Part shown: one piece after another, positions 1 to 64,000 of the stretch
How positions within the stretch are numbered: position 1 is the stretch's first letter
How the letters are laid out: every line of letters starts with the position of its first letter
Virus record (IMG/VR): IMGVR_UViG_3300021476_000001
Coordinates: 1-64,000 of that record
Source of the DNA: a virus
DNA: 64,000 bases
Reading direction: 5' to 3' (one strand)
Position numbers and translations under genes: made by a program
The notes under the pieces: generated by a model
The model's input: only the letters and a program-made list of their open reading frames with translations
Database searches by the model: none
What the model was told of the DNA's origin: nothing

Positions 1-909
1 GAAACAGCAGAAGTAGCTGTGGAGGATGCAAAGAAGTTAGGAACTAGAGAGTCTGTTGAGACTGCAAGGAAAGCTATTGAAGATGCAAGAAAAGCTGTTG
101 AAGCTGTAAAAACTACTAAAGCTGCGGAAGGGGTATCTGCAAAAGGTGCTGGAGCGATGGAAGAAGCCGGAGCAATGGAGGGGGCTGGAGCAGCTGGGGG
201 TATTGGAGAGTTAGCTGGTGCCATAGTCCCTATAGTTGGAATAGCTGTGGCTGTGAAGGAGGCTCTTAAACAACTTCGTGAAGGTGTTATGAGTAGTATT
301 CGTGCAATGGGAGACTTTACAGCCGCTGTAGTATCATCAGATGAAAACGTTGCTAATAACATCGGTAGGTTAGGAGAGGGTGCAAAGGCGGTAGGTGATA
401 AATTATTTGATGTTGCACCTGTTGTTAGTATCTTTGTAAGTGCTATAGGAGAAGGAGCCACACAACTTGGTCGGGTGATGAAGGAACTTGATAAGTCTGT
501 AGAGCGCTATGGTGAGTATAGCCCAGTTATAGCTCAGGCACAGGCAGTAGCCGAGATACGTCAGACGATGGGAGACCTTAGACGTGCCCAAGAAGTTGGA
601 AAGACGATGGCACAGTATGTAATGGCTCAGAGTGATTTGCAGCAAAAGTTTGAGGACATAAAAGTTAAATTGATGGTAAAAATAATACCCATTATCACTC
701 GAATACTTGAAGTATTGGAGTTTATCATGCCATCTGGTGAAGGGATTGAGAATGCTATAAATGCTCTGCTTGCCCCACTTAAGGCAATACCAGGGGCAAC
801 AGAGTTAATTGCTCTGACGTTACAAGAGAATATGCGTCCGCCTATTGATGACCCAACTAGCATACTGTTCAAAGAAGGTGGAGAAGGTGTATTAGTACCT
901 CACAGGTGA
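1..909 (+). CDS. virion structural protein, 5' end outside window (Ala/Gly-rich, helical; tape-measure or internal-protein-like)
   Basis: Frame 1 is open from nt 1, so listed ORF 19..909 (in-frame GTG) is probably the 3' part of a longer gene. It is on the same strand as the downstream virion genes and closely spaced with them. Function not recognisable. Confidence 0.5.
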   Translation, partial: ETAEVAVEDAKKLGTRESVETARKAIEDARKAVEAVKTTKAAEGVSAKGAGAMEEAGAMEGAGAAGGIGELAGAIVPIVGIAVAVKEALKQLREGVMSSIRAMGDFTAAVVSSDENVANNIGRLGEGAKAVGDKLFDVAPVVSIFVSAIGEGATQLGRVMKELDKSVERYGEYSPVIAQAQAVAEIRQTMGDLRRAQEVGKTMAQYVMAQSDLQQKFEDIKVKLMVKIIPIITRILEVLEFIMPSGEGIENAINALLAPLKAIPGATELIALTLQENMRPPIDDPTSILFKEGGEGVLVPHR

Positions 910-948
910 AAAAATTAGAGCAAAGTAATAACAGAAATTGAGACAACT

Positions 949-2355
949 ATGGCTCTGCCGACGTTTAACTTTACTACTGGACCCTCAACGTTAATGGATA
1001 TAGGAACACTTTCCTATAATGGATGTGTATTCTCACCACTGTTTGTCACAACAGTAAGTGGAAAAGCCGTAAAAGACAACGCTCAGCGTACTGTAAAGTA
1101 TATGGAATACTTAATTACTGCTGACGGGTATGTGACAGCTCCTACTAATGTTGCTCTAACTGGGGTAAATGCAACTACTGCGCAGCTACGTAACTTATTA
1201 ACTGCTCAAGGGGGCGCTTTCGTTTATGAAGGACGAGGTTGTGACATAGTGGTTAATCCAGCTGGTGGAGGTGCTGGGGTAGGAGATGTTGTATGGGGAC
1301 CAGTTCCAGAACTTCTAGAGTTCCAACCGCTTGGAGGTGGATTATGTGCAAAGGTTCAATGGCAAGTTAAAGTTCACATCACTGAGGTTCCACAATCTAA
1401 AGGAGGAAGCTTTGTTACTTTAGCCGCTTTAGCCCCCACACTACTCCAGTTTAACTATGAAACAGTTGTAACCTACACTGAAGATGGGTTTAGCGTATTA
1501 TCTGCGAGTGGTACACTAGAGATACCTATGACACGAGTACCATCTCAGAAAACGCGAACACTGACTACAACGGTAGACGCTTTACGTTCGCAAATAGAAA
1601 CTAGAGTTATGACGGGTATTGATCTGACTAGATTCCATGTTACAAATCGAGAGTTTCATGTATCACGTGACAAAAGGACTATGGATTGGAGCTTTACAGT
1701 TGAAGAGAAGCCGTATATGGACTTACCACAGGACTGCACTATTGCACGTGGTACTTATAACGTACGACCTGCTAGAGCTGGTATGGGTCTTTGTTCGTGG
1801 CTCTGTACACTACGAGCAACATATGTAGTTCGTGGTCCATTTAGAAGTATAGACGGGATAAATAACAAGCCGAGGCGTCTTGCTTGGCTTGCTTTTTTAG
1901 CGTTGTTGCGCCTACGTATGGGGCAGTCTGTGCTTGGGAATGTTGTTCCAGATGTAAAGGGCAACCAGAATCCGGCAGCAGCACCAGTAGCCAACATACT
2001 TGGAGCTGGTTTACTCCTTTCAGCAGCAGCAAGTTGGAAAACGTTTCTTAACAAACAGACGCAGGCTCTGGGACCTACAGGTCCAGGAGCAAATGCTTGG
2101 TTAATAGACTTCTCATTTGACGAAGGGCTATATCTAGACTCAAAGACAACATCGTTCTCCGCAACATGGCGACTCGTTACTACATTTAGCCACATACTAC
2201 TTGCTAGCGGTCTTTGGAAGAAGTTGCCAGAGCAAGATGCACAAGGGAATAATATATGGGCAACCTCAATGAATAGTGTATCCAAATCACAATCGTGGTT
2301 ATTAAACCAACTTGATCCTAAGTTGGACGTAATTGTAGACTTTGGTGGTGGGTAA
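949..2355 (+). CDS. hypothetical virion protein (468 aa)
   Basis: Long uninterrupted ORF in the same-strand virion block. The antisense ORFs inside it look like shadow ORFs. No motif I can name. Confidence 0.6.
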   Translation: MALPTFNFTTGPSTLMDIGTLSYNGCVFSPLFVTTVSGKAVKDNAQRTVKYMEYLITADGYVTAPTNVALTGVNATTAQLRNLLTAQGGAFVYEGRGCDIVVNPAGGGAGVGDVVWGPVPELLEFQPLGGGLCAKVQWQVKVHITEVPQSKGGSFVTLAALAPTLLQFNYETVVTYTEDGFSVLSASGTLEIPMTRVPSQKTRTLTTTVDALRSQIETRVMTGIDLTRFHVTNREFHVSRDKRTMDWSFTVEEKPYMDLPQDCTIARGTYNVRPARAGMGLCSWLCTLRATYVVRGPFRSIDGINNKPRRLAWLAFLALLRLRMGQSVLGNVVPDVKGNQNPAAAPVANILGAGLLLSAAASWKTFLNKQTQALGPTGPGANAWLIDFSFDEGLYLDSKTTSFSATWRLVTTFSHILLASGLWKKLPEQDAQGNNIWATSMNSVSKSQSWLLNQLDPKLDVIVDFGGG

Positions 2356-2356
2356 G

Positions 2357-3052
2357 ATGCCATTCACAAGGAATAATACTGCACTAGGTAGTACAAAAAA
2401 GACTGACTTCCTTACAGGTCAGTCCGATCTTGCTATTGGAACCTCTATTGAGAATAATGTTCTGCTTCCCTGGCCTTCAAACCCATTGTCGTCTTGGGTA
2501 TACTTTGATTGCGCTGTTGGTGTAATGCTTGACTCAGGGATAGTAATACATAATCGACTACCACAAGTAAACAATAGATATGATACAATAGCTGTGGCAA
2601 ATTTAGATGACCAAAACTATGACAGTTTCACTGGATTTGGTGTGAACTTAAAATGTTTGGACCAGTATACAGATATTGTCCAACGTATGGGGCACTCAAG
2701 ATACTGGTTTAGAATATGGGGTCAGGCGCTCAGAGTTGGTTATCAGGTGCCTATACCTGGAATTAAGTTAATAGGTGGTACACCCGCTATCCCTTATGAC
2801 AGAAATCCTCAGTGGGGATATAACAGAATAGCACCGGGTGGAAATTACTCAGGAGTTATACTATGGCACGCTCAATGGTCGCTTTGGTACACAACAGCTG
2901 TTCCTCCAACTAGTCAAACCATACCCGCAGCTGACCCGTCAGCACATATTAGTGGAACCACACTACCACCAAAAGGTATACAAGCTCCATATAGTCAGCC
3001 AGATGATAATTCAGAGAACACAGTGTCTTTTCAGGGTATAACTACAAAATGA
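2357..3052 (+). CDS. hypothetical virion protein (231 aa)
   Basis: ATG at 2357 lies 1 nt after the upstream TAA (2353-2355). The listed start 2342 is an upstream TTG. The stop overlaps the next start (ATGA at 3049-3052). Confidence 0.55.
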   Translation: MPFTRNNTALGSTKKTDFLTGQSDLAIGTSIENNVLLPWPSNPLSSWVYFDCAVGVMLDSGIVIHNRLPQVNNRYDTIAVANLDDQNYDSFTGFGVNLKCLDQYTDIVQRMGHSRYWFRIWGQALRVGYQVPIPGIKLIGGTPAIPYDRNPQWGYNRIAPGGNYSGVILWHAQWSLWYTTAVPPTSQTIPAADPSAHISGTTLPPKGIQAPYSQPDDNSENTVSFQGITTK

Positions 3053-4500
3053 ACACAACACAAGCTCAACCTGGAACTAATGGTGACGTAAATATAAATA
3101 ACGTTGCTGATATACTTGAGGAAGAAGTAACTGTTGGATATCGTCCAGTCATGCCACTTGAATCTCTATGGCTCTCTGGCGCTGATATGCCTCAGATTAC
3201 TCTTCGCCGAGACCTAGAGTTTATGCAGATGCACCCGGTCGTAATGACAGCGTTAGAGTATTATAAGTCAGGTATCTATGGTGCAGAGTTCTGGGGTGGA
3301 CCCGATCATATCAACAAGGATAACTTGGAAGGCAAGCCAATATCTACAAACTCTCAAGTGGCCGATTTTGTACTATCACACGTTGAAAAGTTTTGGCAAA
3401 ACGGAATGCCTTTACTTCAGGAGGGTTACGCCTATGGATGGTCTGCTGGGGAGCATATCTATAAAGAAGCAGCCGGGTACATGACTTGGTCCCGCTTAAA
3501 GGACTTTCATCCGAATGACTCTTTTATATTATCACTTGGGTATAACCCAATAGGTGTCCGAGTAAAGAACATACGAGATAAACAACCGGTTGACCTCTGG
3601 TATGCAAGTGGGGCAATACCGGCTAAAGCTTGTTGGTATCCTCATAGACCACGATTTAACTCTCACTACGGAAGATCACAACTGATGGGTGCATGGAGAC
3701 CTTGGCGTCGACTAGGTTGGCGTGATGCAGTAGAACAGGTGATTGATGCTGCTGTATACCGTGCAGGATACAGAGGTCCAATAGTTCGTCATCCAATGGA
3801 AGACATGCAAACTGCCAAGACTGGTATACCAGCTACACAACCTGACAGCGCTGGTAATCCTCGACGTAACGCTCGTGATGTAGCACGTCAGTTAGTGGAA
3901 TGGGCAAAGGCGGGTGCTGGATTTACCCTCTCTAGTGCTAAATACTCACCGGCTATGGGTGGAGGAGACAAATGGAGTATAGAATGGCCTGAGCATGTTA
4001 TGGATGTACGCCCGCTTATTGAAGCTGCAAAGTATCTCGAAGAGCAAATAATGCTAGGTGTAGGTGTTCCTCCTGAGTTGGTACGCGCTGCTGGAACAGG
4101 TACTGGATACAGTGGACGCTCAATACCACGCGAAGCATTCCTAGAGAGACAACAGGTGGTTGCTGAGGCAATGCTTAAGTTGTTTATAGACCAAGTTGTT
4201 CGACCACTGGTTCTATGGAACTTTGGAGATATACCGTTCAACATTTGCTGTAGAAGTTTACTGACCTCTCAAGCAGAGGCGAAGCAAGGTGGTATGCAAC
4301 CGGGTGGACCTATAAACTTTAATCGTAGTGACGCTGCTAAACGTGCTTGGAGACTGAGAAAGATAAACCAGCCACCACAGGAGCAGCAACCTACTCAAAC
4401 ACCACGTGTTAATCAAACTTCACCCATGCCAGCGATGTCGCTTGAAGCTAATGAAAAGGTACTTCAGATAGTTAGAAATGTGCTCTCAAGAGTGGCATAA
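3049..4500 (+). CDS. putative portal protein (Mu gp29 / DUF935-like)
   Basis: Lies directly upstream of a MuF-domain gene, the classic portal-MuF pairing. Segments MQMHPVVMTALEYYKSGIYG, ADFVLSHVEKFW..GYAYGWSAGEHIY and YGRSQLMGAWRPWRRLGWRDAVEQ..YRGPIVRHP fit my recollection of the DUF935 portal family. Not searched. Confidence 0.6.
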   Translation: MNTTQAQPGTNGDVNINNVADILEEEVTVGYRPVMPLESLWLSGADMPQITLRRDLEFMQMHPVVMTALEYYKSGIYGAEFWGGPDHINKDNLEGKPISTNSQVADFVLSHVEKFWQNGMPLLQEGYAYGWSAGEHIYKEAAGYMTWSRLKDFHPNDSFILSLGYNPIGVRVKNIRDKQPVDLWYASGAIPAKACWYPHRPRFNSHYGRSQLMGAWRPWRRLGWRDAVEQVIDAAVYRAGYRGPIVRHPMEDMQTAKTGIPATQPDSAGNPRRNARDVARQLVEWAKAGAGFTLSSAKYSPAMGGGDKWSIEWPEHVMDVRPLIEAAKYLEEQIMLGVGVPPELVRAAGTGTGYSGRSIPREAFLERQQVVAEAMLKLFIDQVVRPLVLWNFGDIPFNICCRSLLTSQAEAKQGGMQPGGPINFNRSDAAKRAWRLRKINQPPQEQQPTQTPRVNQTSPMPAMSLEANEKVLQIVRNVLSRVA

Positions 4501-4501
4501 G

Positions 4502-7500
4502 ATGCAACCTACAGAAACTGAATTAGCTCTATGGGCGAATCAAGTCATGGTTGACTGTCTTATAGAGGCTAATGGAGACGTAAACGTTGGGCTTGCTGCG
4601 GCAGCATACATACTTGAGACTCAGTCGATACCTCTTGCAGTAGACCCACGTGGGCACCACCATAGGGGTAAAGGTGGAGCGCAAGGTGGACAGTTTACTA
4701 GTCCAGGGGTAGGTGAAGGTGACATTGGGCCAGCTACAGGACACCCAAAAACAGCAGGAGGTAAAGGTGGACAATCAAGTCAATCAAGATCAGGAGGATC
4801 AGGAACTGTTCGACAATCTAATGCAGCAGGGCAAGGAGTGGAAGGAGCACCTGGAGCAGCCAGTGATGCAGGCGCTGATAAAGGAGGGCAAGCTCAAGCC
4901 CAGCAGACTGATATTGGGACTGGTGGAAGCGTACAACGAGCACCTAAAGAGCAATCCGCCGCAATTGCCAGGATAGACAAGCTAAGTAGTTGGGCTAATA
5001 GAACAGGCAAGTCATATATATCAATGTGGCTTGGAGACTTAAAATCGCACGTCAACAAGTTTGGTGTAGAGCACTCACTTAAGAGTATGGAGCGTGAAGC
5101 TCCAACAGGCGGTAAGCGCGAACCTGTAGTGTACGACCCAGGAGAGGAGTATCCACAAGACTGGAATGAATATGTTCGTGGGTACCTAAACCACTATGGG
5201 ATAACTTCTCTTTATGACTTACCTAAAGCATCAAAACCGATGGATACTAGCTCTTCTGGTGATACAGTTGGTTTACGTCATACTACTGACGCCGTTCTAC
5301 CAGAGGGAGTGCCAACAAAGGCAGATGCTGATGGCTTAGTATGGTTCTTTGATGGACCAGGGTATGGTAGCTATGGTAAGCATGAATACAAGCTCTCAAT
5401 TCCAAAGGATAAACTCCTTGATTTGGACGATCTCGAACACCCTGAAATACTCAAAGAATACCTAGCTACTTATAAGTCACGTTCAAAACAGAAGGAACAC
5501 GAGTTTGCAACCAAAAAGGGATTTTGGGCTATTAAACGCGGCCAAGACATAGCGATGACACCAGAGCGCGCTAAAGCTCTAATGCAACTTAATGCCCAAC
5601 CGCCAAAGCAGAAGGTTATATCTACTCTTACGCCTAAAGCTCGTGAGAGTCAGGAAGAACCAGCATATCCAGAACATACACAGATAGCCTTCAGACCAGC
5701 GGAATCTGGACTGACTGATAAGCTTAAAGAGGCTAAACATATACCCGGCTTAGAGAGTAGTGAGGACCTTAATGTAATAATAGGAGCACCAGTAACTCAC
5801 ATAAATGACTCTGTTGTTAAAACACTTGATGATAGATATGGTAAAGATGCTTGGATAATAAAACCATATACTGGGGATGCGTTTGCTGGACATGGTATCT
5901 TCTTTCCTGAGAGAGTAGAAGAGTTCCAAAAGCAGCAGAAAGAGCTTATGTGGGATGCTGAGAGAAGTCTAGCCTCTACCGGACTTAGTATGGTAAAAGA
6001 CCAGAAAACTGGAGTTGTTTCTGGGGTACAGAATGAGCAAGGAGACTACTTTAACCTTGACTCTCCAGAATATGCTAAGTTAGCTCAAACCAACCACGCG
6101 CTTGCAAACTTGTCAATAGCACACATGAGGGGGGCTACCAAGGGAATACCACTTTTGGACCGTGAAGGTATGGTCACTGGTAAAGGCTACATGGCACAGC
6201 CTGCATACCAAGCTATAAGTCAAGCAGAGAAAGCGTCACGAGCTGAAGGAGCGCCTTACGCACACACTGAAGCCCGTGTACACGTTATAACTAACAAGGG
6301 ACAAGCTCAAGTTGTTCCTTATGGGACTTTTTACAAGAGACGTCCATTTCCTATAGTTTTTCAAGACAATGACAGCAGAGAGATAGAAAGAGTAGCTCAC
6401 GAAGCCGTAATGAACGTACCTGAGTCTGAACGCCAAGGACACGTTTATGCCCCAGACGTAATAAAGACTCCACAAGGATATAAAGTAGTAGAGCTGAATC
6501 CGTCTAACGAGATAGGGAGTAGTGGACACTTAGGAAGTAACCCACTTATTATAGACGCCTATGTCTCTGCTCTTCAAGGACATAAACCGGGATTCGCTCA
6601 ATTTATTGAAAGAGTATTAACTAAGAAGGGAGCCAAGAGTTCAGAAGCTGCGCTTAGCATGTTCTTTGCCTTCGACATTTATAACAAGCAAGCTCAAGGT
6701 ATCCTGAACCGTGCTCTCAAAGCGGCTAGAGGATTAAGTACCCAAGCCAGAAAAGACTTGGAAAAGGCGTTAAAGAAAGGACCGACTGATAGTGGTGAAG
6801 CAATTCTAAAGTTTATAGATAAATACCGTCTACAACTTTCTAGACTTCTCAGCACAACACAACTTGCCTCGCTATTAGAAGGCGCTCGTGAAGTGGCTAT
6901 TGGTCTACCTACACTTGCAACCTTTCCTGGTGCAGTGCCTCCTCCTCCGTCACTTGAGCCAAAGGAAGCAGTCAAGTTAGTAGAGAAAATAGCCAAGTTG
7001 AGAGACGAGGCGAGAGCTAGGGCAATATACAACTTACCAGAGGACCAACAGACCTACGTCCAACAGTCCATACTCGCAGAAGAGGCAAGCACTCCAATAG
7101 TCCCACCGGCATTCACTCCTCCATCCCCTCCAGAGGGATCGCCCGAAGAGATTCACTTCCCAACTATAGAGAACGCAGTAAAGCACCTCTCTGAGAAGAA
7201 CGTATTAACTCGTGAACGATTCGACGCTGTTGACGCTGCTACTAAGGCTAAGTCATTTACTGTAGCTAGTGTAGACGCTGAAGAAACTCTGACTAAGATA
7301 CGTGACGAACTTGCAGAGAACGTAAGGACCGGAGCCAGCTTCGAGAAGTTCAAGGAGAATGTATTGGACGCAGTAGACCAAGGAACCTTTTTGTCCGATG
7401 CCCACATGGAGACTGTGTTCCGCACAAACGTTCAGAGCGCTTTCTCCGATGGACAGATGGCGGTCTTAAACCACCCACTGGTACGAAGTGGATTCCCATA

Positions 7501-9706
7501 TGCCGTTTACGACTCCATCCACGACAATCGGGTTAGAGACGAGCATCTGGCGCTAGATACACTAGGAATAGACGGGACGAATATATACCGCATAAATGAC
7601 CCAGTGTTTCAACTCTTTAGACCACCTTGGGACTATAATTGTCGTTGTTCATGGATACCTATAACTGTCCGACAAGCCTCGGAATCAGGCATTGCGGAAG
7701 CCCAGGACTGGCTTGAGACTGGCATAGAACCTGTACCACCTGCGTTCGTACCAATGCCAGACTTCCAACCACCAGCTGGCTTTCGGAGAACTATAGAATC
7801 CACACCCCTATCCATACAACTATCAATGCAGTCGCTATTATACTTTTCTCTCAAAGAGGATGACAAGCCGGAAGAGGAGACAGAGACTTCATTGCTCTAC
7901 GGACAATCCGATGGTGCTAGTCCAGCTACTGGTGGGGCTACTGACACTGCTAGAGACCCTACTCCAGGAAGGCGTGTAACCCGTGTAGGACGTCGACGCT
8001 TTGACTATAAGAGGAAGACTACTAAGAACAAGATAAAGAAGAAGTCAAAGAGAAAGTGGGTATACTCACCCGCTCTATCAGTTGATCCATACGGACATGA
8101 GCATGTAGAAAGTGGACCAAAGGGGGGACAATTCACTCCAAGAGGTACAGGTGGAAGTCCTGCGTCAAAAGGACCGCAGCGTGTCGTATCACCTCAACCT
8201 AGCTCTGGGGTGATACAACCAGTGCAACCTAAGACTATTACATTTAAGAAGGGAGCTGACCGTGACCCTTCTATTGTAATAGTTAAGCGCCCTATACATG
8301 AATCAACTAAAGACATATTGACTGGTATTGCTTCACTTGTTAAGAGTGGAGAAGCAATAAATACAGCTAATGGTCGTCGAGTTACTCTTCCGGCACTATA
8401 TTCCGTATTAGCCAACTCTAAAGGAGTGAAGAATTATCCAGTTCGTCAGTTTGTTAGTGATCTGATTACTGTTTGTAGAAGTTCTGCGAACCTAAATACA
8501 GCAACACTTAAGGTGGAGCCAGCAGTTATTGAGGCAAGTAAAAACCCAAAAAAGTCCATATTTTTTCCACACAACGTAAACCTCCCACTCGGAGAAGGTA
8601 GTTATTATCAAGCAGTTACGTTTAATAATAGTAATATGAATGAGTTTTGGAAGATAATGAATCAACAACCAGAACCACAAGTAGGCTTATCAGTAGACCC
8701 GCGTGGCCACCATCACAGGGGAAAAGGTGAGCAAGGAGGTCAATTCACTTCACCCGGAATTGGAGAAGGCAATGTCCCGATTGAGGAGAGGCACACAGTC
8801 AGGAACCCAGCAGCCGCAAAAGACGCCGCTAGAGCGCATCGCAGAATCAGGAGAGGCAGCAGCCAAGGAGGGACTGAAGGAGTCCCTAAAACTGACACCG
8901 GAGCAGCGCAGACTATTCAGCCGGCGCAACCAGTTACAGATCCAAGGCTTGAGGGAACTGCTGGATTCACGAGAGCAAGAGAACTCTTCGCCAACATAAA
9001 CAGTTTAAGAGGATTAGCTAGCTCAGGTGACCCAGAGTATATGAGTCATTTGATGGAGCACCAGAAGAGAGTTCTGAAGACAGCAAGGCAAACAGGTACA
9101 TTTGTAAAAAAGACTAAGTTTGCAAACATTATCAACTCTTCAGAGGACGTTGGTGGTGGCGAACATGAAGTGTATGAGGATGTAATAAACAATAGGTACT
9201 ATAAGTTTACAAGATCAAGTATGAACGCTGGGTTCGGTCTTGATGACGACGTCCATCAGTACCTTCAAAGACTAGAGACTGCTAGTAAGTTATGGCCTTC
9301 ACTTGGATACAAGTTTGAGGGTATTACTAAAAGTGAAGGCGAAGAGTACAAGGGTAGAATAATAGGAAGAGGGCGTCCTCAAGTTGTAATATCTATGAAC
9401 CGTATTGAAGGAGACCACCCAGAACAGGAAGAGATACATCAGTGGTTTCTAAATAATGGTTGGGAGATAGCAAGCACTCCATTTGTACCTAGTAAAGACA
9501 TGCCTAACAGACGTCTAAAGAAAGGTGACCGCGCTTTTCTCGACTGGAGAGACCCGCAGTCGGGAACAGTAGTCGGCGACGCTCATATAGGAAACTTTAT
9601 AAAGACTAAAAGTGGGAATCTAGCTCCTATTGATGTAACTATTACTCTAGGGCCGTCAGGACCACAACCACCTACGCATAGGACGCAAGCGCCCAAACAG
9701 GAGTAA
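4502..9706 (+). CDS. giant polyvalent virion protein: ATP-grasp-like + MuF (SPP1 gp7/Mu gp30) + C-terminal kinase-like module
   Basis: ATG 4502 lies 1 nt after the portal stop (alternative ATG 4478). MuF signature VFRTNVQSAF..YDSIHDNRVRDEHLALDT..FRPPWDYNCRCSWIPIT at about 7255-7670. ATP-grasp-like pattern DAWIIKPYTGDAFAGHGIFF / EARVHVITNKGQAQVV / YKVVELNPSNEIGSSG at about 5760-6570. Kinase-like GDAHIGNFIKT..APIDV at about 9130-9660. Confidence 0.8.
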   Translation: MQPTETELALWANQVMVDCLIEANGDVNVGLAAAAYILETQSIPLAVDPRGHHHRGKGGAQGGQFTSPGVGEGDIGPATGHPKTAGGKGGQSSQSRSGGSGTVRQSNAAGQGVEGAPGAASDAGADKGGQAQAQQTDIGTGGSVQRAPKEQSAAIARIDKLSSWANRTGKSYISMWLGDLKSHVNKFGVEHSLKSMEREAPTGGKREPVVYDPGEEYPQDWNEYVRGYLNHYGITSLYDLPKASKPMDTSSSGDTVGLRHTTDAVLPEGVPTKADADGLVWFFDGPGYGSYGKHEYKLSIPKDKLLDLDDLEHPEILKEYLATYKSRSKQKEHEFATKKGFWAIKRGQDIAMTPERAKALMQLNAQPPKQKVISTLTPKARESQEEPAYPEHTQIAFRPAESGLTDKLKEAKHIPGLESSEDLNVIIGAPVTHINDSVVKTLDDRYGKDAWIIKPYTGDAFAGHGIFFPERVEEFQKQQKELMWDAERSLASTGLSMVKDQKTGVVSGVQNEQGDYFNLDSPEYAKLAQTNHALANLSIAHMRGATKGIPLLDREGMVTGKGYMAQPAYQAISQAEKASRAEGAPYAHTEARVHVITNKGQAQVVPYGTFYKRRPFPIVFQDNDSREIERVAHEAVMNVPESERQGHVYAPDVIKTPQGYKVVELNPSNEIGSSGHLGSNPLIIDAYVSALQGHKPGFAQFIERVLTKKGAKSSEAALSMFFAFDIYNKQAQGILNRALKAARGLSTQARKDLEKALKKGPTDSGEAILKFIDKYRLQLSRLLSTTQLASLLEGAREVAIGLPTLATFPGAVPPPPSLEPKEAVKLVEKIAKLRDEARARAIYNLPEDQQTYVQQSILAEEASTPIVPPAFTPPSPPEGSPEEIHFPTIENAVKHLSEKNVLTRERFDAVDAATKAKSFTVASVDAEETLTKIRDELAENVRTGASFEKFKENVLDAVDQGTFLSDAHMETVFRTNVQSAFSDGQMAVLNHPLVRSGFPYAVYDSIHDNRVRDEHLALDTLGIDGTNIYRINDPVFQLFRPPWDYNCRCSWIPITVRQASESGIAEAQDWLETGIEPVPPAFVPMPDFQPPAGFRRTIESTPLSIQLSMQSLLYFSLKEDDKPEEETETSLLYGQSDGASPATGGATDTARDPTPGRRVTRVGRRRFDYKRKTTKNKIKKKSKRKWVYSPALSVDPYGHEHVESGPKGGQFTPRGTGGSPASKGPQRVVSPQPSSGVIQPVQPKTITFKKGADRDPSIVIVKRPIHESTKDILTGIASLVKSGEAINTANGRRVTLPALYSVLANSKGVKNYPVRQFVSDLITVCRSSANLNTATLKVEPAVIEASKNPKKSIFFPHNVNLPLGEGSYYQAVTFNNSNMNEFWKIMNQQPEPQVGLSVDPRGHHHRGKGEQGGQFTSPGIGEGNVPIEERHTVRNPAAAKDAARAHRRIRRGSSQGGTEGVPKTDTGAAQTIQPAQPVTDPRLEGTAGFTRARELFANINSLRGLASSGDPEYMSHLMEHQKRVLKTARQTGTFVKKTKFANIINSSEDVGGGEHEVYEDVINNRYYKFTRSSMNAGFGLDDDVHQYLQRLETASKLWPSLGYKFEGITKSEGEEYKGRIIGRGRPQVVISMNRIEGDHPEQEEIHQWFLNNGWEIASTPFVPSKDMPNRRLKKGDRAFLDWRDPQSGTVVGDAHIGNFIKTKSGNLAPIDVTITLGPSGPQPPTHRTQAPKQE

Positions 9707-9740
9707 ACCTATGAACCGTTTGTAGGATTTCGTTATAACC

Positions 9741-9890
9741 GCCCACGTTGCATTCTACCGGTGCCGAGATAGCTCCTCGGCCCGTTCCCCTCCCCTACCC
9801 GCCCGGCCGCCTCTACAGGCGGCGTGGAGCTATTACAGGGCATCTGGGCGGGCCATCTGGGCGGGCCGTTTCATCCGCTACGCGAACGGC
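9741..9890. other. GC-rich intergenic island A
   Basis: Non-coding gap between 9706 and 9923 that is visibly far more GC-rich than the flanking genes. It contains a C-rich tract (ccgttcccctcccctacccgcccggccgcc), tctacagg (9812-9819) and a tandem 13-mer. GTTATAAC sits just upstream at 9732-9739. Confidence 0.6.
9841..9866. repeat. perfect tandem duplication of 13-mer catctgggcgggc
   Basis: catctgggcgggc occurs back to back at 9841-9853 and 9854-9866, about 57 nt upstream of the 9923 start codon. Confidence 0.9.
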
Positions 9891-9922
9891 TTCTAGCAGA
9901 GTGTAAAACTGAGGCTACTTAA

Positions 9923-11926
9923 ATGGAAGAAGCGTACGGCACAGAACCACCTGACAACTATGGATGGACTGCTGCCGGTCCTATGAGGTGGATTCGTCCT
10001 AAACGTCGTAATCGTAAGAAGCCACTTCCAACTCATAAAGACGGCCCTAACGTAGCTATAATAGGTGGCGGACCTGGAGGACTCTTTGCAACATATATCC
10101 TTAATCAAAGGATGCCAAGTGCAAACATAACTATCTTTGAGGCTAGTTGTCACCTTGGAGGAAAGATTCACACTGACGAGTTCTCTGATGGTACTCCATT
10201 TGAAGCAGGCGTGGCTGAGTTATACGAGTATCTTGGACCTGGTGGCAATGACCCAATGCGTGCCTTGATAGAGAAAGACCTCAAACTTGAAACGGTCAAC
10301 ATATCTGGTGGTGCTGTAATACTCAACGACACTATCCTACGTAACTTAGACGAAGTTAAAGAGGTACACGGTTATGACACCTATAAGCGCATACAAGCCT
10401 TCTATCAGAAGATGGAAGAGTTAATGCCACTTGATAAGTACTCACATAGGTGGCAACCTGACAACGATCACCCTTGGGCGAAAGATGTTTTCAGGAAGTT
10501 TATTGAGGATGAACTTGGTGAAGATGAGATAGCACGTCACTATGTCGAGACTGCTGTTCACAGCGACTTGGCTACTGAGTCCCATACCTGTAACGGTCTA
10601 AATGGTATAAAGAATGTTCTGATGGATAATAAGAAGTATATGCAAGTCTACCACGTGGTAGGTGGTCTTAATCGTATACCTGAAGCGCTGTCTGAGAAGA
10701 TAGAAGCTGAAGTTAAGACCTCCATACGAGTAACTCGTATTGCCCTTATACGTGACTCTGGTGGTGTTTCTCTCAAAAGGCGTAACGGGATGGGAGTTTA
10801 CCGAGTATATTCACTTGAGTCTAGTGAGGAGACCGTAACTGAGCAGTTTGCTGACTTTGACGCTGTGATAGTTGCACTACCTAATCATTGGCTTAGAACA
10901 ATAGGATGGGACGGCTTGCTTGCAGAGGCTATACATAGTGTCTGTGCTCACTATGATCTACCAGCTCATTACTTTCGAGTGTCTATGTTATTTGATACTA
11001 AGTGGTGGGCAGAGTATAAGATTCCAGGTGAGTTCTGGATGATGGATGCGTTTAATGGCTGTTGCTGTTATGATGATAGTACCCGCTGGGATAGACATAT
11101 AAAGAATAGTAGAGTTAAGATAGACGAGGATTTATGGCAGGAGATACTTAAAGTTCTCCCAAAAGAAGTACCAGAAGAGTTACCAACCACAGTTGGAATT
11201 GTTGACGGTGATGTAAAAGTCATAATAGTTGATGGTGGTAAAGTTAAGGTAGAGAAAGATATGGACTTTGTTGAAGGTGGTAACGGCGTTGAAAACCCTT
11301 ACCTTTGTGCTTGGGATGAGGTGTATGTGGATGCTTGTATAAACCCAGAAGACTGGCCTTTTATTTGCTATCACGAGGTAATAGAGCGCCGTGACATGAT
11401 AGATAACAGTATAACACCCGAAACAAGTGACTCTAAAAGGGAAGAGGTTTATCTTAAAGCACATAACAGGGCGAACGCTGCTGAGAAGATACTGAGAATG
11501 CGTGGAACGAGTACTGGTCACGTTCTAAGTTTTTTACTTGCTGGTGGAGACGCTCTATTGATGTGCTCGTCTAATCAGAGCGATGAGTGTATTATAGACT
11601 GTGTGCTTCAGTCGCTCCCATCCTTTATGCGTGAAGAGGCTGAGGAGCATCTAGTAGAGTCACAGATTGATAGGTATGCTGGCTCTATTAACGCACAACC
11701 TGGAGGGTGGCCTGCTGAGGAACTTAGAGGAGAGCATACTCCAGAACCACAGGAGCACCCTGGTGTATTTCTTGTAGGTGACTACTTCTTTGACTCTACT
11801 CTGAATGCTGCACTAATGAGTTCTAATGTTGCCATTGAGTTGCTTTTAGAGTATTTTGGAGAGAAGAGTGCAAAGGTAACGGAGGCGATAGAACTTCTAG
11901 AACCTGATGATAAAGGGTCAATATAA
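9923..11926 (+). CDS. FAD-dependent amine oxidase / PPOX-type flavoenzyme with a large internal insertion
   Basis: N-terminal dinucleotide-binding motif VAIIGGGPGGLFATYIL..ITIFEASCHLGGKIHT. C-terminal GVFLVGDYFFDSTLNAALMSSNVA. These match the two hallmark ends of flavin amine oxidases as I recall them. About 11090-11510 is an insertion I cannot place. Confidence 0.65.
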   Translation: MEEAYGTEPPDNYGWTAAGPMRWIRPKRRNRKKPLPTHKDGPNVAIIGGGPGGLFATYILNQRMPSANITIFEASCHLGGKIHTDEFSDGTPFEAGVAELYEYLGPGGNDPMRALIEKDLKLETVNISGGAVILNDTILRNLDEVKEVHGYDTYKRIQAFYQKMEELMPLDKYSHRWQPDNDHPWAKDVFRKFIEDELGEDEIARHYVETAVHSDLATESHTCNGLNGIKNVLMDNKKYMQVYHVVGGLNRIPEALSEKIEAEVKTSIRVTRIALIRDSGGVSLKRRNGMGVYRVYSLESSEETVTEQFADFDAVIVALPNHWLRTIGWDGLLAEAIHSVCAHYDLPAHYFRVSMLFDTKWWAEYKIPGEFWMMDAFNGCCCYDDSTRWDRHIKNSRVKIDEDLWQEILKVLPKEVPEELPTTVGIVDGDVKVIIVDGGKVKVEKDMDFVEGGNGVENPYLCAWDEVYVDACINPEDWPFICYHEVIERRDMIDNSITPETSDSKREEVYLKAHNRANAAEKILRMRGTSTGHVLSFLLAGGDALLMCSSNQSDECIIDCVLQSLPSFMREEAEEHLVESQIDRYAGSINAQPGGWPAEELRGEHTPEPQEHPGVFLVGDYFFDSTLNAALMSSNVAIELLLEYFGEKSAKVTEAIELLEPDDKGSI

Positions 11927-13146
11927 TGGCAAACACATTTGGGAGTTACAGTCAGCAGTTTCAACTTGTAGACCCACGCTATGTGATAGAGAACCGTGGA
12001 AGATTTCGTCGCGATATGTTTGTAGAGTTGGAACGCGCTAATAGTTATTACTCCATGTCTGGGAGATGGCCTGATGTTGGTTGGATTTTATTGGATAGGG
12101 GTAGCTACAACAAAATTAGTCAATACTCATCTACACTTCAATTAAACATTCAAGACTTTGTTAACCCACAACTAACGTTGACTAATCTATCTATCGTTCA
12201 GGCGCGATGTGTAACACGTGGACTTGTGTCAGACCCAGATGCTATATATCTAGTGCAGGTAACAAACTCTGAGGGAGTTCTATATAACTCTTGGTTTCAA
12301 CAGTCTGTTAACAAGCAATATAATGTACGTGTGCCTGCTTATGATGGTCAGTATTATTCTTGGAGTCTGAACAGTGGTGCACCCTGGACTTGGAACACTA
12401 TGATTGGAGACCTGTGGGCACAGGCTTCACCACAGTTAGGCTCATATCCAGGTCTCCCAATTACCCCATCAGCAGTACCTGAGAACTGGGTGTTTATAGG
12501 TGTATCACTGTGGGAGACAATAAGTCATATACTGGAGTACCTTGGACTAATTGTGTCTGGTGACTACCCAAACTTTAATATAGTTGTACCTGGAGCAGCA
12601 GATGCGTCGTTCACTGCACTACAGACGAAATATGCTCAATATCTTGTGGATGATTTGGAGTATATAGATGGTGGAAGTGGTCGTGTACCTGGAGAGATTG
12701 TAGTGTATTTTCATAGACGCAACCAGATATATGGAGCTGAGGAGACAGTAAGATATGATAGTTTGAACTGGCAATCCTCACCTACATACTCTGTAACTGT
12801 AAGTGCACCAACAACTTTTATTAACGCAACTGGGACGGGATACATCTGGTGTGAGTTTACTGTAAGATACGATCAGGATGGGAACCCGCTAGCAGCTGAT
12901 GTAGCACAGGCAAATACTATTGCTCAGGAGAGAGCTGCTCAGTACTTTAACACTTTATTTCGGGGAACACAGGGGTTTATGCGGCAGGTGTATAGTGGAG
13001 TGCTTCCGTTTTTGACTGGTAGTCTTGTAGACGGGATTCGGTGGTTTAATGAGGGGGATGGATGGTATACAGAACTTGTTCGTGGATACATCTGGGAAGA
13101 AGCGACATTTCCACTTACTCTTCAGGGTATCACAGGACCTAGATAG
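11926..13146 (+). CDS. hypothetical virion (tail-associated?) protein
   Basis: The start overlaps the upstream stop (TAATG at 11924-11928). 406-aa ORF directly followed by the fibre-like gene. No recognisable motif. Confidence 0.55.
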   Translation: MANTFGSYSQQFQLVDPRYVIENRGRFRRDMFVELERANSYYSMSGRWPDVGWILLDRGSYNKISQYSSTLQLNIQDFVNPQLTLTNLSIVQARCVTRGLVSDPDAIYLVQVTNSEGVLYNSWFQQSVNKQYNVRVPAYDGQYYSWSLNSGAPWTWNTMIGDLWAQASPQLGSYPGLPITPSAVPENWVFIGVSLWETISHILEYLGLIVSGDYPNFNIVVPGAADASFTALQTKYAQYLVDDLEYIDGGSGRVPGEIVVYFHRRNQIYGAEETVRYDSLNWQSSPTYSVTVSAPTTFINATGTGYIWCEFTVRYDQDGNPLAADVAQANTIAQERAAQYFNTLFRGTQGFMRQVYSGVLPFLTGSLVDGIRWFNEGDGWYTELVRGYIWEEATFPLTLQGITGPR

Positions 13147-14583
13147 ATGGAAAGTTACAATGCACAGTCACCGTACTTTGGCCAACGGCAGCCGGACTAT
13201 CCGCCGATGATTCAGCTGGTTCGTGTTACATCGGCAACCGTGCCCGGTCCATCTGGTTATACTTCTTCGTCTGTTCAGGCAGCTAACTTATATGTAGGTT
13301 CTACTCAGCAATTAGGGACTGGTACTTTGTTTCCTCGTGACAGGGAACCGTGTCTAGCGCTTGATGTAAATGGTTTTGGACTGATGCCTGGATATTATCT
13401 TGGGCGCTTAGCAGGGTCTTGGACGTCTTTACCTGTATATGAAGTGTGTTTTCTTCTTGATGACCTTGCCGCTATCACACCAAGCCAGAAAAGCGCTCTC
13501 CTCAGTAATTTAACACCAGCACAACTTAGTACACTTGATAACCTTAACGTATGCCAGTTTCAGGTTCTTTTAGGCTCGAATCCATCTTCGTCTAGTATAC
13601 CCAATATACCGTTGTTACAGCAGCTAACAACGGCTCTTACAGCAACTCAGTTAGGAACCTTGGTTGGGCAGTTGTCTATCCCTCAGTTGACTCCTATGCT
13701 GGGTACATTGACTACTACTCAACTTCAGAACCTCAGTAATAGTTTATCTGGAATCCAACTAGAGACGTTGCTACACGTGCTTAGCGTAGGTCAGTTTCAG
13801 ACGTTTACATCTGGGCTCAATCTGGGACAGCTTCAGGCTCTTGGTAATAACCTATCTGCATCTCAGCTAGGAGCGTTAGTACCGGCACTTAGTGTAGGAC
13901 AACTTCAGACTCTTGCGTCTAGTCTAAGTTCATCTCAGCTTCAAGCTCTTGCAAATCATCCGTCAGCTGCGATAGCAGCAATGGTTAGTTCGTTAGCATT
14001 TTCTGATCTGGTGTCTTTACTTAATAAAACTCCTCCAGTTCCTAATCCTATCATTGGCAGCCAGCAAGTCTTTCCGTATGTACCAGCTATCATTGGTTCT
14101 CCATCATCGACTCCGAGCTTGTCTCAGGGGTATGCGCCAGTTATAGTGGACCAGACGGACGGTCGTTTGTATGGCTACTTTGGAGGGTCGTGGACCAACT
14201 TGTCTATAGGTGGTGGAGGTGGAATAAGCAGTGCATATGGTGCTACTGAGTTTACTGGTACAACTACAAATGCCTTTGTTACTGTGTTTGACAAGGTAAA
14301 TAGTAATGGACTTCATGGAACTTTTTCTGCAAAGAATACTGGCTCAAATGGAATGACTCTTAGAGTTGTCCTTACAGATATGTATGGGAATAATGTTACA
14401 TCCTCCACGTCTAACATAGCAACCAGTGTAACAACTTGGTTGATGGATATGGACAGCAACACATTTGTAGGCAGCCCGGTTGGTGGTGTCTTCCCACCAT
14501 TTAAGGAGATAAAACTTCAGATTGAGGACCAGATTTCTGGTAGTCATACTACTTATGATATTTGGCTTAGTTTGAACAATTAG
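13147..14583 (+). CDS. tail fibre / spike-like protein with Ser/Thr-rich QL repeats
   Basis: About 13475-14025 encodes some 10 or more degenerate units L-S/T-x-x-Q-L/F-x-x-L (LTPAQLSTL, LTATQLGTL, LSIPQLTPM, LTTTQLQNL, LSGIQLETL, LSVGQFQTF, LNLGQLQAL, LSASQLGAL, LSVGQLQTL, LSSSQLQAL), followed by a C-terminal globular part. Function inferred from position and architecture only. Confidence 0.55.
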   Translation: MESYNAQSPYFGQRQPDYPPMIQLVRVTSATVPGPSGYTSSSVQAANLYVGSTQQLGTGTLFPRDREPCLALDVNGFGLMPGYYLGRLAGSWTSLPVYEVCFLLDDLAAITPSQKSALLSNLTPAQLSTLDNLNVCQFQVLLGSNPSSSSIPNIPLLQQLTTALTATQLGTLVGQLSIPQLTPMLGTLTTTQLQNLSNSLSGIQLETLLHVLSVGQFQTFTSGLNLGQLQALGNNLSASQLGALVPALSVGQLQTLASSLSSSQLQALANHPSAAIAAMVSSLAFSDLVSLLNKTPPVPNPIIGSQQVFPYVPAIIGSPSSTPSLSQGYAPVIVDQTDGRLYGYFGGSWTNLSIGGGGGISSAYGATEFTGTTTNAFVTVFDKVNSNGLHGTFSAKNTGSNGMTLRVVLTDMYGNNVTSSTSNIATSVTTWLMDMDSNTFVGSPVGGVFPPFKEIKLQIEDQISGSHTTYDIWLSLNN

Positions 14584-14602
14584 ATATAGGTGAGAACTTT
14601 AC

Positions 14603-15652
14603 ATGTTCTGTGAGTGTAAAGAGGACGGCTTTTGTAGGCGCTATCAGCGTGAGATGGGTGGACGTATGCGTGAGGTGTGCGCTGGCGTGAACGTAGACAT
14701 CGGCACCTCGGCGGCCTTTAGAGAACAGTGGGCAAGAGAGGTAGAAGTAAATAAGTTTGAAGGTAACCCTAAGTCACTATTACTTAGAACGGACCAAGCG
14801 CCAGGTGACGCTCTTGTAATGACTGCGGCAATCTACTCGCTTCACAAAGCTTACCCTGGTAAGTATGTTACAGCAGTTGAGAGCCAGTGGCCAGAGGTGT
14901 TTGCACATAATCCGTATATAGTCCAAGCTCAGTCTGACTTTGGTGATCTTCATATGCACTACCCTGCTATTCATAAGTCGAACGAGCGTGGTATTCATTT
15001 CATGCAAGGGTGGTGCGAGTTTCTTGGAATGGCACTTGAGATAGATATACCTCTCTTAACTAATCGTCCACACCTATACTTTTCTGACCCTGCCCCACCT
15101 GTTGAGGACTTTTGGTTAATATGTTCAGGCGGTAAGACTGACTTTACTAATAAGTTATGGGGATATCTTAACTATGTCAGGGTTGCTGCCTCTCTAAGTA
15201 GGGAAGTTAAGTTTATACAAGTAGGCAATACTCTAAAGGAACATCCTCGTATAAATACGACAAATGTAACTTATATGGTTGGTCAGACAACACTACGTGA
15301 GTTATTTGACTTAACACGACGTGCTCGTGGAGTATTATGTGGTGTATCTCTTTTAATGCACATTGCAGCTGCATTAGAAAAACCTGCTATAATAGTAGCA
15401 GGTGGTCGTGAACCTGTTCAGTGGAATGCTTATCCTAAACAACATTACATGCACACAGTTGGAGCGCTACCGTGTCGAAGTGTACTAGGTGTAGTAGGTG
15501 GGGCCTGCTGGCGTTCCCGGACAGTAGCGCTTAATGATGGGACTGTACTTGATAAAGACCTATGCGAACGACCAGTTGATGGGACACCAGAGTGTATGAC
15601 GCTTATTAAGCCTTCACAGGTGGCGGCGCTAATCCTGAATTATAATAGATAG
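14603..15652 (+). CDS. glycosyltransferase family 9 (heptosyltransferase-like)
   Basis: LLLRTDQAPGDALVMTAAIYSLHKAYPG near the N-terminus and GVLCGVSLLMHIAAALEKPAIIVAGGREP near the C-terminus match the two GT9 hallmark regions as recalled. There are extra Cys clusters at both ends. Confidence 0.7.
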   Translation: MFCECKEDGFCRRYQREMGGRMREVCAGVNVDIGTSAAFREQWAREVEVNKFEGNPKSLLLRTDQAPGDALVMTAAIYSLHKAYPGKYVTAVESQWPEVFAHNPYIVQAQSDFGDLHMHYPAIHKSNERGIHFMQGWCEFLGMALEIDIPLLTNRPHLYFSDPAPPVEDFWLICSGGKTDFTNKLWGYLNYVRVAASLSREVKFIQVGNTLKEHPRINTTNVTYMVGQTTLRELFDLTRRARGVLCGVSLLMHIAAALEKPAIIVAGGREPVQWNAYPKQHYMHTVGALPCRSVLGVVGGACWRSRTVALNDGTVLDKDLCERPVDGTPECMTLIKPSQVAALILNYNR

Positions 15653-15669
15653 TATGAGGAGGGGAGCTA

Positions 15670-15906
15670 ATGACTGTGAAAGAGTTACGTGACTGTCTCT
15701 CTGGATTAGATGACGGTCAAATAGTTCTTATTGACTTGCACTCGTCAACATATCCGCATGGAAGGTCTGTAGAGGTTCAAGGTGTAATTGGTCACCGTAT
15801 ACTAGCACACGCTAGTAATAAACCATTAGACCTTGCACAAATGGATACTCTAGTCAAAGAGAAGCCAACGCCAGATAGTAAGTTAGTAAGAGGAGCTGGC
15901 GCATGA
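15670..15906 (+). CDS. hypothetical protein (78 aa)
   Basis: RBS-like gaggagggg sits upstream of ATG 15670. The stop overlaps the next start (ATGA). Confidence 0.45.
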   Translation: MTVKELRDCLSGLDDGQIVLIDLHSSTYPHGRSVEVQGVIGHRILAHASNKPLDLAQMDTLVKEKPTPDSKLVRGAGA

Positions 15907-17819
15907 CAACAATGTTGATTGCTAACAACTGTACAAGGGAGAATGGGCAGTTTATGGGGGACCAACTGTGTTATATAAAAGTAGCATACCTCTTTGTGCT
16001 GAATGAGCCGAGTGTAGACCACGTAATAATGTCAATGTCGCCAGGAAACGAGATGGACTTTCTTTGGAGGAAGTTTATCGACACTTATAATGTAGAAGTA
16101 ATACATGACTCTCTTAACCCAGGAGACAATGAGGGTCGATGGGTGATGTGGAACAAGTGGCGAGCAGATCGGAAAATAGAAGGTATACCATTTGACCACT
16201 ATAGAGAGTTGTACTTACGCATTCACGGTGGGTTTCGTCAAGCTGCTCTATGCGGTTTAGAGCGTGGTCTAGGTCGTCGTAATATATTTGAGTATATGTT
16301 CTACGGGCAAGAACACATGCCAGAAGGGTGTAATGGAGCAGACTGGTATGATGACTCGTTAATATACCATCCACCTCTTTCGCCAGAACGTGATGTATAC
16401 ATCTCTCCTCACTGTAAGACTCAAGGTAATATCACGTTCACTTTTGACTATTGGACGCAGGTAGTTCAGAAGTTGATAGATGCTGGTATCACAGCAACAG
16501 TAGGTTACGATGGATACTTTTGTGAGCACCTATTAGGTCACCCTTTATATAAGAAGCACTGGGGAGACCATAAGCAGTGGGTTGAGCAGATTTGTAAGCA
16601 TAAGATAGTTGCGTGTGGTAACACGGGATCGGGATGGATTGCAGCTGCATGTGGTGTCCCACTCTTTACAATGGAGCCACCTAATAGTCAGATGCCAGAC
16701 CACAGGTATAGAGAGTGTGGCCTACGGAATATAGTAGAGGTGATGGACACTCCTGACCCGGCCTACTGTGCTAAGCGCTTAATTGAGGAAGTTAATCGTG
16801 TAGTAGTTATGACTACCGGGTGCTATGATGTGCTACATGCTGGCCATATCCGCCACTTGGAACGGTCCAAAGCGCTTGGTACTAGACTTGTAGTGGCGAT
16901 GAACAGTGATAAGAGTGTTCGCCGTTTAAAGGGTCCAGCACGTCCGGTTAACCCTCAAAATCAACGAAAAGCTGTACTTGAGGCTCTGAGGTGTGTAGAC
17001 GAGGTTCGAGTATGTGAAGAGCCACTGGATGTGCTTAAGGAGTTGAAGCCATCTATACTTACAAATGGGTTTGGGTATACACCTGACACAGTAGTTGGTA
17101 AGGACCTAGTTGAGAGTTGGGGAGGTAAGGTCGTAGTAACTTGTTTTGGTGACGCCTCTAACGAGCCATCGACTACGAAGATAGTTAGAAAGCTTTTAAG
17201 GTTGGGGGATATAGTTGAGATTTGTAGAGTTGGTAGTAGATATAGTGTTAATCCTTACGAGAAGCTTAGGTTGATGGCAGACGAGTTTCTTAAAGTTGTA
17301 CACCTTGCTGGAGATGTTGCAGACCTGGGAGCATATCGGGGTGGTACTTCACTAATACTGCGTCGACTAGCTCCAGAGAAAAGACTCTATCTATTTGATA
17401 CATGGAATGGTACACCATTTAACGACGAACTTTGCCACCATAAGAAGGGGGAGTGGCCGTCTAGCTTAGAGGAGTGTCAATCAATAGTGGGTAAGGACAA
17501 GTTAACTATATACTTCGAGGGTATATTCCCGTATGTTGTTGAGAATCAGATAAAGGAGAATGCTTTCTGCTTTGTGTATGTGGATATGGACACATATCAG
17601 TCTACCTGTGATGCAATCAACTACTTTTGGCCTAAGCTGGTGCCAGGTGGTGTTCTGCTTCTTGACGACTATGGGTGGGAACCGTGCGCTGGTGTAAAGA
17701 AGGCAGTAGAAGAGTTACTTCCACCTGACCTATCTAAGTCACCTTGGGCATATAAAAGAAGTATAGTTGACAATTTATATACTTGTGTGGTTACAAAAAT
17801 CTCTGAGATAGTGGGTTAA
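15903..17819 (+). CDS. tri-domain enzyme: GT9-like + heptose-1-phosphate adenylyltransferase-like (HldE C-terminal half) + TylF-type O-methyltransferase
   Basis: N-terminal VACGNTGSGWIAAACGVPLFTMEPP is GT9-like. Central VVVMTTGCYDVLHAGHIRHLERSKALGTRLVVAMNSDKSVRRLKGPARPVNP (about 16800-17210) is colinear with HldE domain II. C-terminal GDVADLGAYRGGTS and VYVDMDTYQSTCDAINYFWPKLVPGGVLLLDDYG are TylF-like. Confidence 0.75.
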   Translation: MTTMLIANNCTRENGQFMGDQLCYIKVAYLFVLNEPSVDHVIMSMSPGNEMDFLWRKFIDTYNVEVIHDSLNPGDNEGRWVMWNKWRADRKIEGIPFDHYRELYLRIHGGFRQAALCGLERGLGRRNIFEYMFYGQEHMPEGCNGADWYDDSLIYHPPLSPERDVYISPHCKTQGNITFTFDYWTQVVQKLIDAGITATVGYDGYFCEHLLGHPLYKKHWGDHKQWVEQICKHKIVACGNTGSGWIAAACGVPLFTMEPPNSQMPDHRYRECGLRNIVEVMDTPDPAYCAKRLIEEVNRVVVMTTGCYDVLHAGHIRHLERSKALGTRLVVAMNSDKSVRRLKGPARPVNPQNQRKAVLEALRCVDEVRVCEEPLDVLKELKPSILTNGFGYTPDTVVGKDLVESWGGKVVVTCFGDASNEPSTTKIVRKLLRLGDIVEICRVGSRYSVNPYEKLRLMADEFLKVVHLAGDVADLGAYRGGTSLILRRLAPEKRLYLFDTWNGTPFNDELCHHKKGEWPSSLEECQSIVGKDKLTIYFEGIFPYVVENQIKENAFCFVYVDMDTYQSTCDAINYFWPKLVPGGVLLLDDYGWEPCAGVKKAVEELLPPDLSKSPWAYKRSIVDNLYTCVVTKISEIVG

Positions 17820-17822
17820 TAA

Positions 17823-18482
17823 ATGGACGACTTAATTACTCAGTATGATGAAGACTATTTCCTTCGTGGGAAGGAAACTGGTAAGTCCTTATATGAGAAC
17901 TATAGGTGGCTACCCAAACTTACGATTCCAATGGCTAAGAATATAATTGCTCGCCTTGGAATTGAAGTTGATATGACTGTGCTTGACTATGGATGTGCTT
18001 GTGGATATACAGTACGTGCGTTACGTGAAATAGGTATAGAGGCTTTTGGCGTTGACATCTCAGAGTGGGCTATTAGAAATTGCGATCCAACAGTAAGAGA
18101 GTGGGTTGTCCAGGGTAGTGAGATACCTCCAGGTATTGACTGGATTATTGCTAAGGATGTACTAGAGCATATACCTGATGTAAAGAGTGTAATAGATAAG
18201 ATGATGGACTCAAGCGCTGTTGGTATATTTGTAGCTGTACCATTATCGTTGGTAGACGGACAGGCATATGTTATACCAGACTATGAGAAAGATGTGACTC
18301 ATGTTCACCGCCTTACTCTAGCTTCGTGGGTACGGATGTTTATTCGGCATAAATGGTCGGTTGAGTGTTGCTATAGATTTAGAGGGGTAAAAGATAACTA
18401 TCATGGATGGATGTCGTGGGTAAAGTCCAACTATGACTTGTGGCAACACGGGAATGGGTTTATCATTTGTAGAAGAGTGTAA
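17823..18482 (+). CDS. class I SAM-dependent methyltransferase
   Basis: VLDYGCACGYTVRALREIGIEAFGVDIS matches the motif I / post-I pattern. A downstream DWIIAKDVLEHI segment is typical of this fold. Confidence 0.65.
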   Translation: MDDLITQYDEDYFLRGKETGKSLYENYRWLPKLTIPMAKNIIARLGIEVDMTVLDYGCACGYTVRALREIGIEAFGVDISEWAIRNCDPTVREWVVQGSEIPPGIDWIIAKDVLEHIPDVKSVIDKMMDSSAVGIFVAVPLSLVDGQAYVIPDYEKDVTHVHRLTLASWVRMFIRHKWSVECCYRFRGVKDNYHGWMSWVKSNYDLWQHGNGFIICRRV

Positions 18483-18560
18483 TATGATCGTATGGTATAT
18501 TTTATGTGGCATACTTGCGGCAGTGTTATTGTACTGCTTACATGAGAGCGAGATGTGATA

Positions 18561-19364
18561 ATGAGAACAAGCCTGACACTTGGATTGGTTGCAAATATGT
18601 ATAACGAGTGCAATGCCCTCCCAGGATGGTTGGAGACTCATCTACCATTCTTTGATGATGTACGTGTGGTACATACCGGACCACAAGGAGAACTATCTAA
18701 TGATGGCACCTTAGAGATACTAAAAAAGTGGAATATACCAGTGATTATTGACAGTATTGACGATGGATTTGGGGCAGTAAGAACACGAACAATTCACAGC
18801 AGTCCATGTGAGTACGTAATGCTATTAGATGCTGATGAAAGGTTTTACCCAGTCCACCGTCACTTGATGTGTACAGGGAACCCAACACCGTGGTCAGAAA
18901 TGGACCCAATACTAACATCATACACTTCAAACAAACCAGATTGGGAGGCTATAGGTCGCCTTGGAGCTAGTCTATGTATAGACATTAAAGAAACCTATAA
19001 CCAAGGTGCGTGGCTGCGTGAGATTATTACAAAAGAACATCCTGATGCAGTGTGTACTATTAGACGTCATTGGCATGATTTGTCATTTCGTCGTCCAACA
19101 CAGAGTTGGATGTTAGAGCCTGATTGGCAGATGCGAATTATAAGAAACGATAAGAGTATTTATTTTGACCCTGACACGCCTATGCACGAAAGGTTAGTTG
19201 GTGTTGGGAAAGTAGTTCGTGCTGACTTTGAGCGTGGACCGTTCTTCGACCACTTCCACTTCTTATTCAAGAAGATGGAGATGGATCAGCGCTATCACGA
19301 TGTAAAGATATATGACGCAATTCACGAGAGACGAAAACCACCAACGCTGGAGGAATTAAGATGA
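18561..19364 (+). CDS. GT-A fold (family 2-like) glycosyltransferase
   Basis: LVANMYNECNALPGWLE.. near the N-terminus and a DxD-type motif (YVMLLDADERF). ATG at 18561, or GTG at 18555. Confidence 0.5.
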   Translation: MRTSLTLGLVANMYNECNALPGWLETHLPFFDDVRVVHTGPQGELSNDGTLEILKKWNIPVIIDSIDDGFGAVRTRTIHSSPCEYVMLLDADERFYPVHRHLMCTGNPTPWSEMDPILTSYTSNKPDWEAIGRLGASLCIDIKETYNQGAWLREIITKEHPDAVCTIRRHWHDLSFRRPTQSWMLEPDWQMRIIRNDKSIYFDPDTPMHERLVGVGKVVRADFERGPFFDHFHFLFKKMEMDQRYHDVKIYDAIHERRKPPTLEELR

Positions 19365-19621
19365 AGTTACGTGAGTATAACGGTATAAGGGATGAAGTAG
19401 AAGGTATGATAGCTTTTGCACACGCTTTACTGGATGAGGCTGAGCGTAAAAAGAAAGAGGCACTAGCTACAGCACGTGCTTATCTAAAAGAAAAACTGGG
19501 AGCGGATATTTGTGGATCAGTGTCATCAATGCTAACTCAGGTTGAGCTTCAGGAAAGTGGAATTACAACTGCTGTAGGGCGTAGACCTGGAAAAGAACCA
19601 CATACAAGTGATCTAGTATAG
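19361..19621 (+). CDS. hypothetical small protein (86 aa)
   Basis: Start overlaps the upstream stop (ATGA). Helical, charged sequence. Lies directly upstream of a radical-SAM gene. Confidence 0.45.
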   Translation: MKLREYNGIRDEVEGMIAFAHALLDEAERKKKEALATARAYLKEKLGADICGSVSSMLTQVELQESGITTAVGRRPGKEPHTSDLV

Positions 19622-19630
19622 AGAAGACAG

Positions 19631-20536
19631 ATGAACTTTCAAGTTGAGCTTACTAGCTATTGCAATCTTACATGTGGCTACTGTCCAAACAAGGGTATGA
19701 AGCGTAAGCGGGCATTTATGTCTGACGAGATATGGACTCGAATACTGTTCGACTATATAATTCCATACAAGGATAAAAACTCGTTCTGCCCACCAACATT
19801 TATAGGTCATAAAGATGGGGAGCCACTTCTTAGCAAGAAACTTCCCGATAGGTTAATCGACGTATCTAACATGTGTCCTGATATGCACATTGACATTTAT
19901 AGTCATGGTCTGATGCTACCAAAATGGGAGAAGGGTAGAAGGGACTTCTTTCAGTTCTTATCAACACTGAGTAATCCAGTGCGATACATGATGTCATATC
20001 ACCCATATAACCATGATAATAGTATTAACAACTATGAACCTGTTGTTACGTATCTCAAGAAAATGTTCCACAGTTCAGGACTACCGAGGAATGTAGAGTT
20101 TATTACTGTGTCACATAAGTCTAAGTGGGTCTCGGAGGACATGCAGCAAGCATGGAAACAAACTTGGTTAGGGTACCCAATAACAGTACACTGTAATGTT
20201 CATATTAACCCTTGGACCGGACGTATTAAGGAAGAGGGAACAACTAAGTTTAATGGATGCCCTTATGGAGACTTTGGTCACTGGTTCTTTGGTGCTACAG
20301 GAAACATTATCGCGTGCTGCTTGGACCTTGAGGAAGAGATAATAATAGGGAACGTGCTAGAAGATAATCCGTCTGATATGTTTGAGCAAACGTCTAAGTT
20401 CTATGAGGTACAGAGAGAGACACAAAGGTTAAAGCAACGGCCGCTTAATGCTGTCTGCGATAATTGCTTCAACTATGATAGAAATGATAGAGAGCCAAAG
20501 CAAATGTTACAGTTAGGAAGGAGCATCCTAACATGA
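19631..20536 (+). CDS. radical SAM enzyme (Cys-rich C-terminal auxiliary domain)
   Basis: CNLTCGYCPNKG is the CxxxCxxC cluster motif at the N-terminus. C-terminal Cys residues (GCPYGD..IACCLD..CDNC) suggest a SPASM/twitch-like extension. Confidence 0.7.
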   Translation: MNFQVELTSYCNLTCGYCPNKGMKRKRAFMSDEIWTRILFDYIIPYKDKNSFCPPTFIGHKDGEPLLSKKLPDRLIDVSNMCPDMHIDIYSHGLMLPKWEKGRRDFFQFLSTLSNPVRYMMSYHPYNHDNSINNYEPVVTYLKKMFHSSGLPRNVEFITVSHKSKWVSEDMQQAWKQTWLGYPITVHCNVHINPWTGRIKEEGTTKFNGCPYGDFGHWFFGATGNIIACCLDLEEEIIIGNVLEDNPSDMFEQTSKFYEVQRETQRLKQRPLNAVCDNCFNYDRNDREPKQMLQLGRSILT

Positions 20537-21033
20537 TAAGACTAACTCTAGGCCCAGACTTATGGGTTGGAGACTCACACTCTCTAAAGTTAGCTCAGTC
20601 TGTAAATGTCAATGCTATATTTAATGTAGCACATGATCTATCCCAATTTGGTTGTGATAGTAGCACCCGACCTCTAATGATGAAGTTGGCAAGTAGAGGT
20701 GTAAAGTATATACATATGGGACTTATAAATGGACCAGGAAACGAAGTAATTGACTACTGCGCTGTAGTACTGTTCCTCAAGGGGATGATGCAGCGTTATA
20801 AATCAGTGCTTGTATATGACCACGATGGGGGTTTAGCGTTGGTTGTTGGAGCTATGTATACTAATCTTGTTGAAGGACAGCAGCGTTTAACTCCAAGCAC
20901 TTGGAGCCACTGGTTAACTTGGGATGAGTGTGTAGCCGACTATTCAGCACTAAGTTGTAAACTACCAAAGGTGCATGAAGTACACATTGAGATATTTAAC
21001 AGAATGCCTTGGGGGGTGTTGGCAGTTCTGTAG
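20533..21033 (+). CDS. dual-specificity-phosphatase-fold protein lacking the catalytic Cys-x5-Arg signature
   Basis: LWVGDSHSLKLAQSVNVNAIFNVAHDL and KSVLVYDHDGGLALVVGAMY align by eye to the DSP pattern (l.lG..gi..vlnv / VLVHCxAGxSRS). Asp replaces Cys and Ala replaces Arg. Confidence 0.35.
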   Translation: MIRLTLGPDLWVGDSHSLKLAQSVNVNAIFNVAHDLSQFGCDSSTRPLMMKLASRGVKYIHMGLINGPGNEVIDYCAVVLFLKGMMQRYKSVLVYDHDGGLALVVGAMYTNLVEGQQRLTPSTWSHWLTWDECVADYSALSCKLPKVHEVHIEIFNRMPWGVLAVL

Positions 21034-21044
21034 AGGAGGCTAAG

Positions 21045-22160
21045 GTGGTGAAGAAGCTTATAGTTGCAATTCCTCACAGTCACACTTGGTTCTGGACTCA
21101 GACCTGTATTGCCTCGCTCCAACGTAATCCTCCAGTGGCTGATGATTATAGTGTGAAAGTTGTTATTGTAGACAACTCTCCGTGGAGTCCAGCGATAAAA
21201 GGTATTCGCTGTACAGACTTAGGAAGTGTCGACTGGCTTCATATTATACCGAACGTGAAGTCAAATAAGTTCCATGCCAGTGGACTTGATTGTGTAGTAG
21301 AGAAGTTTGACTTTGATTACTTAATGGCGCTAGAAACAGACGTACTTGCTCTAAGACCAACTTGGTTGCAGTGGTTTGTGGACCAGATGAAGGAGACTGA
21401 CTTTGCAGTTGGTATGTGGCACCATGAGCAGTTTATAAATCCAAGTTGTACTCTTTATCGTGGCGATGCACTTCGTAAGATGCAGAAGTGGTGTTGGGAC
21501 GGTGCCCCTCAAGACAGGTTAAGATGGGGCGAGAATTTCTTTGAGTCTTCACCGCTTGACCCAAACCTAAATGTGCAGCTTACCGGTAACGCTGCACTCG
21601 TTGATCTTAAGTCATGGATAGCTGGTCCGTTTGCAGAGAAGCGCGGGTGGCCCACAGGAACAGTGCTAAAAGAGACTCCAAGTGGACAACTTAAAGGTCC
21701 AGGATGGTATGAACCTGGACAGCAACTTCACCATTGGGCGGTTGAAGAGGGATGGACGTATACTGTATGCCCAACCTTGACTACTAAGGATGCTACTGGC
21801 CTTCCTCTCCAAAGTATATATGGCGCTTTGATGAGTGATCCACTTCGTCAACTTGAAGCAGTTGAGTTATTTGGTAACGCAGAAACCGTTCACTTATGGG
21901 GTGGAACTCGGGCACTTGATATTATCAAACACGATATAACTTGTCGGTTTGTTAAGAGTAATACTCCTAACTGGCTTGCTAGAGAGGCAAGATTCTGGAG
22001 GGAAGTAGTACCATTACACGTCCAGAAGCAAACACTAGAACTTATTCGTAAGTATGGGTGGCACACTACAGGACAAGGAAGCCCATTTGTAAGTGACAGG
22101 GATAAAGAGGCTACTGAGTATGTTAGGGAGTGTTATAAGGTAGGGGGTGTTAGTTGGTGA
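21045..22160 (+). CDS. GT-A-like glycosyltransferase
   Basis: GTG 21045 follows RBS gaggagg (21033-21039). KLIVAIPHSHTW..VKVVIVDNSP and LMALETDVL (DxD-like) fit the GT-A pattern. Weak call. Confidence 0.45.
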   Translation: MVKKLIVAIPHSHTWFWTQTCIASLQRNPPVADDYSVKVVIVDNSPWSPAIKGIRCTDLGSVDWLHIIPNVKSNKFHASGLDCVVEKFDFDYLMALETDVLALRPTWLQWFVDQMKETDFAVGMWHHEQFINPSCTLYRGDALRKMQKWCWDGAPQDRLRWGENFFESSPLDPNLNVQLTGNAALVDLKSWIAGPFAEKRGWPTGTVLKETPSGQLKGPGWYEPGQQLHHWAVEEGWTYTVCPTLTTKDATGLPLQSIYGALMSDPLRQLEAVELFGNAETVHLWGGTRALDIIKHDITCRFVKSNTPNWLAREARFWREVVPLHVQKQTLELIRKYGWHTTGQGSPFVSDRDKEATEYVRECYKVGGVSW

Positions 22161-22196
22161 GATAACAATTTACTGTGAGATTATAGGGGGGAAACT

Positions 22197-22778
22197 ATGA
22201 TACCTATACGAGACATCTTCCGGTCCTATGCTGTTATAGTTGATGGAAAACATGTTAACGGGACTGATAAACAGTCTAATCATAACTATGGTGACGCTTA
22301 TGAGTCACTATTCTCGGACCGTAACAGTGTTAAGCTAATGATGGAGATTGGTGTTGCAGATGGTAGCTGTCTGCTCGCTTGGCGAGATATATTCCCAAAC
22401 GCGCTTATAGTAGGAATGGACATCCATCATAGTGACAAGGCACACGGAGACCGGATTGAGTTTAGACGTGGTGACCAACGTATACAACGTGACTGTGAGA
22501 ACGCAGCAGCAGACCGTCAATTTGACCTTATAGTAGAGGACGCTACCCACCACTTGGACCATACACTTCTAACTCTATACTGGATGTGGCCGTTTGTTAA
22601 GCCAGGTGGGTTATATGTAGTCGAGGAGTGGGATGGTGTTCACGAAAGTAGGGATAGAATAAAGCATGTATGGCCAAACGCTGAGATAGTTGATACAACT
22701 GGACCCTTTGGTGGAGTGGAATCTTTGGTTATATTTAGGAGACCCTATGAAACTTATACTTCCATATTGCACAGTTGA
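22197..22778 (+). CDS. class I SAM-dependent methyltransferase (CmcI / TylF-related)
   Basis: MMEIGVADGSCLLAWRDIFPNALIVGMDI (motif I) and FDLIVEDATHH..VKPGGLYVVEEW. Confidence 0.6.
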   Translation: MIPIRDIFRSYAVIVDGKHVNGTDKQSNHNYGDAYESLFSDRNSVKLMMEIGVADGSCLLAWRDIFPNALIVGMDIHHSDKAHGDRIEFRRGDQRIQRDCENAAADRQFDLIVEDATHHLDHTLLTLYWMWPFVKPGGLYVVEEWDGVHESRDRIKHVWPNAEIVDTTGPFGGVESLVIFRRPYETYTSILHS

Positions 22779-22998
22779 GATAGAACTTCCTGATGTGCTT
22801 AGTGGTCTAACTGACTGTATACATACTAATATTAGCATATCTTTGAGGGTTCCTCACGAGATTGACAACGTTAAGGTGAGGATGCCAAACAGTCAGATTG
22901 CAACCATAAAGAAATTTGCACTTGTAGAGATTAGAGGTCAAATGCTCCCATTCATTGCAGACGGTAGTATAGTCCGGTGGTTTACATTGGAGGAGTAG
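22747..22998 (+). CDS. hypothetical small protein (83 aa)
   Basis: ATG at 22747 within listed ORF 22690..22998. It overlaps the 3' end of the methyltransferase gene by 32 nt and lies upstream of the second radical-SAM gene. Confidence 0.35.
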   Translation: MKLILPYCTVEIELPDVLSGLTDCIHTNISISLRVPHEIDNVKVRMPNSQIATIKKFALVEIRGQMLPFIADGSIVRWFTLEE

Positions 22999-23061
22999 TA
23001 TGAGACCGTGGCAGGAATATCTAATGTCTAAACCACATAGTGCTGTAGAGGAGTTTCTATA

Positions 23062-24216
23062 GTGATTGATACATTCACTAGCACCGGCACAAAGTTTTTT
23101 GCTCACCAAGAGGCAATGACTAAGCTCCGTAATGGTAAGGGACAGCCAATAGTTACACACGTTATGTTGACGGATGTATGCAACCACACCTGCGCTTTCT
23201 GCTCTGTACAGGCAAGAGCTGGAGACTCGCTTCCATTTAATCATGTTACTAAATATCTTGACATACTCAAAGGTTATGGACTTAAGGCTGTAATCCTTTC
23301 TGGTGGTGGTAATCCAATACTTTATAGGTGCAAAGAGACTGGTCTCAACTTTAATGATATAGTAGAGGCGATTTATAAGAGAGGTCTGGAAATTGGTCTC
23401 ATTACAAATGGTATGCCGCTGAGAAGCTTTTATGGTGGTGATGCACCTAAAAGTTATTTGCTACGAGAATCTTGGGGGACCATTCGTCCAGAAACACTTG
23501 ATAAGTGTACATGGATTAGAATAAGCATGGCAGGTCTCGACCATGATGAACATGAGGTATATGTTCCTGATATAGACCCTAAAAAGACTATACTTGGATT
23601 TAGTTATGTTGCACATGATATTTATATTGAGCCAGCCGACCCACATCATGGCAAGGTATCAAGACCTGTCGACTTGATTGGTGATAAGGACCGTAAACCA
23701 GACTTATACTTTGAGGAACGTATTAGTGAGTTAACAGAACAGATCACTCACTATACTAAAACTTATAAGCCTAAATATGTTCGGATACTTCCAAACTGCC
23801 TAGAGCCAGAGCTAATACTACGCCGCTGTAAACAACTTAATAAGATGGCTGATATTATTAACTTTAACGTGGGTAAAGAAGTAGTGTTCGTTCAATATAA
23901 GCCACCAAAGGCTCCACATGCTTGCTATCTAGGTTATATCCATCCGGTGTTAAACTGTGATGGGTATGTATACCCGTGTGATAGTTGCGTCCTCAATGAA
24001 GCCGCTGGTCATCAGTTTTCTAACCCTTGGCGGGTGTGTCACTGGACAGACATTGGAATACTATATAGTGAGCCTATAGAGTCTCTAATTGACAACCCAG
24101 CAAATACATGTCCTGGTTGTGTGTTCACGAGGTCGAATGAGATACTTGAGGGTGTGGTCAATGGTGCTGAGACACCAGCACCTACTCAGTTTATTGAACA
24201 CATAAACTTTGTATAG
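23062..24216 (+). CDS. radical SAM enzyme
   Basis: GTG start. DVCNHTCAFCSVQ is a CxxxCxxC motif. Glycine-rich ILSGGGNPILY. C-terminal Cys pairs (CDGYVYPCDSC, CPGC). Confidence 0.7.
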   Translation: MIDTFTSTGTKFFAHQEAMTKLRNGKGQPIVTHVMLTDVCNHTCAFCSVQARAGDSLPFNHVTKYLDILKGYGLKAVILSGGGNPILYRCKETGLNFNDIVEAIYKRGLEIGLITNGMPLRSFYGGDAPKSYLLRESWGTIRPETLDKCTWIRISMAGLDHDEHEVYVPDIDPKKTILGFSYVAHDIYIEPADPHHGKVSRPVDLIGDKDRKPDLYFEERISELTEQITHYTKTYKPKYVRILPNCLEPELILRRCKQLNKMADIINFNVGKEVVFVQYKPPKAPHACYLGYIHPVLNCDGYVYPCDSCVLNEAAGHQFSNPWRVCHWTDIGILYSEPIESLIDNPANTCPGCVFTRSNEILEGVVNGAETPAPTQFIEHINFV

Positions 24217-24238
24217 TTTGTAGAAAGGAGAAAGTTAT

Positions 24239-24538
24239 ATGCCTCATACTTGTCATGCAACTGGATGTATCGAAGTGGTACGACCAGAACTCTTTATGTG
24301 CAGAAAGCACTGGTTTAGTCTACCAGAAGCTTTGCGCAAACTAATTCGGGCAGCATACCGTTCTGGTCAGTGTGACGACTGGAGAATTAGTAAGGTATAT
24401 GCTGATGCTGCACGAGAAGCAATAAGGTATATTGCAACTAAAGAGGGGGTTGTACCTGATACACAAGTGTATGACGTTTTAGAACCGGGGAACAAATTAG
24501 GTGATATAGTTAGGGGCTTAAAGGGGCAGCAACCGTGA
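24239..24538 (+). CDS. small Cys/His-rich (zinc-binding?) protein
   Basis: RBS aaaggag upstream. N-terminal HTCHATGC..CRKHW. Confidence 0.45.
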   Translation: MPHTCHATGCIEVVRPELFMCRKHWFSLPEALRKLIRAAYRSGQCDDWRISKVYADAAREAIRYIATKEGVVPDTQVYDVLEPGNKLGDIVRGLKGQQP

Positions 24539-25428
24539 GTATAGACAAGATAAATATACTTATATCTCTTCACAAGGGATATGGACTTGGTGATGCAGTA
24601 CAGATGAGCACTGTACTCCGTCACGCAGTTGCAGCACGTTCTCACTGGGTAACAGATTTTCAAGCCGAGGATGGAAAGCAGTGGGTGGGAAGTGGTATCG
24701 TTGATAAGGTCTTCGCTTATGGTGAACCATACCCAAGAGACCACTATGACGCTGAGGTCCAAATACGCCTTTATGACACATGGGCTAACTGGGGAGACCG
24801 CCCTAACACTAGGGTATGCTCGTGCTTGCATGAACAATTTGGTTTAGGCTGGAAGCCAGAGTATGGACGTTATCATATTAGCGTCTCACAGAAAGCTCTG
24901 GACTTAGTAAGGTGGAGACTGAAAGCGTTTGGAAGTCGTGACTTTATCGCTATTCACTATGAAGGTGACAGTTCACAGGCGAAGAAAAATCTTAACACTG
25001 ACCAGGCTGCTAGGATATGTGTAGAGATTGATAAACTTGGATATTCTCCACTTATTCTTGACTGGAGACGTCGATCTACATTAGAATGTTGTAAACTTCA
25101 GTCACCTGAGAAGTGGGGAGGTAACGCTGAGACGGTGTGTGCAGTTATCTCTCAGTGTAAAGCTTTTGTTGGTATTGACAGTGGACCATCTAAGTGTGCA
25201 AGCGCTACAAATACTCCAGCAGCAGTAATATGGACTGGTCACCACCCTGCACCGTTTCACGACCCTGCACCGAATACAACACATATAGTCCCAATAGGTT
25301 ATCATGGACTAGACCCAGTATGTAACGATGTAGGTGTAATCAACTGGTTCGAGGAGAATTATAATGTGCTAAAGTACGTTGGAGACCCAGTTTCCATTGT
25401 TACTCAGTGGTTAAGGAGAATGCTGTAA
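24535..25428 (+). CDS. glycosyltransferase family 9 (heptosyltransferase-like)
   Basis: ILISLHKGYGLGDAVQMSTVLRH at the N-terminus and AVISQCKAFVGIDSGPSKCASATNTPAAVIWTG at the C-terminus match the GT9 hallmark regions. Confidence 0.7.
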   Translation: MSIDKINILISLHKGYGLGDAVQMSTVLRHAVAARSHWVTDFQAEDGKQWVGSGIVDKVFAYGEPYPRDHYDAEVQIRLYDTWANWGDRPNTRVCSCLHEQFGLGWKPEYGRYHISVSQKALDLVRWRLKAFGSRDFIAIHYEGDSSQAKKNLNTDQAARICVEIDKLGYSPLILDWRRRSTLECCKLQSPEKWGGNAETVCAVISQCKAFVGIDSGPSKCASATNTPAAVIWTGHHPAPFHDPAPNTTHIVPIGYHGLDPVCNDVGVINWFEENYNVLKYVGDPVSIVTQWLRRML

Positions 25429-26288
25429 TGAACTTGGTCAGACAGCTGCTTAACAGAATTAGTAAAGATAAAAAGCGGGTTATTGTTATTGGTGACGCTA
25501 TACTAGACGTATGGGTTTATGGAACTCTTGAACCATGTCAAGACCAGTGTCAAAAGTTGGTTGAGAACGCCCGTTATACATCGCGTGGTGGAGCTGGCAA
25601 TGCTTGTGAGAGTATTAGACACTGGAAGATAAAGACTCAGCTATATAGTTTCTCAGGAAGTCATCAACCAGTTAAGGTACGATTTGTTGGGGATGATAGT
25701 AAGTTTACACTTCGGTGGGATTATGAAACTCCTTCATTAGAAGTGGACCGAATAGGGTATAAACCAGTGTACGATAGCACATTGAGGATGTGTAGGTGTG
25801 CTAGTGGTGTCTTGTTAAGTGACTATGACAAAGGGTTTTTGACACCAGAGTTTATTCGTGAGGTGATTAGTATATGTAATTGGCGTAACATCCCGTGCGT
25901 TGCTGACGTGAAACGAATACCCAAGATATATAGTGGAGCTGTTATAAAGTGCAATCATCAGTATTGGGAGAACCATTTGAGTAGGGGTATACCACCAGAA
26001 GGTAGTAAAGCACTGGTGGTAACAAGAGGACCAAAGGCTCCTTACTTCTTTGAGACTGGAAAAGGTACGGATGGATTCTCTGATGGAAAACCGGTTGAGT
26101 GTATTAACCACGTCGGTGCAGGAGACTGCTTCGCTGCACACTTAACACTCGCATTAGCCTATGGTTTTACACTAAGGGAAGCCGCTATCATCGCCCACAG
26201 CGCAGGTAGGGTATATGTTCAACACCCTCACAACCGACCACCATTGCCAAGTGAGGTTGAGCAAGACCTTGAAATGTCTACCTCTTAG
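25428..26288 (+). CDS. PfkB-family sugar kinase, HldE N-terminal-half-like (heptose-7-phosphate kinase-like)
   Basis: ATG 25428 (TAATG overlap; RBS aaggag at 25411-25416). RVIVIGDAILDVWVYG, RGGAGNA, GVLLSDYDKGFL and INHVGAGDCFAAHLTLALAYG are colinear with E. coli HldE domain I as recalled. Confidence 0.75.
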   Translation: MNLVRQLLNRISKDKKRVIVIGDAILDVWVYGTLEPCQDQCQKLVENARYTSRGGAGNACESIRHWKIKTQLYSFSGSHQPVKVRFVGDDSKFTLRWDYETPSLEVDRIGYKPVYDSTLRMCRCASGVLLSDYDKGFLTPEFIREVISICNWRNIPCVADVKRIPKIYSGAVIKCNHQYWENHLSRGIPPEGSKALVVTRGPKAPYFFETGKGTDGFSDGKPVECINHVGAGDCFAAHLTLALAYGFTLREAAIIAHSAGRVYVQHPHNRPPLPSEVEQDLEMSTS

Positions 26289-26607
26289 TAATCTCTACTT
26301 CAACCCCGTACTTTCCTGCTCTCTGCTTGTATATCCAAGTATATAAAGGGCTTCCATCGTCTATACCAACAGTCCTTGCGATCTCGTCTCTAACATACTT
26401 GCAAGATATAGCTAAGTTATCGTCGTCTAACTTTTTAGGTCCAACCCTTGTAATAGTTATCAACAGTGGAGGACTTGGAAAGGTCTCAACCTTTTTGATA
26501 TAGCGCTGAGTTGTAAGTTTCTGCTTCTTCTTCAAAGCGATATGTGATCGCCAGTTCTTAAATGTATTTACCAGTGAGGGTAACTTAAGTGGTATGTTGA
26601 ACCGCAT
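26278..26607 (-). CDS. RusA-like Holliday junction resolvase
   Basis: IPLKLPSLVN.., GPKKLDDDNLAISCKYVRDEIARTVGIDDGSP and GVEVEITK parallel RusA (ITLPWPPSNN / RRRDLDNLQKAAFDAL..WLDDAQV / LELTITE). RBS ggag precedes the ATG. Confidence 0.55.
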   Translation of the reverse strand: MRFNIPLKLPSLVNTFKNWRSHIALKKKQKLTTQRYIKKVETFPSPPLLITITRVGPKKLDDDNLAISCKYVRDEIARTVGIDDGSPLYTWIYKQRAGKYGVEVEITKR

Positions 26608-26803
26608 TCTTGACTCCGTTTATCTCTATGGTTATTCCAATTCCAGTGTCAACAACCTTGACAGCGATCCTGCGCTGAGAGGCGCTATTGCGTATTACGC
26701 TCGCCATTGTTGATTGGGAGCAATGGTAGTGAATCCCACGTATCAGAACTGTGCATGGTTGGTATAGCCATTTGTCCCAGTCATACTTTCTCGGCCTAGC
26801 CAT
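26585..26803 (-). CDS. small protein, member of the KY(P)WxEW family (possible regulator)
   Basis: ATG at 26803 is preceded by agaggag with 8-nt spacing. The listed start 26812 is an upstream GTG. N-terminus is MARPRKYDWDKWL. Confidence 0.5.
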   Translation of the reverse strand: MARPRKYDWDKWLYQPCTVLIRGIHYHCSQSTMASVIRNSASQRRIAVKVVDTGIGITIEINGVKNAVQHTT

Positions 26804-26831
26804 TGCTTGCACTCCTCTATGCTCCCTACCT

Positions 26832-26837
26832 ATTATA
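26832..26837 (-). promoter_or_regulatory. candidate -10 box (TATAAT on minus strand) for the leftward genes
   Basis: The reverse complement of attata (26832-26837) is TATAAT, about 29 nt upstream of the ATG at 26803. No good -35 box. Confidence 0.3.
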
Positions 26838-26853
26838 GCAGACTAAAAGCCGT

Positions 26854-26884
26854 CGGAATGTTTTCGGAATGTTTTCGGAATGTT
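26854..26884. repeat. three tandem copies of cggaatgtttt (operator-like)
   Basis: cggaatgtttt occurs at 26854-26864 and 26865-26875, and cggaatgtt at 26876-26884. An inverted copy, cattccg, lies at 26901-26907 inside the promoter spacer. Confidence 0.85.
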
Positions 26885-26886
26885 GC

Positions 26887-26914
26887 TTGACACTCCCGGC
26901 CATTCCGTTATAAT
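26887..26914 (+). promoter_or_regulatory. sigma70-type promoter with consensus hexamers
   Basis: TTGACA (26887-26892), a 16-nt spacer, then TATAAT (26909-26914). It points into the rightward replication block in the only divergent intergenic gap of this region. Confidence 0.65.
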
Positions 26915-27072
26915 GAATGGTAGGCAGGTACTAAGGCCCATTGACCCAAACTTGGTGGAGTTTACCTGGTTAAAGAAAGTATGAATAAAGCTACAGAGGT
27001 TCAGCGTTTATGCTGGATTTAGAGCTGCCCAAGTTCATACCTCCACCGCTATTACAAACAAGGGAGTTGACC

Positions 27073-27324
27073 ATGTTCTATCTCGTGCAACCTGATGGCA
27101 CAACTTGTTTAGTTCCTTACGGAAGCTTAACAGAAGTTCAAGACGCGATAGACTCATATCCAATCCCTGACCGTTCAAAGTGTCGATACATTGAAGTGCT
27201 ACCCAATTCCACACTTATTCACAGAGCCGTTTCACCGGCTCTAGACAATGACTACTGTGGGATTCACTTCCAACGCTGCGGTGGTGGTCGCCGTGTGATC
27301 CGCAAACATAAGAGTGGAGGGTAG
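27073..27324 (+). CDS. hypothetical small protein
   Basis: ATG 27073 is preceded by aagggag. The listed ORF starts at 27010, which is an alternative start. Confidence 0.45.
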   Translation: MFYLVQPDGTTCLVPYGSLTEVQDAIDSYPIPDRSKCRYIEVLPNSTLIHRAVSPALDNDYCGIHFQRCGGGRRVIRKHKSGG

Positions 27325-27325
27325 T

Positions 27326-27649
27326 ATGCTACCAACTACAGGTGAAAGACTCGAAGTCTTTACGGCTCGTGTTAATGCAAGTGGCTTCTTGACTCAAGAG
27401 TTTGGAGCAAAGTTTGCATACCCTTGGAAAGAGTGGTTTGCCTTAGGGGACTTTCTGTTAGAGCGCTCCACTTTTGACGAAGACAAGAACATAGTTAAGA
27501 AGGGAGACTTTGACATTAGTTTGCACTTAATGATCCTAAAAGTCAAGAGGGAGGTGAAGACTAGAGGTTTGACATGCCGAATCCTGAAGAGGGATGAGTA
27601 CGGAAAACCATCAGACAGCCATATAGCTGTCTACTGTAAAAGAGGGTGA
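27326..27649 (+). CDS. small protein, member of the KY(P)WxEW family
   Basis: ATG 27326 follows ggaggg. Contains KFAYPWKEWF and RILKRDEYG, which match the 48912..49448 product. Confidence 0.5.
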   Translation: MLPTTGERLEVFTARVNASGFLTQEFGAKFAYPWKEWFALGDFLLERSTFDEDKNIVKKGDFDISLHLMILKVKREVKTRGLTCRILKRDEYGKPSDSHIAVYCKRG

Positions 27650-27654
27650 AGACC

Positions 27655-29160
27655 ATGCCAAAAACGGTGAAGAAACTACCAGTCCAACCGATTACTCCAA
27701 CCTCTCCTGTAGAGGAACCCACTAACAGTGAATCGGTAAAGGCTCCGGAGTTGGACCTACCAGTGATCTATGACAAGTTTGAGATTACTGAGTGTAGTAC
27801 TACGTCTCAGAGTGGACCTATTACAGCTAGTGACTGGAAGGAGATCCTCGACTGGGTGACCGAAAAAGAGTTCCAGCAGAGGATGGTAGTAGCAATCCCT
27901 GGTAGCAAACCAGAACACTTTGTCTTTGGTGAAGAATACCACTGCAAGAACCTTGCAGGGGAAAAGGTTCGATGCCTTCGTAACTCTTACAACCGATCAT
28001 TTGATAAAGATTGGTGTGATGACCTTATTCACACTCACCTGTCTGGACAATGGGCAGGACCATACACAATTCCTGGTGAGACGGTCAATGGTGAGACCGT
28101 TCGTGTATCAAAGTACGGACTTGTACTATCTGGTCAACATACTGGCACTGCCTGTATCTTAGCAGATGAAAAACTTAAGAAAGACCAAAAAGACCTTGGA
28201 ACTGCTGCTGCTGACGAGAAGTATCCAGCCTGGAAAGGTCAGCAAGAAGTCTTTACAGAGACCATCCTTATTACTGGAATGTCACAAGACCCACGAGTCT
28301 TAATGACTGTGGACTATGTTAAGCCACGTACTACGGCTGATGTATTTTACACAAGTCCAGTGTTCAAAGAGAATAAAGGTGTAAAACGTAAAGAGCTATG
28401 TCGTATGCTTGCAGCAGCAGCTGACGAAAGCTGGTCTCGTACAGCTACTCGCGGTTATAAGACTCACCCGGAAATAGTTGCTTTCCTGGATCGACACTTG
28501 AAGTTGCTAGACTATGTTCTCTTTCTCTTCAAAGAGAACAGCGCTGAAGCCGGTCGAAGGATCAGTAAACTCAACCTTAGCCCAGGTCAGAGTGCAGCAT
28601 GGATGTTTTTGATGGTAAGTAGTGGACCACAGACGGATGGCGACATCTATCGCAATGAGAACCCACCAAGCCAGAAAAACTTAGACTTCTCTTACTTGGA
28701 TAAGGCCAAAGAGTTCTGGACCCAGTTGGCTGTAGGTAGGGACTTTATACCAGTAAGAGCAGCACTTGGTAGGCTGATGGACTCGAAGGTATACAGTGAG
28801 GAGAATCAAGGACTGGGAGGACGAAAAGATGAAAAAGTAGCAGTTATTGCAAAAGCGTGGGAGGTCTTTAAAGACCATCCTACAACCGCAGGACCGCCAT
28901 TCAGTGAGGAGGATTTAGGACCAGACGGCGCTCTTTGCTTAAGCTACAGTAACTTTGGTGACGATGGAAAAACTCTCCCTAATGGTCAGATAAAGCTGCT
29001 TGATATTGCTGACTTCTATGGTATTGACTGTCCGAGAGAGGGTTCAGGGAAGACCAACAGGGACGCTCCTCCGATGCCAGAGCCACCAACACCAGAACAG
29101 ATTGAGAAGGGACTACAAGAGGTTCAGATCAGAAGGCACTTAGGGAAGAAGGAGAAGTAG
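27655..29160 (+). CDS. hypothetical protein, possible ParB/DGQHR-like N-terminal region
   Basis: ATG 27655 (MPKTVKK). NSYNRSFDKDWCDDLIHTHLSGQWAG..LVLSGQHTGTA vaguely resembles ParB/Srx-fold motifs. Weak call. Confidence 0.3.
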   Translation: MPKTVKKLPVQPITPTSPVEEPTNSESVKAPELDLPVIYDKFEITECSTTSQSGPITASDWKEILDWVTEKEFQQRMVVAIPGSKPEHFVFGEEYHCKNLAGEKVRCLRNSYNRSFDKDWCDDLIHTHLSGQWAGPYTIPGETVNGETVRVSKYGLVLSGQHTGTACILADEKLKKDQKDLGTAAADEKYPAWKGQQEVFTETILITGMSQDPRVLMTVDYVKPRTTADVFYTSPVFKENKGVKRKELCRMLAAAADESWSRTATRGYKTHPEIVAFLDRHLKLLDYVLFLFKENSAEAGRRISKLNLSPGQSAAWMFLMVSSGPQTDGDIYRNENPPSQKNLDFSYLDKAKEFWTQLAVGRDFIPVRAALGRLMDSKVYSEENQGLGGRKDEKVAVIAKAWEVFKDHPTTAGPPFSEEDLGPDGALCLSYSNFGDDGKTLPNGQIKLLDIADFYGIDCPREGSGKTNRDAPPMPEPPTPEQIEKGLQEVQIRRHLGKKEK

Positions 29161-29161
29161 G

Positions 29162-29392
29162 ATGAGTACCACTTTAGTAGACATGGCAAAGGTAACGCAG
29201 TTACTTGACGTAGGTTGGACTGTCTCACTCTTTAAGAACTCACTAGGGAGTTATACTGCGAGGGCTAGAAAGTTTAGAGGTCTAAAGAACCTACTTACAG
29301 CGGAGACTGTTTTAGTGGAAACAGACGACTTCACGCCAGAGCAGGCACTGACTAGGCTTGCATATAAGACAGTGGATAACGTGATCCTATAA
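29162..29392 (+). CDS. hypothetical small protein
   Basis: ATG lies 1 nt after the upstream stop, and the upstream sequence contains ggagaag. Confidence 0.45.
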   Translation: MSTTLVDMAKVTQLLDVGWTVSLFKNSLGSYTARARKFRGLKNLLTAETVLVETDDFTPEQALTRLAYKTVDNVIL

Positions 29393-29591
29393 CTCACACA
29401 AGGCCGAAACGTGGATGGAGGTGGTCTTTACTCTCGAAGGGAAAAGAGCTGCTTGCAGTCTCTACATACCGGCGGACTAATTGACCATCTCTGTCCTGTA
29501 GCACTGTAGTTCAGTGCCTGACGAGGCCAGTTTAGACCTTGGGGAAGCAGCAACCTGAAAGCTGCGGACTTACCGACGAAAGAGGTAGACC

Positions 29592-32060
29592 ATGAGACAG
29601 CACGAGATCAAGGTGGGTGGGTTGTACTTGGCAAAGGTGTCAGGGAGGATTACAACAGTACGGGTGGAGAGAATAGTACATCCACGCTTTATTGTGACAA
29701 ACCTTTCTACAAGACGTAGACTCACTTTCTATAGCGCTGCAAAGTTTCGGTGTGAGACAAAGTCAGTAAAGCCTTATGAGCAGGAACATGCGACAGCGCT
29801 TACTAATGAAAACGAACTGAGAACGGAACAACCCGTAAACCCTCAGCAACTGGACAGCTCCATAGCTGTCCATACAACAGCTACCAGCCAAGTCTTGTTA
29901 CAGGAAGGTGTCGCTGTCACAGATGCAGACCTCCAAAACCCTACCACACAGGTCTCAGAATCGGTCCCCTCGGTGGACTCGTCTAAGGAGGATGAGCAGT
30001 GCTCGGACCCTATGAGTGCTCAACAGACCCAAAAACTGGGACAATTTTCAACTGCAACGACCTCAGTTGCCCAGTCCACGGAGAATGGAACATTGAAATC
30101 TTTGGCTGCAAAGATCGCGGCTAACAGTATTGGTCGCCAAGTTGGATCACCCGTTGCTGGTATGACTCCTAATGGGGAGCAAGAGTCCATACTTGCTCTA
30201 GCAATTGAACAAGGTCTAAAGGTCTTAGTAGTGGGTGCAGGCGCTGGGAGTGGTAAGACAGCTACTTGCAAGATGCTGGAGGAGGTGCTTCAGGGTAGGG
30301 GTCTGTATACCTGCTTCTCCAGACCTCTAGTGGATGAAGCTAAGACAAAGTTCAAAAAGGCTAGGTGCAGTACACAACATGGGCTTGCCTACCAGCAAGT
30401 TGGTATGAAATATCAGCTCCGTCTCAATAGAGAACGCGTGAAGAGTTGGCAGATTGCTAAGATGCTTAATATCCAACCATTTACGGTTATATTGAAGGGA
30501 ATGGGAGACCCAGACGTAGATGGAAAGCCTACGGACAAGACAAAGATTATAACTGCCGAGTTTCTTGCTGGCCAAGTGTTAGTAGCTATCCGTAAGTTTT
30601 GCCAGAGTGCAGACAAGGAGATTAGCTCCAAACATATTGGGTATGTTGAGGGTATTGACGCCTTCACTGAACAGACGAACGAGTACGGGAAGACCTATAA
30701 ACAGCGTGGCCGTGAGAACAACGACACTGTTAAGAACTACCTTGTTCCATTCTGTCAGAAGGCTTGGGCAGACATTGTAGACCCTAATGGTCAATTACCC
30801 TTTAGCCATGACTGCTATGTTAAGATATGGCAGCTCCAGGAGGGTGAAAATAGACCACTTATCCAAGCAGACTATATCTTGCTGGATGAGTACCAAGACA
30901 CCGCAGAAGTGTTCTTAGATGTCATTAGGCAGCAGACCCATGCACTCTTGGTGATGGTTGGTGATGACAACCAACGTATCTATGAGTGGCGTGGCGCTGT
31001 AAATGCAGGAGACTACTTTCCTGATGCACCACGTCGGATGCTAAGTCAGTCCTACCGATTTGGTCAATCTGTAGCTGACGTTGCCAACACTATATTAGCT
31101 ACGTTAGACTTACCAACTAAGTTGGTTATGCGTGGTATGCCCTCCATTCCTTCAAGAGTTGTGCCGATATCAGAGGAGGATGTAAAGTGCTATATCTACC
31201 GCACTAATGCTGGTGCAGTCGGTAGGCTTATGACCGCTACCACTGAAGACAAGAAGCCTTGCTTGGTTGGTGGTAAAGAGTATATTAGTGATCTAACCCT
31301 ATGGTGTCAAGCTACTATAGACTTGAAGGCGAAACGTGGTACACGCTTTCAAGAGTTGGCCTGCTTCAGCGACTGGAAAGAAGTTGTTGAGTATGCTAAG
31401 ACAGATGAGGGGAAGGATTTTCAACTGATGGTTAAGTTAGTTGAGGACTTTGGTGCCGAGAAGATACGAGATGCACTAAAGAACATGCCTGATGAGAGGG
31501 ACGCAGACTTTGCCGTAATTACTGCCCACAAGTCTAAAGGACGTGAATGGGACAATGTTAAACTAGGGCAGGACTTTCCACTCGAGAACCGCATGAATGA
31601 CGAAGAGCGCCGGCTGCTCTATGTTGCTGCTACTCGTGGTAAATACCAACTAGACATTACCGAGTGTCCGCCGTTCTGTGGTGGGTATGAGAAGAGTGGA
31701 GACCGTGCGTGGGTTCCCGGTCTAAAGGTCCTATATACTAAACCCATGCCAGATGAAGATGAACTGGCTGCTTACTTTCAAAGAGAGGAAAGTGGGAAGG
31801 GTGGACATAACAAAGAAGAGAGGAAGGAACCTGTTATTGCTCAGACAGCACAGTCGGCTCCAGTTGAGCTGGTGAACGGGAGACCCATTACCTATACAAA
31901 GCTGTATAGTGGTGCATGGGGTATTCGCTCTGGTGGTGATCTACAACCAGGACAGGTTGTAGTAGTTACAAAAAGGAGTGGTCAGAAGGACTTCAAAACC
32001 GTTGATAAGTCAGTGTATACTAACCATGAAGACGGTGTGCATCTATACTCAATTAAGTAA
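29592..32060 (+). CDS. superfamily 1 UvrD/PcrA-type DNA helicase with ~200-aa N-terminal extension
   Basis: Walker A is VVGAGAGSGKTATC. Further motifs are ILLDEYQDTAEVF, VGDDNQRIYEWRGA, SYRFGQ, VITAHKSKGREWDNV and LLYVAATRGK. Confidence 0.8.
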   Translation: MRQHEIKVGGLYLAKVSGRITTVRVERIVHPRFIVTNLSTRRRLTFYSAAKFRCETKSVKPYEQEHATALTNENELRTEQPVNPQQLDSSIAVHTTATSQVLLQEGVAVTDADLQNPTTQVSESVPSVDSSKEDEQCSDPMSAQQTQKLGQFSTATTSVAQSTENGTLKSLAAKIAANSIGRQVGSPVAGMTPNGEQESILALAIEQGLKVLVVGAGAGSGKTATCKMLEEVLQGRGLYTCFSRPLVDEAKTKFKKARCSTQHGLAYQQVGMKYQLRLNRERVKSWQIAKMLNIQPFTVILKGMGDPDVDGKPTDKTKIITAEFLAGQVLVAIRKFCQSADKEISSKHIGYVEGIDAFTEQTNEYGKTYKQRGRENNDTVKNYLVPFCQKAWADIVDPNGQLPFSHDCYVKIWQLQEGENRPLIQADYILLDEYQDTAEVFLDVIRQQTHALLVMVGDDNQRIYEWRGAVNAGDYFPDAPRRMLSQSYRFGQSVADVANTILATLDLPTKLVMRGMPSIPSRVVPISEEDVKCYIYRTNAGAVGRLMTATTEDKKPCLVGGKEYISDLTLWCQATIDLKAKRGTRFQELACFSDWKEVVEYAKTDEGKDFQLMVKLVEDFGAEKIRDALKNMPDERDADFAVITAHKSKGREWDNVKLGQDFPLENRMNDEERRLLYVAATRGKYQLDITECPPFCGGYEKSGDRAWVPGLKVLYTKPMPDEDELAAYFQREESGKGGHNKEERKEPVIAQTAQSAPVELVNGRPITYTKLYSGAWGIRSGGDLQPGQVVVVTKRSGQKDFKTVDKSVYTNHEDGVHLYSIK

Positions 32061-32144
32061 CTTGTTTTTGCAGCTGTAATGCTGGCAGAGTTGCTAACAG
32101 ATGCAGTGCTCAAGTCAATCCCAGACTACATGGTGGATTGACTA

Positions 32145-32275
32145 CGGTGCCGGCCTCCCCCTGCCCCTACGTTCGCCCACACGGGCCGGGGACGGCCGCT
32201 GGGACGCGTCTACAGGGCAGCCAGGGGGCCGGCAAATGGTATTCCTGGCGGCGAGCCAGCGGCCAGGTACCAGCC
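32145..32275. other. GC-rich intergenic island B (related to island A)
   Basis: ggtgccggcctccccctgcccctacgttcgccc..tctacaggg (32209-32217) parallels ggtgccgag..cccctcccctacccgccc..tctacagg in island A. Confidence 0.55.
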
Positions 32276-32343
32276 TCTGATGAGAGTTGTTGGTGTGCGG
32301 CTATATTCGGTTGAGTAACCTGTTCCTAGCACAAGGAGAAGTA

Positions 32344-32496
32344 ATGCGAGACCACATAGCTCAGTGTATTGCTGAGTGGATGTACCCTGATGACCTTTCT
32401 AAGCAGCAACAAGAGTATGACTTTCAAGTTACTCGCGACTATTCTGCATTAGAAATAACTTATGAGCAGTGGAGGGTGTTTGCAGAGAAATGCTAA
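32344..32496 (+). CDS. hypothetical small protein
   Basis: ATG 32344 is preceded by aaggagaa. The listed ORF begins at an upstream TTG (32287). Confidence 0.45.
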   Translation: MRDHIAQCIAEWMYPDDLSKQQQEYDFQVTRDYSALEITYEQWRVFAEKC

Positions 32497-32536
32497 GCAC
32501 CCCACTTAAACAGTGCCAATAAAAAGGGGTCAAAAG

Positions 32537-32734
32537 ATGCCTGAAGTTCCTTGCTTCAATGTATCCTTGGTCGGTGGGTCAGTAGTGCTACACATGAATA
32601 TGCCTATGACCCGCGACTTACTAACGTTTCTCGAAGATCCAGATGGCATGGAGGCGCATGAGTTCTCTCTACGACAGCAGTTGAGTGCTGTTATTGCTGC
32701 TGATGATAGGCGGAGAGGTAACAACAAGAGTTAG
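32537..32734 (+). CDS. hypothetical small protein
   Basis: ATG 32537 is preceded by aaaaagggg. Confidence 0.4.
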   Translation: MPEVPCFNVSLVGGSVVLHMNMPMTRDLLTFLEDPDGMEAHEFSLRQQLSAVIAADDRRRGNNKS

Positions 32735-32767
32735 ACTACTAAGTGTAAACATTGAAAGGGGTGAACC

Positions 32768-33037
32768 ATGTCTGTGGTAGATGAACGTGAACTTAGATTA
32801 CCAGTTTGGGCGCGGGAATTGATTTGCGACCTGCGTAGTCAGGTTGCAGCCAAAACGGGACCACTAGCTAGGGAGTTGGCAACCCTTCGCCCACGGGTTG
32901 AGTTGCTTCGGTCTAAAAATGAAGCACTTACTGAGTTACTAAACTGCGCCGCCAAGGGAGAGCATCCTACTGCTCAGGTGATTATGAAGGTTCTGCGGAC
33001 CTATGACCTAACTCTTACCGAGAGGAGTGACCTGTGA
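32768..33037 (+). CDS. hypothetical small protein (coiled-coil-like)
   Basis: ATG 32768 is preceded by gaaagggg. Confidence 0.45.
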   Translation: MSVVDERELRLPVWARELICDLRSQVAAKTGPLARELATLRPRVELLRSKNEALTELLNCAAKGEHPTAQVIMKVLRTYDLTLTERSDL

Positions 33038-33186
33038 TCGGTGTCTACTGGCAGTCGACTGGAGAGAATCACTTGCTTAGGTTTGATGACCTAAGCCAAG
33101 CTGCTGACTTCTGCAACTTTATGGAACAGAATGGGCATGTTGTTGAGATATACTGGCTCGGCGATGAAACTGAGCCTCAGCTATGA
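33034..33186 (+). CDS. hypothetical small protein (50 aa, below the ORF-track cutoff)
   Basis: GTG 33034 overlaps the upstream stop (GTGA). The open frame runs to TGA at 33184-33186 and encodes VIGVYWQSTGENHLLRFDDLSQAADFCNFMEQNGHVVEIYWLGDETEPQL. Confidence 0.3.
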   Translation: MIGVYWQSTGENHLLRFDDLSQAADFCNFMEQNGHVVEIYWLGDETEPQL

Positions 33187-33257
33187 AGTTACCTTCCCCC
33201 TAACGTGACCTTACTGTGGTGTGCCCAGTACCACAGTAATGGTTGGGAGTATATCTA

Positions 33258-33506
33258 GTGGAGACTGAAGCGCTTTATAGTATAGGTACTTGGGACGCAG
33301 ACCTTCAAGCATACACTCGTCAAGAAGGTCTAACTGTGCCAAGTGAGAACGTGTCTTGGAAGACTCTGCTTGAGGTGCTTCGACAGCTTCGCAGGATGGG
33401 TTACTCTGCTCACCGTCGTCGTGACTTAGATGGAGGGTATGACGATAATGACTGGGCTGTGCTTGTAGAACGAACAGATGGCAAACCCTTTGACGGAAGG
33501 AGATAA
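33258..33506 (+). CDS. hypothetical small protein
   Basis: GTG 33258 lies 8 nt after gggag. The listed start 33243 is a TTG. Confidence 0.4.
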   Translation: METEALYSIGTWDADLQAYTRQEGLTVPSENVSWKTLLEVLRQLRRMGYSAHRRRDLDGGYDDNDWAVLVERTDGKPFDGRR

Positions 33507-33508
33507 AG

Positions 33509-33703
33509 ATGAAGTGTTTAGTTGATGTGAATGTTGAACAGTTCAGTCGTGACATCCTCTTAGAGTTTGCAGCTCACAAAAATATCACTCGTTATATTGA
33601 CGAGGATATACGGAAGACACTAATTAAGAAGTTTGGTCGGAGCCTTGTCGCCAAGGTATTCGACTTTATAGATCGGAAAGAGGGCGCAAAACCATGCCAA
33701 TAG
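33509..33703 (+). CDS. hypothetical small protein
   Basis: ATG 33509 is preceded by ggaaggag. Confidence 0.45.
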   Translation: MKCLVDVNVEQFSRDILLEFAAHKNITRYIDEDIRKTLIKKFGRSLVAKVFDFIDRKEGAKPCQ

Positions 33704-34437
33704 CAAGACGAGACATATGGACCAACCACGTACAGCGCTGGAAGGACTGTACTAAATGTCCACTGTGCCAACAACGCGACAATATCTGCCTGGCACGTGG
33801 ACAAGTGCCAGCTGATATAGTCTTTATAGGTGAGGCACCTGGAGCGTCAGAGGATGCAACAGGAAAACCGTTTTGGGGACAAGCAGGCACACTTTTTGAT
33901 GATATACTTAAGAAGGTTATTGACCAGTATAATCCTTTGACTAACGCTGGTACACCGTCTTGGGCTATAACCAACCTTGTTGCTTGCTTCCCACGTGAAG
34001 CTAAAGGACGTGGAGACAATGAACCGGAGGAGAGTGAAATACAGGAGTGCTTCCCTCGCTTAGTTGAGTTCGTGCATCTGTGTAAGCCAAAGTTGATAGT
34101 GTTAGTCGGTAGACTTGCACAAGACCACATATATGGGGCAGCGCAATTTCGACTGGACTTCACTTCTGAGCAGCCAGAGTGGATACCAGATGGTAGATGC
34201 TTAGAGTTTTGTAAGATAGTCCACCCAGCTGCTATACTACGGATGCCTCTAGCTCAGAAGAACATGGCGGTCTTGAAATCTATAATTGTTCTACGGGACG
34301 CTATCGAGTTTATGGTAAACTCAAGTGGTGAGAACATTACAAACGGAGGGAGCAAAAATGCCAGTCTCACGTCGCAAGTCCACAATAGACAACAACTCAA
34401 AGACGCTTATGCAGACTATGACGACATCCCATTCTAA
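33694..34437 (+). CDS. uracil-DNA glycosylase superfamily, family 4-like
   Basis: CTKCPLC..IVFIGEAPGASEDATGKPFWGQAGTLFDDIL matches family-4 motif A, and IVHPAAILR matches motif B. Confidence 0.75.
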   Translation: MPIARRDIWTNHVQRWKDCTKCPLCQQRDNICLARGQVPADIVFIGEAPGASEDATGKPFWGQAGTLFDDILKKVIDQYNPLTNAGTPSWAITNLVACFPREAKGRGDNEPEESEIQECFPRLVEFVHLCKPKLIVLVGRLAQDHIYGAAQFRLDFTSEQPEWIPDGRCLEFCKIVHPAAILRMPLAQKNMAVLKSIIVLRDAIEFMVNSSGENITNGGSKNASLTSQVHNRQQLKDAYADYDDIPF

Positions 34438-35653
34438 GTTGATATGGACTGAGCCACCCGTAAGTCCACTTGGTAGTATTACTCAGTCGATTGACAACTC
34501 TGAGACTCTTGTACTAAATATGCCAACTTCTAAGTTAGCGTTAAACATTGCAAGTGTGCCACAGCGTCATGACAACAATAACCCACTGTGGCAAGGACCG
34601 TGTGGAAAAGGTCCGCTTGGTGGAATTACCCAGTCAATGATTGTCCGCTTTCTCTCATGCCGAGAGCGCTTTAGACTGAGATACATTCTTGGACTCGATC
34701 TATACGGTAAGTGGAATCACCGTATAGGATATGGTAACATGTGGCATATATGTGAGCAGTTTCATGCAGGTCAAGAGGAGTATGAAACACCTCTGCTCTG
34801 TCATACTCAAGAGCTAATTAGAAAATATAGAACGCAGGAAGCAGACATTGTAAAGTGGTATAATGTCTGCTTAGTCCAATTTCCAGAGTATGCTAAGTAT
34901 TGGAAGGAGCATCCAGACGTAAAAAATCGCACACCTCTTATGCGAGAGAGTGTGTTTGATGTAGGCTATATTTTGCCATCAGGACGAATGGTAAGACTAC
35001 GTGGAAAGTTTGACTCAGTAGACCTTATTACTGACAAAGTTACAGGACCAGATGGTGGTATTTATCTCCAAGAGAATAAGACGAAGGGGGACATAGATAA
35101 GCTTCAAGTAGAGCGACAGTTAAAGTTTGACTTACAGACAATGCTTTACTTGATTGCTCTGGAAAGAGTGGCATGTATTGACTACGGATCAGAAGCCCCA
35201 ATCTTAGGAGTCCGCTACAATGTGATTCGCCGACCGCTTTCAGGTGGAGTTGGCAATATCAGACCACATAAGGGTAAGGCCACTAGGAGCACTATCACTC
35301 AAGCTGAAACGGACGAGGAGTTCTATGAGCGCTTGAGACATGACTATATTGCTGATGATCCCGCATACTGGTTCTTTCGTGTAAGGTCTGAGGTGAGTAA
35401 GAAAGATATACAGGTGTTTAAGGATACTTGTTTTGATCCACTACTGGAGACTATATGTTGGTGGTATGAGCAAGTAACTAACGCTAGAACACGGCGTATT
35501 GATGATGCACCCCCTCCTATGAACTACCGTACTCCCTTCGGTGTATATAGCTCTCTAGAAGAAGGTGGTGCAACAGAGTATGATGCTTACCTTGAAACAG
35601 GTAGTGAGGCTGGACTACAACGAGTTGAAACGATGTTCCCGGAGTTACAATAA
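34358..35653 (+). CDS. PD-(D/E)XK (RecB/Cas4-like) nuclease
   Basis: ATG 34358 follows ggaggg. FDSVDLI..GGIYLQENKTKG fits a D..(E/Q)xK core. Its position next to an ATPase and a polymerase is typical of phage exonucleases. Confidence 0.55.
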   Translation: MPVSRRKSTIDNNSKTLMQTMTTSHSKLIWTEPPVSPLGSITQSIDNSETLVLNMPTSKLALNIASVPQRHDNNNPLWQGPCGKGPLGGITQSMIVRFLSCRERFRLRYILGLDLYGKWNHRIGYGNMWHICEQFHAGQEEYETPLLCHTQELIRKYRTQEADIVKWYNVCLVQFPEYAKYWKEHPDVKNRTPLMRESVFDVGYILPSGRMVRLRGKFDSVDLITDKVTGPDGGIYLQENKTKGDIDKLQVERQLKFDLQTMLYLIALERVACIDYGSEAPILGVRYNVIRRPLSGGVGNIRPHKGKATRSTITQAETDEEFYERLRHDYIADDPAYWFFRVRSEVSKKDIQVFKDTCFDPLLETICWWYEQVTNARTRRIDDAPPPMNYRTPFGVYSSLEEGGATEYDAYLETGSEAGLQRVETMFPELQ

Positions 35654-36585
35654 TGCCAGCGACAACGAGACAAGCACCTCCTAAGACTACACCTATTATT
35701 ACTAATGGAGTGTTGTCAACTGCAATACCCGTAACTTCTCTAACACAGAAGTATATTAAACTATGTATCTATGGACGTAATAGATCAGGGAAAACTACTT
35801 TAGCCGCCCAGTTTAGGAAACCTATACTATTTATTTCCTGTGAACCGGAGAACAATGGTGGTATGGATAGTGTGGCTAACATAGAGGGTATATCTCTGAT
35901 TAAGGTCTCTTCACATAAGATCAAGGGGGAGAACGTAAGCGGAAGTGCTAAAGTGGTTGTTATTGCACGTGAGTTGGCTGTTAGTAACCCATTTAGGACA
36001 GTAGTACTTAAAACAGCGACATCTCTCCAAGACATTGTTTCGGTCGAGCTTCAGGGACTATCAAAAGTTCCTGAGATGTTAACTTGGGGGACTGTGCCCG
36101 ACGGCCTATATCAACAGCGTGCATCGAAGCTAAGAGAGACTATTAGACCTTTGTTGGACCTTACTAACTGCAATGTAATTGTCTTAGCTCAGGAGAAGGA
36201 TCACAACCCAGTTGAGGACCGTGGTGGTAAGAATAAGCTCTTGCACACAATGCAGATGGGTTCCTTTTGGGCGCCAGCACTCGGTGCCACCAACGCCCAA
36301 TGGCTACAAGACGCTAGCACTTACGTGATACAGTTATATGAGGATGAGACTACACAAGATGTAGTAACCCCTCGAACGGATGCTCACGGAAAGCCTATGA
36401 CTCCGGTAGTGCAGAAAGTTGGTACGGATAAGCGTCAGCGCCATTTGCGGTTACTATATCACCCGAACTTTGCGGCTGGTGGTAAGTGGCAATACGACGA
36501 GAATTTACCTGAGTTCGTGACAGCACCGACGCCAAGAGAACTTTACTTAGTGTTAGCAAAGTATATACCGGCGCTTGAGGCATAA
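35653..36585 (+). CDS. RecA-fold ATPase (Sak4 / AAA_24-like recombination protein)
   Basis: Walker A is IYGRNRSGKTTLAAQF, and a hydrophobic strand plus acidic residue (VIVLAQEKD) follows. Start overlaps the upstream stop (TAATG). Confidence 0.6.
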   Translation: MPATTRQAPPKTTPIITNGVLSTAIPVTSLTQKYIKLCIYGRNRSGKTTLAAQFRKPILFISCEPENNGGMDSVANIEGISLIKVSSHKIKGENVSGSAKVVVIARELAVSNPFRTVVLKTATSLQDIVSVELQGLSKVPEMLTWGTVPDGLYQQRASKLRETIRPLLDLTNCNVIVLAQEKDHNPVEDRGGKNKLLHTMQMGSFWAPALGATNAQWLQDASTYVIQLYEDETTQDVVTPRTDAHGKPMTPVVQKVGTDKRQRHLRLLYHPNFAAGGKWQYDENLPEFVTAPTPRELYLVLAKYIPALEA

Positions 36586-36601
36586 TAAAGGTGTCTTCGA
36601 C

Positions 36602-36670
36602 GGTAAGGGTCAGCCGACTTTGGGGGTCGGCAAAACAGTTTACAGGGGGCTGTTGACCCTTACCTTTATT
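36602..36670 (+). terminator. nested hairpin followed by T-rich tail (terminator-like or processing element)
   Basis: ggtaagggtca (36602-36612) pairs with tgacccttacc (36654-36664). This encloses the inner hairpin ccgac-tttgggg-gtcgg (36614-36630). tttatt follows. Confidence 0.4.
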
Positions 36671-36712
36671 GACATCGCCCAGTGGTTCCACTCCGGGAGA
36701 TCGTCTTGGATA

Positions 36713-36786
36713 ACGACCGTAGAGCAGCGGCCTAGCTCGCCTGGCCCATAACCAGGAGGTCGGTGGTTCAAATCCACCCGGTCGTA
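36713..36786 (+). tRNA. tRNA with CAT anticodon, initiator-tRNA-like body
   Basis: Hand-folded cloverleaf. Acceptor acgaccg/cggtcgt, D arm gagc-agcggccta-gctc, anticodon arm cctgg-cccataa-ccagg. Variable loop aggtc, T arm ggtgg-ttcaaat-ccacc, discriminator a. 74 nt, no encoded CCA. Confidence 0.75.
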
Positions 36787-36887
36787 GTAAGTGGGAGGGG
36801 GCAGGTTGGCAGAAAAGTGTGTACACTGCCATAAAATTTTTAAGCCTGTTAACTCTCCCACCTTTTCTCGCAGTTAGGAGTTTGACT

Positions 36888-38102
36888 ATGCCAGTTCAGC
36901 AGCAGATGAGTTCGTTTGCTGAAAGACTTGGTGGTCGAGTCTCTCAAGCAAATCAGGAGACAGCAAACAAACCTATCAACACAGGAAGCCGACAACTCCC
37001 ACCTGGTATCAAAATGGGACTTGCAAAGATTTCGGCGCTTTACACGAAGAAACAAACAGAGGACAAAAAGAAGATTCCATTGGGTGAAACATTCTTCCGA
37101 GTGAGTGCAACTGTGTTGGGTAGGATAGTAAATGGACAACTTGATGAAACACATGGTGGGAATAAGATTTCAGGGTTGGTAACCCAGGGAATAATACCAC
37201 TTTGTGATACCCCTGAGGGGTATCGTCGGTTTCTCGGTATTGGGAAGAACAAAACATTTGTGGAGAATTGGGATGACTTTAGGAGCGTGTTTGGAATGCT
37301 TGGTGTAGCCCCTTGTCAGGAGACACTAGCAACCGACCCAACTGGAGCACGTACTGAAGCCTACTTCATGGCCGCTATGAAAACTCTTAATGAGAGTGCA
37401 AAGTCTGGTAACCCCTTGTACATTTTGTTTGAGACACGTGCCTACACTCCTCCAAGGTCACCAACTAATCCGAATCCACAAGAGATGGTGTTTGAGACAT
37501 GGACTGGTCGTGCACAATGGAATGGTCAAGTTGATCCTACAGCAGCAGTAACGACAACTCAGCCTGAGCCAATGACTGTACCCCCTGGACAGAGTCAGTT
37601 ACCACAAATTCCTTCGTCGCCACAGGAGCCAGAGGATAGGGCTGAGTTGATTGCAGCACTTGTTGAGATTGCAATGAGTGACCCTCAAGGTGCAACAGAG
37701 AACGGGGCTAGTGCATCTACTCAACTTGAGGAGTTGGCTTGGGCAGTTGGGTGGACACAGAAGCAGACTGCCGCTGCAATAGACTGGGCAGCGGTTGGAG
37801 ACTTGGCACTGAATCCTCCACCAGCAAACTCTACACCTGAAGCTACTCCGACGACTGCTCCTGTCGTCACACCTGTTGGGGTTCCTGTGGTTGGAATGAA
37901 GTATAAGTTTGCTAAGCGCACCACAACAGGGGAGAAGTTGAAGGACTCTAATGGAAAAGAGTTCCCTCCGCAGAGTGTGACAGTCATAGCTGTGGACGCC
38001 GCTGCAAGGACTTGCATACTTAGGTCCGACAGGGATGGTAAGGAGGTGGTTGACATTCGCACTAAGAAGCCAACGCAGGTAAAGTTTGAGTGGCTTGAGT
38101 AG
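36888..38102 (+). CDS. hypothetical protein (Pro/Thr-rich linker, C-terminal small beta domain) flanked by two tRNAs
   Basis: ATG 36888 (MPVQQQM) is preceded by aggag. The listed ORF start 36819 lies only about 30 nt downstream of the tRNA, in promoter-like sequence. Confidence 0.55.
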   Translation: MPVQQQMSSFAERLGGRVSQANQETANKPINTGSRQLPPGIKMGLAKISALYTKKQTEDKKKIPLGETFFRVSATVLGRIVNGQLDETHGGNKISGLVTQGIIPLCDTPEGYRRFLGIGKNKTFVENWDDFRSVFGMLGVAPCQETLATDPTGARTEAYFMAAMKTLNESAKSGNPLYILFETRAYTPPRSPTNPNPQEMVFETWTGRAQWNGQVDPTAAVTTTQPEPMTVPPGQSQLPQIPSSPQEPEDRAELIAALVEIAMSDPQGATENGASASTQLEELAWAVGWTQKQTAAAIDWAAVGDLALNPPPANSTPEATPTTAPVVTPVGVPVVGMKYKFAKRTTTGEKLKDSNGKEFPPQSVTVIAVDAAARTCILRSDRDGKEVVDIRTKKPTQVKFEWLE

Positions 38103-38172
38103 TTGCCATCCCAGGGTGCCTGTAACCGTAAGGAACAGGGCGCTTTCCCTAGCGTGTAATCACCCTGGCTCT

Positions 38173-38244
38173 AGGCGCTTAGCTCAGAGGTAGAGCAGGA
38201 GACTCATAGTCTCTTGGTCGCTGGTTCGACCCCAGCAGTGCCTA
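38173..38244 (+). tRNA. tRNA with CAT anticodon, tRNA-Ile2 (lysidine)-like body
   Basis: Hand-folded cloverleaf. Acceptor aggcgct/agtgcct (one G:U pair), D arm gctc-agaggta-gagc, anticodon arm ggaga-ctcatag-tctct. Variable loop tggtc, T arm gctgg-ttcgacc-ccagc, discriminator a. 72 nt. Confidence 0.75.
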
Positions 38245-38377
38245 CTATGCCAGCCTCAAATAGAGTAGGACAACCAAGGAAGACACCGGTGTAAGAAGTA
38301 GTACATGGAGAGTGTACTATAAGATTGGGTTACAAAACTTGGTCTGGGCCATCAGCTTGCAAGGTAAGGAGTTAACT

Positions 38378-38566
38378 ATGCCGGTTTCAAATAGGACAAA
38401 GTTACTACTGAGTCAAACATTATTTCCAGAGAGGTATAAGGAGAGACAGTTAGAACATAAACAGTGTATCGCATGTGATGGAACTGGGAAGAATAGTAAG
38501 GGTGGAGACTGTGTAGTATGCACTGAGACCAGTGAGCATAGAAGGTTACAGACAAGGATAAACTAA
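38378..38566 (+). CDS. small zinc-ribbon protein
   Basis: ATG 38378 (MPVSNRT) follows aaggag. Contains CIACDGTG..CVVC. Confidence 0.45.
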   Translation: MPVSNRTKLLLSQTLFPERYKERQLEHKQCIACDGTGKNSKGGDCVVCTETSEHRRLQTRIN

Positions 38567-38567
38567 G

Positions 38568-40748
38568 GTGATTATATCACTCGATACAGAGTGTACTGGT
38601 CTTGACTTCGCACATGGGGCGATGCCATTTCTTGTGACTACGTGTGCAAACGACGGGACCATTAGATTTTGGGAGTGGGATGTAGACCCACTAACCCGCA
38701 AGCCTGACATACCTAGTGAAGACATTTCTGACATTGCAGAGCTAATCGACGCAGCGGACCTAATCTACTTTCAGAACTCTAAGTATGATATAAGAGCGCT
38801 GCTGTCTATAGGACTACAAGTCCCTTGGGATAAGGTTCGTGATACTTTAGTGATGGGACACCTATTAGCCTCTAACCACCGACACAACTTAACTGATATG
38901 TGTCTTGAGTATCTTGGTGTAGACATCGAGCCGTTTGAGTTAAAAGTTAAAGAGATAACACAAGCTGCTCGATCAATAGCTAAGTCTGATTACCCTACTT
39001 GGCTTATTGCTAAAGAGGGTGCAAACGGTATGCCGTCAGTAAAAGAAAGTTCAAAGCGAGATGGAGACAAGCCTTGGAAGAATGATATGTGGCTTCCAAG
39101 AGCATATATAAGGCTAACTGACTGGAAGGTAACTAACCCTGATTGGCTTGACGCTTGCTCTAAATATGCCAATGCTGACTCAGAGTATACCCTTTATCTT
39201 GGTTTAGAGATGGAGAAATATATAGCTCAAAGAGGACTTTGGAAGATATATGAACATAGAATAAATCTTCCACGTATAGCTTCTGAGATGGAATGTTATG
39301 GCTTGACAGCTATAGGAGACTATACAGAATCTACAATTCAGCAGTATAGTGAGTATAGTGCTGAATCAGAAGCGGAGTTAGTTTCTATCGCTGCTGAGTA
39401 TGGACACCACTTAGAACTGGCAGATGGACCTGCAACCAACGACAATATGCGTGATTTCTTCTATGGCTCAGTTACTCAATCGTGTACATACTGTAACTAT
39501 ACTAAAAGGATTAAACATTGGAACGGTGAAGAAGCGAATGGAGAAGTGTGTCCTAAGTGCCTAAGTCGTAAGAAGGGATCATCAAGACGACGATTAGGGA
39601 CAACTAGAAGGGATAACTTAAAACTGCCTATAATATACGGTAGTAAAACAGGAAATGCTTCATTAGACAAAGACGCAATGCAAGAGTACTTGACTACACT
39701 AGACGGACAAGCTCCTGACTTCGTTAGGCTACTTACCGATAAACGTAAGCACGAGACTGATTTAAGTTATATGAAGGCATACCAGCGCTTTTGGGTTCCT
39801 GTAGTTGGATCGCCAGGTCACTATCGTATACATGCAAGTCTAAACCCATGTGCAACGGACCACCTTCGTTGGGCTAGTAACAACCCTAACCTACAAAACG
39901 TAGGTAAGCAAGAGGATGAATGGCGTCTATCGGTTCGCAATTGTTTTGGTCCAGCGCCAGGACGCGAATGGTGGTCGATGGACTTCCAAAACATAGAGCT
40001 ACGTATTCCAGGCTATGAGTCTGGTGAAAAGTCAATGGTTGAGGTGTTTGAGAAGCCTAATGAACCACCATACTGGGGTTCTTATCACAACTTGATAGCA
40101 AGTATAGTTTACTCTATAGAATACTTTGAAAGAGACTTGCATCTAACAAGAGACGGATTTAAGAAGAAGTATAAGGCAACTCTCTATCAATGGATTAAGA
40201 ACTTCAACTTTGCTAAACAGTATGGTTGTGGTAAAAGGAAGGGTGATGCTACTGCTCGAAAGGCTGGAGCGTTTGACCTTGTGGATCAAGGACTTCCTAA
40301 GTTGGCATCACTCCAAGCTTACTACCTTCTAAAAGCAGAGAAGACTGGGTATGTAGAGACGCTGCCAGATAGAACTGTAGACTCTCAACGTGGGTATCCT
40401 ATACTCGCAAGTAGGACTGAAGATAATAGAATACTTAGTACAACCCCTTTTAACTATCACGTGTCAGGAACAGCCTGTTGGTGTAAAAATCAGGCACTTA
40501 TAAGGTGTTCGGATCGACTTAGACAGTGGCGCGAGAGTGAGGACTTTGACGGTCATATAGCGCTTGAGATTCACGACGAGATCATATTTGACTTCCCTGG
40601 TGGAGATGGACCAGGTAAGAATATGGACCGTGCTCTAGTTCTTAAAGGGTTAATGGAGCAGAGTGGTGAGGACTTACTTCCAAGGATACCTACACCAGTG
40701 TCGGTGGAGTATCACAGTAGAACTTGGGCTGAAGGAGTTGGAGTCTAA
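38568..40748 (+). CDS. family A DNA polymerase with 3'-5' exonuclease domain
   Basis: Exo motifs are ISLDTECTG, FQNSKYDIRAL and YANADSEY. Pol motifs are NNPNLQNV, WSMDFQNIELRI (A), KNFNFAKQYGCG (B) and ALEIHDEIIFD (C). GTG start. Confidence 0.85.
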   Translation: MIISLDTECTGLDFAHGAMPFLVTTCANDGTIRFWEWDVDPLTRKPDIPSEDISDIAELIDAADLIYFQNSKYDIRALLSIGLQVPWDKVRDTLVMGHLLASNHRHNLTDMCLEYLGVDIEPFELKVKEITQAARSIAKSDYPTWLIAKEGANGMPSVKESSKRDGDKPWKNDMWLPRAYIRLTDWKVTNPDWLDACSKYANADSEYTLYLGLEMEKYIAQRGLWKIYEHRINLPRIASEMECYGLTAIGDYTESTIQQYSEYSAESEAELVSIAAEYGHHLELADGPATNDNMRDFFYGSVTQSCTYCNYTKRIKHWNGEEANGEVCPKCLSRKKGSSRRRLGTTRRDNLKLPIIYGSKTGNASLDKDAMQEYLTTLDGQAPDFVRLLTDKRKHETDLSYMKAYQRFWVPVVGSPGHYRIHASLNPCATDHLRWASNNPNLQNVGKQEDEWRLSVRNCFGPAPGREWWSMDFQNIELRIPGYESGEKSMVEVFEKPNEPPYWGSYHNLIASIVYSIEYFERDLHLTRDGFKKKYKATLYQWIKNFNFAKQYGCGKRKGDATARKAGAFDLVDQGLPKLASLQAYYLLKAEKTGYVETLPDRTVDSQRGYPILASRTEDNRILSTTPFNYHVSGTACWCKNQALIRCSDRLRQWRESEDFDGHIALEIHDEIIFDFPGGDGPGKNMDRALVLKGLMEQSGEDLLPRIPTPVSVEYHSRTWAEGVGV

Positions 40749-42955
40749 TGCCAGTCGCTAATAGACAACAGCGGCAGACCACTCCAGATAGACTGCGCCC
40801 GTTCATGTTCCACGGACTTGACCTGAACGTGCGTGGGAGTCATGCAACTGGAGATTGTCTATCCTGTGGACGAGAGGGAAAGCTCTCAGTAGAGGTGGAG
40901 ACTGGAGTCTGGCAGTGCTTCGTTTGTAACACAAAAGGTAACGGACTGGTATTCACTAGATTGCTTTATGAGAAGGCAGCTGAGTCAAAATCTGACGCAG
41001 GAGCATTCCATACTGCTGTTGCTAAGGACCGCAGACTTATATCCCCTGCAACTGTAGCAGCTTGGGGGATCTGTAAGGACGGTGAAGGCTCTTGGTTAGT
41101 GCCTGGGTATGGGGTAGATGGAAAGTTGGATCAAGTCTATCGTAGAATGAAGATACAAGAAAGAGATCAGTGGGTGTGGAGACTACTACCTACACCTGGA
41201 ATATGGCCGGAGGGTAAAGTTCATGCACTCTACCTAGTGCCAACAGACTTCGATCCTAACAGACCTAATCTAGTTATATGTGAGGGACCGTGGGATGCAA
41301 TGGCGCTTTGGGAAGTGTGGAATAGATTGGATAAGACTACTAATATAATAGGTGTACCGGGGTGTAATATCTGGCGTGATGACTGGACAGGTCTATGTCG
41401 TAAGAAGTGTGTTACACTTCTATTCGACTCAGATCATCCAAGAATAAATGGCAAGTCCAAGTCTAGAGCTGGATATGACGGAATGAAGAGAGTAGCAAAC
41501 AAGATAAGTGGAGTGGCCTCCTCACTTCGTTACTTAGTATGGGGACAAGACGGGTATGATCCTGAGAAGCCAAGTGGATGGGATGTACGAGACCACCTAA
41601 GCGCTGTTACAGGGACAGATAGAACGCCAGCTCTTAGAAGCCTATTCGACATGATACAGGAAGTACCTAAAGACTGGTTTAGTCCTAATACTAACATATC
41701 GTCTAATGGGCAACTACATCAGGGAGGTTTAGAGTCTAAGCCTTGTAGCACATGGACTAAGTGTCTAGAGGCTTGGCAGGGTGCAATGCAATGGCGACAG
41801 GACTTGTCGGATGCCCTGGCGACTCTATTTGCTGTATGTGCTTCAACGCAACAAGGTGGGAATCAGCTCTTCCTCCACTTGGTAGGCTCTGCTGGCTCAG
41901 GTAAGTCGACTATGTGTGACGGGTTGTTAGTATCCCAACACTGCCACAATCTAGAGCACTTAACTGGATTCCATAGCGGTTGGAGATTGGCAAACGATCA
42001 AGGTAAAGACTGCTCACTCATAGCTCGTATCAATGGTAAGACTCTAATAACACCTGAGGGTGATGTGATGATGTCGTCACCCAGGTTCAAAGAGATTATG
42101 AGTCAACAGCGGCGTATATTTGATGGAAAGAGTGGGACAACCTTTAAGAATACAGATAAGGATATAGTGTATGCCGGTCTTAGAACACCTTGGATTATGG
42201 CTCTAACACCGGCAATGATGGATCACGACCAGTCACATCTAGGGGACAGGTTTCTGCGCTTTGTTATAGCGGACCCACCAGAGAACGAAAAGCGGGATAT
42301 AGTCCGGAGAGCACTAAGGTCTGAAAGAATGGCAATGGTTGACCGCTCAAACGGTACGGCTGGATCAGTGTTAGACGCTAAGACTAGACTAGCCTATACA
42401 CTTACAGGTGGATATGTAGACTGGCTAAGGTCTAACACTGAGGAGAAATTAGGTCTAATAGATATAACAGAAGACGTTGAAGACTACTGCATAGACTTGG
42501 CAGAGCTGTCTGCTGATCTACGTGCGAGACCTAATGAAGATAGTAGAAAGCACAATATATATGAGTGTAAGGAGCTACCAACTAGATTGGCACGCCAGAA
42601 CATACGGCTAGCAGGCTGTCTCGCAGTAGTACTCAACAAAGGGACCATAAGTACTAATATACTTTCTATCATCCGTAAGATAGCATTAGATACAGCTATG
42701 GGACATAGTCTTAATATAGTAAAGTGGCTTTGCTCCCCGAACCCGAAGGCTGGATATAGACTATATCAGGAGACAGGTGGACTAATGATTCGGACACTAG
42801 AGATGTGGACTGGTATGTCAAACGAGAGACTTCAGCGCTACTTAGCGTTCCTGCGCAAGATAGATGTGCTAAAGTGGGAGCAAGTTAGGCAGACAGACGG
42901 GACATGGTTGCTTACAGATCGGGTGTATAGTCTCTACTTGAGGGTGATAAAGTGA
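40748..42955 (+). CDS. bifunctional DNA primase (zinc finger + TOPRIM) / P-loop helicase
   Basis: CLSCGREGK..CFVCNTKGNG is the zinc finger. LVICEGPWDAMALWE and LLFDSDHP are TOPRIM acidic motifs. HLVGSAGSGKSTMC is Walker A. Confidence 0.75.
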   Translation: MPVANRQQRQTTPDRLRPFMFHGLDLNVRGSHATGDCLSCGREGKLSVEVETGVWQCFVCNTKGNGLVFTRLLYEKAAESKSDAGAFHTAVAKDRRLISPATVAAWGICKDGEGSWLVPGYGVDGKLDQVYRRMKIQERDQWVWRLLPTPGIWPEGKVHALYLVPTDFDPNRPNLVICEGPWDAMALWEVWNRLDKTTNIIGVPGCNIWRDDWTGLCRKKCVTLLFDSDHPRINGKSKSRAGYDGMKRVANKISGVASSLRYLVWGQDGYDPEKPSGWDVRDHLSAVTGTDRTPALRSLFDMIQEVPKDWFSPNTNISSNGQLHQGGLESKPCSTWTKCLEAWQGAMQWRQDLSDALATLFAVCASTQQGGNQLFLHLVGSAGSGKSTMCDGLLVSQHCHNLEHLTGFHSGWRLANDQGKDCSLIARINGKTLITPEGDVMMSSPRFKEIMSQQRRIFDGKSGTTFKNTDKDIVYAGLRTPWIMALTPAMMDHDQSHLGDRFLRFVIADPPENEKRDIVRRALRSERMAMVDRSNGTAGSVLDAKTRLAYTLTGGYVDWLRSNTEEKLGLIDITEDVEDYCIDLAELSADLRARPNEDSRKHNIYECKELPTRLARQNIRLAGCLAVVLNKGTISTNILSIIRKIALDTAMGHSLNIVKWLCSPNPKAGYRLYQETGGLMIRTLEMWTGMSNERLQRYLAFLRKIDVLKWEQVRQTDGTWLLTDRVYSLYLRVIK

Positions 42956-43134
42956 GTGAAGACAGGAAGGTAGACTCTGGAGTAATGGATACTACTACAG
43001 TAGGTTGTAAGAACTGTAAAGTGCTGTGGGATGAGTTAAGAGAAGTCAAAAAGGAGATAGGGAGGTTAAAAAACTATGCCAATTTCCTCGAAAAGGAACG
43101 TAAGAGACTGCTTAACGCCCTACTGGAAATCTGA
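42952..43134 (+). CDS. hypothetical small coiled-coil protein
   Basis: GTG start overlaps the primase stop (GTGA). It overlaps the listed start of the next gene, so one of the two starts is uncertain. Confidence 0.35.
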   Translation: MSEDRKVDSGVMDTTTVGCKNCKVLWDELREVKKEIGRLKNYANFLEKERKRLLNALLEI

Positions 43135-44347
43135 GTGTGGCTGTGCTGTGGTGTATATAGGGGACTGTCTAGATGTTATGGCACATTTAGAACCTAATCA
43201 GTTCCACGCCATAATTACAGACCCTCCATACAACCTTTCGTTTATGGGTAAAGACTGGGACTCTTATAAAGACCCTCATCTCTTTCAAAAGTGGTTTAAG
43301 GAGCGGACTGATGAGATGCTTAGAGTGGCTAAGCCTGGAGCACATTTACTGTCATTTGGTGGTACTAGGACGTGGCATCGTATGACTTGTGCTATAGAAG
43401 ACACTGGATTTAAGATTAGAGACTGCCTAATGTGGTTATGCTCTACAGGCTTTCCAAAGGGGACAGATGTATCAAAGGATATTGACAAGGAGTACGGAGT
43501 TAAAAGAGAGATTACTGGAACTGTTCAATCAGAGTCTTCACAGACTAGACAGATACAAGACGGGAAAGCTATGAGGTTTAACCCATTCGGAAATATGGAG
43601 CAGATAAGTGGAGTAGAAGCTAAGGCTAGAAGTGGAATTAGATATGACATTCCTGTAACAGAAGACGCCCAAAGATGGCAGGGGTGGAATACAGCGCTTA
43701 AACCTGCATGGGAACCTATAGTTGTTGCTAGGAAGGAACTTATTAAGAATGTAGCATACAACTCGATAGAGAACCATTGTGGTGGTATGAACGTAGACAC
43801 TTGTAGAGTCGGAACAACAGGAGCGGTTATTGAGAGAAATGGTGAGACTGCTAGGAAAAGCTCAGGCTCAGGTATTTATTGCTTCAATAGAGAAGGGGAT
43901 ACCTCGATGCACGGGAGCTTAGCTAAATTCACAAAGGATGGGCGCTACCCTGCTAATTTAATACATGACGGGTGTTTACCTGATGAGATTGCAAGGTTCT
44001 TCTACTCAGCGAAAGCAGGAGGGAGTGATAGACCACATGGCAGAATAGACTCACATCCAGCAGTAAAGCCACTTGATCTAATGCGCTACTTGGTCAAACT
44101 GGTCTGCCTTCCTGGCACTATAATACTAGACCCATTTATGGGTTCAGGAAGCACAGGCTGTGCTGCAATAGAAGAAGACGTGCACTTCGTCGGTATAGAA
44201 CAGTTACAAAGCTATGCCGACAAAGCTATAGGTAGACTTAAACTGTCATTGGAGAAGAGAGGAGATAAGGAGTTCCCAGCACTTCCTACTAAAGTGCAAC
44301 ATCCAGTGAAGTCGGTTATGTCAACAAAGAGGTTTAGAGGACTTTAG
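43076..44347 (+). CDS. DNA N6-adenine/N4-cytosine methyltransferase (DPPY, beta-class motif order)
   Basis: YIGDCLDVMAHL..FHAIITDPPYNLSF is motif IV near the N-terminus. ILDPFMGSGSTGCAAIEE is motif I near the C-terminus. The start could be a downstream GTG (about 43147). Confidence 0.75.
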   Translation: MPISSKRNVRDCLTPYWKSECGCAVVYIGDCLDVMAHLEPNQFHAIITDPPYNLSFMGKDWDSYKDPHLFQKWFKERTDEMLRVAKPGAHLLSFGGTRTWHRMTCAIEDTGFKIRDCLMWLCSTGFPKGTDVSKDIDKEYGVKREITGTVQSESSQTRQIQDGKAMRFNPFGNMEQISGVEAKARSGIRYDIPVTEDAQRWQGWNTALKPAWEPIVVARKELIKNVAYNSIENHCGGMNVDTCRVGTTGAVIERNGETARKSSGSGIYCFNREGDTSMHGSLAKFTKDGRYPANLIHDGCLPDEIARFFYSAKAGGSDRPHGRIDSHPAVKPLDLMRYLVKLVCLPGTIILDPFMGSGSTGCAAIEEDVHFVGIEQLQSYADKAIGRLKLSLEKRGDKEFPALPTKVQHPVKSVMSTKRFRGL

Positions 44348-44365
44348 AAAGGAGATGTAAGAACT

Positions 44366-44788
44366 ATGCCCACTTCAAATCATGCTTATGCTAGGTTGCG
44401 AACACCTCAAGCTCGTGTGATGGCAGCTCTCATTATAGAGGGTATGGACTTATCCGCAGAGCATGAGTGTCCTCTAGTTACTAGAGCACAACTACACGTT
44501 AAAGCTGGATATACTGCTGTTAGTGGGAGTATCACGAGAGCGCTGAACGGGATCAAACCCGGTAGTAGCTCTGGTAATCCACAGATTGGGTTGCTTGCGA
44601 TGAAGATGGTGGAGGAAGTTGTTCTCGATATTGAAGGTGTAAAAGAGATCAACTACAGGGCAACTGCTAAAGGGGTAGCTGCTTATAAAGAGTTCGTGAG
44701 GTCTCATGGTGGAAGATTGCCGAAGCATAGACCTATAGACATTAGCACGAACAATCGGTATAAGAAACAACCTTCTGGGACGTCCTAG
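44366..44788 (+). CDS. hypothetical protein, possibly winged-helix DNA-binding
   Basis: RBS aaaggag lies upstream of ATG 44366. No firm motif. Confidence 0.45.
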   Translation: MPTSNHAYARLRTPQARVMAALIIEGMDLSAEHECPLVTRAQLHVKAGYTAVSGSITRALNGIKPGSSSGNPQIGLLAMKMVEEVVLDIEGVKEINYRATAKGVAAYKEFVRSHGGRLPKHRPIDISTNNRYKKQPSGTS

Positions 44789-44890
44789 CCGCTTGCAGGG
44801 ATGGCCGCCAGCCCGCCCACGTCGCCCGTAGCCGCGTCCTGGCGGGGTAGGTAGGGCTACCCTACCGGGGCTGGATAGCTAGCGGCAGAA
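44786..44890. other. GC-rich intergenic island C
   Basis: A GC-rich gap after 44788 with hairpin ggtaggg-cta-ccctacc (44850-44866). It shares gccgcgtcctggc (44831-44843) with 50503-50515. Confidence 0.5.
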
Positions 44891-45054
44891 TCAATCGTAG
44901 GCGATTCTAGGGTACAACTGGGAGTTCCATGACAAGCACTAGATGTAAAACTTTATTCTGATTGGCACGGGATTTGCATGATCTACCTAATTGGCATTCC
45001 GCATGTAGCGGAATGATACAGAGTTGCCTAAACCTACAAAAAGGGGAGACTGGT

Positions 45055-45315
45055 ATGAATGAGAAAGTGAATAAGGCTGATGAGTCGGAGTACTCCCAGC
45101 TGTGTGATTCCATTATCAATGGACCGTGCGGCTTCTGTCATGCCAAAGTCATGCAGGGGGAGAAGCATGGAGATGGATGTCCAATGAGCCAAGAACTTAG
45201 TCAGGCAGACCAGTTCAATAAGCTTCAGTGCTATATTGGAGTAGAAAAAGACTACATCATTCTGGACTTCTCAGATGGTAGTCGAGTGAAAGAACTTATT
45301 AACTGGCGTGCCTAG
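45055..45315 (+). CDS. hypothetical small Cys-rich protein
   Basis: ATG 45055 is preceded by aaaggggagactgg. Contains CGFCHAK..HGDGC. Confidence 0.45.
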   Translation: MNEKVNKADESEYSQLCDSIINGPCGFCHAKVMQGEKHGDGCPMSQELSQADQFNKLQCYIGVEKDYIILDFSDGSRVKELINWRA

Positions 45316-45377
45316 CAGAGTATTGGTTTCTCGTGTGACGCGTTTAATGCTATCGTCAATGCTCCAGAAAGGGGTGT

Positions 45378-45409
45378 AGTATGAAGGTTGAGGGCAACAT
45401 GCGTCATGG
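45378..45409 (+). repeat. gene-start cassette copy 1a (partner 46585-46616)
   Basis: agtatgaaggttgagggcaacatgcgtcatgg matches the partner at 31 of 32 positions. It spans the start codon and the first 9 codons (MKVEGNMRHG). Confidence 0.9.
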
Positions 45410-45596
45410 ACAGGATGAGAAGACTTTCCAAGACGGGGTTGAAGTTGATTTGATCATCTTCGATCAGAACGGTCTCGACGCACCATTTGGCGTACACATC
45501 AGTGCGTATGATGGTACGACTATCACAGCATGGGTTAAACTTTCAGACCTCCTTGCTATGATTGGTGAGACAGTTAAGATTGCGGAGAATACTTGA
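45381..45596 (+). CDS. hypothetical small protein (MKVEGNMRHG N-terminus)
   Basis: RBS aaagggg lies upstream. The first 10 residues are identical to those of the 46588 gene. Confidence 0.5.
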   Translation: MKVEGNMRHGQDEKTFQDGVEVDLIIFDQNGLDAPFGVHISAYDGTTITAWVKLSDLLAMIGETVKIAENT

Positions 45597-45820
45597 TGAA
45601 CAACGTTATGACGGTCGGAAAGCTTCTAGAGTTTTTGAAGTCGCTTCCGAAGAACGCGCCTTTTGTGTTCTTTGAACTCGACGAGTTCCACAGTGAACAC
45701 TTTATCTACAATGCAAAACTCATTGTGGGTGACGGAGCCACTGTACTTGCTCTTTCAGGACAGGAGGTGTCAGACTTGTACTTGGAGGAGGAGTCATGTG
45801 AATTAGGCTTGATCGAGTAG
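45596..45820 (+). CDS. hypothetical small protein
   Basis: ATG 45596 overlaps the upstream stop (TGATG). Confidence 0.45.
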   Translation: MNNVMTVGKLLEFLKSLPKNAPFVFFELDEFHSEHFIYNAKLIVGDGATVLALSGQEVSDLYLEEESCELGLIE

Positions 45821-45833
45821 ATAGGACCTTCTA

Positions 45834-45863
45834 ACTCGAACTTGCAAAGAAGGGAGACTGAGA
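45834..45863 (+). repeat. gene-start cassette copy 2a (partner 46314-46343)
   Basis: actcgaacttgcaaagaagggagactgaga matches the partner at 28 of 30 positions. It contains the Shine-Dalgarno sequence aagggag. Confidence 0.9.
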
Positions 45864-45865
45864 AA

Positions 45866-46114
45866 ATGCCGAAACTATATCCAGTCTATCACTTTAATGA
45901 CAGCATGGTGATGGCAAGAGTGTGTCTAGCCTTACACACAAGACTACATAGACAAGGACGCAAGTGGTCGCTGTATCAAGTTGCAAGGCACATAGACAAG
46001 ACAGTGATACATGAGATCCAAGACAACATGTTTCACGTATACCACTTCCAAGACGGGTCAGCCGTTCTGACTACATTAAGTCGTAGATATCAGCAGGTAT
46101 GGATTCAACACTAG
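45866..46114 (+). CDS. hypothetical small protein
   Basis: ATG 45866 (MPKLYPV) follows directly after cassette 2a. Confidence 0.45.
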   Translation: MPKLYPVYHFNDSMVMARVCLALHTRLHRQGRKWSLYQVARHIDKTVIHEIQDNMFHVYHFQDGSAVLTTLSRRYQQVWIQH

Positions 46115-46123
46115 AGGGGTTTT

Positions 46124-46327
46124 ATGACTATGTGGGATTGTCTCCGTATAGAAACTCTAGTTACAGTCCTTATCGACTTGGTGGACCTCTCTACAGCACC
46201 ATATTTTACTCAAGAAGTGGATGAGATATGGAGGCAATTAGTTAGGAGAGCTGGTAGCACTGATGTAGAGAAACTGATACGTAATGAGTTGCTACGACGT
46301 AGCAAGAAATCACACTCGAACTTATAA
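46124..46327 (+). CDS. hypothetical small protein
   Basis: RBS agagggg lies upstream. Its 3' end contains the first half of cassette 2b. Confidence 0.45.
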   Translation: MTMWDCLRIETLVTVLIDLVDLSTAPYFTQEVDEIWRQLVRRAGSTDVEKLIRNELLRRSKKSHSNL

Positions 46328-46343
46328 AGAAGGGAGACTGAGA
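46314..46343 (+). repeat. gene-start cassette copy 2b
   Basis: actcgaacttataaagaagggagactgaga lies immediately upstream of ATG 46343. Confidence 0.9.
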
Positions 46344-46543
46344 TGAGTGTTAATGAAAAAAGTGCAACTAGAGAAAGACCTAGAACACTGAGAAGTGTTG
46401 GTAGAAAACAGATAGGAATTGCTCTGGGTGATAGCCTGGAGAAGCGCATGGAAAGGTTCACGGCCTCTCAAATTATAAAGCCGAATATAAGTCAATTAGT
46501 TCGTGCTGCAATTGATGTATTCCTGCGGCAAAATGATTTTTAG
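46343..46543 (+). CDS. ribbon-helix-helix (CopG/Arc-like) DNA-binding protein
   Basis: RKQIGIALGDSLEKRMERF..ISQLVRAAIDVFLRQ fits the RHH strand-helix-helix pattern. Confidence 0.5.
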   Translation: MSVNEKSATRERPRTLRSVGRKQIGIALGDSLEKRMERFTASQIIKPNISQLVRAAIDVFLRQNDF

Positions 46544-46584
46544 GAACCTACTACAAGTCGCCCAAAACTCAAAGAAAGAGGTGA

Positions 46585-46616
46585 AGTATGAAGGTTGAAG
46601 GCAACATGCGTCATGG
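46585..46616 (+). repeat. gene-start cassette copy 1b
   Basis: agtatgaaggttgaaggcaacatgcgtcatgg. Confidence 0.9.
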
Positions 46617-47091
46617 TCGGGCTGTAAAGCTCGGAACTGTATTAAGTGGAACAATGCAGAATAAAGACCTCATTCCTGCATTCGTGGAAGAGTTGGAGGC
46701 AATTCTCGGTGGAGAGTGTCTAAGAACTCGGGAGATCAAGACTGCATGGTTGTGTGAGGGTTACTTTGAATCAATATATGCGGACTCTGATCTACAAACC
46801 CTCTATGATGAGCTTAATAACTATGCTCCACCACATTGCTACTTTGGAGCACTTGAGGGAGATGGTGCAGACTACGGCTTCTGGCCGTTAAACAGGGCGG
46901 CAGATACAATACCAGAGTTCTTTACAAAATGGCTCCAAGCACTGAGTAGGGAGCAGCTGGAGAATATATACGACTGGTTGGTCGACTGCCACCTTGACCC
47001 AGAGGAGTGTATGAACCGTATAAAGGCTATATATGGTGTCTTACCACCATGCCCAGGTAGTTTTGCTGACTTGAACAGAACACGATTATGA
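46588..47091 (+). CDS. hypothetical protein (167 aa, MKVEGNMRHG N-terminus)
   Basis: RBS agaggtg. Shares its first 10 codons with the 45381 gene, then diverges completely. Confidence 0.5.
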   Translation: MKVEGNMRHGRAVKLGTVLSGTMQNKDLIPAFVEELEAILGGECLRTREIKTAWLCEGYFESIYADSDLQTLYDELNNYAPPHCYFGALEGDGADYGFWPLNRAADTIPEFFTKWLQALSREQLENIYDWLVDCHLDPEECMNRIKAIYGVLPPCPGSFADLNRTRL

Positions 47092-47136
47092 CCGCGACTA
47101 GCGAAGTTGTAGGGATTGACCGACTGTACAATTGAA

Positions 47137-47174
47137 GCGTTAGGTAAGGAATTATCTTCCCTAGCGCTTTTTTT
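47137..47174 (+). terminator. rho-independent terminator
   Basis: Imperfect hairpin gcgttaggtaagga / tcttccctagcgc, followed by a T7 run (47168-47174). Confidence 0.6.
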
Positions 47175-47218
47175 ACTGCTAGGGTAGAACAGATAGGTTA
47201 GAAACAGGGAGGATACTA

Positions 47219-47428
47219 ATGACGAAACAACTAGAGTGCCGCGTGGTGATTACGAACCGCCAAGATGGCAGGTTCGACCTGGGAATGTACAACCCACTTA
47301 ACTGTAGGTATGAGCCGCTTGGTACACATCCAAACTTAGATAGAGATAAGATAATACGTGGCTTAAAAGAACGGATTGAGAGAGAGAGACACCTATTAAC
47401 CTTTTCGGAGGTGAGTGCACCGCGATGA
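47219..47428 (+). CDS. hypothetical small protein
   Basis: RBS cagggagg lies upstream of ATG 47219. Confidence 0.5.
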   Translation: MTKQLECRVVITNRQDGRFDLGMYNPLNCRYEPLGTHPNLDRDKIIRGLKERIERERHLLTFSEVSAPR

Positions 47429-47447
47429 AGAAGAAAAGGGTGATAAC

Positions 47448-47762
47448 ATGATATGCCCTCAGTGTTATGGACGTGGAGTGATGGAGAACTGTATACAGTA
47501 TCAACCGTGCCCACTTTGTAGTGGGTTCGGTGTAGTGCTCTGCTGTGAGGGTATGCAGAGCCAGCCCAACTATACTGAATTGGAGGTAACTATGTCAGTG
47601 TCAAGAAGTAGGCACAGGAGACAACAGCAGAGACTTAAGAAGCAGCGTGCCAAAGAAGAGGAAGACCTACAATTGATAGGAGGAGTAATACAGAGCCATG
47701 CCAGTGTCAAACTACAACCGCGAAGAGAGCGGAGGCCGAGGAAGCAGCTCAAGGCAGGATGA
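47448..47762 (+). CDS. DnaJ-type zinc-finger (CxxCxGxG x2) small basic protein
   Basis: MICPQCYGRGV..CPLCSGFGV, followed by an Arg/Lys/Gln-rich tail. ATG 47448 (the listed start 47415 is a GTG). Confidence 0.5.
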   Translation: MICPQCYGRGVMENCIQYQPCPLCSGFGVVLCCEGMQSQPNYTELEVTMSVSRSRHRRQQQRLKKQRAKEEEDLQLIGGVIQSHASVKLQPRRERRPRKQLKAG

Positions 47763-48339
47763 CACACTTGGGACGAGTGGTAGCACGGCGGAGTCTAGTA
47801 GAGGTAACTTAGAGGGTCTATCACATAGCCAGCGTAGAAACTTGAGGCAGAAACTCAAGGCACAGTATGCTAGGATACGCGAAGACGCACAGCTGGCAGG
47901 AGTGATAGAGACTACGCCGCAGGGGGCCGCTCGGAATGAAGTTGTAGACCCTCGTCTACAAGGGTGCCAGCAACTGCCAGAGTTGATACGTCAAGCTCTG
48001 AAAGAGTGTTGGGCAGTGCCAGATAGTGCTAAGCCAGGGATAATAGGGGCGCTGTTAGAGCCATTCTTCTCCAATGATATAGTGTTGGATAAGGATGGAA
48101 ACCAGGTAAGAGTGGCACCTAGTAGGACTCTATTGATAGAACTTGCCAGAACATTAAAGATGCTAGACCAGACGCAGTTCGAGCGAGATCATCCTGAACT
48201 GGCAGCAAAAGCTAGGGGTGGCGGAAGTATATCGGTTAATAACAACATACAAGCTGCGCTAGTGCTACGGGGGATGATAGAGAAGGGGGAACTGGGAGGG
48301 GTGGTAGAACACTTGAAAGGAGAGACTGTACATGATTAA
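47698..48339 (+). CDS. hypothetical protein
   Basis: ATG 47698 (MPVSNYN). Overlaps the previous gene by 65 nt, so start confidence is modest. Confidence 0.45.
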   Translation: MPVSNYNREESGGRGSSSRQDDTLGTSGSTAESSRGNLEGLSHSQRRNLRQKLKAQYARIREDAQLAGVIETTPQGAARNEVVDPRLQGCQQLPELIRQALKECWAVPDSAKPGIIGALLEPFFSNDIVLDKDGNQVRVAPSRTLLIELARTLKMLDQTQFERDHPELAAKARGGGSISVNNNIQAALVLRGMIEKGELGGVVEHLKGETVHD

Positions 48340-48583
48340 AACAACACAGTGTAATGTGACATCGTTTTTGTGTCCGGCGTGTGGTCGGCCAGGTTTAACA
48401 ATAGCTATGGCTAGTAATTGGTTTGGCAGTTGGATGTGTCGTATGTGTGGTGCCAGTGGGTCATACCCACCTGCGCTGAGTTGTAAAGAGGGCGAACTGA
48501 GGAAAGTGGTGGAGCCGGCGTCCGGGCCAAGCGAGAGAGTAATAGGAAGTGATAGAAACGAAAAAACCCCACCAGGTTTTTAA
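48332..48583 (+). CDS. small zinc-ribbon protein
   Basis: Contains CPACGRPG..CRMCGASG. Last gene of the rightward block. Confidence 0.45.
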   Translation: MIKTTQCNVTSFLCPACGRPGLTIAMASNWFGSWMCRMCGASGSYPPALSCKEGELRKVVEPASGPSERVIGSDRNEKTPPGF

Positions 48584-48594
48584 GTCTGGTGGGG
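48561..48594 (-). terminator. rho-independent terminator for the leftward genes (at the convergence point)
   Basis: Stem ccccaccag (48567-48575) / ctggtgggg (48586-48594). On the minus strand it is followed by TTTTTT (complement of 48561-48566). Confidence 0.6.
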
Positions 48595-48602
48595 TTATGT
48601 GG

Positions 48603-48836
48603 TTACATAGCTCGCTCAATACACTCCCCGTCTTCAAACGTCCATGTCTGTTTGACTGGAGTTTCATTACACCATTGGCCGTGCGTGGCACACCACCAAA
48701 CTCGGTAGGGTGCTCTATCAGGCCAGATCATTTGTGGGCTCCGTTGCATTTCGCAGTCTGCGGTGTGGCGGTCACTGAATCCATGCCTTGGTGCGATCCC
48801 AGTCTCTAGCAGTCCAAGTTCTCGGGGATGGTACAT
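48603..48836 (-). CDS. hypothetical small Cys/Trp-rich protein
   Basis: RBS aaggaga lies 5 nt upstream of the ATG (48836). The terminator lies immediately downstream. Confidence 0.5.
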   Translation of the reverse strand: MYHPRELGLLETGIAPRHGFSDRHTADCEMQRSPQMIWPDRAPYRVWWCATHGQWCNETPVKQTWTFEDGECIERAM

Positions 48837-48868
48837 TGCAGTCTCCTTCTGATAGAAGTGGTGGACAG

Positions 48869-48902
48869 AAAAAAACCCTGCCTAGTGGTATACTAGGCAG
48901 GG
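48869..48902 (-). terminator. rho-independent terminator (minus strand)
   Basis: Stem ccctgcctag (48876-48885) / ctaggcaggg (48893-48902), followed by T7 on the minus strand (A-run 48869-48875). Confidence 0.65.
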
Positions 48903-48911
48903 TTCGTGATG

Positions 48912-49448
48912 CTACACAGCGTCTTGCTCATCCGTACTAGGTGTGGTAACACTCTTTTTGCTGTTCTTGAGAGCTTCCTTCTCCTCGGCCCTCCGGATGT
49001 TCTCGGCGAGTTTTTCCTCGTCGGTCATTGGGCGGACGTCACGGACCACCAAGCCCCCTTTAGGGAACTTGTTCCCATTTTCGTCCTTGCGGAAAATTTT
49101 ACCGAAAAGGTAGCGACGCCGCAGGGCAGTGCGGATCTTCGGCGGCATTCCATCAACCGGGACATTGTAGTGCCGTTTGACAGTCTCTTTGCCGTCAAGC
49201 ACGCTCCCCTTGTCGTTCTCTGGTCCCTCGGACCGTCTGAGAATGATGCCAACCGAGTTGCTGGCTTTGGCAAACCACTCGTCCCAAGGGTATTTTGTAC
49301 CCCCAAATTTGCCGGTACCAACCAGACCAGTGCAGTTTTCTGGTGCAGTCTCCACGTCGTTCTCTACCAACTGAACTGGTTCTGCCGGCTGAACTGGTTC
49401 AGTCGGTTGAACTGGTTCTGCCGACTTGACTGGAGCTTTCTTAGCCAT
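48912..49448 (-). CDS. KYPWDEWF-family protein with N-terminal (A/T)EPVQP repeats
   Basis: ATG at 49448 (MAKKAPVK) is preceded by ggaga. The listed ORF extends to 49547 without an RBS. Contains GTKYPWDEWF and KIFRKDENG. The mirror + strand ORF 48906..49541 is rejected. Confidence 0.55.
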   Translation of the reverse strand: MAKKAPVKSAEPVQPTEPVQPAEPVQLVENDVETAPENCTGLVGTGKFGGTKYPWDEWFAKASNSVGIILRRSEGPENDKGSVLDGKETVKRHYNVPVDGMPPKIRTALRRRYLFGKIFRKDENGNKFPKGGLVVRDVRPMTDEEKLAENIRRAEEKEALKNSKKSVTTPSTDEQDAV

Positions 49449-49540
49449 GACACAGTCTCCGAATATCTGCTCGACCGTGCAGTGCCTACACGCGAAAGTG
49501 CGAGAGGTATCACACGGTTTTGCATCCACAGAAATGTTTA

Positions 49541-49566
49541 GAACCAATGGGCAGGGGAAGTGGCTC
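49541..49566. repeat. left arm of 26-bp imperfect inverted repeat
   Basis: The reverse complement of gaaccaatgggcaggggaagtggctc matches 49874-49899 at 22 of 26 positions. Confidence 0.85.
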
Positions 49567-49601
49567 GACTTGTAAGAAGTTTTTATTCTAGTAAGGTGCG
49601 T

Positions 49602-49808
49602 CTAGTCTCGGATTTCAAGGCGAGGAGCGGGAATCCATGCGCTCTTAAAACTCTTGCTGTGTACTAGACAGTAGAGTGCATCGTTTGCATCGTACATGGT
49701 GTCCACGACGATGCCAGTCATGCCATTCTGCGGATCATCTGTGTGGATGCGTCGTACAGTTTTGCCCATCCACAATGAGGAGATCCATGCGTTTCCAGGG
49801 TGTGGCAT
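49602..49808 (-). CDS. hypothetical small protein (68 aa) flanked by the inverted repeats
   Basis: RBS ggaga lies 8 nt upstream of the ATG (49808). Sequence starts MPHPGNAW. Confidence 0.5.
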   Translation of the reverse strand: MPHPGNAWISSLWMGKTVRRIHTDDPQNGMTGIVVDTMYDANDALYCLVHSKSFKSAWIPAPRLEIRD

Positions 49809-49873
49809 TGGGGGTTCTCCATTTTGTAAGGGGTTAGACTTCTAGGGACTCAATGGAAGTCTCCATTCTAGTG

Positions 49874-49899
49874 GAGCCACTTCCCGCGACCATTGGTTC
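49874..49899. repeat. right arm of 26-bp imperfect inverted repeat
   Basis: gagccacttcccgcgaccattggttc. Confidence 0.85.
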
Positions 49900-50267
49900 T
49901 AGCGTGCGTATCGTTCCATTGTGCGAGACTAGGTGTTAGCCAGTCTGGACTAATGGAGCGTACCTAAATTGTCAAAGAGCCACCATCCGGTCATAGACCG
50001 GGATTACCCTACACGAGCACGGGGCGATTGGGCCGATTGCACTCCCCATGTCTATCGGGTAATCAAGTTCAAGGGGGACTTTGGGGGTCGAACCCGTTGG
50101 GGATGCTGTACCCCAGCCCATCACAGCCTGTGACCCTGTGCTGTGCTGCTAGTCCCACGTCCACCATAGCCCGGTATTGCGGTGGGGCTAGGCATTCGCC
50201 TGTTCCCTCCGCCGCATTGCCAATACCATATGCAACGCCCATGCCAATCCATTGGCATGGCGAGGAT

Positions 50268-50291
50268 ACCGCATTCCTGATGCGGTTTTTT
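50268..50291 (+). terminator. terminator-like hairpin + T-run inside the non-coding region
   Basis: accgcat-tcctg-atgcggt followed by ttttt. It is preceded by the perfect hairpin ccatgccaat-cc-attggcatgg (50239-50260). Confidence 0.4.
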
Positions 50292-50400
50292 AACCTTGGG
50301 GATCTAGCCCCCTACCATGCCGCCCATGCGAGTGTAGCATACCACGTCAGGCGCTCCGTATGATTTTGCATTTCCCGTAGCATTTCGCTACTCCCCACGT

Positions 50401-50428
50401 TTGTATAGCGTATCATTTCTGCTACAAT
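50401..50428 (+). promoter_or_regulatory. weak sigma70-like promoter candidate
   Basis: ttgtat, a 16-nt spacer, then tacaat. It reads into the CCATG array. Confidence 0.25.
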
Positions 50429-50798
50429 GCACACCCATCCATGACCATGCACCCATGTACCATTGACTATGCCATGCCCGTAATGCGTCCACGATTGCGA
50501 ATGCCGCGTCCTGGCCATGCCAGGCTACCCATGTACCAACCATGCCACCCATGCGGCCTAGCGGCCGTGCCAGACCGATCCGTGGCCATGCCTGGCCGCG
50601 TACCTAGCCGCTACGCCCGCCTCTACCTACCCATGTCTATAGGGTCACCTAACTCCTCTAGCTAGACAGCACTAAGTCTTCTAGTTCGCCTAGCCTAGCC
50701 TAATCCCTACCCATACCTCCTACCCATGCAGTCACCCGGTCTGCCTAGTGCGCCCGAAGCGTGTTGTGCGGAGAGTCAAGGGGGTGTATGGGACCCGC

Positions 50799-50947
50799 CT
50801 ACTTTTACACTCAACATATCTCCCGTCTATAGAGTTATAACGAAAACTACTTCTACACTCAACACACCTACACCCCTCTAAGTTATAACTAAACACACTA
50901 CTCCTAAGTTATAACACATCACAGTAGCAGCGCTGTAGAGTTATAAC
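50799..50947. repeat. iteron-like repeats: two ~43-bp units plus four AGTTATAAC boxes
   Basis: ctacttttacactcaacatatct (50799-50821) matches ctacttctacactcaacacacct (50847-50869) at 20 of 23 positions. AGTTATAAC occurs at 50833, 50881, 50907 and 50939. Confidence 0.85.
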
Positions 50948-51023
50948 CCTACCCCCATTAAACTCTTTGAGGAAAGAGTAGTATTGCAGCCACAGCACCG
51001 TTTAAGTTAGTATATAGCAACTC

Positions 51024-51040
51024 AAAAAAAAAAATTTTTT
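51024..51040. repeat. A11T6 homopolymer junction
   Basis: caaaaaaaaaaattttttc. Confidence 0.9.
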
Positions 51041-51193
51041 CTTAACCCAGCGCTCCTAACCGAGTTATACTAGACGTAGGCTCAATTGCAACCGCAGGAC
51101 ACTTAAGTTCGCTAATATGTCGACTAAGTGAAACCGGCTTAGAAAAGTGCAAAAGAGAAGAAAAAGACATCAATGCAATAACTGTGCGATACT

Positions 51194-51220
51194 CTACTAC
51201 TACTACTACTACTACTACTA
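51194..51220. repeat. (CTA)9 trinucleotide microsatellite
   Basis: Nine perfect tandem cta units, 37 nt upstream of ATG 51257. Confidence 0.95.
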
Positions 51221-51256
51221 TAGAGGCAAGACTGCAAGAGTGGAGACTTTAAGGTT

Positions 51257-51487
51257 ATGTATATATTACAGAGAAAACAACGAGGTAACCCACTCATAAG
51301 AGGTCAATGGTTTCTAAACCAACTTGCCGAGGTAAAAGTGACTTGTCCTGCCTGTGGAGGATTAGGGGATCTGAACGACCACCAGATAGCTTTGATCGGA
51401 ACTGGTGATGGGGTAGTCACACCCTCCGTGCAATGCGAGTGTGGCTTCCATGACGAAGTTGTATTAAAGAACTGGAGCCTAGAATGA
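51257..51487 (+). CDS. small zinc-ribbon protein
   Basis: Contains CPACGGLG..CECG. First ORF of the late rightward operon. Confidence 0.45.
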   Translation: MYILQRKQRGNPLIRGQWFLNQLAEVKVTCPACGGLGDLNDHQIALIGTGDGVVTPSVQCECGFHDEVVLKNWSLE

Positions 51488-51633
51488 AGAAGAGGATATG
51501 GGCACGTGTACCTGAACCAGAATGGGTTCAATGGTGGGATTGGGCGTTACTATTAGGCTACTTACTCTTTGGGGTTCTTATTGTCTTGCCACTTAGCCTT
51601 CTGTTTAATAGGGACATCATTAGTGAGGATTAA
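51484..51633 (+). CDS. small single-pass membrane protein (49 aa, below the ORF-track cutoff)
   Basis: ATG 51484 overlaps the upstream stop (ATGA). Encodes MKKRIWARVPEPEWVQWWDWALLLGYLLFGVLIVLPLSLLFNRDIISED with one hydrophobic helix. Confidence 0.35.
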   Translation: MKKRIWARVPEPEWVQWWDWALLLGYLLFGVLIVLPLSLLFNRDIISED

Positions 51634-51756
51634 GCGCTATTGAAATCCGTTAGCGCTTAAAGCTATAGAGTCCTAAGTTATGCACTTATCTATACAGATA
51701 CTACCTATAGGTATTCCTAGCGCAAAACACGCTTTACCAATGACCGGAACAGCTCT

Positions 51757-54249
51757 ATGAACACAACGAACGACATACTCAACAGATGCCCCCACCTCCT
51801 ATCCCCCGCTCATCTTGCTATAGCCGACACAGGTGGCAAAGAGAAGAACCCTCCTCACTTGCAGAAGTTGACTGAGATGCTAGTCAAGGCTTGGCGAACT
51901 CCAAACTCAAGGACCGCTGTCATCCTCCCATTCCAACATGGGAAACAGCTTACTCACGACACTCCTATACTCACAGAGTGTGGGTGGAAAACACACGGGG
52001 AACTGAAAGTTGGTGACTATGTATTCTCCCCAAGTGGCCTACCCGTTAAAGTATTAGCACTGTCCGAAGACGGTAAGTCTGATTACTTAGTACACTTCTC
52101 TGATGGATCAAAAATACAATGTCATAGCAGACATGAGTGGTATGTCTATGATAGAGGTAACCAGAGATTTATAATTGCCGAAACACAGTACATTGCTGGG
52201 AGAAAACTAAAAGCAGATACACACTTTGTGTTTAGTGTACCGAGAATACTACCACTCATAATGCCATCACAAGCACTAGCTCTACACCCATACGCACTAG
52301 GAGCTTGGCTTGGAGATGGAAACTCTGACTATCCTTGGTTATCACACGGAGGAGATGACTGGGAAGTAGTAAATGGGATAATAGCTTGTGGATATAAGTG
52401 TACAAGACGGACTCTGATGCGAAATGAGTTAGGGGAATCCTACTATAGTGTATTCAACGGAATGATGGCTGGATTGGTTGGATACTGTCTGCTTGGTAAT
52501 AAGCACATACCTGAAGACTATCTATTCGCTTCTGACGAACAAAGGATGGAGCTACTGGCTGGCTTAATAGACACGGATGGCAATTATTCACCAGAGAAGA
52601 GGGAAGAGTTTGGTGGCGGTGGACAGTATAGGTTTACTAATACAAACAAGCGCCTTATTGACCAAGTAGCCTTCCTAGTTAGAACACTTGGATTCAAGCC
52701 CTCTATACAAGAGTACGAACCTACAACAACTACATCGGGTATAGTAGGTAAGGAAAGAGTTTATGTAATTGCTTTTTCACCAACGAGAGCGATACCCTGT
52801 CGGTTACCACGAAAGCAAACTATAGGACTCTCTGAACCTTGTCGTGTTGCGATAACAAAGATCGAGAGATGCACTCCGAAACCAGGACGTTGTATAGAAG
52901 TAGAAGGAGGACTTTATTTAGTCGGTGAGAACCTAACTCCAACTCATAACTCTCGTAGATGCTCTATCTACTTCCCAGCGTGGGTGTTACTCCTGTGGCC
53001 TGAGACTCGTATAGCTCTAGCAAGTTATGAGGAAACGTTTGCTTGCAGCTTCGGAGCTAAGGTGCGTGACATAGTCAACCGTTACGGACCTGCATTCGGT
53101 ATCAACTTACGAGATGACACCAACGCTAAAGGTGAATGGATTATAGACAGCTATGAAGGTGGTATGGTCTGTAAGGGCAGAGGCGGTGCACTAACTGGAA
53201 GACCTGCTGACCTACTTATTATAGATGACTGTATAAAGAATAGTGAGGAAGCTCAGTCGCCTACTATCTTGGAGAACCTATGGGACTGGTATTGCACAGT
53301 GGCCTATAGTCGCCTTGGTCCAACTGCTCCTATAGTCATAATAGGTACACGATGGGGGCCACATGACTTATTCAGTAGAATTGAGGCGGAAGGTAAAGTA
53401 GGTGGTGATAAGTTCGAGACTCTTACCTTCAAAGCGATAGCCACAGAAGGAGACTTGCTAGGTAGAAAGATAGGTGAGGCTTTATGGCCTGAAAGGGTGC
53501 CTCTAGATAGACTTGAAAAGATTAAGAAGGCTAGACCTCGTTGGTTCCGCGTCTGTTGGCAGGGTGAGTCTGAGGGTGAGACTGGTGTCCACTTCCAACC
53601 AAAAGAGTGGCCACGTTATACTGATGTAGGAGACGCTTGGCGTGTCCACGCTGGAATTAACTGGGACCACTATAGAAAGCTTGAGTGTACTATCCTTCAT
53701 GCTGTAGACTGGGCACAGAGCGGAAAGAAGAAGTCAAATAAGACCGCTATAGTTACAGGTGCATTGACTCCAGATGGTAAGATTCTAGTGCTCAGCGTCC
53801 TCAACAAGCTACTCCGCTATGAAGAGAACGCTCCAGCGCTAAATGAAGTATGCAAGTTATTTGCTAACTTTGCTGGGGACCCTATGGACACTATCGTGTG
53901 CTCCGACGACGACATGCTCTCAGACGCCATGATGGTCGAGTGCAAAAGGTTTCGTGCTATACCCCCTATCAAGCTCCTTGCCATAAAATCTAAATCCAAA
54001 ATTAACCGAGCGCAGGCTAGTATAATACGGAGTCAAAATCACATGTTTCTACTGCCTAGCATAGTCTATGAGTGGGAAGAAGAGATGACGGACCAGTTAG
54101 CTGCATTCACAGGCGAAGAGGGTGAAGAGGATGATATTGCAGACTGCTTTGGTATACTAGGTCGCCTAGCTAACGAGTTTGCACCTGGCGAAGATCAAGA
54201 AGAACAAGAACCTGTACTCGGCTCAATAGGATTCAGTGGAGAATGGTAA
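51757..54249 (+). CDS. terL: terminase large subunit (intein-containing precursor)
   Basis: The P-loop PFQHGK|...|SRR is reconstituted after removing residues 64-398. Walker B is ADLLIIDD. Other motifs are IIGTRWGPHD and the nuclease-domain acidic motifs HAVDWAQSG and DDIADCFG. The mature protein would be 495 aa. Confidence 0.8.
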   Translation: MNTTNDILNRCPHLLSPAHLAIADTGGKEKNPPHLQKLTEMLVKAWRTPNSRTAVILPFQHGKQLTHDTPILTECGWKTHGELKVGDYVFSPSGLPVKVLALSEDGKSDYLVHFSDGSKIQCHSRHEWYVYDRGNQRFIIAETQYIAGRKLKADTHFVFSVPRILPLIMPSQALALHPYALGAWLGDGNSDYPWLSHGGDDWEVVNGIIACGYKCTRRTLMRNELGESYYSVFNGMMAGLVGYCLLGNKHIPEDYLFASDEQRMELLAGLIDTDGNYSPEKREEFGGGGQYRFTNTNKRLIDQVAFLVRTLGFKPSIQEYEPTTTTSGIVGKERVYVIAFSPTRAIPCRLPRKQTIGLSEPCRVAITKIERCTPKPGRCIEVEGGLYLVGENLTPTHNSRRCSIYFPAWVLLLWPETRIALASYEETFACSFGAKVRDIVNRYGPAFGINLRDDTNAKGEWIIDSYEGGMVCKGRGGALTGRPADLLIIDDCIKNSEEAQSPTILENLWDWYCTVAYSRLGPTAPIVIIGTRWGPHDLFSRIEAEGKVGGDKFETLTFKAIATEGDLLGRKIGEALWPERVPLDRLEKIKKARPRWFRVCWQGESEGETGVHFQPKEWPRYTDVGDAWRVHAGINWDHYRKLECTILHAVDWAQSGKKKSNKTAIVTGALTPDGKILVLSVLNKLLRYEENAPALNEVCKLFANFAGDPMDTIVCSDDDMLSDAMMVECKRFRAIPPIKLLAIKSKSKINRAQASIIRSQNHMFLLPSIVYEWEEEMTDQLAAFTGEEGEEDDIADCFGILGRLANEFAPGEDQEEQEPVLGSIGFSGEW
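51946..52950 (+). mobile_element. intein (335 aa) with LAGLIDADG homing-endonuclease domain, class-3-like
   Basis: Block A is QLTHDTPILTECGWKTHGELKVGDYVFSPSG. Block B is IQCHSRHEW. LAGLIDADG motifs are LGAWLGDGNS and LLAGLIDTDGNYS. Blocks F and G are GRCIEVEGGLYLVGENLTPTHN, followed by the +1 Ser. Confidence 0.75.
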
Positions 54250-54285
54250 GGTGTGGAACACTAAAGAGGACTGATAAGGTGTAGG

Positions 54286-54504
54286 ATGCTTAAGAGGGCT
54301 AGTAAAAAGCAATGGAAGCTACATAAGGCATCGCTCGAAATAAATATAACTCGTTTACAACATATGCTGGATGAGTTGAAAGCTTTGGAAACTGACTTAC
54401 AGACTGAGTTAGACTTGGAAAAGTTAGCACTTAGAAGAGCGAGCGCTGAATTGATACCCGCAGAGAAGCGTGGAATCCTTAGAGGACATCAAGAAGGCAA
54501 ATGA
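54286..54504 (+). CDS. hypothetical coiled-coil protein
   Basis: ATG preceded by aaggtgtagg. Heptad-like Leu/Glu pattern. Confidence 0.45.
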   Translation: MLKRASKKQWKLHKASLEINITRLQHMLDELKALETDLQTELDLEKLALRRASAELIPAEKRGILRGHQEGK

Positions 54505-54722
54505 AACTTCCAATAGACATAGTACCCTCCATCTCTGGACTTCGCTTCCGTTGGAGTCAAACCGTAGACTCTCTTGCTGGCATAAGGACTGTAGATTGTG
54601 AAGGACTGTTAACACTCTCAGCGGAAAAAGCAGTTGCAGACTTAATAGATCTCGCAAAACACCTTACTGCTGAGAATGGCAGACTTAGAGAGCAACTTGC
54701 TTCTAAGACTTCTAAAGATTAA
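54501..54722 (+). CDS. hypothetical small protein
   Basis: Start overlaps the upstream stop (ATGA). Confidence 0.45.
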   Translation: MKLPIDIVPSISGLRFRWSQTVDSLAGIRTVDCEGLLTLSAEKAVADLIDLAKHLTAENGRLREQLASKTSKD

Positions 54723-54799
54723 AAGCAGTATTCCTCAAAGGGTAAATAGGGATAGGGATAAAGTAGGTAGGTCAGAAAAAATTAAAGGGTAAATTAGGC

Positions 54800-56134
54800 A
54801 TGTCAACCACAGCTTTTTGGTCTCCTAACCAAGCAGCAGTTGCTCAGATTGAGACTTATACCTTTGCTGCACCTAATAGTGTTGGTAACACCTATATTGC
54901 TACGATCAACAGCAAGTCGGTCATATACAGCTCAATAAGTGGAGATACAGCAGCGACTGTTGCAACAGGACTGTTTAACCTTCTAAATATATCAACAGGA
55001 ATAGCCGCCGAACTTACCGAGATTTCATTTGCAAACCCAAGTAGCGGAGTCATAACAGCAACTGCTAAGGTTGCAGGGACACCTTTTGCTAACCTATCTG
55101 GTGGATCAAGTTCAGGACTTGTACTATCCACTGGCAACGGACTTGCAAACGGTATAACTACAGCACATACAACTGCAAACGCATCGCCAAGTGACGCAAA
55201 TGACCCTCAGAATTGGCTCCGTGTAACACCTCCCGCACCTGGTGTGCGACAACTACCTCAGAATACAGACGACGTATTAGTAGCAAACAGCTCAGTTCCA
55301 CTACTTTGGAACTTAGATCAGCTTGCAGCCGTCCAGTTTAATACGTATAGGCGCTGGCAATCGTTTACTGGAACAATAGGACTACCTGAGAATAACCCCA
55401 ACGGCTATACTGAGTGGAGAGCAACCTATTTCAAGTTTGTTGGTCCCCAAGGGTCTGTCCCAGCTGGTGGACTCTTAATGATCTTGGGTGAGAACACAGG
55501 TAGTGGGTTAGGTCCATCACGCGAGAGATATGACACTGGATCACAACCTGTAACTCTTACTATTTTGGCAACGGGTCAAGCGGCAGATGAATACGGAGTA
55601 AGATGGAAGGGAGTACACACTGCGAACACCTTTACTATACTAGGAGGTACAAGCCTTGGAATTGCAATGTTACCTGGAGAGACTGCTAATCTCGCCAGCT
55701 GTACTATAGATGGTAGCGCAACTGTAGGGATTGGCTCTGGTGTTACTTGGACTGCTGCGTCTACTCTTACTATGTATGGTGGATCAACCATCATAAACGC
55801 AGCTCCTGCAACTTTAACTATGAACAACGGGGCACAAGGTACTGTTGCTAAAGACGCTTTGACTTGGCCCGCAATTAACATGCAAGGAGGCTCCTCACTT
55901 GTATGGCTTGCTGGTGGAACTATTACAACTCTAACAATGACCACCAGCTCTTCAATAGACAAGAGTCAAGATGCTCGCTCCTTAACTATTACAAACTCGA
56001 CAATAGATGGAGATACCTGCTCAGTCAACGACCCATTAAACGCAGTAACTTGGACAAATCCAACCTCAGTCAAGCAGCAGGTGACAGCTGGCCCGTTCAA
56101 GTTTACAGGAACTCGGACAGTGAAAGTAACATAA
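54800..56134 (+). CDS. beta-helix-like repeat structural protein (fibre, spike or capsid-associated)
   Basis: The C-terminal two thirds are rich in short G/S/T-x-hydrophobic rungs (TIDGSATVGIGSGVTWTAASTLTMYGGSTIINAAPATLTMNNG..LVWLAGGTITTLTMTTSS). Function inferred from composition only. Confidence 0.45.
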   Translation: MSTTAFWSPNQAAVAQIETYTFAAPNSVGNTYIATINSKSVIYSSISGDTAATVATGLFNLLNISTGIAAELTEISFANPSSGVITATAKVAGTPFANLSGGSSSGLVLSTGNGLANGITTAHTTANASPSDANDPQNWLRVTPPAPGVRQLPQNTDDVLVANSSVPLLWNLDQLAAVQFNTYRRWQSFTGTIGLPENNPNGYTEWRATYFKFVGPQGSVPAGGLLMILGENTGSGLGPSRERYDTGSQPVTLTILATGQAADEYGVRWKGVHTANTFTILGGTSLGIAMLPGETANLASCTIDGSATVGIGSGVTWTAASTLTMYGGSTIINAAPATLTMNNGAQGTVAKDALTWPAINMQGGSSLVWLAGGTITTLTMTTSSSIDKSQDARSLTITNSTIDGDTCSVNDPLNAVTWTNPTSVKQQVTAGPFKFTGTRTVKVT

Positions 56135-56153
56135 CTAGAAAAGAGGGTGTACA

Positions 56154-56636
56154 ATGGCAGAAACACTAGAACAAGGACAGGTTCAGTCTCCAGCTGGTTT
56201 CGTGTTTGGGGTACAGGGATGGCTCTGGGGAGAGCCAGTTCCAAAGTCTATTACCTTCTTCCTCGATGGAACAGCCAAAGTGTCTGATCAACACGGAAGA
56301 CCGATAAAAGGTGCTGTTATCAACAACAAAGAAGTTAAGTTTGCTCTTACTCCTCCGAAGTATGATGACAAGCTAGGTGACAGAGCTGATCTTGCTACAC
56401 ACACTCAAGTGATAGCTGCGCTTGATGCTGAACGTGTAGACTGGAGAACGCTTGACTCCGCCGGTTGGCCACAGCTACCTTATGAGCAGTTGATAAAGCT
56501 TCCATCTCTTCCACCGACTCCTGTTGAGGAGTTGCGAAAGATACCTAACTCAGATTTGCGAAAGGCGGCTTTCCGCGCTCGTCGTGAGTTCGATGAAGCT
56601 AAGGCAAAGGAGTTAGAAGCTCTGGAAGCGGAGTAA
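56154..56636 (+). CDS. hypothetical protein
   Basis: RBS aagagggtg upstream. No motif recognised. Confidence 0.5.
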   Translation: MAETLEQGQVQSPAGFVFGVQGWLWGEPVPKSITFFLDGTAKVSDQHGRPIKGAVINNKEVKFALTPPKYDDKLGDRADLATHTQVIAALDAERVDWRTLDSAGWPQLPYEQLIKLPSLPPTPVEELRKIPNSDLRKAAFRARREFDEAKAKELEALEAE

Positions 56637-56639
56637 CAT

Positions 56640-56954
56640 ATGTCCTTCAAGGAGTTCTACGGGCAAGTCTACTTGCCTAGACACGATAACTACCATTGCC
56701 TCTTAATGCACGTGCTAGGCTTCTGGCTATGTGTTGCTGTGATAACAGTTGCTATAGCTGAAGGTTTATGGTTAGCTCTTGTTGCTGTACCGGTCATTTC
56801 CTACGGGCTTGCATGGAGCAGTCACTTAGTATATGCACACAACACCCCAGCAAGCTTTGACTTCAAGGACTCTTGGCTAGCTCCAGTCTACTCGATGCTA
56901 GGCTATATCCTAATGAATGTACAAGTTCTATTTGGAAGGATACCAAAGGTCTAA
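56640..56954 (+). CDS. DUF962 / Mpo1-like small membrane protein
   Basis: YLPRHDNYHCLLMHVLGFW and WSSHLVYAHNTPASFDF resemble the two His-containing motifs of DUF962 as recalled. There are 2-3 hydrophobic helices. Confidence 0.4.
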   Translation: MSFKEFYGQVYLPRHDNYHCLLMHVLGFWLCVAVITVAIAEGLWLALVAVPVISYGLAWSSHLVYAHNTPASFDFKDSWLAPVYSMLGYILMNVQVLFGRIPKV

Positions 56955-57181
56955 CTTTTCTCCGCTCGATAGATAAAGGGCGCTGCTACAGTAATTAGCC
57001 ACCTTAGTCCAGCAGACATATCCCCCCTCCCCCACTTCCGAAGTAGACTAGCTTGCTCGTCAGTTAAACTAAGTGTCCGGCGCTTGAGCGGAGGTACGTG
57101 CCGCTTACGGCCAGAGCCCACTGGTTTCCACCGTTTCAAGTGTCCTTCATACCCTTCATCATTTTCTATTGAACGTGACAT
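56951..57181 (-). CDS. RHH-like small protein, lone antisense gene in the late operon
   Basis: ATG 57181 (MSRSIEND) is preceded by ggggga. RRTLSLTDEQASLLRKWGRGDMSAGLRWLI fits a ribbon-helix-helix pattern. Confidence 0.4.
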   Translation of the reverse strand: MSRSIENDEGYEGHLKRWKPVGSGRKRHVPPLKRRTLSLTDEQASLLRKWGRGDMSAGLRWLITVAAPFIYRAEKS

Positions 57182-57270
57182 AGATAAATCCCCCAATGTT
57201 GGTATTGACAGGTTAACCGCTCCTATGTTAAGGTGGCACAATGAAATATTGGCGCTAACTGGAGTAAACC

Positions 57271-57402
57271 ATGCCACTCAAAAAAGGTCGCAGTAAAGCT
57301 ACGATCAGTAGGAACATAAGGACAGAGATAAAGGCTGGTAAGCCACGAAAACAAGCCGTTGCTATTGCTCTGCATAAAGCAGGTAAGGGTAGAAAGTCAT
57401 AG
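57271..57402 (+). CDS. small basic conserved phage protein (43 aa; KKG.S..IS.NI..E...[11 protein letters not shown] motif)
   Basis: Encodes [44 protein letters not shown] recall this motif from small ORFs near head genes of many phages (DUF6496-like). Below the ORF-track cutoff. Confidence 0.5.
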
Positions 57403-57433
57403 GAGACTTGCAGAGGACTTGTAGGAGACCTCT

Positions 57434-58957
57434 ATGCTTATAGAGAAAGAAATTATTAGTCCAGGTACATACTGGTACGTGGACGAAAAGACAGGACTTC
57501 CACGTAAGTGGGATGTTACACCAGAGATTACGAGGCAGTTGCATAAAGACGGCAACGAGATGGTAGCGCTTGGCCTTCCCATTCCAGTTCCGTTCGAGCA
57601 CGACTTTAATGCACATCCAATGACTCCAAAGGAGAAATTACTTAATAATGCCGGAGAGGTAAAAGAGTACCGGCTAAAAGGTGACACCCTTTGGAGTGTA
57701 GTTGACGTCCAAGATGAAGAGGTTAGGAAGAAAGTTGGTAAGTCTATTCGATGGACCTCGCCTTGGATTAGCTCCTTTACAGACGGGACCGGTCGACAGT
57801 GGAACAACGTGATTGCTCATCTTGCGTTGACTACAAGACCTCGCGTAGTGAAGCAAGCACCATTTGAGTCAATCGCAGTAGCCCTCTCTTTAGCAACTCC
57901 ACTAGACGTTAAAGACATACCGAAGGAGGGCTTCTGCGTCTCGAAAGCTGGGAGACTGGTAGTACGCAAAAAGGACCAGAAACTCTGTCCCCAGTATCCG
58001 ATGGCTTTCTCGTTGTACAGTGGAAGTAAAGTCTTTGCCGACGCCTTCAGTCCAAGTTCCCAAGGTAAAGGCAGTAAAGGTGGGAAGAAAGGTAAACAAG
58101 ATAGCCAGGAGGATGACTACGACAATAGAGAGCTAGACGATGATGGAGAGTACACTTCAGACGACGATGATAGAAGTGCAGACATAAGTGGGTTAATGAA
58201 CCCACTACAAGATAAGCATGGTGACGTGGGTATGGAAGAGTTGCTCTGTGACCTTTTATGCGCTCTTGGTGTTATGATGCCCCAAGGGGTTGGAGAGGGA
58301 GAGTTCAAGAGAGCTTTGTATGAAGCCGCAATGTCAAAGATATATGAACTCACTTCTAAAGCTCAAGCGCAGACTGATGCTAGTGCCCAAGCAACAAGAG
58401 CTAATACTACGTCACCGGCTGGAAACAATCCAAACAACCCACTTATTCAGCAGGAGCAGCAACCGATGTATATGTCACTTGAAGACATCAACAAGATTAC
58501 TGACCCAACTATGAAGAGTGTTGCACTCTCAATGTACAACGAGAATGTTAAGCTTCGAGCTGAGTTAGATGCAAATGCAAAGGTAACTGCCTCCCTCCGA
58601 GACGCAAAGTTGAAGGAGGCCGGAGCCATACGGTCAACACGAGTGGCTCTACTAAGCAAGTTGTCTCCAAAGGTCAAGGCAGACCTTGACGCAATGCTTG
58701 CTCTACCTTCAATGGCGCTTAGTATGGGTGAAGCTGGTGCAGTAGTCGACCCAATGGCACAAGTTTTAGCGGTTCTTGAAAAAGGACTTTCAGACCTACC
58801 TCGACTCTTAACTGTGGACACTACAGCGTTGTCTGTATCTGCGCAGCCAACTGACGATGACATGCTCACCCAGGAACGAGAGAACGAACTTGCTGATGAC
58901 TTGTCTCGAAGAATGGGGTATCCACCTGAGAAAGTTGAGAAGAAGAAAGCCTCGTAA
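57434..58957 (+). CDS. prohead protease/scaffold-like protein (Mu gpI / DUF2213-like N-terminus, acidic linker, coiled-coil C-terminus)
   Basis: LGLPIPVPFEHDF and NNVIAHLALTTRPRV resemble DUF2213/Mu I motifs. Contains an acidic stretch DDYDNRELDDDGEYTSDDDDRSAD. The C-terminus is helical and Ala/Leu/Lys-rich. Confidence 0.45.
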   Translation: MLIEKEIISPGTYWYVDEKTGLPRKWDVTPEITRQLHKDGNEMVALGLPIPVPFEHDFNAHPMTPKEKLLNNAGEVKEYRLKGDTLWSVVDVQDEEVRKKVGKSIRWTSPWISSFTDGTGRQWNNVIAHLALTTRPRVVKQAPFESIAVALSLATPLDVKDIPKEGFCVSKAGRLVVRKKDQKLCPQYPMAFSLYSGSKVFADAFSPSSQGKGSKGGKKGKQDSQEDDYDNRELDDDGEYTSDDDDRSADISGLMNPLQDKHGDVGMEELLCDLLCALGVMMPQGVGEGEFKRALYEAAMSKIYELTSKAQAQTDASAQATRANTTSPAGNNPNNPLIQQEQQPMYMSLEDINKITDPTMKSVALSMYNENVKLRAELDANAKVTASLRDAKLKEAGAIRSTRVALLSKLSPKVKADLDAMLALPSMALSMGEAGAVVDPMAQVLAVLEKGLSDLPRLLTVDTTALSVSAQPTDDDMLTQERENELADDLSRRMGYPPEKVEKKKAS

Positions 58958-59027
58958 GTAGGCAGGCGAGTGAGATGCTGATAACACCTCACCCGCCCTA
59001 ACACTACAACCTGAAAGGAAGGTTGCA

Positions 59028-59510
59028 ATGTCTGAATCTGATGATATCACAAAAGAGCAGCGGCGGAAACAATTAGCTGCATATTGGGAGAAGAAAAACG
59101 AAGAGAAGAAAGCGAGACGAAGAGAAAGACAAAAACTTCACACAAAAGTATGTGCTAAGAATTATATACAACAAGGACTATGTAGAGCGTGTGGAGGACC
59201 AAGGGAAGACAAAAGTGTCCAACACTGTGATAAGTGTGGGAAAAGAAGAAAGAGGGCATGGACACTAAGGCTTTATGGATTAACCGGCAGTGAGTATGAA
59301 GAACTTGCTGCATATCAAAATTGGGTATGTGCAATATGCGGAAAGAAGGAGACGTCGAAACGGGGCAACTTGGCGGTTGATCACGACCATAAAACGGGAA
59401 AAGTTCGTGGACTTCTGTGTCATAAGTGTAATAGTGGCCTTGGTAGTTTTGGTGACTCACCAGAACTTCTTAAAAGTGCCATAAACTATCTAAAACTCTA
59501 TTCAGAGTAG
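59028..59510 (+). CDS. HNH / endonuclease VII-family nuclease (free-standing homing-type)
   Basis: CAICGKKETSKRGNLAVDHDHKTGKVRGLLCHKCNSGLG is the Endonuclease_7 signature. It is preceded by additional CxxC pairs. Confidence 0.75.
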   Translation: MSESDDITKEQRRKQLAAYWEKKNEEKKARRRERQKLHTKVCAKNYIQQGLCRACGGPREDKSVQHCDKCGKRRKRAWTLRLYGLTGSEYEELAAYQNWVCAICGKKETSKRGNLAVDHDHKTGKVRGLLCHKCNSGLGSFGDSPELLKSAINYLKLYSE

Positions 59511-59512
59511 GA

Positions 59513-60310
59513 GTGTGTCCCATTTTGATGACCGACAGTTATGGCATAGTCCCAGGCTTGACAACTTCGCGCGAAACCTATGAAGCAGAGTTTCGGTGGG
59601 GTTCTCAGTTTCAAGGTGTATTTACTAACGCCTTGATTGATGGCTCCTCACTTGACGTTGGGAACTCACCGACCTTTGAGCTTCGGCCTGGTCTCTTGCT
59701 AGGGCAGAACCTTACTACAGGTAAGTTCAAACCTTATGCAGCAGGCAATACAGACGGAACCGAAGTTGCTACTGGTGTCTTGATCGAAGCCCTACGTATG
59801 CAAGACTTTAGTGGCAACAACGTTGACCGCTTCTATGCGGTCTTGGTGGGTGGACCAGTCCAAGCTTCAAAGCTGCTAGGCTTAGACCTTAATGCTATCC
59901 AGCAGATGGACAAGTTTATCTTTGATACCTCACTCCGATTAACAGATATGCCAGGTGGTCACTGGTATCCGTTTAAGAGGTTCCAAACGAAGACTGCAAA
60001 CTATAGTATCATAGCAACTGATAACTACAACCACTTCGACAACCTTGGTGCAAGCGCTGAGGTAGACATTACACTTCCACCAATTGCAAACGGTTACTAC
60101 TTTGGATTCACCTGTATGGTGGACCAAACGTTTAAGGCTATATCAAATGAAGGCGCTAACATAGTTACGTTCAACAATGCTGTTGGAAACCAGGTATCCT
60201 ACGCGACTCCTGGCTCACGTATTGGTGGAACTTTTCGTATCTATACAAACCCAGCCGCAACGAAGTGGATCGTGGAACAGATTGGTAGCAACACACTAAC
60301 TGTGGCATAG
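59513..60310 (+). CDS. capsid-associated protein with lambda gpD-like (head decoration) N-terminal region
   Basis: ELRPGLLLGQNLTTGKFKPYAAGNTDGTEVATGVLIEAL..RFYAVLVGGPVQASKL resembles the head-decoration protein pattern. ATG 59528 is an alternative start. No clear major capsid gene was recognised in the window. Confidence 0.4.
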   Translation: MCPILMTDSYGIVPGLTTSRETYEAEFRWGSQFQGVFTNALIDGSSLDVGNSPTFELRPGLLLGQNLTTGKFKPYAAGNTDGTEVATGVLIEALRMQDFSGNNVDRFYAVLVGGPVQASKLLGLDLNAIQQMDKFIFDTSLRLTDMPGGHWYPFKRFQTKTANYSIIATDNYNHFDNLGASAEVDITLPPIANGYYFGFTCMVDQTFKAISNEGANIVTFNNAVGNQVSYATPGSRIGGTFRIYTNPAATKWIVEQIGSNTLTVA

Positions 60311-60338
60311 AAAACTAGGTCGTTAAGAGGTGAAACAT

Positions 60339-60635
60339 ATGACTCTGAAGTGCAAAGTTATTGGGGCGTCGACAGGTGGTAGTGGAGTGACTACACTTCA
60401 GTTCAACCTGCCGTTTACTAAGGCTCAAGTTGAGGCCGTCGGCATTGACTGGCAAGCTTTATTAGCTGCAATTGAGCAGTATGGCTTGCCGTTGGTCCTG
60501 GGCGTGGTCCAGGACATCCTGACCAAGAACTATGCTGATCTCATCAACTTGGCATTGCTCTATGGAGCGCCATTGATCTTAGCGATTCTGGCAGCTCTAG
60601 GTGTTAATCCACCTGCGCCAGTTCTTGCTTTGTAG
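60339..60635 (+). CDS. hypothetical protein with hydrophobic C-terminus
   Basis: ATG 60339 follows aagagg (GTG 60330 is an alternative). The C-terminus is LINLALLYGAPLILAILAALGV. Confidence 0.45.
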   Translation: MTLKCKVIGASTGGSGVTTLQFNLPFTKAQVEAVGIDWQALLAAIEQYGLPLVLGVVQDILTKNYADLINLALLYGAPLILAILAALGVNPPAPVLAL

Positions 60636-60650
60636 GGGTCAAGGCTAGTT

Positions 60651-61580
60651 ATGACTACACCATTTATTGCAGGTTGGAGACGGCAACCCCTAGACCACCG
60701 AGACTACAGGTTTGTGGTTCCAAAGTCTATTACTGATGTGCTGCCACCGTCTATTGACCTGTCAGCAAATATGGGACCGAATTTAGACCAAGGTAGCCTT
60801 GGCTCGTGTGGTCCTAATACAGCTGATGAGTGTATTGCCTACGACCAGAAAGCAGAAAGCCTTTCCGTTGGTTCAAGTCGGTTGTTTACCTATTATAACA
60901 CCAGAGCTATAATGGGGACCATTAACCAAGACTCTGGAGTTGATAATCGGTCGATGCTGAAGGCGCTGAATCAATATGGTTTTTGTGCTGAGACGACTTG
61001 GCCATACACTATAGCACAGTTCAAGACTAAGCCACCTCAGGCAGCCTATGATGAGGCCAGTGGCAACAAGATTGACAATTACGCGGCAGTAATTCAGTCA
61101 TTATCCCAGATGAAGGGTTGCTTAGTCACGGGTCGTCCCTTCATATTTGGCTTCGACGTGTTCGACTCAATGCTCTCTGATTTAGTAGCACAAACAGGTA
61201 TCGTTCCCGATCCAGGTGGGATGGTAGCTGGTGGCCACGATGTAACTATATTCGCTTATGACGACAACGGCTTTGGTGGTAGGATACAAGGAGGCTGCTT
61301 TAAGTTTAGGAACCACTGGGCTGGACCCAATAATGGTTGGTGGGGGGACAACGACTGTGGGTATATTAGCTATAACTATGCTACTAGCCAGTACGCTTCG
61401 GACTTCTGGGTAGTAAACGCCATTCCTCAAAATCCTCAGCCCTCGCCGTCACCAGCCCCGTCACCACCAGTACCGAAGAAACCGTGTCGTCGTCTGTATC
61501 GTGCTGGATATGAGTTTGGTCAGGCAGTGGTGGATGTGACTTGCTCCCTCTTTGCTAAACATTTTGGAGAGGAGAGATAG
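60651..61580 (+). CDS. papain-like (peptidase C1) cysteine protease
   Basis: QGSLGSCGPN carries the catalytic Cys, GGHDVTIFAYDD the His, and FRNHWAGPNNGWWGDNDCGYISY is the Asn-Trp motif. The C-terminus has a Pro-rich tail (PQPSPSPAPSPPVP). Confidence 0.7.
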   Translation: MTTPFIAGWRRQPLDHRDYRFVVPKSITDVLPPSIDLSANMGPNLDQGSLGSCGPNTADECIAYDQKAESLSVGSSRLFTYYNTRAIMGTINQDSGVDNRSMLKALNQYGFCAETTWPYTIAQFKTKPPQAAYDEASGNKIDNYAAVIQSLSQMKGCLVTGRPFIFGFDVFDSMLSDLVAQTGIVPDPGGMVAGGHDVTIFAYDDNGFGGRIQGGCFKFRNHWAGPNNGWWGDNDCGYISYNYATSQYASDFWVVNAIPQNPQPSPSPAPSPPVPKKPCRRLYRAGYEFGQAVVDVTCSLFAKHFGEER

Positions 61581-61584
61581 AAGC

Positions 61585-62790
61585 GTGAGGCAAGTTTTGT
61601 TTACTGTTCCTCTAGTTATAACTGGTTGCCTGCCTGACATCCAGCCACACCAGCAGACCGTTTATCGTCACTCTACTAAGTCGCTCACAAAGGAGGTGAT
61701 GAAATCTGACCCATTACGGAAACTTGGTTCTCGATCCAAACTGGACCCCGCTGGGATTTGTGCGGTAGATGAGCCGGAGCAGCGGCTGGACACGACTGCG
61801 GACACCAGACGTGGGGCTGCTCCGGCTCACTTTCAACAGATGTTTATTAGTGAGGATAGAGCAAAACTGTATAACCAATTCTGGCCAAAAAGTACTGGCA
61901 ACCGTCTTGCTGGACTCAAGGGGCGAGTGCACTGGTACGATGATGAGTCCATTCCTGCCGTGTATCAGGTGTGGGACCGTGGCCTGGCTGGGGGGTTTAG
62001 CCATGTTGGTGCTGCTGGAGACACTGCTAACAACGAGTTCCCTTGGAGAAATCCGGCTGGCGTGGCTCAAGGGTCAAACGTAAAGACCCTGCGATTTGTC
62101 AAGCTGACCGATAAGCCGATTCTATGGTGGAGAGGGGTAAGAGAGAATGGCAGCTTCGCTGCTTTCAAGTGGCGGTATCCAGAGGGCACGATCTTTGGCG
62201 AGGTTTTGCTGGTCTCCAGTCCCCAGGGGCTGGACCATACCTTTGAAGTGCGGACACGTGAGAAGAAAGGCGACGGTATGTGGACGATGCAAGCGTACCG
62301 CCCGTTCCCGACTCGTCAAGACCTCGACAAAGCGCTAAGTAAGCACGGTCTGGACACTGGCAACATGCGCGCTTTCTTCCGCCACTTGGACAGTGGACAT
62401 CGGGCTAACGGCTTCGTTGCTGACGCCTGGTTGGCCCCGCTCAATCCGCTGCCAGCTGCTATAGTGTCCAAGCTGCTGGACGACACACCGTTCCAGCCGA
62501 GCAGAGGCAAGGAGTTTAGTGATGGGATTCCGACTGCTACCTCCACGCATTATTCCGTGGTCCCCGTGGGCTTTACGGCCGCGTTCGTGCCAGTTAACGA
62601 CCAGAGCTGTATGCGCTGTCACGAATCCGCTGGGAGAGTGGTTAACCTGGACGGTGACGCTAGATGGCGACTCAGAGGAAGCGACGGTATATTCAGTTTC
62701 CACCCATTTGAGGCATCGAGCTTTAATATTCCCCCGGTGAAGTTGAGTAGGCGGTTGGTAGAAGCTGGGTTGTTGAAGGAGTGGAAGTAA
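61585..62790 (+). CDS. predicted lipoprotein with a single CXXCH motif
   Basis: GTG 61585 follows ggagaggagag. The sequence starts MRQVLFTVPLVITGC, a signal peptide plus lipobox. CMRCH lies at about residue 340. Confidence 0.5.
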   Translation: MRQVLFTVPLVITGCLPDIQPHQQTVYRHSTKSLTKEVMKSDPLRKLGSRSKLDPAGICAVDEPEQRLDTTADTRRGAAPAHFQQMFISEDRAKLYNQFWPKSTGNRLAGLKGRVHWYDDESIPAVYQVWDRGLAGGFSHVGAAGDTANNEFPWRNPAGVAQGSNVKTLRFVKLTDKPILWWRGVRENGSFAAFKWRYPEGTIFGEVLLVSSPQGLDHTFEVRTREKKGDGMWTMQAYRPFPTRQDLDKALSKHGLDTGNMRAFFRHLDSGHRANGFVADAWLAPLNPLPAAIVSKLLDDTPFQPSRGKEFSDGIPTATSTHYSVVPVGFTAAFVPVNDQSCMRCHESAGRVVNLDGDARWRLRGSDGIFSFHPFEASSFNIPPVKLSRRLVEAGLLKEWK

Positions 62791-62818
62791 TGGAACTTGC
62801 AGAAAGTGAGCAACTAAG

Positions 62819-63346
62819 ATGACCGAAGAAGTCAACCGATCCTTGACAGGTGGAACTACCACCTCGGCTTCAACACGTATGGAACCCTACGATGCCAGAC
62901 CCATTTTTGTCGTTCGTGAGCCGGGCCAGCTCAGTCAGGCCATGACCAAGGCCGGTCACTCCGTCCGCGATGCCTTGCTGTTTACTGCTGTAGTAGTGGG
63001 CGCAGCCGCTGCTGGCTGGTGGGGTCACTGGTATAGTCAGCAGCTTGCTCTCCGTGGGGCTTACTCTGGTCAGCAGTTAGAGGCGACAGTAACCTTGCCA
63101 GGTAAAATAGAGGTGGAAGTGGGGGCCATCGGCACTCTCCAGGGTGAGACTGCTGGGAAGCGAATATCGTGGCAGAAGCCAGACGGTCTTAATGCTGAAG
63201 TAGTGGATGATAAAACCTTGCACGTTAGCTCCAGAAAGCTAGGTGAGTACCCGGTGGTTGGCTACTCAGCAGTCATTATCAACGGTGAGGCTGTGCAGAC
63301 ACCTATGAGCACTTGTGTGGTTCGGGTGGTGGAAGCAAAGGAATAA
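62819..63346 (+). CDS. membrane-anchored protein with C-terminal beta (Ig-like?) domain
   Basis: Single TM helix LLFTAVVVGAAAAGWWGHW, then a beta-rich C-terminal part. Confidence 0.45.
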   Translation: MTEEVNRSLTGGTTTSASTRMEPYDARPIFVVREPGQLSQAMTKAGHSVRDALLFTAVVVGAAAAGWWGHWYSQQLALRGAYSGQQLEATVTLPGKIEVEVGAIGTLQGETAGKRISWQKPDGLNAEVVDDKTLHVSSRKLGEYPVVGYSAVIINGEAVQTPMSTCVVRVVEAKE

Positions 63347-63364
63347 CCGTAATGAGCACATGGC

Positions 63365-63592
63365 GTGGTTGCCGGTCTTGGTGATAGCATAGGGGGCTGT
63401 TTGAAGATAACTGCTCAGGATGACCCACTGCGTCGGGCGCTAGTGGAGATCATTAAACTGTTGAGTGAGGGTGGCACTGCCCCAGTCGTAGTTATGGAGC
63501 AGTGCCGCCTGCTTGCCCAACAAGCCCTAGCTTCGACGAAGGTGACGGCAAGATGGAAGGGACTGAAACTTCTAATACCAGAAGAGTGGTAG
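63365..63592 (+). CDS. hypothetical small protein
   Basis: GTG start with no clear RBS. Confidence 0.3.
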   Translation: MVAGLGDSIGGCLKITAQDDPLRRALVEIIKLLSEGGTAPVVVMEQCRLLAQQALASTKVTARWKGLKLLIPEEW

Positions 63593-63624
63593 TTCTATTT
63601 TTCGGAGGGGGGTAGAGGTGAAGA

Positions 63625-63933
63625 ATGAGCGTTCTATCGCGTCGAGACTTGCGATTTATGAAACGGGCTTTGCCAGAGGTGGATAGGGAGTTTATACAAC
63701 TGAAACAGTCGCAGGCTACATCGGAGGTGGTGGCGATGGTCTGTTCTAGATACGTCTGCAAGAAAGTGGAGCCCAATGACATTGACAGCTCGATGTCCCC
63801 CATCATACTTTTTGAGCGCGTTGGTGACTATCAGCCTGGGTTTTTGATGGTGATGGGACCAGCACTGGCTGATTGTATAGTTGGTAAGATATATGAGGTT
63901 AGCATTCAGTCGGTTACTACTACGGAGTCCTAG
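63625..63933 (+). CDS. hypothetical small protein
   Basis: ATG preceded by ggaggggggtagaggtg. Confidence 0.45.
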   Translation: MSVLSRRDLRFMKRALPEVDREFIQLKQSQATSEVVAMVCSRYVCKKVEPNDIDSSMSPIILFERVGDYQPGFLMVMGPALADCIVGKIYEVSIQSVTTTES

Positions 63934-64000
63934 TTATGTGTGTCAAGTATTGTAAGGTACAGGTGATTGGCAGCTACATCAAAAGCAGACTAACTGATTT

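Follow-up and report, generated by a model that had tools for sequence, protein, structure and literature searches.

Organization of the locus

The window, a 64,000-nucleotide stretch of an IMG/VR virus record (IMGVR_UViG_3300021476_000001, positions 1 to 64,000), contains an open frame on the plus strand (4478-9706) that extends over 5.2 kb with no stop codon before its end. Translation from the ATG at 4502 yields a protein of 1,734 amino acids, which is also where the public gene call starts (P0001, 1,734 aa, 100% identical); a second in-frame ATG at 4478 is an alternative start that would add 8 residues. Only one base separates the ATG at 4502 from the stop codon of the preceding ORF, a probable portal gene. 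The matches of that ORF to portal proteins are weak yet consistent, and include phrog_113 (portal; E 3e-4), Pfam Portal_Mu (E 0.0045) and, by tblastn at about 21% identity, the annotated portals of Geobacillus phage GBK1 (E 8e-6) and Rhodococcus phage Reynauld (E 2e-4). A preliminary description of this DNA, made from the sequence without database searches, had placed one long ORF after the portal gene, and this arrangement was confirmed, as the frame is uninterrupted and lies directly 3′ of the weak portal homologue. The sequence strings quoted in that description were all located at the expected places in the translation. On the 3′ side, the neighbouring genes encode an amine oxidase, a GT9 glycosyltransferase, a cytidylyltransferase-TylF methyltransferase fusion, and a SAM methyltransferase. 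The features of the locus are listed in Table 1.

Table 1. Positions of the features described in the text, numbered from the first nucleotide of the window
Feature	Residues	Position	Strand	Basis or remark
Upstream ORF, probable portal protein		3049..4500	+	weak matches only
Whole ORF, predicted polyvalent MuF-type head protein	1,734 aa + stop	4502..9706	+	ORF, translation
N-terminal peptide (MuF core)	1-44	4502..4633	+	HMM architecture table, BLAST block mapping
Junction motif copy 1, LAVDPRGHHHRGKGGAQGGQFTSPG	45-75	4634..4726	+	motif searches, alignment
Gly/Ser/Gln-rich leader after copy 1, with GVEGAPGAASDAG		4727..4963	+	composition profile
N-terminal helical domain of cassette 1	155-245	4964..5236	+	aligns with N-termini of stand-alone ligase relatives
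Inserted module	255-365	5264..5596	+	common only to P0004
Predicted ATP-grasp ligase module	395-715	5684..6646	+	family alignments, R2K_3 matches, AlphaFold, Foldseek
Pre-MuF helical and Pro-rich region (MuF core)	716-890	6647..7171	+	architecture table
MuF domain	895-1075	7184..7726	+	Pfam, PHROG, TIGR, tblastn
Post-MuF conserved extension	1076-1123	7727..7870	+	representative-library matches
Very basic tract	1157-1186	7970..8059	+	read from sequence
Junction motif copy 2, LSVDPYGHEHVESGPKGGQFTPRG	1192-1222	8075..8167	+	motif searches, alignment
Module B	1239-1395	8216..8686	+	representative-library matches, alignment A6, operon context
Junction motif copy 3, LSVDPRGHHHRGKGEQGGQFTSPG	1396-1426	8687..8779	+	motif searches, alignment
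Leader and helical linker before kinase, with GTEGVPKTDTG		8780..9043	+	
Predicted minimal protein kinase, Kinase-PolyVal type	1515-1725	9044..9676	+	Pfam, alignment A5

The unusual length and mosaic make-up of the ORF are the only features that would suggest an assembly or gene-calling artefact joining separate genes, a concern raised in the preliminary description. This explanation is extremely improbable, and the concern was not upheld. The identical 1,734-aa product is encoded on two contigs (73,889 and 74,000 bp; the record sources are JGI, Logan and ENA), the 5.2-kb frame is free of stop codons, and a second protein from NCBI (P0002, 1,580 aa) carries the same blocks in another order at 40-66% identity (BLAST). 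Many further relatives of 1,000-3,000 aa are similarly built.

Pfam searches with the whole protein and with eight segments of it, run at E values as high as 10, detected no more than MuF and, below threshold, a kinase, and MuF was the sole domain to pass the Pfam thresholds when the protein was searched alone. The possibility that nothing except MuF would be supported therefore holds for the lone-protein search only, and fails when homologues and structure are included. A match to DNA_pol_alpha_N (E 0.008-0.03) that overlaps the kinase region was set aside as chance. Against GenBank phages, neither megablast with the whole ORF nor tblastn with two downstream ORFs gave a match, and PADLOC returned nothing for the whole protein.

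The MuF carrier core

The MuF domain is the most clearly recognizable part of the protein. Pfam Phage_Mu_F (PF04233) aligns with aa 932-1051 at 49.3 bits (cut-off 29.6; E 9e-13), in agreement with the first identification of a MuF core from the strings RVRDEH (aa 1010-1015) and PPWDYNCRCS (aa 1041-1050). The domain also matches phrog_220, 'minor head protein and DNA pilot', at an E value of 8e-34, and the only NCBIfam match, TIGR01641 (phageSPP1_gp7), falls just below its cut-off (36 bits against 39.65; E 7e-9). A tblastn search with aa 716-1133 retrieved 250 phage records whose annotations name head or virion morphogenesis proteins.

The conserved core extends beyond the domain itself. The region at aa 711-1119 is 66% identical to P0002 (BLAST), and when aa 1076-1734 were used as the query, many representative-library matches to query positions 1-41 were situated directly after MuF domains. 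In minimal relatives (P0002, P0065, P0079 and others), the N-terminal peptide abuts the pre-MuF region directly in the local HMM architecture table. The minor head proteins SPP1 gp7 and Mu gpF are about 300-450 aa long and are not known to carry enzyme payloads. The protein described here has in common with them the MuF domain and the order of portal gene followed by MuF gene; in contrast to them, its core is split by an insertion of 670 aa and extended by 610 aa.

A predicted ATP-grasp ligase in the first cassette

The preliminary description had recognized, as the first of three parts, an ATP-grasp-like pattern consisting of WIIKPYTGDAFAGHGIFF (aa 451-468), EARVHVI (aa 590-596) and VVELNPSNEIGSSG (aa 662-675). 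This assignment is supported by a family of about 35 proteins, collected by word-index search, in which the Lys, the Gly loop, the ExR motif, the Asp and the ExN motif are kept. Almost all family members have K454 (WIIK), and E590-A-R592 is invariant among them, as are D652 (APDV), E664 and N666 (VVELN) in alignment A2. The Gly loop follows the pattern AxAGxGI, of which A66, A68, G69, G71 and I72 are nearly invariant in A2; here it reads DAFAGHGI, with AGHGI at aa 462-466. Another nearly invariant residue, K407 (DKL), lies 47 residues upstream of K454 and may be the ATP-grasp linker Lys. The lid, which in ATP-grasp enzymes covers the ATP site, has a family-specific insert at about aa 469-560. 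The helical domain at aa 155-245 is a constant companion of the family (AlphaFold pLDDT about 71-92).

The AlphaFold model of the ligase (pLDDT 78, pTM 0.75) also points to this fold. The top 50 Foldseek matches in the PDB were all ATP-grasp proteins, with E values from 2e-4 and probabilities up to 1.0, and included Ddl, BacD/YwfE, PurK, biotin carboxylase, GAR synthetase and RimK; the TM-scores are low (0.2-0.4) because the model is multi-domain with a large insert. Among viral predicted structures, Foldseek gave no significant match, the best being a tubulin-tyrosine-ligase-like protein of CroV (E 0.048). Profiles from alignments A1 and A2 had no meaningful match among PDB sequences, none of 50,697 deposited phage genomes was matched by tblastn with the ligase, and no Pfam model matched the ligase module of the 1,734-aa protein itself. 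Pfam R2K_3 (PF14243) was weakly matched by 5 of 22 ligase relatives (best E 8.4e-6), and the C-terminal fragment P0039 has a precomputed PF14243 match. Together with the conserved motifs and the structural comparison, these matches bear out the ATP-grasp call, and the first cassette is predicted to contain an ATP-grasp ligase of the carboxylate-amine type. The ExR motif marks the ATP-grasp clade that makes peptide-like bonds (PMC4431377).

R2K (Cdc123, DUF4343/PF14243) is the closest Pfam profile, and the ExR and ExN motifs, typical of ligases that make peptide-like bonds, are common to it and the ligase family. In the R2K clade, for which phage members modifying host proteins have been proposed, the loop after strand 2 is without the ssxGbGl motif and a second conserved Lys/Arg lies just downstream of the strand-2 Lys (Burroughs, Zhang and Aravind 2015, PMC4431377). 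The ligase family, in contrast, keeps its Gly-rich loop, and the stretch from K454 to this loop has no conserved basic residue in any aligned member; the near-invariant K407, the N-terminal helical domain and the large lid insert further distinguish it from R2K. Membership in the R2K clade was rejected on account of the retained Gly loop and the missing second basic residue. The closest named family therefore offers no functional lead for the ligase, which represents a new payload family that does not have a Pfam model of its own.

A predicted minimal kinase at the C-terminus

The C-terminal region had been described as kinase-like from GDAHIGNFIKT (aa 1692-1702) and APIDV (aa 1708-1712), and at the family level this is supported. 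The protein itself reaches only 14-17.5 bits with Kinase-PolyVal (PF18762), below the cut-off of 27 (best E 0.004); all five aligned family members match this profile, the best at 1.1e-9. P0036, P0040 and P0041 have precomputed Kinase-PolyVal matches, and P0042 and P0050 exceed the cut-off. In alignment A5, K1568, D1693, N1698 and D1711, which correspond to the beta-3 Lys, the D-x4-N catalytic loop and the Mg-binding Asp of kinases, are invariant, and the candidate catalytic residues are preceded by GGGEHE at aa 1551-1556. The catalytic spacing read from the sequence is D-x4-N-x12-D (5 residues from D to N, 13 from N to D), which we take to be the spacing of D166, N171 and D184 in PKA.

The chain ends 23 residues past D1711, so that no C-terminal kinase lobe is present. 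In addition, a Glu before strand 2 (E1554) is invariant and a Gln in the last N-lobe strand (Q1626) occurs in four of five sequences. Loss of the C-terminal lobe, the Glu before strand 2 and the Gln in the last N-lobe strand are features given for Kinase-PolyVal in PMC5512222. The C-terminus, with its truncated core, D-x4-N motif and DFG-like Asp followed by an early end, is thus predicted to be a branch of Kinase-PolyVal with Ser/Thr/Tyr-type kinase activity. The AlphaFold model of the segment is confident for the kinase part only, and Foldseek with this model listed many protein kinases, none of them significant (best MerTK, E 0.022). The A5 profile had no meaningful match among PDB sequences, and tblastn with the kinase had none in GenBank phages. 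What sets this subfamily apart from Kinase-PolyVal, besides the sub-threshold score of the query protein, is its coupling to the ATP-grasp ligase, an association not found in the available portions of the 2017 description (PMC5512222).

Ligase and kinase form a recurrent pair

Kinase relatives were collected from the representative library with aa 1076-1734, a query that includes no ligase sequence. At E<=1e-3, 171 representatives were matched, and the kinase region was present in 52 of those that were fetched. The ligase family was also found in 25 of these 52 proteins, and in 24 of the 35 kinase-bearing representatives of at least 600 aa. In 18 of the 25 the kinase has no ligase segment behind it (the order being mostly ligase, then kinase), while in the remaining seven the kinase is nested within the ligase lid; with P0036 added, the nested form is known from eight proteins. 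Fusions to virion carriers also recur. P0063 is a Portal_Mu-ligase-kinase protein, P0003 is a portal-ligase fusion, and MuF-ligase fusions were found in P0087, P0099, P0111, P0129, P0172, P0186, L013 and L014. The ligase and the kinase are a recurrent coupled pair in many uncultured phages. The preliminary description had regarded the domain combination as an unusual one-off; it is not a one-off, since the pair recurs, and what stays unusual is the MuF core and module B between the two enzymes, which lie about 800 residues apart, unlike in most relatives.

The ligase is not always accompanied by a kinase. Most ligase relatives from the word-index search are stand-alone proteins of about 400 aa without a kinase, so neither the kinase nor a virion carrier is needed for the ligase to work. 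In L019, a stand-alone ligase gene follows a polyvalent portal gene at a distance of about 1.2 kb downstream. Another stand-alone relative comes from a Planctomycetota metagenome-assembled genome, where it is located on a 1-Mb contig and phage head genes are absent from the surrounding 10 kb. The gene beside a stand-alone kinase (L018) was considered as a ligase candidate, and does not encode this ligase.

Since phage relatives keep both enzymes adjacent or nested, the ligase and kinase are taken to be a functional pair. They could instead be independent effectors with unrelated targets, their co-occurrence reflecting the shared ancestry of a few phage lineages. The frequent absence of a kinase beside the ligase, the 27 of 52 kinase relatives without a ligase, and the wide separation in different cassettes of the 1,734-aa protein would fit such independence, as would the fact that the representatives are metagenomic and their relatedness is not established. 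We consider it quite unlikely, however, because the nested form, seen in eight proteins, puts the kinase into the lid over the ATP site and arose besides the tandem form, nearly all of the closest kinase relatives carry the ligase, and the pair persists across portal, MuF, topoisomerase-like and SAP carriers at 35-50% identity. Coupled in at least 25 protein clusters and sometimes nested, the two enzymes offer an activity combination that can be tested, and the predicted catalytic residues of both are named here and can be used for mutation.

Module B, the inserted module and the basic tract

Besides the three named parts, the preliminary description had noted at least two modules that it could not name. 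Two such modules are present, and one of them can now be linked to a putative defence operon. Module B matches P0068 (E 5e-25) and is homologous to the C-terminal domain of a family of about 290 aa, which is the first gene product of operons with a BrxD-like ATPase/helicase. In P0134, a domain of the module B type is fused to a BrxD/SngB-like ATPase. Module B is thus similar in sequence to one subunit encoded by a putative BrxD/helicase defence operon, a link that hints at how phages might acquire copies of defence subunits. The A6 profile of module B had no meaningful match among PDB sequences. Two PDB-sequence profile matches to NDUFA7 at E 0.6 were dismissed.

The inserted module that interrupts cassette 1 is shared with P0004 (BLAST E 4e-25) and is absent from other members of the ligase family. 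No Pfam match was obtained for aa 255-365, and AlphaFold confidence is low in this region. Kinship with the ART-like C-terminus of P0003 was considered and rejected, as BLASTP was negative. The very basic tract noted earlier is indeed present, at aa 1157-1186; it is specific to the 1,734-aa protein and has no counterpart in P0002.

Proposed function

Polyvalent proteins have been proposed to be packaged in the virion and to enter the cell together with the DNA (Iyer, Burroughs, Anand, de Souza and Aravind 2017, PMC5512222). The protein described here agrees with the MuF-anchored type of that paper: it is a giant late-gene product beside the portal, with a MuF carrier, Kinase-PolyVal and domain shuffling. 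It combines MuF, ATP-grasp and kinase parts with two further modules, and their order is shuffled in P0002 and other relatives. The effector classes covered in the main text of PMC5512222 do not include an ATP-grasp amide-ligase payload; ATP-grasp comes up in that text solely in connection with RNA ligases, as not associated with polyvalent proteins.

The explanation that we favour, and consider probable, is that the ORF encodes a polyvalent MuF-type head protein with three payload cassettes, of which the paired ligase and kinase act after injection. The MuF core (N-terminal peptide, pre-MuF, MuF and post-MuF) would be the carrier at the portal and capsid interior. Three payload cassettes are spliced into this core, and each opens with the conserved junction peptide, after which comes a low-complexity leader. 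Cassette 1, which separates the N-terminal peptide from the pre-MuF region, carries the helical domain and the predicted ligase, interrupted by the insert; cassette 2 carries module B, and cassette 3 the predicted minimal Kinase-PolyVal kinase. Delivery to the host is suggested by the gene position and by the known biology of MuF and polyvalent proteins (PMC5512222). The protein would exit the capsid with the DNA and meet cytoplasmic ATP, and both enzymes would most likely act on the same host target, the kinase phosphorylating it and the ligase attaching an amino-acid or peptide-like group. As a result, a host defence may be disabled or a host machine redirected at the onset of infection. Injected proteins act before phage gene expression and are therefore prime candidates for counter-defence, and few injected phage proteins have a known chemistry.

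If the enzymes instead acted late, in the producing cell, where they would modify host factors, phage DNA or structural proteins of the phage, then the capsid would receive the MuF core alone or no part of the protein. The position of the gene among late genes, followed by an unusual block of modification enzymes, suggests that this region serves to modify the virion or a surface. The producing cell, unlike the capsid, offers ATP, and stand-alone ligase genes exist without a carrier. The ligase, whether accompanied by the kinase or not, has nevertheless been fused repeatedly and independently to portal and MuF proteins, which would be difficult to account for if a location in the head were of no importance, an argument that is made for polyvalent proteins generally in PMC5512222. 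For this reason late action is regarded as improbable compared with action after injection.

The junction peptide

Each payload is preceded by a conserved peptide, LS[VT]D..GH[EH]H[KR]GKG..GGQF, that is apparently disordered. About 48 instances were found across about 30 proteins, located directly after the N-terminal peptide, after the post-MuF extension, or before payloads, with little or no variation at the D, G, second H and GGQF positions. Copy 3 is predicted to be disordered (pLDDT about 26-31). The second element of the leader in cassette 1 also occurs in cassette 3 and in P0002. A recent DNA duplication or recombination scar was rejected as the origin of the motif, as copies 1 and 3, which have a 39-nt seed of 87% identity, show 15 synonymous differences, few replacements in the core, and unrelated flanks. 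No description of the peptide was found in the literature, and searches for the junction motif, Kinase-PolyVal, PF18762 and PF14243 gave nothing relevant beyond PMC4431377 (2015) and PMC5512222 (2017).

The junction peptides are most likely processing or hand-over sites that would let the modules separate or unfold. In the extreme case the ORF would be a polyprotein, cut at the junction motifs into four or five proteins before or after packaging, and the single chain would be only the format of synthesis and delivery. The presence of the motif before every payload, its conservation at the peptide level despite many synonymous differences, and its predicted disorder with low-complexity leaders following it are all in line with cleavage. 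Processing is documented for DdrB and DarA of P1 and has been proposed for polyvalent proteins generally, with a metallopeptidase domain invoked for it, in PMC5512222. In contrast to the polyvalent proteins of that paper, however, the present protein has no metallopeptidase domain and introduces its payloads by a conserved junction peptide; by Pfam, no protease domain that could cleave the motif was found in the ORF or its neighbours. The His/Asp pattern of the motif fits metal binding or docking equally well. Copies 1 and 3 have His in place of the Glu of GHEH, which weakens the case for a Glu-specific prohead-protease site. We regard the polyprotein as somewhat unlikely, and it would be compatible with the favoured explanation of a head protein with injected payloads.

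By analogy, the peptide may be compared with the pre-toxin motifs of polymorphic toxins, such as VENN in CdiA and DPxGL in Rhs. In both cases a short conserved peptide borders a constant carrier and swappable payloads; here, in contrast, the sequence is different, several copies are present per protein, and the carriers are phage head proteins. A more far-reaching proposal is a novel two-enzyme effector that phages would mount on MuF or portal carriers inside the head and inject, in which both enzymes would act on one target, the junction peptide would be a pre-effector signal controlling release or hand-over of the payloads, and module B, a captured copy of a host defence subunit, would be a decoy; this is put forward tentatively, as rather unlikely. 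Phosphorylation coupled to ribosome-independent amino-acid ligation would be an example of two-enzyme chemistry. The junction peptide, a candidate processing site, also provides a sequence handle by which payload cassettes may be found in other giant phage proteins.

Open reading frame and gene neighbourhood

The head-protein gene occupies an uninterrupted reading frame on the plus strand (4478-9706), and translation from the ATG at 4502 gives 1,734 residues, in which all of the peptide strings quoted in the preliminary description are found at their expected positions. The preceding ORF (3049-4500) ends one base ahead of this ATG and gave weak but consistent matches to portal profiles (phrog_113, E 3e-4; Pfam Portal_Mu, E 0.0045) and a weak tblastn match to annotated portal genes (E 8e-6). 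No nucleotide match of the head-protein ORF region was found among 50,697 GenBank phage records. It had been considered that so long an ORF might be an assembly artefact; this is very unlikely because the identical protein is present on two contigs (~74 kb), and because P0002, a relative of 1,580 aa, has the same blocks. The identical copy is held in a public protein collection (record sources JGI, Logan and ENA).

A block of modification-enzyme genes lies directly after the head-protein gene (9923-18482 plus the next ORF) and may be concerned with sugar chemistry of the virion or cell surface. A weak SPASM match was seen past the SAM methyltransferase gene, with two small ORFs between. A GT9 gene is present downstream on the contig of P0002 as well.

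MuF core and cassette layout

When the window protein was searched alone, MuF was the sole domain above a curated threshold. The MuF assignment of the preliminary description is borne out by Pfam Phage_Mu_F (49.3 bits, residues 932-1051) and phrog_220 'minor head protein and DNA pilot' (E 8e-34), and the MuF block finds matches in 250 phage records that bear head or virion morphogenesis protein annotations. Comparison with P0002, and also with the representative library, established a core of ~470 aa composed of an N-terminal peptide, pre-MuF, MuF and post-MuF. The core is contiguous in minimal relatives, and in the window protein three cassettes are added to it, each headed by a recurrent junction motif. 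In P0002 the same cassettes are placed after the MuF core instead of before it. The basic tract is specific to the window protein.

Positions of features in the window, in related proteins and on related contigs
Feature	Position (nt)	Residues	Placement and content
Cassette 1		45-715	Between N-terminal peptide and pre-MuF; junction motif, Gly-rich leader, helical domain (155-245), insert, ATP-grasp ligase (395-715)
Insert of cassette 1	5264-5596	255-365
Basic tract		1157-1186
Cassette 2		1192-1395	After post-MuF and basic tract; junction motif, short leader, module B
Module B	8216-8686	1239-1395
Cassette 3		1396-1725	After cassette 2; junction motif, leader, kinase
Second short element	4835-4873 and 8870-8902	112-124 and 1457-1467	~60 residues after junction motifs 1 and 3
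Amine-oxidase flavoprotein	9923-11926		Downstream of head-protein gene
GT9 heptosyltransferase-like protein	14603-15652		Downstream of head-protein gene
Cytidylyltransferase-TylF methyltransferase fusion	15903-17819		Downstream of head-protein gene
SAM methyltransferase	17823-18482		Downstream of head-protein gene
W..GP..G.GW peptide, P0068		~90-125 and ~375-410	Also in P0004
W..GP..G.GW peptide, contig L018	1605-2954
Portal fusion, contig L019	5518-8808
Operon of the ~290-aa family, contig L004	1005-6723		Similar operons in L003-L005

The insert of the ligase cassette is common only to the window protein and its relative P0004; it starts with GLRHTTD, the P0004 counterpart being DLVHTSQ. A GPGYGSYGKHEYKLSIPKDKLLDL stretch of it resembles a module behind a junction motif in another relative, P0098. 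The insert might adopt an ADP-ribosyltransferase-like fold. Its AlphaFold model is of low confidence, and BLASTP against the ART-like C-terminus of the portal fusion P0003 was negative.

ATP-grasp ligase

The ATP-grasp region of the window protein had no Pfam match and no sequence match in the PDB. A profile search gathered 35 proteins into one tight family (E 1e-66 to 1e-126), in which a Pfam domain falls on this module in one fragment only (PF14243). In the family alignments, K454 (WIIK), the Gly loop AGHGI, the MAQPA hinge, E590-x-R592, D652 and E664-x-N666 are invariant or nearly so, and Pfam R2K_3 is matched by five of 22 members (best 8.4e-6). An AlphaFold model of residues 155-720 from 28 sequences reached pTM 0.75 and pLDDT 78, most of the ligase part exceeding a pLDDT of 85. 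The best 50 Foldseek matches of the ligase model in the PDB were all ATP-grasp enzymes (E from 2e-4, probability up to 1.0), including D-Ala-D-Ala ligases, BacD/YwfE, PurK, biotin carboxylase, GAR synthetase and RimK. Given this catalytic signature, the R2K_3 matches and the fold matches, membership of the ATP-grasp superfamily, which had been proposed from the sequence pattern, is accepted at the family level, and profile and structure support is thus not confined to MuF.

The ExR motif marks ATP-grasp ligases that form peptide-like bonds (PMC4431377), and by this motif the family is placed among such ligases. Two features define the R2K clade: the Gly-rich ssxGbGl loop is lost, and a second Lys/Arg follows shortly behind the strand-2 Lys (PMC4431377). 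In contrast, the ligase family retains AxAGxGI and has no basic residue at that point, and R2K-clade membership was rejected.

The helical domain (residues 155-245) belongs to the ligase family and is found in every stand-alone member. A lid insert (residues ~469-560), consisting of a helix plus beta-hairpin unit, may participate in substrate binding. It is tandemly duplicated in several relatives (P0002, residues 601-711; P0006, P0035, P0043, P0050 and others), and because of this duplication and the nesting of the kinase within it, described below, the lid insert is a hot spot for variation. The ligase also occurs as a stand-alone protein of ~400 aa; one of the genes for it is carried by a 1-Mb contig of Planctomycetota and has no head genes in its vicinity. 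Neither the ligase family nor the kinase had a tblastn match in GenBank phages, and comparison of the ligase model with viral predicted structures gave nothing significant.

Kinase and its coupling to the ligase

The window protein scores 14-17.5 bits against Kinase-PolyVal, below the cut-off of 27. The kinase call made earlier is supported by relatives and by the sequence itself: all five relatives that were aligned match Kinase-PolyVal (best 1.1e-9), several relatives have precomputed or above-threshold matches, and the invariant K1568, D1693-x4-N1698 and D1711 are spaced as in the canonical catalytic site of a protein kinase. It stops 23 residues past the Mg-binding Asp, and this short end agrees with Iyer et al. 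(PMC5512222), who describe Kinase-PolyVal as having lost the C-terminal subdomain. A structure search, with MerTK as best match (E 0.022) and many protein kinases listed, is only suggestive of the predicted fold.

The ligase-free region 1076-1734 was used as query against a representative library of 1.84 billion proteins. Among the matches retrieved were 52 kinase-bearing proteins, and the ligase family, helical domain included, was present in 25 of them (24 of the 35 with at least 600 aa), including nearly all of the closest kinase relatives. In 18 of the 25 pairs there is no ligase segment behind the kinase, most being ligase then kinase with commonly 60-100 residues between. In the other seven, and in the related protein P0036, the kinase is nested within the ligase at a point equivalent to about residue 500 of the window protein; this falls in the family-specific lid insert, behind the Gly loop and ahead of the adenine-binding hinge. 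Ligase and kinase thus form a recurrent coupled pair.

The window protein fits the polyvalent MuF proteins described in 2017 and carries Kinase-PolyVal, one of their signature domains (Iyer et al., PMC5512222). The main text of that paper mentions ATP-grasp for RNA ligases only, and in the 2015 (PMC4431377) and 2021 papers R2K ATP-grasp enzymes figure among phage genes in stand-alone form only. Relative to these texts, both an ATP-grasp amide-ligase family as payload and its conserved coupling to a kinase, nested forms included, appear to be new. The finding is computational.

From what PMC5512222 gives for MuF and polyvalent proteins, the MuF core would build the window protein into the head, from which it would exit with the DNA. 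Judging by the anatomy of the protein, the kinase and ligase would then modify one common host target in the ATP-containing cytoplasm, and the junction peptides would let the modules come apart. The main rival explanation is that the enzymes act in the producing cell, to which the unusual modification-enzyme block just downstream lends some weight; however, fusions to head-internal carriers recur, which speaks against it. Fusions of the pair or of the ligase alone involve Portal_Mu in P0063, a different portal in P0003, a MuF core in eight retrieved proteins and two IMG/VR loci, and topoisomerase-like and SAP regions. On L019, a 50-kb phage contig, a polyvalent portal gene is followed ~1.2 kb downstream by a ligase gene of the stand-alone type. 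The 1,096-aa portal protein is fused to 2',5'-RNA-ligase-like (2H) and topoisomerase IB domains and is a further case of a head-internal carrier with payloads in this phage group.

Junction motif and other short peptides

Approximately 48 instances of the junction motif were found in ~30 of the proteins retrieved, with the consensus [LF]S[VT]D-x-x-G-H-[EHQD]-H-[KR]-G-K-G-x-G-G-G-Q-F-[TV], in which D, G, the second H and GGQF are invariant or nearly so. It is located right after the N-terminal peptide, right after post-MuF, or ahead of payload domains, and in the relative P0014 it lies between a ligase and an HNH domain. Disorder is predicted for the motif, and low-complexity sequence comes after it. 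Copies 1 and 3 of the window protein (residues 45-75 and 1396-1426; copy 2 is at 1192-1222) share 87% DNA identity over 39 nt, and the codon alignment showed 15 synonymous differences against few core replacements, which indicates selection on the peptide. A recent duplication was rejected on the synonymous differences and the unrelated flanks.

Polymorphic toxins carry junction motifs, and by analogy a processing or hand-over site is the favoured role of the phage peptide; its Asp/His pattern would also suit metal-mediated docking. Profile searches of the ORF and its neighbours found no protease domain near the motifs. No description of the peptide was found in the literature searched, and it appears to be new.

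A second short element, G(T/V)EG(V/A)P..D(T/A)G, has the same relative position behind both junction motifs of P0002 and was not seen in other retrieved proteins. Related giant proteins have a different repeated junction-type peptide with the pattern W..GP..G.GW (GMVGDEWHGPTAPGPGWVQVGQGERGGKVWKQQ or GNPWQAYTGSRGGRGWKNAATGRVMY).

Module B

Module B matches P0068, one of the related proteins (E 5e-25), and over its last ~120 residues it shows homology to the C-terminal domain found in a family of ~290 aa, whose motif is EPAVIENTKNPKKSIF.P...GEGTYYQA. This family had no Pfam, PADLOC, NCBIfam or PDB match. The family is encoded by the opening gene of operons whose other genes specify two BrxD-like ATPases and a DEAD/ResIII/Cas3-like helicase; P0134 joins it to a BrxD/SngB-like ATPase in a fusion. 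The operon has the look of an undescribed defence system related to Shango or BREX, and module B could be a phage copy of a defence subunit serving as a putative decoy. In P0068, the W..GP..G.GW peptide is found on both sides of module B.

Follow-up and report, generated by a model that had tools for sequence, protein, structure and literature searches.

A phage-borne gene island combining heptose-pathway homologues, GT9-like glycosyltransferases, methyltransferases and radical-SAM enzymes, with a putative role in virion glycosylation

What would a phage build with its own set of enzymes for sugar activation, transfer, methylation and radical-SAM chemistry, and to what would the product be attached? 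These questions are raised by a locus of an uncultured phage with a genome of ~74 kb, of which a stretch of 64,000 nucleotides (the window) was analysed. Positions 14603-26288 hold 15 called genes, all on the plus strand and packed into a single tight operon (Table 1), in essential agreement with the coordinates and the roughly 16 same-strand genes proposed in an earlier note on this DNA. No gap between genes exceeds 78 nt, neighbouring genes overlap by 4 nt at four junctions, and Shine-Dalgarno-like motifs precede nearly all starts. The first gene begins 19 nt past a putative fibre gene, and two convergent genes close the island; the gene at 26278-26607, formerly described as RusA-like, gave no profile match. 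A perfect sigma-70-type promoter marks the boundary of the late operon that includes the island, and the stretch from the fibre gene to the island has no site like it. The island runs in the direction of the structural genes, and the convergent genes and this strong promoter set it apart from the replication module. Profile and structure searches, which the earlier note had proposed as a check, confirmed the GT9-like, HldE-like, methyltransferase and radical-SAM assignments and support its picture of a module with which the phage activates sugars and assembles a glycan.

Table 1. Features of the island and its flanks, with the match or signal on which each assignment is based (positions in the window).
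Feature	Coordinates	Strand	Basis
Putative tail fibre/receptor-binding protein	13147..14583	+	Directly upstream of the island; no family match
GT9-family glycosyltransferase, 349 aa	14603..15652	+	Pfam PF01075 (Glyco_transf_9), 36.2 bits vs cut-off 22
Small ORF, 78 aa	15670..15906	+	No family match; same-size gene at equivalent position in L006/L007
Fusion N-terminal domain, 295 aa, GT-B fold, GT9-like	15903..16787	+	AlphaFold2 and Foldseek
Fusion middle domain, residues ~296-431	16788..17207	+	HldE-domain-II/HldC-like sugar-1-phosphate nucleotidyltransferase
Fusion C-terminal domain, TylF/Methyltransf_24-type sugar O-methyltransferase	17208..17819	+	TylF 42.6 bits, Methyltransf_24 28.4 bits
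Class I SAM methyltransferase (Methyltransf_23)	17823..18482	+	Pfam 45 bits; PHROG 27380, E 2.7e-26
GT-A (GT2-like) glycosyltransferase, 267-269 aa	18555..19364	+	Own Pfam match 20.8 bits, below cut-off
Small ORF, 86 aa	19361..19621	+	Called gene; no family match
Radical-SAM enzyme with SPASM/twitch auxiliary-cluster domain, BtrN-like	19631..20536	+	Pfam SPASM 26.6 bits, above cut-off
Dual-specificity-phosphatase-fold protein, 166 aa	20533..21033	+	DSPc fold via family members
GT-A-fold glycosyltransferase, ~200-aa unique C-terminal domain	21009..22160	+	AlphaFold2 and Foldseek
Class I SAM methyltransferase (Methyltransf_24/CmcI-like)	22197..22778	+	Pfam 25.8 bits, just under cut-off 26.3
Small ORF, 83 aa	22747..22998	+	Called gene (same contig); no family match
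Radical-SAM enzyme, 384 aa, Cys-rich C-terminal region	23062..24216	+	Pfam Radical_SAM 33.8 bits, above cut-off
Small Cys-containing ORF, 99 aa	24239..24538	+	Called gene; no family match
Third, divergent GT9-like glycosyltransferase, 297 aa	24535..25428	+	PF01075 19.3 bits, under cut-off 22
PfkB-family sugar kinase	25428..26288 (alternative start 25407)	+	Pfam PfkB 44.6 bits
Sigma-70-type promoter, TTGACA-16-TATAAT	26887..26914	+	12/12 consensus positions, ahead of replication genes

The three GT9 domains previously proposed were each recovered, by Pfam, by a structure model and through homologues, respectively. The first, encoded at 14603..15652, is 50-64% identical among relatives and has a Cys-rich extension at its N-terminus, a Cys cluster near its C-terminus and a conserved G68-D69 motif; its top NCBIfam matches were LPS heptosyltransferases II/III, at scores far under the equivalog cut-offs (31.7 vs 134.6; 17.4 vs 569). 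The second is the N-terminal part of a 638-aa three-domain fusion (15903..17819: GT9-like, HldE-domain-II-like and TylF-type methyltransferase), which gave no Pfam match. Its AlphaFold2 model (pLDDT 88.9) matched in the PDB, by Foldseek, WaaC (2h1f; E 1.4e-9), TibC (4rap; 2.7e-7), WaaF (1psw) and 3tov, the LPS enzyme WaaC being a slightly better match than TibC, along with the natural-product GT-B enzymes GtfA, GtfD and kitacinnamycin transferase. G19-D20 and a G239-N-T-G-x-G-W loop were invariant across 51 sequences of this domain. The third (24535..25428) is the weakest of the GT9-like cases: PF01075 was matched by 43 of 60 scanned sequences (best E 1.2e-5), a count in which the matching members are not named, and 46 of the 60 are homologues of this protein. 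Its LGD (residues 18-20) and DSGP (residues 215-218) motifs are conserved; a PDB search and hhalign gave no support for the GT9 assignment.

These matches bear on a reading that we judge rather unlikely, namely remodelling of the host envelope, in which the GT9-like enzymes would work on the cytoplasmic side of the inner membrane, as do WaaC, WaaF and WaaQ, adding extra methylated heptoses to Kdo2-lipid A or to the LPS inner core in the course of infection. A masked or altered receptor would then bring about superinfection exclusion or keep progeny off debris. The top structural match to WaaC and the LPS heptosyltransferase hits speak for it, as do a membrane PAP2 lipid-phosphate phosphatase encoded outside the island in the same genome and the heptose-pathway annotation of cyanophage HldE-like genes. 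The lack of transmembrane segments in every island protein is likewise compatible with it, since LPS core transferases need none. Weighing against it, besides the low equivalog scores, is the location of the island and its distant homologues in late structural modules. Prophages are the classical agents of LPS conversion, and this genome looks lytic, as no integrase was detected in it. Five transferases, four methyltransferases and two radical-SAM enzymes would also be much for core decoration within one infection cycle, and the reading presupposes heptose-containing LPS in the host.

Which sugar might be activated is suggested by two components that, as proposed in the note, best match the two halves of HldE. 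The PfkB-family kinase carries GGAGNA and VGAGD motifs and had as its top NCBIfam match rfaE_dom_I (E 7.2e-23; 81 bits vs cut-off 345), the next family reaching just 26 bits; HldE domain I (heptose-7-phosphate kinase) is thus its best match. The fusion middle domain is probably a heptose-1-P adenylyltransferase, judging from its matches to rfaE_dom_II (E 9.7e-42; 142 bits vs cut-off 181.5), PDB 5x9q (top match; E 1.6e-23) and PHROG 7878 and its 45.9% identity to Salmonella RfaE. The heptose assignment accordingly takes the form of best hits below curated equivalog cut-offs. Neither GmhA nor a HAD-type GmhB was detected in the island by profile and structure searches, in line with the first reading of the sequence.

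A phosphatase fold had also been noticed, at 20533..21033, and was recovered through its family: DSPc was matched by 5 scanned sequences, as against 6 scanned family members (best E 1.2e-7), with no match for the copy in the window itself. In this copy, a degenerate YDHDGGLAL replaces the HCxxGxxR catalytic loop, with loss of both Cys and Arg; the same two residues are lost in one relative (L011), the loop being intact in four others (L001, L003, L006 and L012). The protein looks inactive in this genome, and because its Cys-X5-Arg loop is destroyed, it does not qualify here as a stand-in for GmhB.

The remaining enzymes would extend and tailor the glycan, and here too the families named in the note were recovered. 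Both GT-A-like enzymes stood, one through family Pfam matches (PF00535, GT2, was matched by 8 scanned sequences, equal to the number of 18555..19364 family members scanned; best E 1.1e-10) and the other through its structure model. The latter (21009..22160; called gene start at 21048, 370 aa; pLDDT 85.4) matched TarS, TarP, RmlT and WrtF by Foldseek (E ~1e-5 over ~170 residues) as well as viral GT2-like models, and is the most conserved protein of the island, with 353 homologues and at least 63% identity in all 120 listed. Four SAM methyltransferase domains were counted from profile and structure matches, among them the TylF domain of the fusion, with PDB matches to the O-methyltransferases 5i10, 4cdz, NovP and MycF; 17823-18482; and 22197-22778 (PHROG 21658 methyltransferase, E 1.5e-18). 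Of the two radical-SAM enzymes, both with auxiliary clusters, the one at 19631..20536 (CxxxCxxC motif CNLTCGYC; top PDB match the sugar dehydrogenase BtrN, 4m7s, E 1.2e-9) probably oxidises or epimerises a sugar C-H. The other, at 23062..24216 (CNHTCAFC motif), is weakly viperin/MoaA-like (PDB viperin, E 0.0037) and has homologues in 80 viral loci and in gp158 of Pelagibacter phage HTVC008M. A homologue of the 17823..18482 methyltransferase occurs in 69 of those 80 viral loci, mostly as an immediate neighbour; by this co-occurrence the two genes are a widespread viral pair, which occurs in many viral settings where the other island genes are missing.

That pair also bears on a further reading, that the island makes a soluble glycoconjugate (a methylated heptose small molecule) or glycosylates a host protein so as to commandeer or disable the cell, which we consider improbable. 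Heptose antibiotics such as septacidin and hygromycin B offer a comparison, and the TylF/NovP/MycF-like and BtrN-like matches stem from antibiotic sugar pathways, as the GT-B matches noted above do from natural-product enzymes. Against this, the likeness to natural-product enzymes does not go beyond fold or superfamily; aglycone-forming, export and resistance genes are absent; and in relatives the island keeps its place as the last part of the structural operon, which better fits a virion-linked role.

We tentatively take the best reading to be that virion proteins are glycosylated in the cytoplasm with a methylated glycan that contains heptose. The island would form the last part of the late (virion) operon and be expressed with it. 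The host would provide heptose-7-phosphate and carry out the 7-phosphatase step, and the phage kinase and adenylyltransferase domain would increase the supply of ADP-heptose. The adenylyltransferase shares one polypeptide with a GT9-like domain and an O-methyltransferase, an arrangement suggestive of channelling from production of the donor through transfer to methylation; the remaining transferases would lengthen the chain, and the methyltransferases and radical-SAM enzymes would tailor its sugars. No flippase, polymerase or ligase was found within the island, and these absences, together with that of transmembrane segments, imply that the acceptor must be accessible from the cytoplasm. Candidate acceptors are fibre, capsid or decoration proteins of the virion, glycosylated in soluble form before assembly, in parallel to mycobacteriophage capsid and tail glycosylation and to the TibC/AAH protein heptosyltransferases. 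If so, the particle surface would plausibly be shielded or altered.

We favour the virion over the host envelope from gene context, a choice that remains circumstantial as far as gene position is concerned. The island follows on from the fibre gene without an intervening strong promoter and is itself followed by a perfect one. Hundreds of metagenomic relatives carry such an island, and in relatives on contigs of ~60-88 kb it is syntenic at 45-75% identity; among the cultured phages of the collection searched, none carries it. Homologues of a core set, namely a GT9-containing transferase, a GT-A enzyme, a radical-SAM enzyme, the 383-aa GT-A and methyltransferases, recur within structural modules of two other phage lineages, coming after the portal and major capsid genes in L012 and directly preceding the tail and tape-measure genes in L013 and L040. 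TibC, a cytoplasmic protein heptosyltransferase, is among the closest solved structures. Counting against virion glycosylation are the slightly better score of WaaC, the lack of GmhA, the seemingly inactive phosphatase-fold protein and the subthreshold heptose matches. The fibre also counts against it: of this protein, which has eleven 12-residue repeats (L[ST]xxQLxxL), residues 5-103 alone are shared among relatives, the remainder being replaced by a 1,100-aa or a collagen-like module. The earlier note's "obvious" acceptor, the Ser/Thr-rich fibre repeats, is therefore not conserved where the island is kept, and the choice between virion and envelope is still one of inference.

DNA, a target that the note had left out, must also be considered, as phages have been reported to make heptosylated cytosine. 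Heptose-containing glycans on a modified phage base would block restriction and other nucleases. Phage clusters that combine a kinase, a phosphatase, a nucleotidyltransferase and a GT-B transferase add mono- and di-heptose to 5hmC, and such clusters can also sit near structural genes (bioRxiv 10.1101/2023.12.21.572611); in arabinosyl-5hoC clusters, the steps are those of an isomerase, a kinase, a phosphatase and a nucleotidyltransferase (PMC13326640). A DNA substrate would suit enzymes that are soluble and cytoplasmic. Some relatives have a ThyX, dCTP-deaminase-like or PAPS-reductase-like gene inserted within the island, which also counts against a virion target, as does the position of the related radical-SAM/methyltransferase pair in HTVC008M, next to ribonucleotide reductase genes and not structural genes. 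We nevertheless regard DNA hypermodification as improbable: the defining thymidylate-synthase homologue, or C5 methyltransferase plus TET-like oxygenase, was not recognisable in the ~74-kb genome, nor was a JBP-type oxygenase or dNMP kinase, and its sole DNA methylase is of the N6/N4 type. The co-orientation with the structural genes and the separation from the replication module also argue against it, and no methylated or radical-SAM-tailored DNA glycans are reported in the literature searched. An unrecognised base-activating enzyme may lie among the several ORFs without assigned function.

The phage records and literature searched describe no phage system of this composition, as the note had surmised, and its nearest counterparts each share a part. 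The ADP-heptose pathway comprises GmhA, HldE or HldA plus HldC, GmhB and HldD, with WaaC, WaaF and WaaQ as GT9 heptosyltransferases. The island has homologues of its kinase and adenylyltransferase and GT9-fold transferases, and among solved structures it comes closest to WaaC, WaaF and the nucleotidyltransferase 5x9q; unlike the pathway, it places the HldE halves in separate genes ~8 kb apart, fuses the adenylyltransferase to other domains, lacks HldD as well as GmhA and GmhB, and stays below every equivalog cut-off. TibC/AAH (BAHT family, GT9) are cytoplasmic and transfer heptose from ADP-heptose to Ser of repeat-rich proteins; the fusion N-terminal domain shares their fold at just 11-13% sequence identity, and the island lacks an autotransporter acceptor gene. 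Phage DNA-glycan clusters (10.1101/2023.12.21.572611; RB69/DLP3 arabinosyl-5hoC, PMC13326640) have similar sugar-activation modules and transferases related to LPS enzymes, with heptose among the documented sugars, but adjoin their base-modifying genes, use a T4 beta-glucosyltransferase-like heptose transferase and have no described methyltransferase or radical-SAM tailoring. Among marine T4-like phages, in the HTVC008M gp156-164 glycan ("LPS-like") cluster a glycosyltransferase lies beside homologues of the 384-aa radical-SAM enzyme and of the Methyltransf_23 protein, and Synechococcus phages S-CAM1 and S-T4 have HldE-domain-II-like nucleotidyltransferases; these clusters differ in genome type and in carrying carbamoyltransferase, UDP-glucose dehydrogenase and 2OG oxygenase genes, and in the HTVC008M region shown, which lies beside nucleotide-metabolism genes, neither GT9 nor a PfkB kinase is among the gene annotations and the three-domain fusion is absent. 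Mycobacteriophage virion glycosylation cassettes were reportedly described by Freeman et al. in Cell Host Microbe in 2023. Such cassettes (Corndog gp35-38, PMC4351075) likewise place glycosyltransferases and an O-methyltransferase, all soluble, within the virion structural operon, with capsid and tail proteins as proposed or shown acceptors. They comprise 2-4 genes in phages of actinobacterial hosts, without GT9, nucleotide-sugar synthesis or radical-SAM enzymes, whereas the island has 15 genes, heptose-pathway enzymes, three GT9-like domains and a target that is putative.

The island between 14603 and 26288 is highly likely to encode a pathway that activates sugar and assembles a glycan. Profile and structure searches of its open reading frames (table) bore out the glycan island that the earlier note had read from the sequence, in location and gene content, although the plus-strand genes number 15 and not about 16; gene calls made independently for the same ~74-kb contig concur. 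No gap between these genes exceeds 78 nt, neighboring genes share 4 nt at four junctions, and nearly every start has a GGAGG-like ribosome-binding site ahead of it. The first gene follows, after 19 nt and on the same strand, the gene for a 478-aa protein (13147-14583). No comparably strong promoter match and no convincing terminator was found at this boundary with the structural genes, and the sole perfect sigma-70 match in the ~39 kb scanned precedes the replication genes. From the close packing, the lack of strong signals in between, and the position of that promoter, we infer that the late operon ends with the island. Overall enrichment was absent from the sigma-70 scans, so nothing about the host was concluded from promoters.

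Features of the island and the promoter beyond it. Residue numbers refer to the 638-aa fusion protein. Counts of scanned sequences come from a scan that reports how many sequences match each family without naming them, their attribution to a given protein being inferred.
Feature	Position	Strand	Evidence
GT9 glycosyltransferase	14603-15652	+	PF01075, 36.2 bits (gathering cut-off 22)
GT9-like GT-B domain of fusion	15903-17819, residues 1-295	+	AlphaFold2 (pLDDT 88.9) and Foldseek
HldE domain II-like adenylyltransferase of fusion	15903-17819, residues ~296-431	+	rfaE_dom_II, E = 9.7e-42
TylF-type sugar O-methyltransferase of fusion	15903-17819, residues ~456-607	+	Profile and PDB matches
Class I methyltransferase	17823-18482	+	Pfam/PHROG
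GT2-type GT-A	18555-19364	+	PF00535 in 8 scanned sequences, as many as there were members in the scan; best E = 1.1e-10
Radical SAM with SPASM domain	19631-20536	+	SPASM, 26.6 bits (cut-off 21.5); CNLTCGYC
DSP-fold protein	20533-21033	+	DSPc in 5 scanned sequences, against 6 members scanned
GT-A domain with unique C-terminal half (383 aa)	21009-22160	+	AlphaFold2 (pLDDT 85.4) and Foldseek
Class I methyltransferase	22197-22778	+	Pfam/PHROG
Radical SAM, weakly viperin/MoaA-like (384 aa)	23062-24216	+	Radical_SAM, 33.8 bits (cut-off 29.5); CNHTCAFC
Divergent GT9-like protein	24535-25428	+	PF01075, 19.3 bits (under cut-off 22)
PfkB kinase, best match HldE domain I	25428-26288	+	E = 7e-23; next family 26 bits
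Sigma-70 promoter, TTGACA-16-TATAAT	26887-26914	+	12/12 consensus

The source element is a phage. Structural-type genes in the window encode a large terminase (51757-54249) with a LAGLIDADG-type intein or homing-endonuclease insert, a tape-measure-like fragment, and a 1742-aa MuF-like “minor head protein / DNA pilot” polyvalent protein (4478-9706), homologues of which in relatives, at 1,824-2,443 aa, show matches to NUDIX, ADP-ribosyltransferase, and intein families. Replication-type genes encode a family A DNA polymerase, a primase, a helicase, a UDG-superfamily protein, and a PD-(D/E)XK nuclease, and two tRNA-Met (CAT) genes lie in the same module (36713-36786 and 38173-38245). The structural genes include, immediately before the fibre genes, one for a 667-aa flavin amine-oxidase-like protein (9923-11926; Pfam Amino_oxidase, E = 3e-20, and NAD_binding_8), which was rejected as an island member because no counterpart was present in the related loci examined. 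At the other end, two small convergent genes abut the last island gene. The minus-strand gene at 26278-26607, labeled RusA-like in the earlier note, was without a match in Pfam, NCBIfam, and PHROG; by eye, its product has an LDDDNL...DD motif reminiscent of RusA, and relatives encode a convergent 108- to 111-aa protein at the equivalent position.

Unlike HldE, in which kinase and adenylyltransferase share one polypeptide, the two activities would here be split between the PfkB gene and the fusion protein, whose adenylyltransferase domain is joined to GT9-like and TylF domains instead of to the kinase. This split had been proposed beforehand, and in NCBIfam both parts indeed matched the HldE halves best. 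The families rfaE_dom_II and rfaE_dom_I were by far the top-scoring ones for their domains, yet their scores (142.2 and 81.2) stayed below the equivalog cut-offs of 181.5 and 345, respectively; the fusion adenylyltransferase domain also matched PDB 5x9q (E = 1.6e-23) and was 46% identical to Salmonella RfaE. A complete ADP-heptose pathway has GmhA and GmhB, whereas the island has neither: as the sequence had already suggested for GmhA and a HAD-type GmhB, profile searches returned no SIS or HAD matches in the island, the window, or the accessory genes of relatives, and Pfam and NCBIfam profiles found no HldD. The heptose assignment is probable, although its best matches lie under curated cut-offs.

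The three GT9-type domains that had been proposed fared unequally: the first was recovered by Pfam and the fusion N terminus by structure, while the third stayed under the Pfam cut-off. The N-terminal domain of the fusion had no Pfam match, but its AlphaFold2 model adopts a GT-B fold of two Rossmann domains nearest to known GT9 structures; the top 9 Foldseek matches were all WaaC or TibC (best E = 1.4e-9 and 2.7e-7, respectively), with WaaF and 3tov next. For the divergent protein at 24535-25428, PF01075 was matched at E ≤ 0.01 by 43 scanned sequences and the scanned set held 46 homologues, an attribution by family count, and neither profile comparisons nor PDB profile searches independently confirmed its GT9 identity. 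Single-sequence PDB searches with this protein, the first GT9, and the 383-aa GT-A gave nothing significant, nor did a 46-sequence profile of 24535-25428 match the PDB. As hhalign likewise found no significant link across the three GT9-like families (shallow alignments, Neff ~2), we do not claim them as close paralogues. These enzymes may use ADP-heptose as the donor, for which co-location with the HldE-like genes is only circumstantial.

Host LPS is a serious rival as the glycan target, if an unlikely one: WaaC is the best structural match, core transferases require no membrane segment, and a membrane PAP2-type lipid-phosphate phosphatase is encoded in the same genome, outside the window. The latter (152 aa; 12620-13078 of L016, a locus on the same contig, ~1.4 kb past the right end of the window) has PSGH and SRxxxxxHxxxD motifs and about three hydrophobic segments, and its gene adjoins that of a major capsid candidate. 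TibC, in turn, belongs with AAH to the BAHT protein heptosyltransferases, which are dodecamers with an iron-finger and whose repeat-rich autotransporter acceptors are encoded alongside. No autotransporter is encoded here; the neighbor is instead a putative phage fibre, the 478-aa product of 13147-14583, with eleven 12-residue L[ST]xxQLxxL (Gln/Leu) repeats that are not kept in relatives. The earlier note had put forward this fibre as an obvious candidate acceptor. We find that unconvincing, since conservation is limited to its first ~100 residues and relatives carry very different distal parts in exchange, collagen-like in L006 (3928-4563) and about 1,100 aa long in L003 (4035-7424).

Among the remaining enzymes, the two radical-SAM proteins held up as they had been described, each with a CxxxCxxC motif and an above-cut-off Pfam match. 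The nearest solved relative of the SPASM enzyme was BtrN (E = 1.2e-9), a dehydrogenase acting on a cyclitol. The 383-aa GT-A had Foldseek matches to TarS, TarP, RmlT, and WrtF at about 1e-5. A phosphatase-fold protein had also been noted; family-level DSPc matches (table) agree with the fold, but the catalytic loop HCxxGxxR(S/T) has degenerated to YDHDGGLAL in the window. Asp replaces the catalytic Cys and the Arg is lost here and in L011 (7972-8826), whereas both residues are retained in alignments of L001, L003, L006, and L012; the window and L011 proteins may be pseudo-phosphatases or have altered chemistry. On the same grounds, we rejected the idea that the window protein works in place of GmhB.

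Relatives of the island are present in IMG/VR. The fusion protein had more than 700 homologues, the best 120 of which shared 61-72% identity, with coverage of at least 92% of their length in nearly all cases, and many of these were on contigs of about 60-88 kb; the 383-aa GT-A and the protein at 24535-25428 had about 350 homologues each. In the related loci compared, gene order was the same at 45-75% identity, and relatives shared a 3' boundary of GT9-like gene, PfkB gene, two convergent genes, and then early genes. Against 50,697 phage records, megablast of the island found no near-identical DNA and tblastn of the 383-aa GT-A found nothing. Looking up the exact sequences of the fusion and of the 370-aa called form of this GT-A gave no record; the protein at 24535-25428 led to the same contig. 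No cultured phage in the collection searched encoded this protein or the fusion; cultured phages there carried isolated HldE-domain-II-like genes only, mainly in cyanophages. A scan of genome contigs with the fusion protein gave only two matches, both bacterial and HldE-like (a Phycisphaeraceae MAG and an uncultured bacterium) and no clue to the host. Accessory island content in relatives included extra methyltransferases, a second DSP-fold gene, and, in L003 (19566-21659), a dTDP-glucose 4,6-dehydratase homologue with a LAGLIDADG-type intein or homing-endonuclease insert. Genes of nucleotide-metabolism type were also inserted in relatives' islands: ThyX next to an HNH endonuclease (L006, 10231-11022), a PAPS-reductase-like gene (L003, 9128-9994), and a dCTP-deaminase-like gene (L097, 1-398).

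Parts of the island recur more widely. The 384-aa radical-SAM protein had at least 80 viral relatives (IMG/VR loci L017-L096), and a homologue of the Methyltransf_23 gene at 17823-18482 was found in 69 of 80 such loci, mostly directly adjacent; in the window, 5 kb separate the two. The pair often occurs without the rest of the island and corresponds to gp158-gp159 of Pelagibacter phage HTVC008M (L014, 8671-10753), beside a glycosyltransferase and other sugar genes. Marker proteins from the studied loci were too divergent from the 80 radical-SAM loci for their gene context to be classified. On distant viral contigs, a homologous core comprised a GT9-containing transferase, a GT-A, the 384-aa radical-SAM, a 383-aa GT-A homologue, and methyltransferases, sometimes with a SPASM enzyme and a DSP-fold protein. 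This core comes after genes matching portal and major capsid proteins in L012, and is followed in L013 by a few small genes and then a tape-measure protein; L040 has homologues of those small genes at the same position, and two of its neighboring proteins had no match among phage records.

Virion proteins are the likeliest target of the glycan, a choice we make tentatively. It is favored by the late structural-module position in three lineages, by a wholly soluble enzyme set (no transmembrane segment in any island protein, and no flippase, polymerase, or ligase in the island), by the lack of an integrase, and by TibC among the top structural matches. Besides the fibre, candidate acceptors are the product of 11926-13146, a 444-aa Ser/Thr-rich protein (54800-56134), a decoration-like protein (59513-60310), and a capsid candidate encoded just beyond the window. 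Like the virion cassettes of mycobacteriophages, the island places glycosyltransferases and an O-methyltransferase within the structural (late) operon. The fuller picture, in which a large, uncultured phage clade coats its virions with a methylated, radical-SAM-tailored, heptose-containing glycan that its own enzymes alone make in the cytoplasm, is possible but open to real doubt. GT9-type protein heptosyltransferases would perform the transfer, and donor synthesis, transfer, and methylation would be joined in the single fusion protein. To our knowledge, such heptosyltransferases have been described only for autotransporter adhesins of bacteria; if this picture is true, no earlier virion glycosylation system was based on heptose, and no earlier phage pathway fused these three steps in one protein.

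Phage DNA is a documented target of phage heptosylation (bioRxiv 10.1101/2023.12.21.572611), yet it is an improbable one here, as neither the window nor the remainder of the contig encodes a recognizable base-supplying enzyme. Described DNA-glycan clusters need either a thymidylate-synthase homologue or a C5 methyltransferase paired with a TET-like oxygenase (bioRxiv 10.1101/2023.12.21.572611; PMC13326640). No such supply of hydroxylated bases is recognizable in this genome: Pfam and PHROG searches of the scanned window ORFs and precomputed Pfam matches for the rest of the contig contained no thymidylate-synthase homologue, C5 methyltransferase, or TET/JBP-type oxygenase, and the only DNA methylase found was of the N6/N4 type.

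Should LPS or DNA prove to be the target, the island would give phages a new way to mask receptors or counter restriction; should it be the virion, many environmental phages would commonly wear glycan coats, with consequences for how particles adsorb, how stable they are, and how immune systems of hosts or animals recognize them. In each case it supplies testable enzymes: the GT9-HldC-TylF fusion, the widespread viral radical-SAM/methyltransferase pair, and the BtrN-like, putatively sugar-modifying radical-SAM enzyme. Judged from sequence, the island appears to be a phage-encoded glycosylation system of clear interest to phage glycobiology, kept in hundreds of metagenomic relatives and with a core that other phage lineages share. 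Earlier examples of phage-encoded glycosylation are the small cassettes of mycobacteriophages, the capsid glycans of giant viruses, and, more recently, DNA glycans. Compared with these, the island is much larger and its predicted chemistry is different, in that it joins heptose activation to three GT9-like domains, four methyltransferase domains, and a pair of radical-SAM enzymes.

Follow-up and report, generated by a model that had tools for sequence, protein, structure and literature searches.

Phage T7 reportedly carries two arrays of short repeats, SRL and SRR, in which the motif CCTAAAG is present in ~12 copies next to the terminal repeat. The pac site of phage P1 contains seven TGATC(A/G) hexamers. 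The pac site of phage SPP1 has three sets of direct repeats, which span the promoters as well as the beginning of the gene for the small terminase (PMC4737164). Strong orientation bias is seen for Chi sites in some phages: in phage LLS, 20 of the 23 sites are in one (active) orientation and clustered at the genome end beside cos, and in phage MD8 the split by orientation is 32 versus 0 (PMC12315714). Phage T5 has an injection-stop (iss) region, an untranslated repeat region that T5-like phages have in common and that is built around DnaA boxes in pairs (bioRxiv 10.1101/866236).

An uncultured phage with a genome of ~74 kb carries, beside its terminase genes, an oriented array of the short motif CCATG, which resembles several known phage cis-elements but shows the full set of defining properties of none. 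The window analysed here, meaning the whole stretch of 64,000 nucleotides (positions 1 to 64,000 of IMG/VR virus record IMGVR_UViG_3300021476_000001), covers ~87% of a circular metagenome assembly of 73,859 bp (ENA ERZ27251167). The array lies in a non-coding hub (~49810-51257), and the features in and around this hub are, from left to right:

47698-48339, + strand: conserved gene of 213 amino acids, putative small terminase, assigned by position only
48340-51756, no strand: lineage-specific 3.4-kb insertion that carries the array, between the 213-aa gene and the large-terminase gene
48873-49448, - strand: 178-aa gene (48912-49448) with a strong terminator (48905-48873); homologues adjoin non-coding hubs in the relatives L149 and L005
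49900-50295, + strand: candidate structured RNA (fold z = -3.67), which ends in the terminator at 50268-50292 and contains the + strand copies at 50046 and 50239 and the - strand copy
50046-50728, + strand: co-oriented CCATG array, 15 copies, with the extended form C[CT]RCCCATGY, up to CCTACCCATG
50239-50260, no strand: perfect palindrome with 10-bp arms, CCATGCCAAT-CC-ATTGGCATGG
50268-50292, + strand: intrinsic-terminator-like hairpin (8-bp stem, then T6), directly left of the dense array
50401-50428, + strand: promoter-like site TTGTAT-N16-TGcTACAAT with an extended -10; predicted start ~50435
50439-50635, + strand: dense core of the array (197 bp), containing 10 copies, of which several pairs are separated by 8-11 bp; base composition 40% C, 22% G
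50626-50954, + strand: four copies of CCTACCC (50626, 50706, 50719 and 50948) against 0.4 expected; none on the - strand there
50799-50947, no strand: G-poor, A/C-rich segment that includes a tandem repeat of 48 bp (50799-50893) and, four times, the palindrome GTTATAAC (50834, 50882, 50908 and 50940)
51024-51071, no strand: A11T6 tract (51024-51040) followed by a promoter-like TTAACC-N18-TATACT (51042-51071, + strand) that points to the terminase operon
51757-54249, + strand: large terminase (TerL), 830 aa, with a LAGLIDADG intein-like insert

The array is genuine and statistically robust, far beyond what chance would produce. CCATG begins on the + strand at 50046, 50239, 50315, 50324, 50439, 50445, 50453, 50472, 50515, 50529, 50540, 50549, 50586, 50631 and 50724; the one copy on the - strand occupies 50256-50260. 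Ten of the + strand copies are CCATGC, four are CCATGT and one is CCATGA, and 12 of the 15 fall within 50315-50635. These counts had been made by hand in an initial annotation of the DNA, and a recount reproduced them exactly. Across 5000 dinucleotide-preserving shuffles of 50045-50732, the expected number on the + strand is 2.81 +/- 1.56 with a maximum of 9, compared to the 15 observed, and the expected number on the - strand is 1.57, compared to one observed. The split of 15:1 between the strands has a binomial P of 0.008 given the local composition. Enrichment and strand bias are the two statistics that the annotation had singled out for checking; the enrichment survives correction for local base composition and dinucleotides. 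At the scale of the whole window, 15 CCATG per 700 bp is the biggest cluster of any 5-mer. When the window was shuffled 100 times with dinucleotides preserved, the top 5-mer cluster per 700 bp averaged 8.1 and never exceeded 10; outside the hub, the top cluster of the real window is 8. CCATG as such is not enriched across the window (98 observed versus 116 expected), and outside the tract it is found 37 times on the + strand versus 56 times on the - strand. There is no second array in the remaining 9.3 kb of the genome, and the array is thus the single one in ~73.3 of 73.86 kb.

What is conserved among the copies is the short core and its orientation; these are invariant while the flanks diverge. 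The extended consensus is C[CT][AG]CCCATG[CT][CA]. The heptamer ACCCATG, which the annotation had described as frequent, occurs five times against 0.19 expected, and CCATGC ten times against 1.16. Spacing within the array is irregular, from 6 to 193 bp, with no helical phasing found in it. A partition-like role had been mentioned among the possible functions of a protein-binding array. This part of the proposal found no support, in view of the irregular spacing and because no ParA/ParB-like gene was detected among the minority of window ORFs that were screened. The part that invoked a packaging-related binding protein fared better: since the array adjoins the terminase genes, such a role would be reasonable.

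Several of the copies sit in small inverted repeats. Both hairpins in the annotation were found again, cctggc-cat-gccagg at 50510-50524 and ggcca-tgcc-tggcc at 50584-50597, the latter being one base longer than first described. Only 2 of the 15 motifs lie in the loops of such hairpins. The single - strand CCATG owes its existence to the perfect palindrome CCATGCCAAT-CC-ATTGGCATGG, of which it forms part of the second arm.

Another proposal is that the tract is a cluster of methyltransferase or restriction targets built on CATG, a 4-bp palindrome; methyltransferase targets had been suggested in the annotation. The phage does encode at least one N6/N4 methyltransferase (43076-44347), and all 16 CATG sites of the tract belong to a CCATG on one or the other strand. 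However, CATG elsewhere occurs at 0.74 of its expectation, compared to 0.69-0.83 for other 4-bp palindromes, and the unit that is conserved (CCATG or CCCATG) is asymmetric and extends 5' of CATG. A methylation-target cluster is accordingly very improbable.

The array could in principle also encode a repeated peptide, because short ORFs overlap the tract. The three ORFs noted at the outset (50028..50363, 50312..50518 and 50441..50665) are indeed present, and they had been viewed as by-products of the repeated ATG. A - strand ORF at 50388-50552 has a coding score of 0.115, which just reaches the range of coding sequence. The + strand ORFs score only -0.22 and -0.24, as compared to 0.29 +/- 0.10 for coding chunks of this genome and -0.47 +/- 0.18 for non-coding frames. 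The motif falls in all three phases (8, 2 and 5 copies), CTAG is over-represented and stop codons are abundant, and public annotation calls no gene in the tract. No homologue of these ORFs was found in the relatives and none had a Pfam match; a 74-aa ORF has only a low-complexity match among 1.8 billion representatives. A conserved translated ORF across the tract, which would have undercut the initial proposal, was thus not found. The tract is thus non-coding by score, by phase, by gene calls and by homologue search, and a peptide-repeat gene, which is barely credible on these data, is close to refuted.

Nearly all genes of this phage are on the + strand. DNA polymerase, a 735-aa primase/helicase-like gene and the methyltransferase gene lie upstream of the array, and the putative small-terminase gene and TerL flank it. 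TerL, which has reached a length of 830 aa because of the LAGLIDADG intein-like insert, begins 1.0-1.7 kb downstream of the array on the same strand, and the promoter-like site at 51042-51071 precedes two small ORFs and then TerL. The 213-aa gene lies on the other side, so that the array is 1.7-2.4 kb downstream of it. This gene abuts or overlaps TerL in seven relatives (L002, L006-L009, L011 and L021), and in one other phage (that of L085) over 8 kb separate its homologue from TerL. The 213-aa protein has no Pfam or PHROG match, and its AlphaFold model (pLDDT 72) has no significant match in the PDB; its designation as a putative small terminase is based on position. In seven further relatives (L003, L016, L086, L005, L150, L018 and L004) the slot adjoining TerL is filled by an Sf6-type small terminase, a gene that is missing from the window genome. 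The small-terminase slot of this group of 70-80-kb phages would then be filled by two non-homologous genes. The closest characterised TerL is that of Gordonia phage APunk (40% identity), whose database record begins at the small-terminase gene; by SEA-PHAGES convention, this presumably indicates a circularly permuted genome.

The roles in packaging, as a Chi-like element, as an origin or as RNA that are discussed below are all proposals from sequence. The explanation that we tentatively prefer is that the array is an accessory non-coding DNA element that is read one way at a packaging start or genome end, in the manner of pac or of Chi. In a pac-like form of this model, an oligomeric DNA-binding protein would assemble on many weak sites in the same sense and in this way define where packaging begins, as in recognition by a small terminase. 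In a Chi-like form, a DNA-end-processing helicase-nuclease would enter at an end made by terminase, scan the sites and become attenuated. For such a scanning enzyme only the number and the orientation of sites would count, which would suit both the irregular spacing and the accessory status of the array. We lean toward the Chi-like form on these two grounds, while the genomic position leans the other way, toward the pac-like form.

The comparison with known pac sites gives a mixed picture. The boxes A-C of SPP1/SF6 and the pac site of P1 are likewise short direct repeats clustered in a promoter-containing region beside terminase genes, and by analogy the repeats described here are candidate sites for a ring-shaped small terminase. 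Position in or near the terminase genes is therefore as expected for a pac site. The known sites have only 2-7 copies, however, whereas 15 copies of a 5-10-bp core are spread here over 0.7 kb. In addition, the array is downstream of the putative small-terminase gene and within an insertion that is missing from relatives. At the equivalent place in those relatives no equivalent element was found, only loosely analogous clusters in L003, L016, L086 and L149. A further weak point of the pac-like form is the status of the 213-aa protein, a putative small terminase that matches no family or fold.

The Chi sites of LLS and MD8 share with the array a short asymmetric motif that is almost always in one orientation. 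They are also concentrated, on the circular map, directly upstream of the packaging start and on the same strand as the terminase genes (the start being putative in the present phage), and they too are an accessory, lineage-specific feature. In those phages, however, the motif is the known Chi of the host and follows a genome-wide gradient, whereas CCATG would be only a candidate Chi here. The array is also packed into 0.7 kb of non-coding DNA with a C-rich top strand, and its 15:1 bias is confined to the tract, in contrast to LLS, where the bias extends over the genome. Another weak point of the Chi-like form is that a lambda-like geometry would make the C-rich strand the active one, whereas known Chi sequences are rich in G. 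The short-repeat arrays of T7 are similar in that a co-oriented short motif is irregularly spaced in non-coding DNA, located in T7 at the concatemer junction, where its role is unclear. The two T7 arrays flank a defined terminal repeat, in contrast to the single array seen here, and the phages are unrelated.

Should the array prove to be a signal for packaging or for protection of ends, it would stand out among such signals by its compactness and its many copies, and it would have been acquired as an accessory cassette. Its sequence would in that case reveal either what a small-terminase family, so far uncharacterised, recognises, or a Chi-like sequence used by an uncultured host from groundwater or soil.

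The accessory status of the array follows from its distribution. None of the sampled relatives, even those closest by TerL, has the 3.4-kb insertion at 48340-51756, and nothing of its content is found in them apart from the 178-aa gene. No relative has a CCATG array either, and clusters of the motif do not exceed six across 80 metagenomic TerL loci; a check of whether motif number is conserved in related phages, as had been proposed, thus came out negative. Because both the insertion and the array are missing from every sampled relative, the array cannot be the core pac site of the family. More generally, as far as sequence comparison goes, this absence would favour an accessory element over a pac site or origin that belongs to the core of the whole family. 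Even the nearest relatives by TerL share just ~67% amino-acid identity, a distance too large for judging conservation of the array at the nucleotide level.

A search of 50,697 phage records gave no nucleotide similarity, and TerL has no relatives in IMG/VR or in 185,579 species genomes. When two patterns taken from the array were sought as exact matches in IMG/VR, only chance matches came up, with no CCATG cluster among them. Candidates from a scan of the species genomes for paired CCTACCCAT(G) were rejected as unrelated tandem repeats, one of them a 29-bp repeat in Rubritalea and the other, in a Myxococcales MAG, a repeat that encodes Gly-Met-Gly. The 178-aa protein of the insertion has no family match, and a word search yields only one, distant homologue; its gene is found at various places in L005, L008, L016 and L149.

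One of these relatives, L149, has a hub of similar design. Its 1.45-kb non-coding hub adjoins both the terminase genes and the L149 version of the 178-aa gene. The hub has a terminator on the + strand, a stretch that is rich in C and has its GC skew reversed, tandem repeats of 43 bp that are rich in CA, and a strong promoter. CCTACCC occurs five times on the + strand of L149 and not at all on the - strand, and all five copies are inside the hub. This oriented heptamer, contained in the extended motif CCTACCCATG, is thus common to the two hubs, even though they do not otherwise align better than shuffles. Three other relatives have oriented repeats directly upstream of their Sf6-type small-terminase gene: CTGACC in four copies with 10-bp-spaced pairs in L003, TGTATA in six copies together with GGATATCC in L016, and TGGAC in 11 copies, inside an open ORF, in L086. 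A GCCTGG cluster in L011 was considered as a similar array and discarded as a coding Gly-rich repeat. The likeness of the L149 hub and the repeats in the other relatives suggest that the window hub may be more than noise. The pattern across relatives is nevertheless weak, because the L011 cluster is coding, the L086 array is in an ORF and L003 has four copies only. If the pattern holds, lineage-specific oriented short repeats adjoining terminase genes would be a recurring feature of this 70-80-kb phage group.

The main competitor of a functional packaging or end element is that the array is a neutral by-product, in which a short C-rich unit was expanded by local duplication or slippage within acquired foreign DNA. 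The tract does contain longer sub-repeats that suggest duplication: the 20-mers at 50311 and 50536 agree to 90%, the 12-mers at 50451 and 50527 to 100%, and a 14-mer is present at both 50512 and 50583. Its GC content is 57% compared to ~45% for the genome, it belongs to an insertion unique to this phage, and it is not conserved in relatives. On the other hand, TRF finds no regular tandem structure in the array, and the core and its orientation have stayed invariant though the flanks have diverged. Non-coding DNA is otherwise scarce in this compact genome, and L149, whose hub is independent, has the CCTACCC sub-motif in oriented copies as well. A neutral origin is therefore possible but somewhat doubtful.

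The hub as a whole has a distinct composition. To the left, the array is bordered by the + strand terminator; the zone that borders it to the right is rich in A/T and has repeats and a promoter-like site. To the right of the dense core there is first a stretch with repeats of CCTAGC and CCTACCC; the + strand then becomes strikingly poor in G (11% in 50801-50990), and the C/G ratio across 50436-50990 is 1.8. GC content drops to 39% in 50800-51250, which includes the A11T6 tract. In nearly every 1-kb bin of the genome the + strand has more G than C, and the sole strong exception is 50001-51000, where G-C is -113; across ~73 kb the next-lowest bins do not fall under -29. The G-quadruplex potential of the tract is unremarkable. 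A ~590-bp tandem duplication in the region was also considered and rejected, the supposed copies having only a 19-nt repeat in common and an alignment score equal to that of shuffles.

This composition raises the possibility that the tract is a replication origin, with repeats that bind an initiator (for example, the phage primase-helicase) beside an A/T-rich unwinding element. The repeats are directly followed by the 39% GC zone with its tandem repeats and A11T6, as would be expected of an origin, and the 735-aa primase/helicase-like protein could be such an initiator. The tract also has the only strong GC-skew reversal in the genome, and in L016 the corresponding region resembles an array of iterons. 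However, a core of 5-10 bp with a spacing of 6-193 bp is unlike regular iterons of 17-22 bp, and no initiator gene adjoins the tract. DnaA-box matches are not enriched in the window (203 versus 207 expected), and the array differs in this respect, as well as in its lack of conservation, from the iss region of T5. With the element located in an insertion that relatives do not have, a role as origin is quite unlikely.

The remaining alternative to a directional packaging or end element is that the array acts as RNA. Transcription of the dense core might start from the promoter-like site (50401-50428) and yield an RNA that is unstructured, rich in C and equipped with ~11 CCAUG, which would serve either as a sponge or as a Rho-loading (rut-like) leader that gates the terminase operon. 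The initial annotation had noted a weak promoter pointing into the array, and the site is present, with an extended -10 (TGcTACAAT). This match ends 7-8 nt before the first dense-core copy, the predicted start is 3-4 nt before that copy, and there is a + strand terminator just upstream. The RNA would be C-rich and G-poor, as reflected in the C/G ratio, and would fold no more than shuffles. Two of the copies would be in small hairpin loops, and strict orientation combined with irregular spacing is what one would expect of a motif-bearing sponge RNA.

CsrB/RsmZ and CrcZ are sponge RNAs of this motif-bearing kind, with many copies of a short motif in one orientation and at irregular spacing, downstream of a promoter. 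The array differs from them in that no terminator was found after it, it has no Rfam match near the gathering score, and only the two motifs already mentioned are in hairpin loops. The promoter itself is a match to consensus only, and promoter matches in the region are no more numerous than in shuffles. The earlier idea of a structured RNA in particular did not hold up for the core, since 50296-50800 folds like shuffles on both strands (z = +0.69 and +0.59, with a further value of -0.47 for the core). To our knowledge, no RNA-binding protein recognizes CCAUG, and we know of no multi-CCAUG RNA of this sort. Transcription of the array into a functional RNA is thus unlikely. It is less likely still, to the point of being improbable, that the core from ~50435 onward is a phage sponge or decoy RNA (~11 CCAUG) that titrates an RNA-binding factor of host or phage, or 30S/initiator-tRNA complexes at its many AUGs, or a Rho-loading gate before the packaging operon. 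If a CCAUG sponge were transcribed from this region, it would represent a new class of phage regulatory RNA.

The sequence of the region is identical in two assemblies. A Logan assembly from SRR8856740 is 100% identical to the metagenome assembly and hence gives no information on polymorphism. [quoted passage not shown]

In this phage group, either of two non-homologous gene families occupies the slot immediately 5' of the gene for the large terminase (TerL). The relevant genes are as follows, with relatives represented by their metagenomic large-terminase loci (L003, L005 and so on, position after the colon):

Window 51757-54249, + strand: TerL, 830 aa, of which about 340 aa form a LAGLIDADG intein-like insert
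Window 47698-48339, + strand: member of an unannotated ~213-aa family, in the slot upstream of TerL
L003:239-886; L016:7520-8119; L086:~5000-5711: Sf6-type small terminase, in the same slot

Such alternation points to the small terminase having undergone non-orthologous displacement within the group. Family and fold searches with the 213-aa protein returned no significant match. TerL owes its length to the insert, which lies between residues about 62 and 399; the intein-free TerL proteins of relatives span 460-530 aa and are 65-72% identical to the window protein across the terminase parts.

Shortly 5' of the Sf6-type genes, three of the relatives carry oriented clusters of short repeats, which are candidate pac-type repeats:

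L086:4215-4689: TGGAC, 11 copies, with none on the other strand within the same stretch
L003:25-95: CTGACC, four copies, in pairs spaced 10 bp
L016:6740-6870: TGTATA, six copies, with GGATATCC

The TGGAC cluster falls within a called ORF of 504 aa.

In the window, the CCATG array has neighbors of several kinds:

48905-48873: terminator of the 178-aa gene, 14-bp stem
49539-49579 and 49861-49901: 41-nt inverted repeat, 80% complementary
49640-49647, + strand: octamer CGCTCTTA, identical to lambda boxA
50799-50947: 48-bp tandem repeat and four GTTATAAC palindromes
51024-51040: A11T6 tract
51190-51220: (TAC)10.7 microsatellite

At 48906-49547, each strand has an ORF of 211 codons, and the two overlap. 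The genuine gene is the one on the minus strand, which begins at 49448 and encodes 178 aa; its coding score is 0.215, versus -0.152 for the plus-strand ORF, and homologues were found in four relatives. The 41-nt inverted repeat encloses a 68-aa minus-strand ORF (49602-49808) with a good ribosome-binding site, and together they could form a small mobile or regulatory unit. A 6-bp hairpin follows the boxA octamer after 11 nt in a nut-like arrangement; this lone 8-mer may be a chance match. The 396 nt at 49900-50295 (+ strand) fold far more stably than shuffled versions (z = -3.67; none of 100 shuffles was equally stable), and a hairpin resembling a terminator, with T6 after it, closes the stretch at 50268-50292. 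This stretch, which has no match in Rfam, is possibly a small or leader RNA.

To the right of the array, the elements at 50799-50947 and 51024-51040 probably belong to a divergent control region, as operators or promoters. Of the seven exact GTTATAAC copies in the window, four fall within this right flank; AGTTATAAC, with at most one mismatch, has 39 occurrences in the window, where 19.6 would be expected. The microsatellite marks the break in an independent assembly of this phage from Logan; the ends of that assembly overlap by 30 nt, which shows it to be circular, at 73,859 bp.

Some relatives have a non-coding hub or a divergent control region:

L149:6360-7810: non-coding hub, 1.45 kb
L149:7740-7767: strong promoter, 10/12 matches, extended -10
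L005:5940-6540; L016:6190-6530: divergent control region, containing repeats of GGGTTTAC and GTTAAC

The L149 hub holds five copies of CCTACCC, all on the plus strand, along with GGTGAGT repeats, a CAGAC-rich 43-nt inverted repeat and CA-rich tandem repeats of 43 bp. The divergent regions hint at a genetic switch; the minus-strand gene flanking that of L016 resembles, by eye, an XRE-type HTH gene. L005 has two copies of CCATGC, at 6324 and 6338.

The window also carries two tRNA-Met (CAT) genes:

36713-36786: tRNA-Met (CAT)
38173-38245: tRNA-Met (CAT)
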